The notes under the pieces: model-generated
Told to the model about the DNA's origin: nothing
The model's database searches: none
Seen by the model: the letters and a program-made list of their open reading frames with translations, nothing else
IMG/VR virus record: IMGVR_UViG_3300026191_000001
Coordinates: 61,405 to 81,404 of that record
Reading direction: 5' to 3' (one strand)
Length of the DNA: 20,000 bases
DNA from: an uncultured virus (IMG/VR IMGVR_UViG_3300026191_000001)
Taxonomy: Duplodnaviria > Heunggongvirae > Uroviricota > Caudoviricetes
Shown here: in pieces, positions 1 through 20,000 of the stretch
Position numbering within the stretch: the first letter of the stretch is position 1
Layout of the letters: each line of letters opens with the position of its first letter
Program-made: the position numbers and the translations under genes

Positions 1-99
1 TACAAGCATGCTATTTTGTTACCTTACTTTGGCGCCTTACTTTCTAGTACAGGAAAAAATTCTTTAACCTCTTACCTACAACGAGAAGGTGTCCTTTAA
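1..99 (+). CDS. 3' end of an upstream phage gene (partial), probably a head-tail joining/neck region protein
   Basis: Frame 1 is open from base 1 (YKHAILLPYFGALLSSTGKNSLTSYLQREGVL) to TAA 97-99, directly abutting the next ATG at 100. Function inferred from position only. Confidence 0.55.
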   Translation, partial: YKHAILLPYFGALLSSTGKNSLTSYLQREGVL

Positions 100-558
100 A
101 TGGCCCAGTATATAAATATCCAAGCCTCTCTACTTCGCTTCTGCAGTGATAATGCAAAGCTATTGCGTGCGCTTGTCGGAACTGAATTTAAGAGCCTCAA
201 CCTCGATGCCTTTTCCAATGAAGATGAGTTACCAGAAGGGGACTTTATTGGTATTGAGGATTTAGCAGTACAGTCGGGCACGGACGATATTCCGCTAGAC
301 ACGCTTTCTGCGGCAGTAACAATTAGCACGGTATCTGACAGTAACAATATGCGACTAACCAAAGTCGTAGATCATATTTTTGAGTGTTTAAGGCCAACGA
401 AAACCTTTACGCTTTTTGATGAAACTACAGGGGCTAGAAGGGGAAATATTACGTGTATGAATATGACCCAGATTCTTCCAGTTCAAGACGGAAAAAATTC
501 TCGGGTTATTCAGTCGATAATTTTTCAAGCCTCAGCTTTAGATGAATCGACAAAATGA
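100..558 (+). CDS. Putative tail terminator / tail completion protein
   Basis: 152 aa ORF with GAAGG upstream. Size and position before the major tail protein are typical of tail terminators. No diagnostic motif recognised. Confidence 0.55.
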   Translation: MAQYINIQASLLRFCSDNAKLLRALVGTEFKSLNLDAFSNEDELPEGDFIGIEDLAVQSGTDDIPLDTLSAAVTISTVSDSNNMRLTKVVDHIFECLRPTKTFTLFDETTGARRGNITCMNMTQILPVQDGKNSRVIQSIIFQASALDESTK

Positions 559-866
559 GTAAGTCCTAAGTCCTTCAAGCTTGCGCAAACAGCGATTTGA
601 AAAGCTTGTTGACGGGTGTATAGTGTTCGTTGGCAGTACTGATCAAGACGATTCAAAACTTTTTTGGGTAGTCTTAAGGTAAAGCTTTTTGATGATGCCG
701 ACTTAGGAACAACACGCATATCGATTGGACTTAAGTTATTGTGTAAAAAGTGGTCTAATAAGACGCGCAACTTGTCCGCATCCGATTCACCTTCAATAGG
801 TGCTCTGGCTGCGGTCACAAAAATGTTCGTGGGTGTGATGATTGAAATTGGTGTAAGTTTTGCCAT
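525..866 (-). CDS. Ribbon-helix-helix (Arc/CopG/MetJ-like) DNA-binding protein, possibly two tandem RHH units
   Basis: Strong SD AAGGAGG (minus strand, 874-880) 7 nt before ATG. C-terminal KSFTLRLPKKVLNRLDQYCQRTLYTRQQAFQIAVCASL fits the RHH pattern (alternating strand F-T-L-R-L, helix A, helix B). Fills the gap between two + strand genes. Confidence 0.7.
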   Translation of the reverse strand: MAKLTPISIITPTNIFVTAARAPIEGESDADKLRVLLDHFLHNNLSPIDMRVVPKSASSKSFTLRLPKKVLNRLDQYCQRTLYTRQQAFQIAVCASLKDLGLTHFVDSSKAEA

Positions 867-893
867 GTTTCATCCTCCTTCAGCAAGGTATCA

Positions 894-922
894 ATAATAA
901 CCTAAAATTTGGAGATTGACGA
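894..922 (-). promoter_or_regulatory. Candidate sigma70-type promoter for the RHH gene
   Basis: Minus strand TCGTCA (922-917), 17 nt spacer, TATTAT (899-894). This places +1 near 887, just upstream of the SD at 874-880. The -35 matches only 4/6. Confidence 0.35.
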
Positions 923-924
923 TG
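907..924 (+). promoter_or_regulatory. Shared translation-initiation motif, copy 1 (ATTTGGAGATTGACGATG)
   Basis: Covers the SD and ATG(922) of the major tail gene. Can pair over 18 nt with 8301-8318, with two G-U pairs. Confidence 0.8.
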
Positions 925-1752
925 GCTGGTGAAGCTAAAACAACTGATTTTATGTTGGGTACTGCCACTGTAATGATTGGTAACCCAGAAGACCTCTATA
1001 AACTAAACCCAGAACAACATTCTGTGGGCCTAGTTAAGAATTTCACAATCGAAGCAACCAAGGAACGTTCTGACCTTACCCAAGGCCGAACTAACGATGT
1101 TGTTTTCACACTAACAACCGGTGCCACGACTCGAGGCACATTCGAAATGTACGAATACACTGAAAAGAACCTTGCTTACGCGTTGGGTCTAGACGGTGGG
1201 GAGTTGGTATCTCCTGAAGGTGATGCTCACGTAGTTAAGACTGCAGCTTCTTTCTCATCCGGTGCGGTATCCCTAGAACTCAATGATGGTACAGGACAGG
1301 ATATTAAGGTAGGTAGCTGGGTTAGTGTTCGCGACCCTATCTCAGAAAATATTGTTTTAGGTACCGTAACAAATGTTTCAGGGCTTACAACGGGTACGGC
1401 AGAAACCGCTACTATAGAAGTAGAAGTACCTGACAGCACTATGGCTTGGGAAGTTCCGGCTGGCGCATATGTATCCCTAGTAACGGTACTTGATGTGGGC
1501 TCAACGGATGTTGACCGAGACTTTGCCGCTAAGGTTCAAGGCCAGCTAGCTAACGGTAAGTGGATCACACTTCTTATTCCTAAGATGCGTGTTTCTTCAG
1601 GTCTTACTATGGCATTTGGTACCGACAACTTCGGTAATACACCATTTGAGTTTACGCCACTTAAAGTTACACCTTCCGATACTTACTATGCACCTTTCAA
1701 AGGTACCTCTGGTAAGTTGGTTCATGACTCAGTACAAAGCGCATTGTCGTAA
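922..1752 (+). CDS. Major tail (tube) protein
   Basis: ~276 aa from ATG 922 with GGAG SD. Beta-rich, T/G/V-rich sequence (FMLGTATVMIG, VGLVKNFTIE, FGNTPFEFTPL). Followed by a strong terminator, chaperone and tape measure, which is the canonical order. Confidence 0.8.
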   Translation: MAGEAKTTDFMLGTATVMIGNPEDLYKLNPEQHSVGLVKNFTIEATKERSDLTQGRTNDVVFTLTTGATTRGTFEMYEYTEKNLAYALGLDGGELVSPEGDAHVVKTAASFSSGAVSLELNDGTGQDIKVGSWVSVRDPISENIVLGTVTNVSGLTTGTAETATIEVEVPDSTMAWEVPAGAYVSLVTVLDVGSTDVDRDFAAKVQGQLANGKWITLLIPKMRVSSGLTMAFGTDNFGNTPFEFTPLKVTPSDTYYAPFKGTSGKLVHDSVQSALS

Positions 1753-1778
1753 AAACCCTGGGTTTAAAAACTGTTTAG

Positions 1779-1802
1779 AAGGCCTCTTCGGAGGCCTTTT
1801 TT
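1779..1802 (+). terminator. Rho-independent terminator after the major tail gene
   Basis: AAGGCCTC-TTCG-GAGGCCTT then TTTT: perfect stem with a cUUCGg tetraloop and a U tract. Confidence 0.9.
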
Positions 1803-1804
1803 AA

Positions 1805-1818
1805 GGAAATTGACGATG
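1805..1818 (+). promoter_or_regulatory. Shared translation-initiation motif, copy 2 (GGAAATTGACGATG)
   Basis: Exact 14-mer ending in ATG(1816) of the chaperone gene. Confidence 0.85.
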
Positions 1819-2163
1819 AGTGATAACCCTTCTGTAACCTTTAACATCAGCGTTAACGGCGAAGATAAAGAAGTTTTCATGAGTTTTGCGCTACTCAATA
1901 CCATCACAGGGTACTTTAGAAATGCGGAAGAACTCGAACAAATCCTCTTAAATTCCGACGTTCGAGCGAGTGTAATTACTGAACTCCTATCTGAAAGAAA
2001 TGAGACGGGCCGAATAACCCAGAATTTCGATATTAATACAATGAAGGCAGACCCAGACCAAATACTGGACTTGCTGGAATGGGTATCGGAGCACGTTGAG
2101 ACTTTTTTTATGAAGGCTCTACAAAGAGCCAAGCAACGAATGAAGAAGAAGCAGACCACTTAG
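1816..2163 (+). CDS. Tail assembly chaperone (lambda gpG-like)
   Basis: 115 aa acidic, helical ORF between the major tail and tape measure genes. Contains slippery T TTT TTT at 2103-2109. Confidence 0.8.
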   Translation: MSDNPSVTFNISVNGEDKEVFMSFALLNTITGYFRNAEELEQILLNSDVRASVITELLSERNETGRITQNFDINTMKADPDQILDLLEWVSEHVETFFMKALQRAKQRMKKKQTT

Positions 2164-2474
2164 AAGTCTTCAATTCTTGGTACCTAAAACTGTCGTTTGA
2201 AGAGCAGTTGTGTTTTGTTTTCGAAACGGTACCCAGCCAGCTACAGAAGATATTTTGGTCACATAGTAACCAAGATATCAAAGTTAAAACCAAGCTAACA
2301 CTTGGATTAAAGACTGTCACAATGACCCAAGAGTATGTGACGTTATTGAATGCCGCAGGGACTATCTTCGGTAAAAAAGAAAGTGGTTCAGGCAAGCCCA
2401 GACGTAAAACTACGAGCACGGTACCAAAAGATGAAATAGAAGCTGAGGCCCGAGCAAGAGCCGTTTTTGGGTAA
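2100..2474 (+). CDS. -1 frameshift extension of the tail assembly chaperone (gpGT-like; fusion 1816-2474, ~219 aa)
   Basis: The -1 frame is closed by TGA 2097-2099, then open from 2100 through the T7 run to TAA 2472-2474 (FYEGSTKSQATNEEEADHLEVFNSWYLKLSFEEQLCFVFE...). No convincing independent start or SD at the called TTG 2208. Confidence 0.8.
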   Translation, partial: DFFYEGSTKSQATNEEEADHLEVFNSWYLKLSFEEQLCFVFETVPSQLQKIFWSHSNQDIKVKTKLTLGLKTVTMTQEYVTLLNAAGTIFGKKESGSGKPRRKTTSTVPKDEIEAEARARAVFG

Positions 2475-2482
2475 CAATTAGG

Positions 2483-2496
2483 GGAAATTGACGATG
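2483..2496 (+). promoter_or_regulatory. Shared translation-initiation motif, copy 3 (GGAAATTGACGATG)
   Basis: Exact 14-mer ending in ATG(2494) of the tape measure gene. Confidence 0.85.
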
Positions 2497-5400
2497 GCCG
2501 GCAGCAATGCATCCAATACAATTAGAAATACCTTACTTAATTTTACCGTCGATCCTAAATCCAAAAAGGTAATCGAGGAACTAACTCGCGAGTTTGAAAA
2601 GCTAGAGCGGGTCACACAAGCCGCTAGTCAACAACTTCAAGCCAACATTAAGGCCATTAAGGACACCCCACAGGGGCGCTCTGAACTCGCCCAGAACGCT
2701 AAGAATGAAGTTAACACTCAGCGCAAAATCTTAAGTGAGAACCAAAAGAATGCGCGTGCGTTACTAGATCAAATTGCCTTAACCCTTGGGAAGGGACTCA
2801 ACCCTCAACAGCAACAGCAATTAGTGAAAGGGCTGAATCAAGCCTTTGGGGAAATTACAGGCCGCTTCACTAAACAGGCCCAAGCGCAAGCCAAGAAACA
2901 AGCAAAGGACCTTGCTGACTATTACGACCTTCAATTTCGTAAGAACCCTACCGTTCGAAAAGGAAGCCAGCTCTATAAGTCTCGAGTAAACACGTTAAAC
3001 GAAAGTGAATTGCGCACAGGGATTCAAAGGCAAAAGCTTTTACGTAGTGGAGCACAAAGTGCGCTTAACGATGCGATTCGCTTAGGTGATACCAGTCTTG
3101 AGAAGAAAGCTCAAAATGCGCTTAAGAAGCTCGAGTCAGGCTTAGTCGCTGCGGAAGCAAGACTAAAGAAATTTACCGACGCTTCTAAAAAAGCAGAAGT
3201 AGCGCAAGACACGCAAGCTCGAACTGTAAGACGAACCCTTAAATCCTACAATGATGATGAGTTTCGATTAAACCCTACCGTAGCTAAAGGGCAGAAGGTT
3301 AAAGCGTCTCAAATCTCTACGTTGAACAGAACTCAACTAGAGGACGCTATTGCTCGGAATAAGGTTTACGAGAATGCCGCCCGTAAAGCGCTGAAGTCCA
3401 GTCTCGCGCCGGAGACGAGAAATAAAACGCTAGAGAATAACGCGGGTAAAGCGCTAAGAGAACTTGAAGAATCAACCAAGCTTGCCAAAGCACGATTAAA
3501 AGAATTCGCTGATGCTGCGGCCGAGGCCAAGCGTGCTGAAAAAGCAGCACAAAAAGCCCAGAGGCCCTCGACACAAGTAACCGAACAACAGCGTGTCGCT
3601 CGTCGTATTGAACAGATTAGACAATCGCAAACCAATCAGCGCTTAGATGGCGGAGCCCAGCTATTCAGAAACCAAGGGCAGTTACTTCGTAACTACGCTG
3701 TGATGGGCGCCGGTGTTGGTGGTCTTGCAACGTCCGCGACGTTCTCAACTGAGCTAGATAGACAGTTCAAACAACTTCAATCCATTGTGAACCTCACCAA
3801 TGAGGAAATGGAAGAGCTGTCTAAAAACCTTATTGATGTTTCTGAAAAAACTAAGTTTACAGCCACGGACGTCGCAGATGCGGCCATAACGCTTGGTCAG
3901 GCTGGCTTAGGTCAAAATGATATCCAGAATGCGATAGAGGGAGTTACGCTCTTTGCTACCGCGGTAGGTTCTGACTTAAAAAGTGCCGTTGACCTCGCCA
4001 CATCAACATTAGGGGTATTTAATAAAGACAGTTCGCAGATGATCAACATAGTAGACAAAATGACTACGGCTGTGAACAGCTCAAAATTGAACCTTGATAA
4101 ACTTGCCTTAGGTCTTCAGTACTCGGGTAACTTAGCGGCCCAGTCTAATGTGACGTTTGAAGAAACGGTCTCCGCACTTGGCGCAATGGCTAACTCGGGT
4201 ATCCGAGCTGGTTCGACCCTTGGTACCGGCCTTCGACAAATTATTATATCCCTGCAGAAACCGTCAGAGTCTTTTACCGAGATTGTACACAACCTCGGGC
4301 TCTCAATGTCTGACCTAGATATTACGACTCACGGTTTGATACCAGTAATGAAAACGCTGGCCGAGAGTGGTTTTACTGTCCGTGATGCTATGGAAAGTAT
4401 GGAAGTGCGTGCAGCATCTGCATACGGAGCTTTTGCAAATAACATTAGCGTAGCGGAAGACCTAAGCGAACAAATGCGTATTGGTGGTTCTGCGGCCCGT
4501 GCGAACGACACGCAGATGGAAGCATTAGCTAACCAGTTAGACCGTTTGGGCTCTATCAGTAAATCGATTGTCTACGAGTCAATGGAGCCACTACTAGACA
4601 CCATTACCAAGCTTACTGAAAAGACCGCTGACTTTCTTTCAGTGGTAAGAGACCTCGGCCCCATTCTAAGCGCTTTAGCAGTACCGGCCTCGATACTAGG
4701 TGGCGTGCTGGCCACAAGGAGCGTTCTTCGTCTGGGCGCGGGGTTACTTGGCGGCGTGGATATGCTGACCGGAGGAAAAGGTAAAGGTAGCACAATCTCT
4801 AGGCTTGCTAAGGTTGCCACTGGTCGGGGATTAGGTACCGCGGCGGGGTTCGCCGCCCGTGCAATACCTGGGGTTGGCCTTGCTACTGCCGTAGGTACCG
4901 CGGGGGTTTATGGATATCAATATCTCGATGGCCGAGCCCGAGCTAATGACCGTGTTGATAGCACGCAAGCGGCCTTAAACCGTGGTACCTCTGAAACTAA
5001 GGTTTATGAAGACCAGCTTAAAAAAGTTGGGTCAGCTATTGATACGCTTATCTTAAAGCAAAATGACCTTACGAATAATGAGTCTCTTCAGCGCGAGATA
5101 CGTCGTCTTAACGATGAGTTTCGCCAGCAAGGGTTGTACATCGATGATTCGATAGACAGCTACGACAAGCTTATTACCAAGATGAAGGAGTTTGAAGATG
5201 CTACTCGGGATGGAGTGGGGTACCTTCAGAACCAAAACCGGAATAACTTTGTTGATAACTCGGAAGCTAAATTAAATGAGTTATTTTCAATCGGCTTTTT
5301 CGATTCATCTGAACGCAGACTTCTAGCCGAAGAGAAGGGAACGGATGTTAGCGTCGGTAGCGGTAAAACCGCGACCCAACGTGGCCGTTTTGCAAGTCGA

Positions 5401-7815
5401 GGAAATGTTTATAGAAGTCTGATAGATACAGCGCTGCCGAATTTTGGGGATGATCTTGCGGGTATCAACGAGCTTATTCGCAACATCAACCCTCAAGAGG
5501 CCGGTGCTTATGGCCGTGCACAAGAGGCACGCACGCAAACACAAGCATTGCAAAGCCAGTTATTTAATATCCTAAATCAATCTCCGCAAGAACTAGATTC
5601 CCTAATGCAGCAATTTGGCCTATCCGGTGATGCACGGGATAAAGCCGAAGAGTATATAAACAACCTTGCTCAAGAAATGCTTAATCGAGCGAACACGTTG
5701 CTGGAAGTGGAGAACAACCAGAAACAATACGATTCGTTAGACCCGAGTATCAAAGAGGAAGAGCGAAAAATTTCCCAAGTGGTAATTAAGAATCGTCGCG
5801 AACTGTTAAATGATATCGCTGAGACCAGCGAGGAAATCAATGCATTAACAGAGAAAAACAAAGACTACGAGACCAGTGACTACTTAGGCACATTTAAGGA
5901 CATAAACACACTGGTTCGTGACCAGATAAAAGCCTTGCTAGAAGATGAGAAAGAGGCCATTGCGGAATTAGAAGCGCAAGGGGTTTCTAACCCTAGACTT
6001 GTGCTTCAGGAACAAGGCTATTACCAAGCCGCAGGGGAAGCGAGAGGTAAGCTTGAGCGCTCACTACAATCGGCGGCGAAGGATGCTAGGCCGGATGCTA
6101 ATTTATATTACCCCGCACGACTGGCGGAGTTAGATAAAGAGCTGGATGTACTTCGTGATCAACTTCGCCAAGTTACGGACCGAGAAACTTCAGATGAAAT
6201 AAAAACTAAGCTCCAAGAACTAAACCTTGAGCGAGAGCGTGTGGCCAATGAGCAAGACACTCTCTTTGCGGCCATTGATGGTAACTCTCCTGTCTCTGTT
6301 GCTCAGCGAGACAGAGAGCTAAATGCTCGGGTTATCTTAGGGAACCAAGAATTCGATACGATACAAGCAAAGACCTTTGCAAGAAGTCGTCTCGAACGTT
6401 CTATTGGTGAACAACAAGACCTAGACGTTCGTGATTTTAAATTGCTTGGTGATGATGATGAGTTATCGCGTCTCTTAACTGATGTTATTGGTACGGAACA
6501 AGGTGAGATAAACAATGCTTTGGCCAAAGCACGGCAAGAAGCTGAAAAACTAAGAACCCAAGCGGAAGACACCCGCTATGAAGCCCAGCGCTATATTGAT
6601 ATCTCAAACAATGAAGGCTACACCGACGAAACCCGAGAGCGTGCCGCGGGTATTGCTAACGATATTGAGAGCCAAGCAGTACAACTAGAAAAAGAGGCGA
6701 TCGCTTTAGAAGAACAAGCCGTTCGACAAGCGAAAGAAGCCTTAATGGATTTTGCTAATTATCTTCAAGAAACCATTGTTGATAACCCCGCGCTAACGGA
6801 TGGCCGCTCTAAAGCGAAAACAAGAAAGTCTATTGAAGGACTTGAAGGGCAAAATATTAGTCTTGACTCTAATCTTGAGGACCTTTCACAAGCTTCTAAA
6901 GAAGCGGATCGTGGCCTACGGGAATTTAGAGACCAGATGGGGGACACGGTTCGAAAGATAAATCAGAGTATTTATGAAAGTGACCAGTTTCGCCAAACTC
7001 AAGCCGCGATTTATGGCACGCAGTATTCTCCTCTGGGGGAGCAAGGGGTTGATGAAACCTACGGAGGTCGAGGAGGAAAAGGTGTAGCTTCTCAGTTCGC
7101 TAACGCGGGTTCCTATATTGTTGATGAAGTTAATAGTAGTTACGAAAACTTTGACGTCTTAACCCAAATGACGATGGAAGCGACGGAAGCTGCTAAAGGT
7201 TTAGGTGATGCTTTTGGAGCAACGTTCGCGGATATCATTACAGGGGCCAGTGACTCAGAAGACGCATTCAGGTCATTAGGGGTAAGCATACTTACCGAAA
7301 TGGCCAATATCGCGACCCGCGCTTTAGCTAACCAGTTAATAATGTCACTCTTCTCTGGTCTCGGCCTGATGGGTGGAGGTATGGGCGGCGGAATGGGTGG
7401 TTTCTTTGGTGGAGGGATGTTTACTGGGGGTCCAGTAATAGCCGGTAGTTATAAGACTGGGGGATTAATTACCAGTGGGATGTCTACTCGAGATTCAACC
7501 TATGCCAAAGTGAGTCGTGGTGAGTTTGTTCTTCGCAAAGCGGCAGTAGATGCTTTAGGCCTAGAGACGGTCAAAGCACTCAACTCTGCCGACCCTAATA
7601 GTGTCAAAGATAAAGAAATGATGAATAGCAATGCTACCCAGGCTATGTCGGCATCAAATAGTGAAGGCGGCGGCGTTGTTAATGTTTACGTGGTAAGTGA
7701 GAAGCAATTACCACCTATGGGGCCAAACGATGTGAAAGCTATTATTGGTGATGATATCGCGAGAGACGGTGAACTTGCTTCACTGGTAGCACAGGTAGCA
7801 ATGAGGACTAAATAA
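2494..7815 (+). CDS. Tail tape measure protein
   Basis: ~1773 aa, A/Q/E/L-rich coiled coil. TP901-type core (TKFTATDVADAAITLGQAG, LGAMANSGIRAGSTLGTGLRQ). Typical C-terminal motif (GGLITSGMSTRDSTYAKVSRGEFVLRKAAVDALG). Confidence 0.95.
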   Translation: MAGSNASNTIRNTLLNFTVDPKSKKVIEELTREFEKLERVTQAASQQLQANIKAIKDTPQGRSELAQNAKNEVNTQRKILSENQKNARALLDQIALTLGKGLNPQQQQQLVKGLNQAFGEITGRFTKQAQAQAKKQAKDLADYYDLQFRKNPTVRKGSQLYKSRVNTLNESELRTGIQRQKLLRSGAQSALNDAIRLGDTSLEKKAQNALKKLESGLVAAEARLKKFTDASKKAEVAQDTQARTVRRTLKSYNDDEFRLNPTVAKGQKVKASQISTLNRTQLEDAIARNKVYENAARKALKSSLAPETRNKTLENNAGKALRELEESTKLAKARLKEFADAAAEAKRAEKAAQKAQRPSTQVTEQQRVARRIEQIRQSQTNQRLDGGAQLFRNQGQLLRNYAVMGAGVGGLATSATFSTELDRQFKQLQSIVNLTNEEMEELSKNLIDVSEKTKFTATDVADAAITLGQAGLGQNDIQNAIEGVTLFATAVGSDLKSAVDLATSTLGVFNKDSSQMINIVDKMTTAVNSSKLNLDKLALGLQYSGNLAAQSNVTFEETVSALGAMANSGIRAGSTLGTGLRQIIISLQKPSESFTEIVHNLGLSMSDLDITTHGLIPVMKTLAESGFTVRDAMESMEVRAASAYGAFANNISVAEDLSEQMRIGGSAARANDTQMEALANQLDRLGSISKSIVYESMEPLLDTITKLTEKTADFLSVVRDLGPILSALAVPASILGGVLATRSVLRLGAGLLGGVDMLTGGKGKGSTISRLAKVATGRGLGTAAGFAARAIPGVGLATAVGTAGVYGYQYLDGRARANDRVDSTQAALNRGTSETKVYEDQLKKVGSAIDTLILKQNDLTNNESLQREIRRLNDEFRQQGLYIDDSIDSYDKLITKMKEFEDATRDGVGYLQNQNRNNFVDNSEAKLNELFSIGFFDSSERRLLAEEKGTDVSVGSGKTATQRGRFASRGNVYRSLIDTALPNFGDDLAGINELIRNINPQEAGAYGRAQEARTQTQALQSQLFNILNQSPQELDSLMQQFGLSGDARDKAEEYINNLAQEMLNRANTLLEVENNQKQYDSLDPSIKEEERKISQVVIKNRRELLNDIAETSEEINALTEKNKDYETSDYLGTFKDINTLVRDQIKALLEDEKEAIAELEAQGVSNPRLVLQEQGYYQAAGEARGKLERSLQSAAKDARPDANLYYPARLAELDKELDVLRDQLRQVTDRETSDEIKTKLQELNLERERVANEQDTLFAAIDGNSPVSVAQRDRELNARVILGNQEFDTIQAKTFARSRLERSIGEQQDLDVRDFKLLGDDDELSRLLTDVIGTEQGEINNALAKARQEAEKLRTQAEDTRYEAQRYIDISNNEGYTDETRERAAGIANDIESQAVQLEKEAIALEEQAVRQAKEALMDFANYLQETIVDNPALTDGRSKAKTRKSIEGLEGQNISLDSNLEDLSQASKEADRGLREFRDQMGDTVRKINQSIYESDQFRQTQAAIYGTQYSPLGEQGVDETYGGRGGKGVASQFANAGSYIVDEVNSSYENFDVLTQMTMEATEAAKGLGDAFGATFADIITGASDSEDAFRSLGVSILTEMANIATRALANQLIMSLFSGLGLMGGGMGGGMGGFFGGGMFTGGPVIAGSYKTGGLITSGMSTRDSTYAKVSRGEFVLRKAAVDALGLETVKALNSADPNSVKDKEMMNSNATQAMSASNSEGGGVVNVYVVSEKQLPPMGPNDVKAIIGDDIARDGELASLVAQVAMRTK
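2923..3540 (+). repeat. Diverged ~109 aa tandem duplication in the tape measure N-terminus
   Basis: YDLQFRKNPTVRKG...TLNESEL...AEARLKKFTDA versus YNDDEFRLNPTVAKG...TLNRTQL...AKARLKEFADA. AACCCTACCGT occurs at 2944 and 3271 (327 nt apart). Confidence 0.8.
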
Positions 7816-8201
7816 TGTCATTGGAACAGTTTAATTTTATTTACCATAAGGTCTCTCATCGTTATAGGGACCGCTCAACTAAGTTGACCTTAGGTAATCA
7901 ATGGGACTATGTAACTAAGCCTACGGCCCCTGTTAGCAGGATATTTACATTGAAATATTCAGTAATGAAATATTTTGAAAATCCCCAACTTCTAGGTCCA
8001 AAGGAACGTCGGTATAGTGCTGATCATTTGGATGAGTTTTACCAACGTCACGAAACTTGGAAAGAGTTTATTTTTCAACACCACAAATTCGGGAATGTCG
8101 TGGTAAGGTTTGACCAACCCCTTGAGCTACCGGAAGGTATTACAGGGGGGGATGGCGCTATTGAACCTTTTACTATTACGTTGCGTGAGGTAGGACTTTA
8201 A
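7815..8201 (+). CDS. Distal/minor tail protein (lambda gpM-like)
   Basis: 128 aa, coupled to the tape measure stop (TAATG). Motifs LDEFYQRHETWKEFIF and the terminal FTITLREV resemble the gpM family. Confidence 0.75.
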   Translation: MSLEQFNFIYHKVSHRYRDRSTKLTLGNQWDYVTKPTAPVSRIFTLKYSVMKYFENPQLLGPKERRYSADHLDEFYQRHETWKEFIFQHHKFGNVVVRFDQPLELPEGITGGDGAIEPFTITLREVGL

Positions 8202-8238
8202 TTGATAAAATATTTATTAATTAATTTAAACAATATTA

Positions 8239-8267
8239 TTGACAATAAAATTGTGAGTCCGTAGTAT
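8239..8267 (+). promoter_or_regulatory. Near-consensus sigma70 promoter with AT-rich UP-like element
   Basis: TTGACA (8239-8244), 17 nt spacer, TAGTAT (8262-8267). Preceded by ~40 nt of almost pure A/T (8199-8238). Confidence 0.85.
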
Positions 8268-8274
8268 TGACCTC

Positions 8275-8352
8275 GGTTAGTAGTCCATGTGGCTCCTAAT
8301 TATCGTCAATTTCCAAATCAACGCCTCAGCCTTGCTGGGGTGTTCTGTTTTT
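8275..8352 (+). ncRNA. Candidate trans-acting antisense small RNA (~78 nt)
   Basis: Bounded by promoter and terminator. Predicted 5' hairpin 8275-8301, unpaired seed 8302-8320, terminator hairpin 8321-8343. The seed is the reverse complement of the motif at five tail gene starts. Ends are estimated. Confidence 0.75.
8321..8352 (+). terminator. Intrinsic terminator closing the candidate sRNA
   Basis: ACGCCTCAGC-CTT-GCTGGGGTGT (10 bp, two G-U pairs) followed by TCTGTTTTT. The G-U pairs only work on the + strand transcript. Confidence 0.75.
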
Positions 8353-8410
8353 GGGCGCTTGAAAAATATTCAATCTATTCCTCTTTTCGGTATACTAGGC
8401 GAAAATTGAG

Positions 8411-8424
8411 GGAAATTGACGATG
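8411..8424 (+). promoter_or_regulatory. Shared translation-initiation motif, copy 4 (GGAAATTGACGATG)
   Basis: Exact 14-mer ending in ATG(8422) of the gpL-like gene. Confidence 0.85.
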
Positions 8425-8910
8425 AAAGAACTTTCACAAGAAATTCAGTCTCAACGGCATTCGCTGACCCCTGAAGACTTAACCACCTATTTAGAAATCA
8501 TTATCGAAGACACCGATGGCCAGCCGGTTATTATTCGTCTTACGGATAGAGAAACCCGTGACTGGAATGGTTCCACATGGGTACATTCACCTTTTAAAGT
8601 CTCTGGTATATCCAATAAATCCACCGGAGAGAAGAACCGTCCTAGCCTATCACTCCCCAACGAGGGGGGGCTATACAGTTATTATCTAAACCAAGGCTTG
8701 TTAGAAGATTCGGTGGTGACACGCTACAAAGCACTTCCTCACGAAAAAGGTGGCTCTCTAACGTCTCGCCACGTTTTTTATGTTTCTCACCCTAGTAATA
8801 TTAGCTCGTCTATTCTCACCCTTCAGTTAAGAAGGCTTTCTGACGGTAATAAAACTAAGTTCCCCCCACGCAGATATATCCAGCCCGAATTTAGTACGGT
8901 AATAATATGA
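8422..8910 (+). CDS. Minor tail tip protein, lambda gpL-like (short, cysteine-free)
   Basis: 162 aa. WNGSTWVHSPFKVSGI...RPSLSLPN, VVTRYKA and FPPRR resemble the gpL N-terminal domain. Position between the M-like and K-like genes fits. Confidence 0.7.
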   Translation: MKELSQEIQSQRHSLTPEDLTTYLEIIIEDTDGQPVIIRLTDRETRDWNGSTWVHSPFKVSGISNKSTGEKNRPSLSLPNEGGLYSYYLNQGLLEDSVVTRYKALPHEKGGSLTSRHVFYVSHPSNISSSILTLQLRRLSDGNKTKFPPRRYIQPEFSTVII

Positions 8911-9404
8911 TCAAAGAATTAAACACCTTTTGCGGCCATATCTACGAACAGGGTATTCAAGACTGTTACACCCTAATTAGAGATTTTTATAAAACTCGTT
9001 ACCAGATGGAATTGACGAATTACGCGAGGCCGAACAACTGGATTCAAGACCCGAATTTAGATTTCTTTTCTAGGCTGTTTGAAAGAGAGGGCTTTGAGGA
9101 CACGAATAATTGTCCGCACAAAGTGAGGTTCGGTGATGTATTAATGATGCGAATTGTCGGAAGTGAAGTAGTAAACCACGTAGCTATCTACGTGGGACGA
9201 CAAAAGATCCTTCATCATTTGCAAGGCCGCGTAAGTGAAATCGTTGACTATGACGATAAATGGCGTTTTCGTGTGGTTCGTGTGATTCGACACCCAGAGA
9301 TTCAAAAAACCACGGATGCTGTAGCCCTTCACAATCTGCATAAAGGTTTACCTATTCACCTGCGTGCCAAATTACGGAGTGCTAAAAGTGAAAAAGTTGA
9401 GTGA
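8907..9404 (+). CDS. NlpC/P60-family tail tip protein (C-terminal half of lambda gpK type)
   Basis: GIQDCYTLIRDFY (catalytic Cys), GDVLMM, NHVAIYVG and ILHH motifs. ATGA overlap with the previous gene. Confidence 0.9.
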   Translation: MIKELNTFCGHIYEQGIQDCYTLIRDFYKTRYQMELTNYARPNNWIQDPNLDFFSRLFEREGFEDTNNCPHKVRFGDVLMMRIVGSEVVNHVAIYVGRQKILHHLQGRVSEIVDYDDKWRFRVVRVIRHPEIQKTTDAVALHNLHKGLPIHLRAKLRSAKSEKVE

Positions 9405-9723
9405 TTTATGGAATGAGAAAGCCGAGCGCTGTGGCTTTATTCTAAAGTCCGGTGAAATTGTTGAAGTCGATAACATAGCTGAAGACCCCAAGAATGAGTT
9501 TGAAGTCTCAGAGTCAGATTTTGAAAAGTACTACGAGGACACCGTGGCCTCGTGGCATTCACATACCGATGATTTTTCAAATCTTAGCTTATCAGACTAC
9601 TACACCTTTTTAGCTCTTCCAGAATGGGACCATTGGATAGTGTCGAAGTACAAAGTGGTTAAATTCTCGGTGAAGTCTGAATGTGTAATTTTAGAGGAGG
9701 TAGTCCCTCATGGTGACAATTAA
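9388..9723 (+). CDS. JAB/MPN (Mov34) domain tail tip protein (N-terminal half of lambda gpK type)
   Basis: ERCGFI ... WHSHT ... LSLSD matches the JAMM E-x-HxH-x7-S-x2-D pattern. GTG 9388 has GGAG 8 nt upstream, so it is preferred over 9364. Confidence 0.88.
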   Translation: MKKLSDLWNEKAERCGFILKSGEIVEVDNIAEDPKNEFEVSESDFEKYYEDTVASWHSHTDDFSNLSLSDYYTFLALPEWDHWIVSKYKVVKFSVKSECVILEEVVPHGDN

Positions 9724-10477
9724 TCTCGTGGGGTTTGGGGATACTATCCCTAAGGTTATTAAAACCGTTGCGGCCAATTATAGGGAAGCCCTTGAAGCAT
9801 TAAAACTGCAAGAGCCTTTTAATCCGCGTAAGGCTAAGGTTCGCTATGTTTGTGAGATAGAGGGAATTAACTCTACGCTAGACTTAGATGAGCCCGTTAA
9901 TGAAGGGGTAATGACCCTAAGACGCAAGCAAACACTTAAAACACTAAAAGGTTTTCAAGGTAGTGGGGGTAGTAATGGGTGGGTAAAAATAGTAGTCGGT
10001 ATTATCTTAATATCGATAGCCATTATAGCCCCACCAATTGCCGTGGGATTTACGGCTTTAGGCTCTGCGGGTATGGTAAGTGTTAATGTTTTATTAGCTA
10101 ATATTGGTTTTGCCTTAATCGTAGGGGGACTAGCACAGGAGCTCATGCCCACACCCGAGAACAATACTTCAGAAGAAACCAGCAATACCGCAACGTCTTA
10201 CCCTAACACCATACGTTCAGGTACCCCAGTGGCGATGATTTTTGGGCGCCATAGGTTCGGTGGCCACTTGTTCCAGTTTAATATTGAAAGTGTCGGTAGG
10301 TCTTCTGCAGATATTAGAAATTTTACTAACGTTGTTTGGGATGAAGTTAGTGACAACCGACGAGATTCTTGGTCTACTCTATACTTCAATAGTGAGTCTC
10401 AGGAAGTAGGCCAAACTACTTGGACCCCAAGAGGGGGTCGAGAGATTGATGGTATAAGAAACCAACGAACACTTTAA
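9710..10477 (+). CDS. Tail assembly protein, lambda gpI-like
   Basis: SD GAGGAGG. N-terminal ubiquitin-like part ending GSGG, then hydrophobic segments (KIVVGIILISIAII), then NTIRSGTPVAMIFGRHRFGG typical of gpI. Confidence 0.85.
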   Translation: MVTINLVGFGDTIPKVIKTVAANYREALEALKLQEPFNPRKAKVRYVCEIEGINSTLDLDEPVNEGVMTLRRKQTLKTLKGFQGSGGSNGWVKIVVGIILISIAIIAPPIAVGFTALGSAGMVSVNVLLANIGFALIVGGLAQELMPTPENNTSEETSNTATSYPNTIRSGTPVAMIFGRHRFGGHLFQFNIESVGRSSADIRNFTNVVWDEVSDNRRDSWSTLYFNSESQEVGQTTWTPRGGREIDGIRNQRTL

Positions 10478-10486
10478 AATCTGGAT

Positions 10487-10504
10487 AAATTGACGATATT
10501 GGGG
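10487..10504 (+). promoter_or_regulatory. Shared translation-initiation motif, copy 5 (AAATTGACGATATTGGGG)
   Basis: 12-nt perfect complement to 8301-8312, immediately upstream of the GGGG SD and GTG(10510) of the J-like gene. Confidence 0.75.
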
Positions 10505-10509
10505 CTTAA

Positions 10510-13500
10510 GTGGCGCATAACACGTTCAAAGGCCGCGGAGGGGGTAGTGGACCCTCTAATGACGCGGACAACCTATTTTCTACCGACGCATTTGAATTCG
10601 TCCTTGGAGTATCCGAGGGACCGATAGGCGGCGTCGTGGGTGATACCCCAGAAGAAAAGCTTCGCAATATCTTCATTGACGATACACCGGTATTCAACAG
10701 CCTAAATCAAACTAACTTTGATAACGCCAGCTTAATGCTGCGTTTCGAGCAAGGTACTTTGATTTCAGCAAAAGACGACCCTGAAGAAGGACAAACCCCT
10801 ATATGGTTTGCTTTAGGGGGACAAAATATTATTCAGCAAGTTTCTGCGAACTTAGCGTATCTCGCGCCGGTGACACGAACTACGGTTACAACAGTGTCGG
10901 GGTTCGATGAGATTGAGTTACGTTTTACGGTATCCCAGTTAGTTCGCTACACTGATGATGGTTCAAAAACCCACCGAGCTAACTTTCGAATCGAGTATAA
11001 AAACCTACTGGATGATAACTGGGTTTCTAGCTCTATGGTTATTTCGGGTAAAACCACGGTCAGTCCTTTTATAAAAGTTCATAATATACGCCTCCCTAGA
11101 ACTAAACCTAGTGACCAGTTTGAGATTAAAGTTACCCGTTTGACTGAAGACTCTAATGAGGAAGAAGTAGCGGCGATATCTTGGACTAGCTATGAGCTGT
11201 TAACTAAATCTGGTGACGCCTACACCGATAATGGTGTGGAATATAGCGACTCGGATTTAGAGTATCACCCAGGGCTTGCGATGATGCATGTGGTCGGGGT
11301 TCTTGGCCAGCAGCTCACAAATATCCCAAATGTCAGTGCCAACTATGACGGGATAAAGTGTTCAATACCTTCCAATTACGATCCTAAAGCCAAGACTTAT
11401 GAAGAGAGCTCGGCATGGGATGGTCAGTTTAAAGCTCAAAAGGCTACCACTGACAACCCCTTCTGGATTGCTTATGAGCTGGTTACCAATCCTGTTTGGG
11501 GCATAGTAAAAGCAAACCCCCGTGTGAAGATTAATCGTTATACCGTTTATCGTATGGCGAAGTACGCGGATGGTTATGACTTCCAGACTAATGAAAAGAA
11601 CTTAACCAATCCTATTACAGGACAGGAAAAGTGTCCTCGTTATACCTTTAATGCGGTATTGACTGAGCCTCAAAATGGGTGGGACGTTCTTCGTTATGTC
11701 TTAGGTAGTGCCTTCGCTAGGCCGATTGAAGAAGACTCAGGCGAAATAAAATTTATCGCAGATTTGCCAAGCCTACCCGTTGCTTGGGTTACTCCTGAAA
11801 TGTGTATGACCGAAACGGATGGGTCTCCATTCTCGTATAATTTTTCGGCACTATCTGAGCGCCACAATGCTGTGACTTCCAGCTACATCGATGCCTCACT
11901 AGATTATGAACAACAGTACGTTGCCGAGATTCGGGATGAGGACTCTATCCTTAAGTATGGATTGAATACCCACGAGTTTGATGCAAAAGGCGCGACGGAT
12001 ATCTGGGAAGTAAAACGTAGAATGACGTTTTATATCTCTTCCGTAACAACAGAGACTAGAACGGTTTCTTTTTCCGCACCCCAATTAGGGATGGAATTTG
12101 AACCTATGGATATTATCAATATTGTGGACCCCGAGACAGGGCATGCCTATTCGGGAAGAGCGGTTAAGTTAGAGAGCAAAGCGGTCACACTTAGAGACCC
12201 AGTGTATTTCGATGAGGGCGGGACCTATAACGTAAAAGTTATGGGGAAATACGAAAACTTCGATTTCACAATGGATGTGCTCCCTTCCGATATTGGTAAA
12301 CCTATCTACAGGTTGAAGCTAAAACAACCTATGCCGGACCTTGCACTATTTAATAAATATGCGCCGGTTGTGGTTTCAGCTTCAAGAAATGGCCAGCTTA
12401 TAGGTCTGCCCAAGCCATGGCGCATTATCACGGTAAACGAGAATGATAGCGTCCCCGAGCTTTATGACTTCTTTTGTCAGGAAGTAAACCTCAACAAACA
12501 CACAGATGCCGACAACCTTATTATTTCGGAAGCCCCTAAATACTCTTTTCTTCTGAGGCCACAAGTTCGAAAAGTTAAGAATCTTCGCGTTGTTGATGAA
12601 GAGCATATTCAGGTTCGTGGTGTAGAGCAGATAAACCTTTGGATTGGTTGGGAGCTAGAGGCCCCATTACCTCCTGGGGGTTATTTCGAGGTTCGCATTA
12701 CCGAACAATCCGTTAATGGTCGAGAGTACACCACAAAAACCAACAACCTTTATTTCGAAATTCAGAACGTAAAGCTTGGGGATATTCAAATAGAAGTACG
12801 CAGTGCTCAAGGGGATAACGCCAGCCCGTGGGCCGTTCTGCAATGGTCTACAACGATGGTTTCTGCCGAGGATTTGAGAGACGCGGGTATTACACCAGAA
12901 ATCACTATTCGCTATGAGAACTATGCTCTAACTATTGATAGTAAAGTAATGTTTGATTTCGGCTCGACAGAAGTTAACCGCGTTAACTTACTTGAGACCA
13001 ATGGTGTGTTGGGTATTCAGTTTAAGATATACGACGATGTGGACCCAGATAACCGCGTGCACCTTTTGACCAAGACCGCAAAGTCTTCGCTAATTATCCC
13101 TAAAAGCGAGTTTGAGGTTGCTGTTGAAGGTAAGGAACTGCCTTCAGATTTATATATTACAGCACGCGTAGTTGATCTTGTCGGAGGCTTTTACCCCGAC
13201 CTGTTCCAAAGTCCTCTAGCATTCCAAGTAAGTAACCCCGCGCAAGAGATAACGAACTTAAACTATCAATACGTTTTCTCGGATGAAGATCCGCATTTGG
13301 TAACGTGGTATGATAACAACTATGGGTATGAAATTACGCTTTATAAGCCGGATGGCCAGAGCGCGATTTCTAATTACAAGATATACGACAGTAGCCAAGT
13401 CTTCGGGTTCTTACGAGCAGCCGAGGGCTATGTCGTAAAAGTTAAGGGTTTTACTAATACACTCAGCTACGGCAAGCCTAAGACGATAACATTCACGGTT

Positions 13501-15072
13501 ACCGCACCACCAACTCCACCAGAAGAACCAACCATCACTAACGAAGGCGGCATTATCACGCTCACGCCTCCGAAAGTTGATAAGACTTCTAGCTACTATG
13601 AGTTCAAATACCATAGTGAAAATGTGATCACAGAAGCAACAGACTATTCAAACGGTAGCACGATTACGCTCTATTCCTCCGCGGAGGGGCAAGTCTTCCA
13701 CATTTGGTACCGCTTAGCCTCTAAAGAAGGTTTTGGCGCATGGGTACGTAAAGAGATTACGGCAACCGAAGCCTTCCAAGTAGACCTTGGGAGTGTTGTT
13801 GACCAAGTACTTAATTACGAAGGAGCCGACTGGGGTAAATCTTTAAGCGACAGCATTACACAAATGCTTGCGGATATGACTATCTGGGATGAAAGAACCA
13901 CAGCGTTAGGGGATACCTATGAGAACCTAATCCTAACTCAGTCAAGTCTTGATGATGCCAATAAGATTAACTCCCTCGATATTATCGCGCTACGAACCAA
14001 GGTCGGCGATAAAACTGTTCAAACCCAGATTGTCGAAAATAACATCGTCCAGATAGGTTATGAAGATGATAACGGTAATTGGATTATGGGAGCACCGTTG
14101 GCCCGTGCTTTCACTGAACTGAAAATCAAAAATCTAGAAGGGGATTCGGTTTCTGTCGTCAGCTACATGCAAGCGTTAGAAACAGCTATGGGTAACTTAG
14201 AAGCAACCTTTACCCTCGGTGTAGTTGATGAATCACAAACGTTTACAGGTTTAGAGATAACAGGGGGAAGCGGGGTCAGCGCTATTAAGCTTTATATGGA
14301 TAACCTAACGTTCTCCAATAAAGCAGGGAAAGACTTTTTTACCTATGACTCATCCTCTCAGAAGCTAGTAATGACCGCGGATGTTGAGGTTAGAGGAACG
14401 TTAGTTTCAACCAGAAAAGTTACTATCACACCAAATGTTATGGAGATTGAAGACCCTAATGGCTTCGGGCCAGATAACCTTTGGATATGGAAAGGTACCC
14501 CAATTCTAAACGGATCGGAACCGGACTATGATGCTCTAAACAAACAAAACGCTTCTTTAGGCTGGCGCGACTTAAATGGTAACGAATATTTTGGTGGCTC
14601 TGTTACTACGGGCCAATTGATTAATGGTGGTGACTCAACACTTCTAACATTAAACCCTTCAGTTGAAGTCGGGCCATTTACTACTAATGGTAACCCCAAG
14701 ACTGTTAACTGTAGTTTCGGGTGGGATGGAAGTCATACATCTGATGGCGCTTGCCCCACAGATTCAAGCTTCGTACCTCAAGCCACACTTATTCTTGAGC
14801 GTAGCCTTGGTGGTGGGGGATGGTCAGAACTTCAGCGAAAAGTTATTACAGGTACCGTAGAGTATAACGAGTTCTATCAAGATGATAGAGCTGAGCCTAG
14901 TTGTAATCAACGAGATAGAACAGGAGGTTCCTTCACCTATACGGATACTAACACATCACAAGGGACCTTTTCTTACCGCTTAAGAGTCACCGGCCAACAG
15001 CGTGCACTACTACAACAATTTATCGACTCACAGCGTTTGAGCCTTGTTAGTGTAGAAGAGAGACCAGCCTAA
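10510..15072 (+). CDS. Central tail fibre / tip attachment protein, lambda gpJ-like
   Basis: 1520 aa. GVSEGPIGG, IFIDDTPV, WDGQFK...TDNPFWIAYELVTNPVWG and PRYTFNAVL motifs, then FN3-like repeats, a coiled segment and a C-terminal beta domain. Confidence 0.93.
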   Translation: MAHNTFKGRGGGSGPSNDADNLFSTDAFEFVLGVSEGPIGGVVGDTPEEKLRNIFIDDTPVFNSLNQTNFDNASLMLRFEQGTLISAKDDPEEGQTPIWFALGGQNIIQQVSANLAYLAPVTRTTVTTVSGFDEIELRFTVSQLVRYTDDGSKTHRANFRIEYKNLLDDNWVSSSMVISGKTTVSPFIKVHNIRLPRTKPSDQFEIKVTRLTEDSNEEEVAAISWTSYELLTKSGDAYTDNGVEYSDSDLEYHPGLAMMHVVGVLGQQLTNIPNVSANYDGIKCSIPSNYDPKAKTYEESSAWDGQFKAQKATTDNPFWIAYELVTNPVWGIVKANPRVKINRYTVYRMAKYADGYDFQTNEKNLTNPITGQEKCPRYTFNAVLTEPQNGWDVLRYVLGSAFARPIEEDSGEIKFIADLPSLPVAWVTPEMCMTETDGSPFSYNFSALSERHNAVTSSYIDASLDYEQQYVAEIRDEDSILKYGLNTHEFDAKGATDIWEVKRRMTFYISSVTTETRTVSFSAPQLGMEFEPMDIINIVDPETGHAYSGRAVKLESKAVTLRDPVYFDEGGTYNVKVMGKYENFDFTMDVLPSDIGKPIYRLKLKQPMPDLALFNKYAPVVVSASRNGQLIGLPKPWRIITVNENDSVPELYDFFCQEVNLNKHTDADNLIISEAPKYSFLLRPQVRKVKNLRVVDEEHIQVRGVEQINLWIGWELEAPLPPGGYFEVRITEQSVNGREYTTKTNNLYFEIQNVKLGDIQIEVRSAQGDNASPWAVLQWSTTMVSAEDLRDAGITPEITIRYENYALTIDSKVMFDFGSTEVNRVNLLETNGVLGIQFKIYDDVDPDNRVHLLTKTAKSSLIIPKSEFEVAVEGKELPSDLYITARVVDLVGGFYPDLFQSPLAFQVSNPAQEITNLNYQYVFSDEDPHLVTWYDNNYGYEITLYKPDGQSAISNYKIYDSSQVFGFLRAAEGYVVKVKGFTNTLSYGKPKTITFTVTAPPTPPEEPTITNEGGIITLTPPKVDKTSSYYEFKYHSENVITEATDYSNGSTITLYSSAEGQVFHIWYRLASKEGFGAWVRKEITATEAFQVDLGSVVDQVLNYEGADWGKSLSDSITQMLADMTIWDERTTALGDTYENLILTQSSLDDANKINSLDIIALRTKVGDKTVQTQIVENNIVQIGYEDDNGNWIMGAPLARAFTELKIKNLEGDSVSVVSYMQALETAMGNLEATFTLGVVDESQTFTGLEITGGSGVSAIKLYMDNLTFSNKAGKDFFTYDSSSQKLVMTADVEVRGTLVSTRKVTITPNVMEIEDPNGFGPDNLWIWKGTPILNGSEPDYDALNKQNASLGWRDLNGNEYFGGSVTTGQLINGGDSTLLTLNPSVEVGPFTTNGNPKTVNCSFGWDGSHTSDGACPTDSSFVPQATLILERSLGGGGWSELQRKVITGTVEYNEFYQDDRAEPSCNQRDRTGGSFTYTDTNTSQGTFSYRLRVTGQQRALLQQFIDSQRLSLVSVEERPA

Positions 15073-16511
15073 TGAGTTATATTAGAGACTTCACTTCCGT
15101 AACCATAAACCAGAATCAAACTGTAGTTCAGATTAACGCAGGGGATTCTAATTTTTCCGTAAAAGAAAACAGTCAGCTCTTTATCGAGGGTTATACCGTA
15201 CCAGTAACTATCGTTGAAAGTGATTCTAACGCTCGAACCTTAACACTGGATAAGCCGTGGCCCCATGCGAACGTTGACGGGGTTTCAGCCCGAGTCGTTC
15301 CACTGGGGGACCCTGACACCTACCTCACGGCGGTAGAGGCTAATCGTGCGGCTTATGAGGCGTTTGTAGAAGCTGCGGCGGGTTCAGGTTCAGGTTCGCC
15401 GGATGAAATCAACTGGTCAATAATAATTGACCCTCCCGTTACGGCTACACAGTGGCCCACTTGGGTACAAGTACAGGGTGATATAAATGAAGTGCTCCCT
15501 GAGACAGCAAAGCGTTTCCCTAATTTCCCTGAAATTGGGGGTAAGGTTTCTGTTGAGCAGTTGCCAGATGATATCGACACGGACAATAAACGAACACAGG
15601 CCCTAAGCCCACCTATAAAACGCGAAGCAAGCTTAACCCAGCGATTAAGTGATTATCCAACACTAAAGAAAACCGAAGTTCGACCAACAGAATCACCGAA
15701 CAACAAGCGCTTAATTCAGTTTGATGATGTGCGCGGCGAAGTTCACGTGGCACTGACAGATAGATGGTTCACCATACCTACCACTATTGCTAGTCGGGCT
15801 TTCCCAATTTTCTACCGTGGCTTGATACTGCGCTTCAATAACAATAGCGCTTACACAGGCAACATCAAAATGCGCGTCTATCCAATGGGAACGGGAGGTT
15901 TAGGTTTACCTAACAACCCAACGCTGGCTAATCACCAATGGCATGAGTATGAAACTACGGTCACTGACCTCTATAAAATAGGCGAGTTTAGTAGTCAGTA
16001 TTTTGAGGGGATTATTGAATATATCGAGCTAGATAACGGCTGGCACAGGTTTGATGTTGAGCAATCTGATGTGAGGTCGTTAAACGCAAAGTTTGATACA
16101 GCGTTTGGTACTTTGCGCTCACCCTTCAGAACTTTCTACCAAAAAGCGGATGGTTATTGGTACAGCGAAGATATGTTCCCCGAAAACCTACACAGTATTG
16201 GTGCTAGCTGGGCGCAAGACGCTAATAACCCGCGTGTGTTTACGGTGACCGAAGCCACCGCAAGCAATGATGCTCTTCGTTTCTTCAGCGATTCTTTTGA
16301 TGACTTCCAATTTGAAATAATTTTAGACGTTTCTTATGTCGCAGGAACACTGGCGTTAACGGTATCAAATGTAGATCCCAATAAAGTGTATTTCCAAGGG
16401 CCTGCACGGTTCATTACCGATGAACGAATCTATTTCAAACGAGCAGGTTCTTCTACTACCGCAGCACTTACCGTTGAGTCAATTAAAATGAGAATACCCC
16501 ATTATGGATAG
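15072..16511 (+). CDS. Side tail fibre / receptor-binding protein
   Basis: 479 aa, coupled to J. N-terminal anchor-like domain (TLTLDKPWP), GSGSGS linker, fibre-type repeat PVTATQWPTWVQVQG / PETAKRFPNFPEIGGK, beta-rich C-terminus. Confidence 0.7.
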   Translation: MSYIRDFTSVTINQNQTVVQINAGDSNFSVKENSQLFIEGYTVPVTIVESDSNARTLTLDKPWPHANVDGVSARVVPLGDPDTYLTAVEANRAAYEAFVEAAAGSGSGSPDEINWSIIIDPPVTATQWPTWVQVQGDINEVLPETAKRFPNFPEIGGKVSVEQLPDDIDTDNKRTQALSPPIKREASLTQRLSDYPTLKKTEVRPTESPNNKRLIQFDDVRGEVHVALTDRWFTIPTTIASRAFPIFYRGLILRFNNNSAYTGNIKMRVYPMGTGGLGLPNNPTLANHQWHEYETTVTDLYKIGEFSSQYFEGIIEYIELDNGWHRFDVEQSDVRSLNAKFDTAFGTLRSPFRTFYQKADGYWYSEDMFPENLHSIGASWAQDANNPRVFTVTEATASNDALRFFSDSFDDFQFEIILDVSYVAGTLALTVSNVDPNKVYFQGPARFITDERIYFKRAGSSTTAALTVESIKMRIPHYG

Positions 16512-19452
16512 ATTGTTTGATGTAAACCTACTTGACGATGCGGGGTGGACTGACGGTGAAGAGTGGGCTGATTGTAACCCCGCGCAAGACTTGGAGCGTG
16601 TTTATAAGCGTGTTTATACCGGCAGCGAAGAAGACGACCCCGATTACCGTGTGAACCCTGGGGATAATTTTTACGTCGGCTCACACCCCGACCAAGTAAG
16701 AGACTGGACACCTCGCACCTTGCCGTGGGATTTGAACTTAACTAAAGGCCAGAATGGTAACCCATTGTCTTTCTACTTTGGCTTGCAAGTCGGTGAGCGT
16801 GAAATAGACGTAAACTTAGAAAACCATAGTCCGTGGATGCAAAACGTATCGGGTGACTTCATTATCCTTGGTGCTGACTACCATCGTTTCTTTGGCTTAA
16901 AAGTCAAAGATTCAGACCCCGTTTTAAAACTGAATTCTGATAACAAAGGTAGCGAGGTTCACGGTGCAGTATTGAGCAATGCTGGCCTCATTGATACACA
17001 AGGTTACGCTATGTTCGACTGGATTTTACGTAAACTCACGTTTATCAATACGATATTTAAAGCCCTCGATATACCTCTAGGTTCAAGCAACGTATCTACC
17101 CAAGACTTTGATGTTACTGGTACGGGTGATTGTGGCATTGTTATTCGTGCTGGGCACTCAGACATGGAAGTTGTTGGGGGGACGATAGTTAATGAGAATC
17201 ACTTGTTCAGTGAAAACTTCACGCTTTTACATGGCCTAGAAATAGAAGCTGGCGATGAAGCTGTAGTTCGCTATGTGTCTACGAGTGGCTTTAGCGGCAA
17301 TGGCTTTAAGTTCGGATGCGAAGTAAACGTTAAAGGCCTAAACTCAGACCATGATGGCGCGGGTATCGAGTTTCTTGAAGTCTCTACCGCAAGAGATTGT
17401 ATGGTTTCTTGGACTCGTCAGTTAGGAGGTGACAGCTTCGGTTACTACTTCCACAAAGACGGTGAACTTAATAACTGTGGATGTAACTTGGATGAAGTTG
17501 GCGGCTTGGGTGTTGTGGTCATCGGCCCCAATGCTACCGTAACTATCAATGGTGGCGATTACAAAGCATTACTACCACTTCCGTTCCTATCGGCCCAAGG
17601 CGCTTGCACCGTAGTTTTGAATAACGTCATGGTGAACGATGTTCTTTACAACGAAACTATCGAACTAGCCGAGGGTGAAGCTTGGCGAGGTGAAAAAGCT
17701 GAAGTAACTACGGATGTTTTACAGGTTAAAGCTAACAAGACACTAGTTTTGCCCTACATGCACATTCCCCAACTAGATAACGCTATTGCGGTTCAAGGTA
17801 CGGAAAGACCTTTCCAAAGTGTAGTTACCCTTCCAAGTGGCGCAAGAGTGTTACCCACCGAAGAAGGCTCACTTCGCTATATGCCTGCAGAGGCATGGCT
17901 TCACTTGGACCCGGGCGAAACTGCAATTGATTACTTTCGTTATTCCACGGAAGACCTTATTTACATGCACAAGTTCATCATTAATGCCTCCGATGAAGTG
18001 GGTGCAAAGGTGGTTCAGCCTGATTCGTTCAGTGGTTCTGGTTGGTCAGAGAATGGTGGGACTTTATACGCAAATGGTACGTTTAGTCGAAAATACTACT
18101 CAAATGGAACAAGCAACCCGCTAAGTGCAAGCTATAACTTTGAAGCCGGTGAAGTCTACCAAGTATCACTAAAGCTGGTAGACAAGGTAAGCGGCTCAGT
18201 GACGCCAAAAATAGGCAGTGCAATAGGACAGTACAGCCACAGTATCGAAGGCACAGAAGTATGGTTAATTCGCGCGCCCGCTAACGCCACGCAAGTTCAA
18301 ATAACCGCATCAGGTTACAAAGGTAACGTCCAAAATATCTATGTGCGCAAGCTACTAAGAACGGAAACACCTTGTGTGCCTACGCTGGAAGGTTCTGTTA
18401 ATGGTTCATACGTAGATTTAAGTTGGAAGATTGAGCCGGTAGACAGGCTTAAATACCGATACACCGCTGATGTTCACATACAAAATCAAGAATTAGCCGT
18501 GAATGCCGCAGACGGTTATAGAGGTTATAGCAGCGATTCTAATAAACATTTCTTGTTTGAAAATGTATCGGTTCAAAATAGGCGTAATGGTGTAACGCTT
18601 AAAGGTGCTGAATCCCTTGAAATAGATGGAATGGATTTTGTAGGTGGATATAGAGGAACTAACGAAACATGGCAAGTAGCCGTAGTTCCTGAGTACAAGA
18701 ATCCGTATTGTAAAATATCTCAATTGGGGAATATCACCGCTGATTTAGGTCTTGAATCCAACTACGGTAACTACAACTCACAATTTGGTAACTGCGACAT
18801 TCTCGTTATTAATGCGCCTTACTGGGGCGTGGGCTCTTGGGGTGAAGTAGGTGAAATCTATACTTGTCACGTTTATAACTTAGACGGAAAAAACTCTACG
18901 GATGCTATTACGGATTTAAAACGTGTTACGGAAATCAACAACAGTACGCTTGAAGGTTCTTGTAAAATTGTTCGTGCTCACCGAAGAGGTGCGGCGTTGC
19001 TTAACAACAGTGAGTTTATATCTACCTACGGTACACGAGAAACATTTCAACCAAATCATAGCCCTGCTTATTTTGAGATTTGGAACTGTTACGCAGATGG
19101 TCAGCGCTGTGTAACAAAAGAGCAAATGAATAGCCAGAAAAAAGGTTCAGGCTTCCATTACTCGGATAGAGGCTTATTAGCAGGTAACCAAAACTCGGTA
19201 GAAGTCCTAAAAACCTACCCAACCCTAGATGATTTGAACCGCTTTGCTATGACAGATATGCAGTTTGAAGTATCGAGCAATGGTGGTTCTAGCTGGTCTA
19301 CTTTAAGTATTCCGGGTGTTGAATTGCCCGGGGTTATTGGTTGCTTTAAACGTTCAGTTTCACTTTCATCAGGCACATATCAGATCAGATGCCGATGCCT
19401 TAACGGTGCGTTAGTGGGCGCATGGTCTAACACAATATCAATTACAGTATAG
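16504..19452 (+). CDS. Large multidomain tail-associated protein, putative tailspike/carbohydrate-binding or depolymerase
   Basis: 982 aa, G/N/D/V-rich with beta-helix-like stretches, a VCBS/cadherin-like motif (GSLRYMP...LDPGETAIDYFRYS), a CBM-like segment and an FN3-like C-terminus. Overlaps the previous gene by 8 nt. Confidence 0.6.
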   Translation: MDRLFDVNLLDDAGWTDGEEWADCNPAQDLERVYKRVYTGSEEDDPDYRVNPGDNFYVGSHPDQVRDWTPRTLPWDLNLTKGQNGNPLSFYFGLQVGEREIDVNLENHSPWMQNVSGDFIILGADYHRFFGLKVKDSDPVLKLNSDNKGSEVHGAVLSNAGLIDTQGYAMFDWILRKLTFINTIFKALDIPLGSSNVSTQDFDVTGTGDCGIVIRAGHSDMEVVGGTIVNENHLFSENFTLLHGLEIEAGDEAVVRYVSTSGFSGNGFKFGCEVNVKGLNSDHDGAGIEFLEVSTARDCMVSWTRQLGGDSFGYYFHKDGELNNCGCNLDEVGGLGVVVIGPNATVTINGGDYKALLPLPFLSAQGACTVVLNNVMVNDVLYNETIELAEGEAWRGEKAEVTTDVLQVKANKTLVLPYMHIPQLDNAIAVQGTERPFQSVVTLPSGARVLPTEEGSLRYMPAEAWLHLDPGETAIDYFRYSTEDLIYMHKFIINASDEVGAKVVQPDSFSGSGWSENGGTLYANGTFSRKYYSNGTSNPLSASYNFEAGEVYQVSLKLVDKVSGSVTPKIGSAIGQYSHSIEGTEVWLIRAPANATQVQITASGYKGNVQNIYVRKLLRTETPCVPTLEGSVNGSYVDLSWKIEPVDRLKYRYTADVHIQNQELAVNAADGYRGYSSDSNKHFLFENVSVQNRRNGVTLKGAESLEIDGMDFVGGYRGTNETWQVAVVPEYKNPYCKISQLGNITADLGLESNYGNYNSQFGNCDILVINAPYWGVGSWGEVGEIYTCHVYNLDGKNSTDAITDLKRVTEINNSTLEGSCKIVRAHRRGAALLNNSEFISTYGTRETFQPNHSPAYFEIWNCYADGQRCVTKEQMNSQKKGSGFHYSDRGLLAGNQNSVEVLKTYPTLDDLNRFAMTDMQFEVSSNGGSSWSTLSIPGVELPGVIGCFKRSVSLSSGTYQIRCRCLNGALVGAWSNTISITV

Positions 19453-19463
19453 AGAGATAAGCA

Positions 19464-20000
19464 ATGGCTACGGTTAATTTAAATCTAGCACTTCAGAGTG
19501 GTAGTCAAATACCACCCGAACTAAGTGTAATAAGCGGGAACTGGACGTTTCAAGGTAATGGGCTTTACATAGCAAATAGCGCATCAGGGCAAATTGAATT
19601 GGTTGATGCGACCGCCGACAATGATGTGACTATTTCATTCAGGCATGACGACACTAACGCGACAGGGAAATATTTCTCGTTCGAATTTCGGCGCGTTAAT
19701 GATGACAACTACATACGTGTAATTTGGGACCTAGCAACAGGCGTCTATCGAGTAGTTAAACGGGTATCGGGCACGAATACAGTGCTTTATGACGGTACGC
19801 ATAATTCTGGTGCGTCCGCGACATTGCGCGTTGTGACCTCTGGCTCTAGCATTACTGCATACGCTGATGCCGACGTGGTTTATTCTACGTCAAACGAACC
19901 ATTTAATCAGACGGTAGGCACTGCGATTGTAAATTTATCGCAGGGTTTTTACGGTATGAGTGCAGTGACATTTGAAAATCAGGCGGGTTCAGTGAACACC
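19464..20000 (+). CDS. Partial gene (not in the ORF track) with an N-terminal concanavalin-A/lectin-like beta-sandwich, probable tail-associated protein
   Basis: ATG 19464 after GAGAG. Open for 179 codons to the window end: MATVNLNLALQSGSQIPPELSVISGNWTFQGNGLY...FEFRRVNDDNYIRVIW...LRVVTSGSSITAYAD. Confidence 0.7.
   Translation, partial: MATVNLNLALQSGSQIPPELSVISGNWTFQGNGLYIANSASGQIELVDATADNDVTISFRHDDTNATGKYFSFEFRRVNDDNYIRVIWDLATGVYRVVKRVSGTNTVLYDGTHNSGASATLRVVTSGSSITAYADADVVYSTSNEPFNQTVGTAIVNLSQGFYGMSAVTFENQAGSVNT

Follow-up and report, generated by a model that had tools for sequence, protein, structure and literature searches.

Why do the tail genes that stand apart from their upstream neighbours in this phage open with the same 13-nt sequence? 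The window, meaning the whole stretch of 20,000 nt analysed here, covers positions 61405-81404 of a phage genome of 81,404 bp (G000), which belongs to a temperate, lambda-like, marine siphophage of 81 kb. According to the original prediction, the motif marks independent ribosome entry points open to control at the RNA level, with a DNA site (operator or -35 element) as the alternative.

A shared tag at translation starts

The 13-mer GGAAATTGACGAT has six matches with at most two mismatches in the 20,000-nt window, where 0.59 would be expected, and none of 200 shuffles gave six. The five copies listed originally are all present, although the last lies at 10485-10497 and not at 10487-10498; the sixth, absent from that list, is an exact minus-strand copy at 8302-8314. 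The five tags are as follows.

911..924, plus strand: tag GGAGATTGACGATG of the major-tail-like gene (276 aa), A4>G
1805..1818, plus strand: tag of the tail chaperone gene, 13-mer exact at 1805-1817
2483..2496, plus strand: tag of the tape-measure gene (PF10145), 13-mer exact at 2483-2495
8411..8424, plus strand: tag of the gpL-like minor tail gene, 13-mer exact at 8411-8423
10485..10497, plus strand: degenerate tag ATAAATTGACGAT of the gpJ-like gene, two mismatches

The copy at 911-923 reads GGAGATTGACGAT (one mismatch), and the degenerate tag lies 13 nt upstream of the gpJ-like GTG start. A GC hairpin with a T-run immediately precedes the tag at 1805..1818. The four proteins beginning 'MTM' do stem from the motif, as ORFs 916, 1810, 2488 and 8416 were called from the TTG within it; this is an ORF-caller effect, the likely start being the ATG made of the last two bases of the motif and the following G. 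As had been noted, the overlapping or abutting genes 7815, 8907, 9710, 15072 and 16504 lack the motif, and gene 19464 is preceded by a gap and lacks it too.

Across G000, GGAAATTGACGAT(G) has 28 exact matches, 5 of them plus-strand and 23 minus-strand, rising to 37 with at most one mismatch and 45 with at most two. The genome-wide scan that had been suggested for bias towards start codons and strand found nearly all copies at a start codon, co-oriented with the gene and in register with ATG. The 10-nt core AATTGACGAT is present in 34 exact copies, and for 32 of them a start codon that opens an ORF of at least 40 aa lies no more than 21 nt downstream; the motif itself forms the ATG in 21 of the 34, and an ATG lies 2-3 nt further in six more. 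The reversed pattern, used as a control, had no match in five related genomes holding 26-36 copies each.

The rough gene model used here comprises 91 ORFs, after removal of 15 of 106 greedy ORFs as antisense to their module; a gene was counted as gap-preceded when more than 5 nt separated it from its upstream neighbour. The tag stands before 37 of the 52 gap-preceded ORFs versus 3 of the 37 coupled ones, and a spurious ORF accounts for one of these three, so the claim of independent ribosome entry points holds genome-wide. The 15 gap-preceded ORFs without the tag mostly have ordinary GGAG-type Shine-Dalgarno sites. Early and late genes alike are tagged. Judged from sequence, the motif is a phage-private translation-initiation tag, in which a weak Shine-Dalgarno GGA(A/G) is followed by the fixed spacer ATTGACG and then by the ATG; this phage carries it at about 40 independent ribosome entry points. 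The copies often share an upstream cassette (a hairpin and AATTAACTTTTAAAATT), and one lies within the 5' end of an HTH gene.

The inverted copy between gpM and gpL

The copy at 8302-8314 is the only one opposing the local gene direction, and it lies between a promoter match ranked second in the window and the window's best terminator match. The elements of this interval are listed below.

8239..8267, plus strand: sigma-70-type promoter (TTGACA, 17 nt, TAGTAT), 10 of 12 consensus matches
8274..8353, plus strand: predicted sRNA of 80 nt, with 5' stem-loop, unpaired seed, terminator hairpin and U-run
8302..8314, plus strand: seed ATCGTCAATTTCC, exact complement of the tag, pairing extendable over 8296-8319
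8320..8353, plus strand: Rho-independent terminator with an 11-pair stem, a CTT loop and a T-run, ranked first among terminators of the window
8369..8396, plus strand: second promoter-like site (TTCAAT, 16 nt, TATACT), read from sequence

The predicted sRNA folds with an MFE of -22.7 kcal/mol (z -3.66), and none of 200 shuffles was equally stable; in the fold prediction the seed has a mean unpaired probability of 0.93. Its segment shares 97-99% nucleotide identity with relatives, versus 78-84% for the flanking coding DNA. An A/T-rich stretch lies ahead of the promoter. Downstream, positions 8354-8410 are 89-98% identical in relatives whose gpL is about 90% identical, and the promoter-like site there could, from its sequence, restart transcription into the gpL-like gene. 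A search of the whole window against Rfam (cmscan, E up to 1) returned no matches, RF01695 (c4) included, and comparison of the lineage sequences found no conserved ORF on the other strand beyond the inverted copy. RNA-level control had been part of the original prediction, and it is supported by this putative gene for a complementary sRNA within the very interval covered there.

The stretch is present in metatranscriptome libraries, where one contig begins at 8274, the predicted transcription start; being a contig, it gives only a weak hint. The same contig extends past the terminator to 9151. If the terminator is read through, the gpL tag at 8411..8424 pairs in cis with the seed, and the read-through RNA 8274-8445 is predicted to fold in this way, with an MFE of -50.9 kcal/mol (z -3.40).

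Seed-tag covariation and the competing explanations

The gpM-gpL unit is kept in place in five lineages, with gpL identities of 99-88%, 69%, 45%, 42% and 36%. In each, the promoter elements are 16-17 nt apart, the predicted RNA measures 63-82 nt and the seed is exposed; promoters equivalent to that at 8239..8267 occupy this position in the four other lineages. A terminator hairpin is found in all five with differing sequences (in L135, stem pair 4 is T-A instead of C-G, and the loop is different as well); a hairpin with a U-run is predicted in four, and that of G007 has no clear U-run. In KB12-38 the seed lies half within the 5' stem, with an unpaired probability of 0.5. The tags differ between lineages, and in all five the seed is complementary to the tag of its own lineage.

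Seed ATCGTCAATTTCC: pairs with tag GGAAATTGACGAT
Seed ATCGTCGATTTCC: pairs with tag GGAAAT(C/T)GACGAT
Seed CTCATCGTCAATTT: pairs with tag ATTGACGATGA
Seed TCATCGTCGATTT: pairs with tag GGAATCGACGATGA
Seed TTGTCAATCCAA: pairs with tag TTGGATTGAC(A/G)

Such covariation is insufficient alone to establish RNA pairing, as an inverted DNA site would covary too. The variation among targets follows the pairing rules of RNA: a seed A faces only T (no C in G000, G003, G004 and G005), a seed G faces a mixture of C and T, and a seed U a mixture of A and G. Among target transitions, 74 are G·U-compatible and 10 incompatible, a bias drawn from few variable positions, part of which, where A to G yields GGAG, could come from selection that strengthens the Shine-Dalgarno sequence. 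Target conservation extends as far as the seed, the A at +4 being conserved at about 0.9 only where it is seed-covered. Each sRNA is predicted to pair best with the tags of its own genome (diagonal medians -18.4 to -22.6 kcal/mol). In G000, a duplex of -15 kcal/mol or stronger is predicted at 89% of 47 tagged starts, a figure that measures complementarity only; the strongest of the genome is at the 911..924 tag (-27.0 kcal/mol), and the degenerate tag at 10485..10497 reaches -19.7 kcal/mol. C-type and T-type tags are mixed by region in G001. In four distant relatives, whose whole genomes were read, a repeated 13-mer of this kind is absent; gpM and gpL overlap in three of them and are 44 nt apart in the fourth.

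The phage also encodes a ProQ/FinO protein (PF04352, E 7.5e-13, a score of 48.9 bits where the cut-off is 27), which matches the N-terminal domain of E. coli ProQ (5nb9) with E 1.7e-6. The gene is present in all seven near-complete tag-bearing genomes versus none of seven tagless relatives; these co-occurrences probably come from a single clade and so amount to about one evolutionary gain.

From these patterns, we consider it likely that the phage encodes a trans-acting anti-start-site sRNA with a RocC/RocR-like mechanism and genome-wide scope. An unlikely alternative is that a phage repressor binds the 13-mers as DNA, in the manner of the stoperators of Cluster A mycobacteriophages, and that the bound monomer stops elongating RNA polymerase; the inverted copy would then be merely another site and its covariation expected as well. 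As described in PMC9283540, stoperators such as those of L5 likewise lie in short intergenic spaces and follow the direction of transcription; they are asymmetric, 13 bp long and present in more than 20 copies, as the sites are here, and a repressor of about 180 aa with an HTH and a Stoperator domain provides genome-wide silencing and immunity specificity through them. Moreover, our phage is temperate, carries an HTH_3 regulator and has one copy within the 5' end of the HTH gene. However, stoperators are not in register with starts in that account, whereas the position of the phage tag is tied to the start codon (21 of the 34 exact core copies form the ATG) and includes a Shine-Dalgarno sequence, for which a transcription block has no need. 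A reversed stoperator was inactive in the L5 data given there; here the sole reversed copy sits in a conserved promoter/terminator frame in five otherwise diverged lineages. The only HTH_3 protein seen has 106 aa versus 183 aa for the two-domain L5 repressor, the variation obeys G·U rules, and the tag co-occurs with an RNA chaperone gene. The other form of the DNA-site idea, TTGACG as a -35 element, would place transcription starts within coding sequence. The ATG register, the bias of the variation towards G·U pairing and the promoter and terminator signals that flank the inverted copy all favour RNA over DNA, and the DNA-site alternative of the original prediction fits less well.

It is also rather improbable that the tag is an sRNA-independent optimal ribosome-binding sequence, an enhancer for host or phage factors, and the gpM-gpL unit only a cis leader, with transcripts from the internal promoter folding so as to mask the gpL start by the anti-tag. 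The fold of the read-through RNA 8274-8445 onto the gpL tag and the contig covering 8274-9151 speak for such a leader, and the start-associated sequences (SAS) of Cluster K mycobacteriophages have been discussed as possible translation signals (PMC3203893). Yet the seed follows the genome-wide consensus beyond the gpL copy alone: in KB12-38 the gpL copy departs from the seed complement while the consensus matches it, and the targets of G001 are mixed C/T. A conserved terminator comes right after the seed, and the tag varies by lineage, which an enhancer for a conserved ribosome would not predict. That the repeats are recombination linkers or copied gene-boundary cassettes without regulation, the inverted copy being a chance remnant, seems very improbable. 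The shared upstream cassette is common, the genomes are mosaic and the two tag types are mixed by region in G001, but neutral evolution cannot account for 13 nt kept almost perfectly at about 40 sites in several genomes, and the inverted copy has been kept at one place with its promoter, fold and terminator over 36-99% protein identity.

A proposed translational switch and its relation to known systems

Returning to the anti-start-site sRNA, we propose that the moron-like gpM-gpL unit, with its own sigma-70 promoter and terminator, would produce an RNA of about 80 nt, the seed of which, an exact tag complement, would pair across the Shine-Dalgarno sequence and start codon of each tagged mRNA and block 30S binding. 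The phage's own ProQ/FinO-domain protein probably holds and delivers this sRNA, and genes translationally coupled to a tagged gene would be silenced along with it, making a single RNA a translational brake on the whole genome. The discrete sRNA species, trans pairing, translation repression and the role of ProQ as chaperone are what we infer from sequence, and one sRNA could probably shut off translation of most phage genes together. Its timing is the least certain point: action in lysogeny and superinfection immunity is most likely, and a role in timing lytic growth less likely.

Because late genes in the operon of the sRNA would themselves be among its targets, a relief mechanism is needed. 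A candidate decoy is found at G000 49169-49468, which is ORF-less and tag-bearing, holds the best seed match of the genome and ends in a terminator; iteron-like repeats adjoin it. We tentatively suggest, as a possibility on the doubtful side, that tag, anti-tag sRNA, ProQ/FinO protein and decoy RNA act together as a master switch and immunity system based on RNA. During lysogeny, the sRNA would silence the independently translated lytic genes of the prophage and of an incoming phage with the same tag, and the decoy RNA would titrate the sRNA and release the block. Immunity groups would be set by tag and seed changes, as when T to C in the tag is matched by A to G in the seed or the tag is shorter, as in KB12-38, with G-seed RNAs covering both tag types and C-type tags escaping A-seed RNAs.

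The closest comparison is RocC/RocR of Legionella pneumophila, a FinO-domain chaperone and a trans-acting sRNA with four chromosomal competence targets (PMC9977716). Both systems encode a FinO/ProQ-domain protein together with one dedicated trans-encoded sRNA that has a terminator hairpin (predicted here); such a 3' hairpin with its single-stranded tail is what FinO domains bind. In addition, RocR represses several mRNAs at translation start regions, to which our sRNA shows complementarity only. In contrast, about 40 targets, nearly all independent start sites of a virus genome, are predicted here; the system is phage-borne, the start codon is part of the box, and the box evolves together with the seed from lineage to lineage. 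Other RNAs of mobile elements act more narrowly. The c4 RNA of P1 and P7 is an antisense RNA on one mRNA (ant) of its own operon (PMC12197685); as a small phage RNA pairing around a ribosome-binding site, blocking translation and setting immunity specificity, it resembles ours, but many dispersed targets in trans are predicted here, and the window has no RF01695 match. FinP/FinO of F-like plasmids and STnc6030 of prophage BTP1 block expression and give exclusion (PMC9977716; PMC12197685). They too are antisense RNAs on mobile elements, FinP with a FinO-type chaperone and STnc6030 from a prophage late-gene region, but as described there they are cis-antisense to one gene with long complementarity, unlike the predicted 13-17-nt seed for many genes in trans.

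The Cluster K SAS motifs are 13-bp, asymmetric sequences with a Shine-Dalgarno core, 3-7 bp from the starts of non-structural genes; four phages have a lone reversed copy with no obvious gene start, and the function was left open as 'RNA or protein' (PMC3203893). Our tag is likewise a private asymmetric motif with a Shine-Dalgarno core near starts, in one orientation apart from a lone reversed copy. It differs from the SAS consensus GGGATAGGAGCCC in sequence, in usually including the ATG and in marking early and late genes rather than the non-structural arm only, and is therefore an analogue of SAS and not a member. A complementary RNA is not described in the available text of Pope et al. 2011 (PMC3203893), and the SAS motifs with their reversed copy may be explained by the same logic. 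Our literature search found no paper on such a phage anti-start-site sRNA with a start tag, and the available passages of the review literature mention phage-encoded FinO/ProQ proteins without giving a function.

If the proposed model is true, a single private tag lets this virus address almost every independent translation start it has, and one small RNA together with a phage-encoded chaperone controls these starts. This would be a translational counterpart to repressor-based genome-wide transcriptional silencing, and a simple programmable off-switch for an entire genome. It offers a testable answer to the question raised in 2011 about the role of start-associated sequences in phage genomes, predicts RNA-defined immunity groups readable from sequence alone, and would give phage-encoded FinO/ProQ proteins a function.

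Phage setting and distribution of the start-site tag

The window (G000 61405-81404) forms the final 20 kb of G000, one contig of 81,404 bp with 44.7% G+C, and encodes a lambda-like siphovirus tail module.

Tail genes of the window (window position, gene)
916, major-tail-like gene
1810 and 2208, tail chaperone genes
2488, tape-measure gene (PF10145)
7815, gpM-like gene
8416, gpL-like gene
8907 and 9364, NlpC/P60 and JAB genes
9710, gpI-like gene
10510, gpJ-like gene (PF13550, PF24801)

Outside the window, G000 carries an integrase, an HTH_3 regulator, replication and recombination genes, a lambda-gpA-type terminase and a ProQ/FinO-domain protein, and no phage RNA polymerase was seen in its gene content. 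The sole nucleotide-level match to a published phage was Alteromonas phage vB_AmeP_PT11-V19, with 81% identity over tail-fibre/tail-related genes (15605-19467); the two are otherwise unrelated at the DNA level. Because of its gene content and this match, G000 is a temperate marine phage, probably with an Alteromonas-like host, and the shared segment suggests that a host-recognition module was exchanged with vB_AmeP_PT11-V19, which hints at the host genus. A 113-aa ORF at 525-866 (-), antisense to the late operon, has a canonical GGAGGA Shine-Dalgarno sequence without the tag and may be a second moron. It matched nothing in Pfam or PHROG, and the RHH protein named in the original prediction was not confirmed. 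Between the end of the major-tail-like gene and the chaperone tag lies a GC hairpin (1778-1804; TTCG loop, T-run), which would be the usual route to an excess of major tail protein over downstream products.

The tag is a 13–14-nt motif comprising a weak Shine-Dalgarno sequence GGA(A/G), the spacer ATTGACG and ATG. All five copies previously listed are present: the window has six matches with at most two mismatches against 0.59 expected, a number reached by none of 200 shuffles, and the sixth, missing from that list, is an exact opposite-strand copy at 8302-8314. Across G000 there are 28 exact copies, of which 5 are on the plus and 23 on the minus strand; the number rises to 37 when one mismatch is allowed and to 45 when two are, and their strand is that of gene direction. 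The 10-nt core AATTGACGAT has 34 exact copies in G000, and for 32 of them a start codon no more than 21 nt downstream opens an ORF of 40 aa or more. In 21 copies the AT of the motif and a G form the ATG, in 6 the ATG lies 2–3 nt beyond, and in 4 it lies 15–21 nt beyond, three of these being behind a separate start region and the fourth belonging to a doubtful ORF at G000 49337. For one more, the gpJ copy, the computational pairing picked a 42-aa TTG ORF that is doubtful; the GTG start annotated for this gene is 13 nt downstream.

A rough gene model of 91 ORFs was used, 15 of 106 greedy ORFs having been removed as antisense to their module. In this model, the tag was upstream of 37 of 52 gap-preceded ORFs (gap >5 nt) vs 3 of 37 coupled ORFs, which overlap or abut the upstream gene, and therefore the rule that it marks non-coupled starts is valid genome-wide. 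The original prediction had placed the motif at non-coupled tail genes; the association with non-coupled starts held for the whole genome, and the motif is not confined to tail genes. The 15 gap-preceded ORFs without a tag mostly have ordinary GGAG sites, and the lysogeny genes, integrase and HTH regulator, are among the untagged genes.

In the early region of G000, a repeated intergenic cassette consists of a GC hairpin (GGGGGAATGTTCTCCCC type), then AATTAACTTTTA(A/C)AATT and then the tag, for example upstream of the tag copies at G000 34852, 35896, 38151, 39087, 41529, 44013, 45029, 47204 and 47909. The tag-bearing Pseudoalteromonas phage KB12-38 has an analogous cassette of nine GGGGTAACGTTACCCC hairpins plus ATTAAACTAAAAC. 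The TTAACTTT part is reminiscent of the T7 gene 10 'epsilon' enhancer.

The sRNA-like unit and its relatives

The 214 nt that separate the gpM-like and gpL-like genes hold a predicted promoter, a seed and a predicted terminator.

Features of the gpM-gpL gap (window positions)
8239-8267, sigma-70 promoter (TTGACA, 17 nt, TAGTAT), second-best sigma-70 match in the window
8274-8353, plus, predicted 80-nt RNA
8302-8314, seed ATCGTCAATTTCC, exact complement of the tag, 34 nt past the promoter
8320-8353, terminator with an 11-pair stem and T-run, 5 nt past the seed, best terminator match in the window

Our reading of the inverted copy at 8302-8314 is that it forms the seed in an sRNA-like gene. The RNA is predicted to fold into a 5' stem-loop, an unpaired seed-bearing stretch and the terminator (MFE -22.7 kcal/mol, z-score -3.66, equally stable shuffles 0 of 200), with a seed unpaired probability of 0.93, and the window matched no Rfam family at E up to 1. 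A role of the inverted copy as a minus-strand gene start was rejected, because the downstream ORFs are not conserved, with 3 codons in G000 and in the related phage G001, 10 in KB12-38, 12 or 54 in G006 and 25 in G007.

Parts of the sRNA stretch are contained in 17 metatranscriptome rows from several studies, all assembled contigs from which starts, ends, strand and level are not deducible. One contig (X3, 8274-9151) has its first base at the predicted start and extends past the terminator, reaching the gpL-like gene and the one after it. Another (X4, 8244-9005) has an adapter-like loose end just ahead of 8244, so the two studies differ in end point. Some runs lack cover over parts of the stretch, and depth shifts at 8274 (X3) and 8244 (X4); these were not counted as evidence. 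The stretch is present in RNA libraries, with a weak hint of the promoter, and the contigs give no sign of termination. If transcription reads through, the seed could pair in cis with the gpL tag, and at 8369-8396 a second promoter-like site, also conserved, may start transcription anew towards the distal tail genes.

In nine IMG/VR relatives (gpL 88–99% identical), the gpM-gpL gap is nearly unchanged, with differences in loops, and the sRNA stretch is 97–99% identical in relatives whose gpM and gpL DNA is at 78–84%. In three contigs with gpL at 69%, the seed reads ATCGTCGATTTCC and the tag of gpL reads GGAAATCGACGAT, a compensatory pair of changes (seed A to G, tag T to C); the terminator also has a C-G to T-A change. 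Searches with terminase alignments and GenBank tblastn gave three more lineages, in which the unit also lies between gpM and gpL.

Additional lineages (gpL identity, seed, own tag)
G006, 45%, CTCATCGTCAATTT, ATTGACGATGA
G007, 42%, TCATCGTCGATTT, GGAATCGACGATGA
Pseudoalteromonas phage KB12-38, 36%, TTGTCAATCCAA, TTGGATTGAC(A/G)

The KB12-38 tag, GGATTGACR, occurs 24 times there vs at most 2 in four other phages. All five lineages share a promoter with 16–17-nt spacing, an RNA of 63–82 nt, an exposed seed (unpaired probability 0.5–0.93) and a terminator hairpin of differing sequence. Between lineages, target conservation at tagged starts extends as far as seed coverage: position +4 is A in a fraction of 0.7–0.9 of targets in G006 and G007, where the seed extends beyond the ATG, and is unconserved in G000. 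In a pairing matrix, each sRNA paired best with the tags of its own genome. KB12-38 aligned poorly in a MAFFT alignment of seven sRNAs, which was not used for a covariance model. Scanning IMG/VR for the exact 14-mer was of no use in finding relatives, as most matches were isolated and due to chance, neither a gpL-alignment prophage search of genome contigs nor KB12-38 gpL against IMG/VR returned a relative, and a metagenome scan added no lineage.

RNA-level and DNA-level explanations

The tags could alternatively, though less probably, be asymmetric DNA sites bound by a phage repressor, for which the stoperator is the DNA-level analogue (PMC9283540). As an inverted DNA site would also covary, RNA-specific signs were sought. 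Target position 7 is always T in genomes with an A-seed (G000, G003, G004, G005) and mixes C and T in G-seed genomes (G001, G002). KB12-38 has a seed U opposite a target position mixing A and G, where G000-type seeds have C opposite a target G with almost no exception. In five genomes with 47, 37, 26, 10 and 25 targets, differences between target and seed complement comprised 74 G·U-compatible transitions, 10 incompatible ones and 86 transversions, the latter mostly at the edges; with A to G beside GG subtracted, the count was about 35 vs 10. This bias rests on few variable positions, and A to G beside GG may reflect selection for a stronger Shine-Dalgarno sequence. The RNA-level signs comprise the wobble asymmetry and bias, the ATG register, the promoter/terminator frame around the sole reversed copy, the ProQ/FinO protein and the gpM-gpL spacing. 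Among the relatives without the tag, gpM and gpL overlap in three of four named phages and are 44 nt apart in the fourth, so these have no room for the unit. Two further readings concern the tag itself: a -35 role for TTGACG was rejected, as it would put the -10 position within coding sequence, and pairing with 16S rRNA beyond GGA is disfavoured because the tag is lineage-specific and follows a phage-encoded element.

The ProQ/FinO gene was found in all seven near-complete tag-bearing genomes (G000, G001, G003, G004, G005, G006, KB12-38) and in none of seven tag-less relatives (Achromobacter phage 2-1, Caulobacter phage Seuss, Xylophilus phage Lumi, Acinetobacter phage EAb13, G010, G011, G012), tag absence being based on 20-kb loci only for G010-G012 and on whole genomes for the four named phages. 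The gene is absent from two fragments, G002 and G007. This co-occurrence is coherent with the other evidence and has little statistical weight, because it probably reflects one clade. The ProQ/FinO gene itself (G000 11502-12014, minus) carries no more than a degenerate tag at its start (AATTGACGAG, more distant from the ATG by 6 nt), for which a weak duplex with the sRNA is predicted (-14.1 kcal/mol), and the gene may escape the sRNA.

Several tag copies are not followed by an ORF, among them a conserved unit outside the window.

G000 49169-49468 (extracted locus L127, 13169-13468), minus, ORF-less unit

This unit combines a promoter-like TTGACC, 15 nt, TATACT with a tag copy that matches the seed over 19 nt and has no ATG, followed by about 130 nt unconserved as protein, a strong terminator and then iteron-like GGTTCTxGGGT repeats. 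G003, G004 and G005 retain the unit, G001 and G002 have it with a C-type tag, and ORF-less tag copies with extended seed matches also occur in KB12-38 and G006. The unit could be an sRNA decoy or a replication(-origin)-linked RNA under sRNA control. At G006 43800-44000 (locus L201), three ORF-less tag copies with 49 nt spacing are interleaved with four near-palindromes GGTGTGACACC; one copy has a 17-nt match to the G006 seed, and the segment looks like an early promoter/operator region with leaders bearing the sRNA target. A near-tag GAAAATTGACGAT lies at G000 32612-32624 (+) (locus L126, 14612-14624), within the 5' end of the HTH_3 gene at about codons 3–7. It has 14 contiguous bases complementary to the sRNA and is kept in G003 and G004, and the sRNA might also act on the HTH_3 regulator.

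Proposed mechanism and role

The simplest interpretation is a trans-acting sRNA directed at start sites; such an anti-start-site system is the best explanation, and we consider it likely. The sRNA would cover the Shine-Dalgarno sequence and start codon of each tagged mRNA, assisted by the phage FinO-domain protein; initiation at the tagged starts would be blocked, and downstream genes would be silenced too via translational coupling. The original prediction had inferred that the motif marks independent ribosome entry points, which the present analysis supports, with the tag observation confirmed and extended.

No paper on this system or on the motifs of these phages, and no precedent for the genome-wide scope of such an sRNA, was found in the literature searched. 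RocC/RocR is the nearest mechanism (PMC9977716), and c4 of P1/P7 and STnc6030 of BTP1 are the nearest phage precedents (PMC12197685). The nearest motif description is that of the start-associated sequences (SAS) of Cluster K mycobacteriophages, whose function is left open in that paper; four Cluster K phages have a single reversed SAS copy, a pattern matching the lone inverted tag copy here (PMC3203893).

In the pairing matrix, the A-seed RNA on C-type tags had a median of -16.3 kcal/mol vs -22.3 for the cognate G-seed RNA, from which specificity groups would be predicted, speculatively. The unit's own promoter, its placement like that of a moron and the lack of tags on the integrase and regulator genes suggest, again speculatively, that the sRNA may act in the lysogen and against superinfecting relatives.

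What the first reader, a model, noticed from the sequence alone, without database searches (positions are those of the whole stretch)
8239..8352. Candidate phage sRNA antisense to the start regions of at least five tail genes
Seen: a stand-alone unit TTGACA-17-TAGTAT, then ~78 nt, ending in a hairpin plus U tract, between the gpM-like and gpL-like genes. By-eye folding gives a 5' stem-loop (GGUUAG-U-AGUC-CAUGU-GGCU-C-CUAAUU, 8275-8301) and a terminator stem (8321-8343), leaving AUCGUCAAUUUCCAAAUCA unpaired. 8302-8314 is the exact reverse complement of GGAAATTGACGAT at the starts of the chaperone (1805), tape measure (2483) and gpL-like (8411) genes. It pairs over 18 nt (two G-U) with the major tail start (907-924) and 12 nt perfectly with the J-like leader (10487-10498). 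A given 13-mer is expected about 6e-4 times in 40 kb of uniform random sequence. Established: sRNA pairing over SD/AUG usually blocks translation, and well-known phage antisense RNAs (lambda OOP, P22 sar, P1 c4, P4 CI) act mainly on regulatory transcripts. Inference: one host-RNAP-transcribed RNA gates translation of a virion-gene regulon, for example silencing leaky late expression in a lysogen, timing assembly, or blocking related superinfecting phages. I do not recognise a described system of this form.
Basis: partly seen in the sequence, partly recalled or inferred. Interest (0 to 1): 0.95.

Follow-up and report, generated by a model that had tools for sequence, protein, structure and literature searches.

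The report
Phage small RNA mirroring gene-start tag
A marine temperate phage puts one private 13-letter tag just before the start codon of about a third of its genes and keeps a small RNA gene whose exposed middle is the exact mirror of that tag, so a single RNA probably controls translation of many phage messages at once.

Summary
Observation confirmed and enlarged. Window 8239-8350 holds a sigma-70-type promoter, a 5' hairpin, an 18-nt unpaired stretch and an intrinsic terminator. The unpaired core (8302-8314) is the exact antisense of GGAAATTGACGAT. That is not a five-gene tail motif but a genome-wide start-associated sequence: 28 exact copies in the 81-kb phage, 36 sites directly before an ATG on both arms, and one exact reversed copy. 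All 12 related viral contigs found keep the element. It is better conserved than the flanking genes, has no conserved ORF, and its stems and seed covary. Where the seed has G instead of A, 11 start tags per genome carry C, against 0-1 in five A-seed genomes. Metatranscriptome contigs begin at 8272-8288 but run on into gpL. The phage encodes a conserved ProQ/FinO protein. Best reading: a trans-acting anti-start-tag sRNA that represses translation (0.6). Main rival: a cis leader of gpL. Closest known: Cluster K SAS, RocR/RocC, FinP/FinO. This scan noted similar elements before on other phage DNA.

The parts
8239..8267 (+). P1: sigma-70-type promoter TTGACA-17-TAGTAT of the small RNA
   Evidence: Scores 10 of 12. 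It is one of 9 sites in the 81-kb genome with >=10 of 12, and the only one with a perfect TTGACA at 17-bp spacing. Both hexamers and their distance to GGTTAG are kept in all 9 sequence variants, while the spacer is only 6 of 17 identical in the distant clade.
8274..8350 (+). Predicted small RNA (about 75-77 nt), here called the anti-SAS RNA
   Evidence: Fold. Identity to the distant clade is 67 of 79, against 255 of 387 and 320 of 489 for the flanking genes. No frame stays open across the variants. No Rfam match. One RNA contig ends within 2 nt of 8274 and another begins at 8285-8288.
8275..8301 (+). 5' stem-loop (10 pairs)
   Evidence: 10 pairs are 100% paired in 9 variants; 2 pairs vary on one side only, U-G>C-G and G-C>G-U.
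8302..8319 (+). Single-stranded seed; the core 8302-8314 is the exact antisense of GGAAATTGACGAT
   Evidence: Unpaired in both the MFE and the centroid structure. Exact reverse complement. A>G in the distant clade is matched by T>C in start tags.
8320..8350 (+). Intrinsic terminator (11-pair stem, 3-nt loop, U tract), preceded by A-rich CCAAAUCAA
   Evidence: Top terminator-like hit of the window. 11 pairs are 100% paired, with one compensatory pair C-G>U-A, and the loop length varies.
8359..8373 (+). Palindrome or hairpin TTGAAAAATATTCAA between the terminator and gpL
   Evidence: Unique in the genome and kept in G006. The half-sites are kept while the spacer differs in L030. Folds as a 5-bp hairpin in the read-through RNA. 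Function unknown.
8369..8396 (+). Possible weak second promoter P2 (TTCAAT-16-TATACT) for gpL
   Evidence: Seen by eye. It falls below the threshold of the scan. The TTTTCGGTATACT block is invariant in 9 variants. Unproven.
8411..8424 (+). Start tag (SAS) plus the ATG of the gpL-like gene (8422-8910)
   Evidence: Exact copy. Pairs with the seed in the fold of the read-through RNA. T>C in the clade whose seed has G.
2483..2496 (+). Start tag plus ATG of the tape measure gene
   Evidence: Exact copy. PHROG tape measure hit.
1805..1818 (+). Start tag plus ATG of the tape-measure chaperone gene
   Evidence: Exact copy. phrog_37198.
911..924 (+). Start tag variant GGAGATTGACGAT plus ATG of the probable major tail gene
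   Evidence: 1 mismatch, which still pairs as G.U. 19-bp duplex at -24.9 kcal/mol, the best in the genome.
10485..10497 (+). Degenerate tag ATAAATTGACGAT in the leader of the J-like gene (GTG at 10510)
   Evidence: 2 mismatches. It is 12 nt from the start codon. Duplex -17.5 kcal/mol.

Best explanation
Window 8239-8350 is the gene for a conserved small RNA of about 75 nt. It has its own sigma-70-type promoter (start near 8274), a 5' hairpin, an 18-nt open stretch and an intrinsic terminator. The open stretch is the exact antisense of this phage's private start-associated sequence GGAAATTGACGAT(G). That tag covers the weak Shine-Dalgarno GGA, the spacer and the AUG of about 36 of roughly 100 genes on both arms of an 81-kb temperate siphophage. 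The RNA most likely acts in trans. It would pair over SD-spacer-AUG of tagged messages (13-19 bp, -20 to -25 kcal/mol) and so block ribosome loading, giving one switch for a third of the phage's proteome. The phage's own ProQ/FinO-domain protein is the likely helper. Transcripts that read through the terminator carry the same stretch as a leader, where it can also close the gpL start in cis. Shown: the anatomy, conservation, accessibility, complementarity and co-variation. Inferred: that pairing happens in cells, that it represses, the ProQ link, and the biological purpose (silencing leaky prophage genes or related superinfecting phages, or timing).
For: (1) Anatomy: promoter 10 of 12; fold with an open seed, z -3.2. 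(2) Scope of the tag: 28 exact copies and 37 at <=1 mismatch, control 0. The copies follow gene orientation (minus strand up to 53 kb, plus strand from 54 kb). 36 of 46 sites at <=2 mismatches sit directly before an ATG with an open frame. 30 of 102 crude ORF starts give a duplex <= -20 kcal/mol, against 0.05% of 2000 in-gene control windows. (3) Conservation: the element is present in all 21 related loci that keep a gpM-gpL spacer, as 9 distinct variants, and in 12 of 12 viral contigs found by pattern. The RNA is 67 of 79 identical to the distant clade, against 66% and 65% for the flanking genes and 6 of 17 for the promoter spacer. No ORF is conserved. (4) Structure: 99.7% of 306 pair cells are paired, against 30-50% when partners are slid. 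There is one compensatory pair in the terminator and one between seed and tag. (5) Pairing rule across genomes: five genomes with seed A carry 0, 1, 0, 0 and 0 copies of the C-variant RAATCGACGAT. Two genomes with seed G (which can pair with C or U) carry 12 each, one of which is the seed's own inverted copy. 14 of 30 orthologous tags are T>C in G006. (6) In the own genome, 10 of 11 internal departures from the tag keep pairing through G.U (p 0.013 against transitions only). (7) The longest duplexes are with distant genes (major tail 19 bp; three others 18 bp), not with the adjacent gpL start, whose 15 pairs are followed by an internal loop. (8) A ProQ/FinO-domain gene: Pfam E 7.5e-13, NCBIfam ProQ, Atlas features and structure. 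It is kept in 5 of 5 relatives searched. The RNA has a terminator hairpin, at least 5 U and an A-rich 5' flank, the features the ProQ FinO domain is reported to prefer (PMC7367173, abstract read). (9) Expression hint: in run X15 an RNA contig of depth 127.8 ends within 2 nt of 8274, after upstream contigs of depth 7.7-15.8. In X16 the contig 8288-8523 has depth 26.9, against 3.3-7 and 4.1-4.4 for its neighbours.
Against: No discrete 75-nt transcript has been shown. The RNA data are assembled contigs with one depth figure each; they give no strand or ends, and RNA libraries can hold DNA. Three contigs (X15, X16, X17) bridge the terminator into gpL, and one (X18) runs from gpM across the promoter into the element. 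The read-through RNA folds with the seed paired to the gpL tag, so a purely cis role explains the local compensatory change equally well. Co-variation rests on one seed change between two clades, so the genome counts are not independent. Exchange of a whole structural module could explain why C-variants cluster there (6 of 7 late against 8 of 23 early, p 0.03). The commonest wobble-compatible change (A4>G, 7 of the 10) also makes a better GGAG Shine-Dalgarno. The ProQ link is only co-occurrence. One RNA set against about 36 messages of early and late genes alike has no obvious logic in a lytic cycle. The host is unknown, so its 16S rRNA could not be compared with the tag.
Confidence: 0.6

Rival explanations
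1. Cis-acting leader only. The promoter at 8239 drives the gpL-K-I-J operon, and 8274-8421 is its 5' untranslated leader. The terminator attenuates transcription, and the antisense stretch closes the gpL ribosome site 97 nt downstream to keep minor tail proteins scarce. Complementarity to other gene starts is a side effect of all genes sharing one tag.
For: Contigs of three RNA runs span from 8244-8288 through the terminator into gpL. The MFE of 8274-8460 pairs 8301-8318 with the gpL tag (-53.9 kcal/mol, z -3.5). The A>G / T>C change is compensatory for this pair too.
Against: A strong terminator lies between the two partners. In L030 the gpL tag departs at two positions (TGGAATTGACGAT) while the seed stays matched to the general tag. 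The seed's extension (CCAAAU) matches the flank ATTTGG of distant genes, not the gpL flank. The C-variant rule holds for 11 other tags per genome, which a cis pair does not need. A strong promoter placed to make a message whose first gene is shut is odd.
Confidence: 0.2
2. The tag is read by something else, either the host ribosome or a phage RNA- or DNA-binding protein. The reversed copy is then one more site for that reader (for example on double-stranded DNA), or a titrating decoy, and is not a pairing partner of the messages.
For: Pope et al. left open whether SAS bind a host or phage product, RNA or protein (PMC3203893). The tag contains GGA/GGAG at Shine-Dalgarno distance. A second repeated element, a G/C-rich palindrome, lies upstream of 8 of 46 tags and looks protein-bound or terminator-like.
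Against: A DNA site would not need a promoter, an open single-stranded display or a terminator, all of which are conserved. The tag lies 0-3 nt from ATGs and inside operons directly after stop codons, which points to an RNA-level role. No minus-strand promoter-like site lies near 8320-8450, and the minus-strand mini-ORF is not conserved. No RNA polymerase gene was found among 82 proteins scanned with Pfam or 14 with PHROGs.
Confidence: 0.1
3. A functional small RNA whose real targets are host messages, or a mere terminator/insulator between tail genes. The antisense tag would be a relic of recombination between tag copies.
For: Phage sRNAs that act on host genes are known (recalled, not searched in detail). 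The element has the promoter-gene-terminator layout of a prophage 'moron' (recalled concept).
Against: The seed is the best conserved part (16-18 of 18 in all variants), and its one change is matched by changes in the phage's own tags. A relic would decay. The host genome is unknown, so host targets could not be searched.
Confidence: 0.07

Closest known systems
Start-associated sequences (SAS/ESAS) of Cluster K mycobacteriophages (Pope et al. 2011, PMC3203893; passages read)
   Same: Both are 13-bp asymmetric repeats present many times per genome, a few nt from mostly ATG starts and in gene orientation, with a single reversed copy not tied to a gene start. In both, a subset has an upstream inverted repeat. 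Function was left open ('RNA or protein'), and a 2025 survey still called it unverified (PMC12699233, passages read). In phage Anaya I found 16 forward copies and 1 reversed copy. The reversed one lies in the gp96-gp97 spacer, in the 10-nt loop of a 6-bp hairpin on the gene strand.
   Different: The sequence is unrelated (GGAAATTGACGAT against GGGATAGGAGCCC), and the host lineage differs (probably Pseudomonadota, marine, against Mycobacterium). Here the tags are on both arms, including head and tail genes. Here the reversed copy sits in a complete promoter-hairpin-seed-terminator unit with co-variation, which has not been described for Cluster K in the papers I searched.
RocR sRNA with the FinO-domain chaperone RocC of Legionella (review PMC9977716, passages read)
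   Same: One trans-encoded sRNA with a terminator hairpin, bound by a FinO-domain protein, pairs with several messages and represses their translation. A mobile element (plasmid pLPL) carries its own copy, RocRp.
   Different: RocR has four competence messages as targets. Here there are about 36 phage messages that share an identical tag. No sequence or Rfam relation was found. Binding by the phage ProQ-like protein is untested.
FinP antisense RNA with FinO of F-like plasmids (review PMC9977716)
   Same: A mobile element encodes both a FinO-domain protein and a two-hairpin antisense RNA that covers a ribosome-binding site.
   Different: FinP is cis-encoded opposite its single target, traJ. Here the RNA is trans-encoded with a long open seed and many targets.
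Classical phage antisense RNAs (lambda OOP, P22 sar, P1/P7 c4) and the T4 RegA translational repressor (recalled, not looked up)
   Same: These are phage-made repressors acting at translation starts. RegA, a protein, recognises the start regions of many early messages.
   Different: The RNAs act on one or two regulatory transcripts, and RegA is a protein. None reads a genome-wide identical tag by base pairing.

Membership tests
SAS-type start tags (kind defined by Cluster K phages) | Asymmetric repeat of about 13 bp, many copies per genome, rare elsewhere | tested here: met
   28 exact copies and 37 at <=1 mismatch in 81 kb; reversed-letter control 0. 23-28 exact copies in four complete or near-complete relatives.
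SAS-type start tags (kind defined by Cluster K phages) | Lies within a few nt of the start codon, mostly ATG, in gene orientation | tested here: met
   36 of 46 sites (<=2 mismatches) have an ATG 0-3 nt after or overlapping the tag, with an open frame.
SAS-type start tags (kind defined by Cluster K phages) | Single reversed copy not at a gene start | tested here: met
   There is one exact reversed copy in each of G000-G004 and in G006. A second, 1-mismatch reversed copy lies inside a coding region at genome 32612 and is not kept in G006.
SAS-type start tags (kind defined by Cluster K phages) | Consensus GGGATAGGAGCCC; restricted to the non-structural arm | tested here: not met
   The sequence is different, and the tags also precede head and tail genes. 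This is an analogue, not a homologue.
Trans-acting base-pairing sRNA with intrinsic terminator | Own promoter and terminator; no coding frame | tested here: met
   (in silico only).
Trans-acting base-pairing sRNA with intrinsic terminator | Accessible seed complementary to the translation starts of targets, co-varying with them | tested here: met
   Seed unpaired. Duplexes <= -20 kcal/mol at 30 of 102 ORF starts. Seed A>G goes with tag T>C. This is one evolutionary event only.
Trans-acting base-pairing sRNA with intrinsic terminator | Discrete transcript of the predicted size | tested here: inconclusive
   RNA contigs begin at 8272-8288 in two studies, but they bridge the terminator. Contigs give no ends or strand.
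Trans-acting base-pairing sRNA with intrinsic terminator | Changes target translation in trans | not testable with these tools
   Needs reporters or toeprints.
FinO/ProQ-dependent RNA systems | FinO-domain protein encoded by the same element | tested here: met
   PF04352 E 7.5e-13; NCBIfam ProQ 2.5e-9, below the curated cut-off; Atlas structure TM 0.66-0.71 to ProQ clusters; found in 5 of 5 relatives.
FinO/ProQ-dependent RNA systems | RNA ligand with a terminator hairpin, >=4 U tail and A-rich 5' flank | tested here: met
   The sequence 8311-8350 and the fold. Criteria from the abstract of PMC7367173.
FinO/ProQ-dependent RNA systems | Protein binds and is needed for the RNA's action | not testable with these tools
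   No RNA-protein prediction is on offer.
Known RNA families (Rfam 15) | Match to a curated covariance model | tested here: not met
   0 hits at gathering threshold in the window and in the other 61.5 kb; 0 hits at E<=1 in 8150-8450.
Cis-acting leader/attenuator | Co-transcribed with the regulated gene; mutually exclusive terminator and antiterminator folds | tested here: inconclusive
   Contigs bridge into gpL. In the read-through fold the terminator stays and the seed pairs with the gpL tag. No antiterminator alternative was seen.

The most novel reading that the evidence does not exclude
The phage runs a three-part RNA circuit on a private translation code. The parts are (i) a start tag on about a third of its genes, (ii) a constitutively made anti-tag sRNA, carried like a moron among the tail genes, that with the phage's own FinO-domain chaperone keeps every tagged message silent in the lysogen and disables related superinfecting phages, and (iii) a conserved early non-coding RNA that begins with the sense tag but has no start codon (genome 49349 to about 49205, minus strand). 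This third RNA would soak up the anti-tag RNA on induction. The same tag plus single anti-tag layout in Cluster K mycobacteriophages, and in several unrelated phages noted by this scan, would then be a general and so far undescribed mode of phage gene control. It would also answer what SAS are for.
Probability: 0.25. Interest if true: 0.9.

Novelty: new variant of a known kind. Interest (0 to 1): 0.8.

Why it matters
This locus offers a concrete candidate reader that can be tested on the bench. It is a small RNA with promoter, open seed and terminator, its seed co-varies with the tags, and it lies in a phage that also brings its own FinO-domain RNA chaperone. If one RNA gates a third of a phage's proteome, that is a new scale of RNA control for a virus. 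It would also suggest a translational form of immunity between related phages. The tag and anti-tag pair would be an orthogonal translation switch of possible use in synthetic biology. My searches of the held library found no paper describing an anti-tag RNA. Subscription journals are largely missing from that library.

Tried and rejected
Rfam gave no family for the element or anywhere else in the genome. No tRNA or tmRNA was found in the window. blastn of 7800-10500 against the GenBank phage collection found no match.

Two scans of species genomes, one by protein profile and one by the RNA pattern, found nothing, so no host was named. The flank of provirus G001 holds only mobile and defence genes and no tRNA, so it gave no host clue either.

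More of the metagenome contigs L031 and L032 could not be fetched. Held viral contigs of the same clade were used instead.

More distant relatives exist as proteins (gpL-like at 50-62% identity, P0012-P0014).

L033 (gpM-like, 30% identity, GC-rich) has no gpM-gpL spacer and no tag, so it was left out of all counts.

A coding reading was rejected. Both frames through the element meet stops in 4 of 9 variants, and the ATG is absent in 6 of 9. The minus-strand mini-ORF after the reversed tag is not conserved.

A phage-RNAP promoter reading of the tag was rejected. No RNAP domain was found among the 82 + 14 proteins scanned, and tags sit directly after stop codons inside operons.

Alignment A3 mixed two different proteins by mistake and was not used. 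Sites with 3 mismatches look like chance matches and were not counted. The parts of the stretch that the RNA contigs left uncovered are not used as evidence.

Full report
WHAT IS THERE. The window is the right end (61405-81404) of an 81,404-bp virus record with direct terminal repeats and 44.7% G+C. It carries a lambda-like tail module: probable major tail protein, tape-measure chaperone, a 1773-aa tape measure, gpM-like, gpL-like, further minor tail proteins and a J-like protein. The rest of the genome holds a tyrosine integrase, RdgC, RadC, an ATP-dependent ligase, helicases, a gpA-type terminase and a ProQ/FinO-domain protein. Three relatives are classed as proviruses, so the phage is temperate. 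DNA runs holding it are marine, seawater and sponge metagenomes.

THE OBSERVATION.
- TTGACA-17-TAGTAT lies at 8239-8267.
- RNA 8275-8350 folds into a 5' hairpin (8275-8301), an 18-nt open stretch AUCGUCAAUUUCCAAAUC and an 11-pair terminator followed by CUGUUUUU. The MFE is -22.6 kcal/mol, z -3.2, and 1 of 200 shuffles folds as well.
- 8302-8314 is the exact reverse complement of GGAAATTGACGAT at 1805, 2483 and 8411. The copies at 911 and 10485 differ by 1 and 2 letters.

THE MOTIF IS GENOME-WIDE. The whole genome has 28 exact copies and 37 with at most one mismatch, against none for the reversed-letter control. The copies follow gene orientation: minus strand up to 53 kb, plus strand from 54 kb. 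Of 46 sites with at most two mismatches, 36 stand directly before an ATG with an open frame (the AT of the tag is usually the AT of ATG), out of roughly 100 genes. Tagged genes include excision-region, recombination, replication, head and tail genes. Some tags follow a stop codon at once, inside operons. This is a start-associated sequence in the sense of Pope et al. 2011. Exactly one exact copy per genome is reversed, and that copy is the finding. Relatives carry 23-28 exact copies each.

IS THE ELEMENT REAL AND FUNCTIONAL? Scans with the gpM-like protein, a profile of it, and the RNA pattern gave 21 loci with the element. They fall into 9 sequence variants in two clades plus one short contig. 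One distant locus (L033) has neither spacer nor tag and was left out.
- Between the window and the distant clade the RNA is 67 of 79 identical and the seed 16 of 18. The flanking genes are 255 of 387 and 320 of 489 identical, and the promoter spacer only 6 of 17, with both hexamers and their distance to the RNA kept.
- Both reading frames through the element are broken in 4 of 9 variants.
- On the alignment, 99.7% of 306 pair cells are standard pairs, against 30-50% when partners are slid.
- Changes in the 5' hairpin are one-sided and pair-keeping. The terminator has one compensatory pair (C-G to U-A) and a loop of variable length.
- Variation is small, so this is consistent support rather than strong proof.

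SEED AND TAGS CHANGE TOGETHER. In the distant clade the seed reads AUCGUCGAUUUCC (A to G) and the adjacent gpL tag reads GGAAATCGACGAT (T to C). The rule extends across the genome. The C form (RAATCGACGAT) occurs 0, 1, 0, 0 and 0 times in five genomes whose seed has A. It occurs 12 times in each of two genomes whose seed has G, one of the 12 being the seed's own inverted copy. A seed G can pair with C or U, while a seed A can pair only with U. Of 30 orthologous tag pairs between the own genome and G006, 14 are T to C: 6 of 7 in the structural arm and 8 of 23 in the early arm (p 0.03).

In the own genome, 10 of 11 internal departures from the tag at gene starts still pair with the seed by G.U wobble. 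The commonest of them also improves the Shine-Dalgarno sequence. The longest predicted duplexes are with distant genes: major tail 19 bp at -24.9 kcal/mol, and three others at 18 bp. The neighbouring gpL start has 15 pairs followed by an internal loop. In L030 the gpL tag has drifted at two positions while the seed keeps the general form. Together these points favour a reader of many tags over a purely local pair. The phylogenetic sample amounts to one seed change.

EXPRESSION. Six metatranscriptome runs hold parts of 7600-9100. Contigs of four runs were laid on the stretch.
- In X15 a contig of depth 127.8 ends within 2 nt of 8274, the predicted start. Upstream contigs have depth 7.7-15.8.
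- In X16 a contig covering 8288-8523 has depth 26.9, against 3.3-7 upstream and 4.1-4.4 downstream.
- In X17 a contig starts at 8244, preceded by adapter-like letters.
- In X18 a contig runs from gpM to 8331.

Three contigs continue through the terminator into gpL. Contigs show neither ends, strand nor local depth, and RNA libraries may hold DNA. This is therefore a weak hint that the promoter is active, and a clear sign that read-through, or overlap of transcripts, exists. The read-through RNA folds with the seed paired to the gpL tag.

A POSSIBLE HELPER. The phage encodes a 170-aa ProQ/FinO-domain protein (Pfam E 7.5e-13). The NCBIfam ProQ hit is below the curated cut-off. Atlas feature and structure neighbours are ProQ/FinO clusters, mostly Pseudomonadota. 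The gene is kept in 5 of 5 relatives at 71-99% identity. FinO domains bind terminator hairpins with at least four U, and ProQ ligands are enriched in A-rich 5' flanks (PMC7367173, abstract). The RNA has all three features. FinO/FinP and RocC/RocR are the known systems in which such a protein helps an antisense RNA close ribosome sites; RocR has four targets (PMC9977716, passages). The link here is co-occurrence only.

MECHANISM. Most likely (0.6) the element is a trans-acting anti-tag RNA that covers SD, spacer and AUG of tagged messages and blocks initiation. Its promoter-gene-terminator layout among tail genes resembles a prophage moron (recalled concept). That fits expression from the lysogen, to silence leaky phage genes or related incoming phages. 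This purpose is inference.

The main rival (0.2) is a cis leader that only throttles gpL and the genes behind it. The two readings are not exclusive.

COMPARISON WITH WHAT IS KNOWN. Cluster K SAS share the design but not the sequence, the host or the restriction to non-structural genes. In phage Anaya I found 16 forward copies and one reversed copy. The reversed one lies in the gp96-gp97 spacer, displayed in the 10-nt loop of a 6-bp hairpin on the gene strand (one genome, local fold only, z not significant). Earlier notes of this scan describe similar tag and anti-tag pairs in several other uncultured phages, one of them also between two tail genes of a temperate phage. They are unchecked leads, and none lies on this genome. 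Searches of the held library for an anti-tag RNA found none.

VERDICT. This is a real, conserved non-coding element. I rate it a new variant of a known kind: a base-pairing sRNA, possibly FinO-assisted, aimed at a phage-wide private start tag. Interest 0.8.

Noticed in passing
L022:9205-9349 (-) = own genome 49205-49349, outside the window: A second conserved non-coding unit. The sense tag GGAAATTGACGAT is followed by AAAGCC, not ATG, then about 125 nt and a strong terminator (CCCCGAG...CTCGGGGTTTTCTTTTT). It holds the longest perfect complement to the small RNA in the genome, 19 nt. It is kept in 5 of 5 relatives with frame-breaking indels. In G006 the body differs, but the layout and a C-form tag are kept. 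It may be a decoy or sponge for the anti-tag RNA.
   Followed up: partly
L020:11502-12014 (-) = own genome, outside the window: A phage-encoded ProQ/FinO-domain protein of 170 aa, with no start tag of its own. It is conserved in 5 of 5 relatives.
   Followed up: partly
own genome, upstream of tags at 34852, 35896, 38151, 39087, 41529, 45029, 47204, 47909: A G/C-rich palindrome (GGGGGGAAnnTTCCCCCC), often followed by AATTAACTT, lies upstream of 8 of 46 tags. In G006 the palindrome is GGTGGGGAnnTCCCCACC at 10 of 42 tags (an 11th site has a G-run form), so both arms changed in concert. It recalls the ESAS of Cluster K. It could be a set of terminators or a protein site.
   Followed up: partly
window 8359-8373: The palindrome TTGAAAAATATTCAA is unique in the genome. 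It lies between the terminator and gpL and is kept in all variants, with the spacer changed in L030. It could be an RNA hairpin or an operator at a weak promoter.
   Followed up: partly
L021:12604-12924 (+) = own genome 32604-32924: A plus-strand gene in the minus-strand arm. By eye its product has a helix-turn-helix-like stretch, but there is no family hit. It contains a 1-mismatch reversed tag in its first codons, which is not found in G006.
   Followed up: partly
L054:3440-6696 (flank of provirus G001): The antiviral reverse transcriptases Drt3a and Drt3b lie beside a UvrD/Rep-like helicase and recombinases, next to the prophage integrase end. This is a defence island at the attachment site.
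   Followed up: no
L075:34860-34890 (Mycobacterium phage Anaya, record about 59860-59890): The single reversed Cluster K SAS sits in the gp96-gp97 spacer as the loop CCUCCUAUCC of the hairpin GCGCGG/CCGCGC on the gene strand.
   Followed up: partly
window 1816-2474: Two short ORFs lie between the major tail gene and the tape measure gene: 1816-2163, a chaperone family hit, and 2208-2474, with no hit. This is the usual place of the G/GT frameshift pair. No slippery site was looked for.
   Followed up: no
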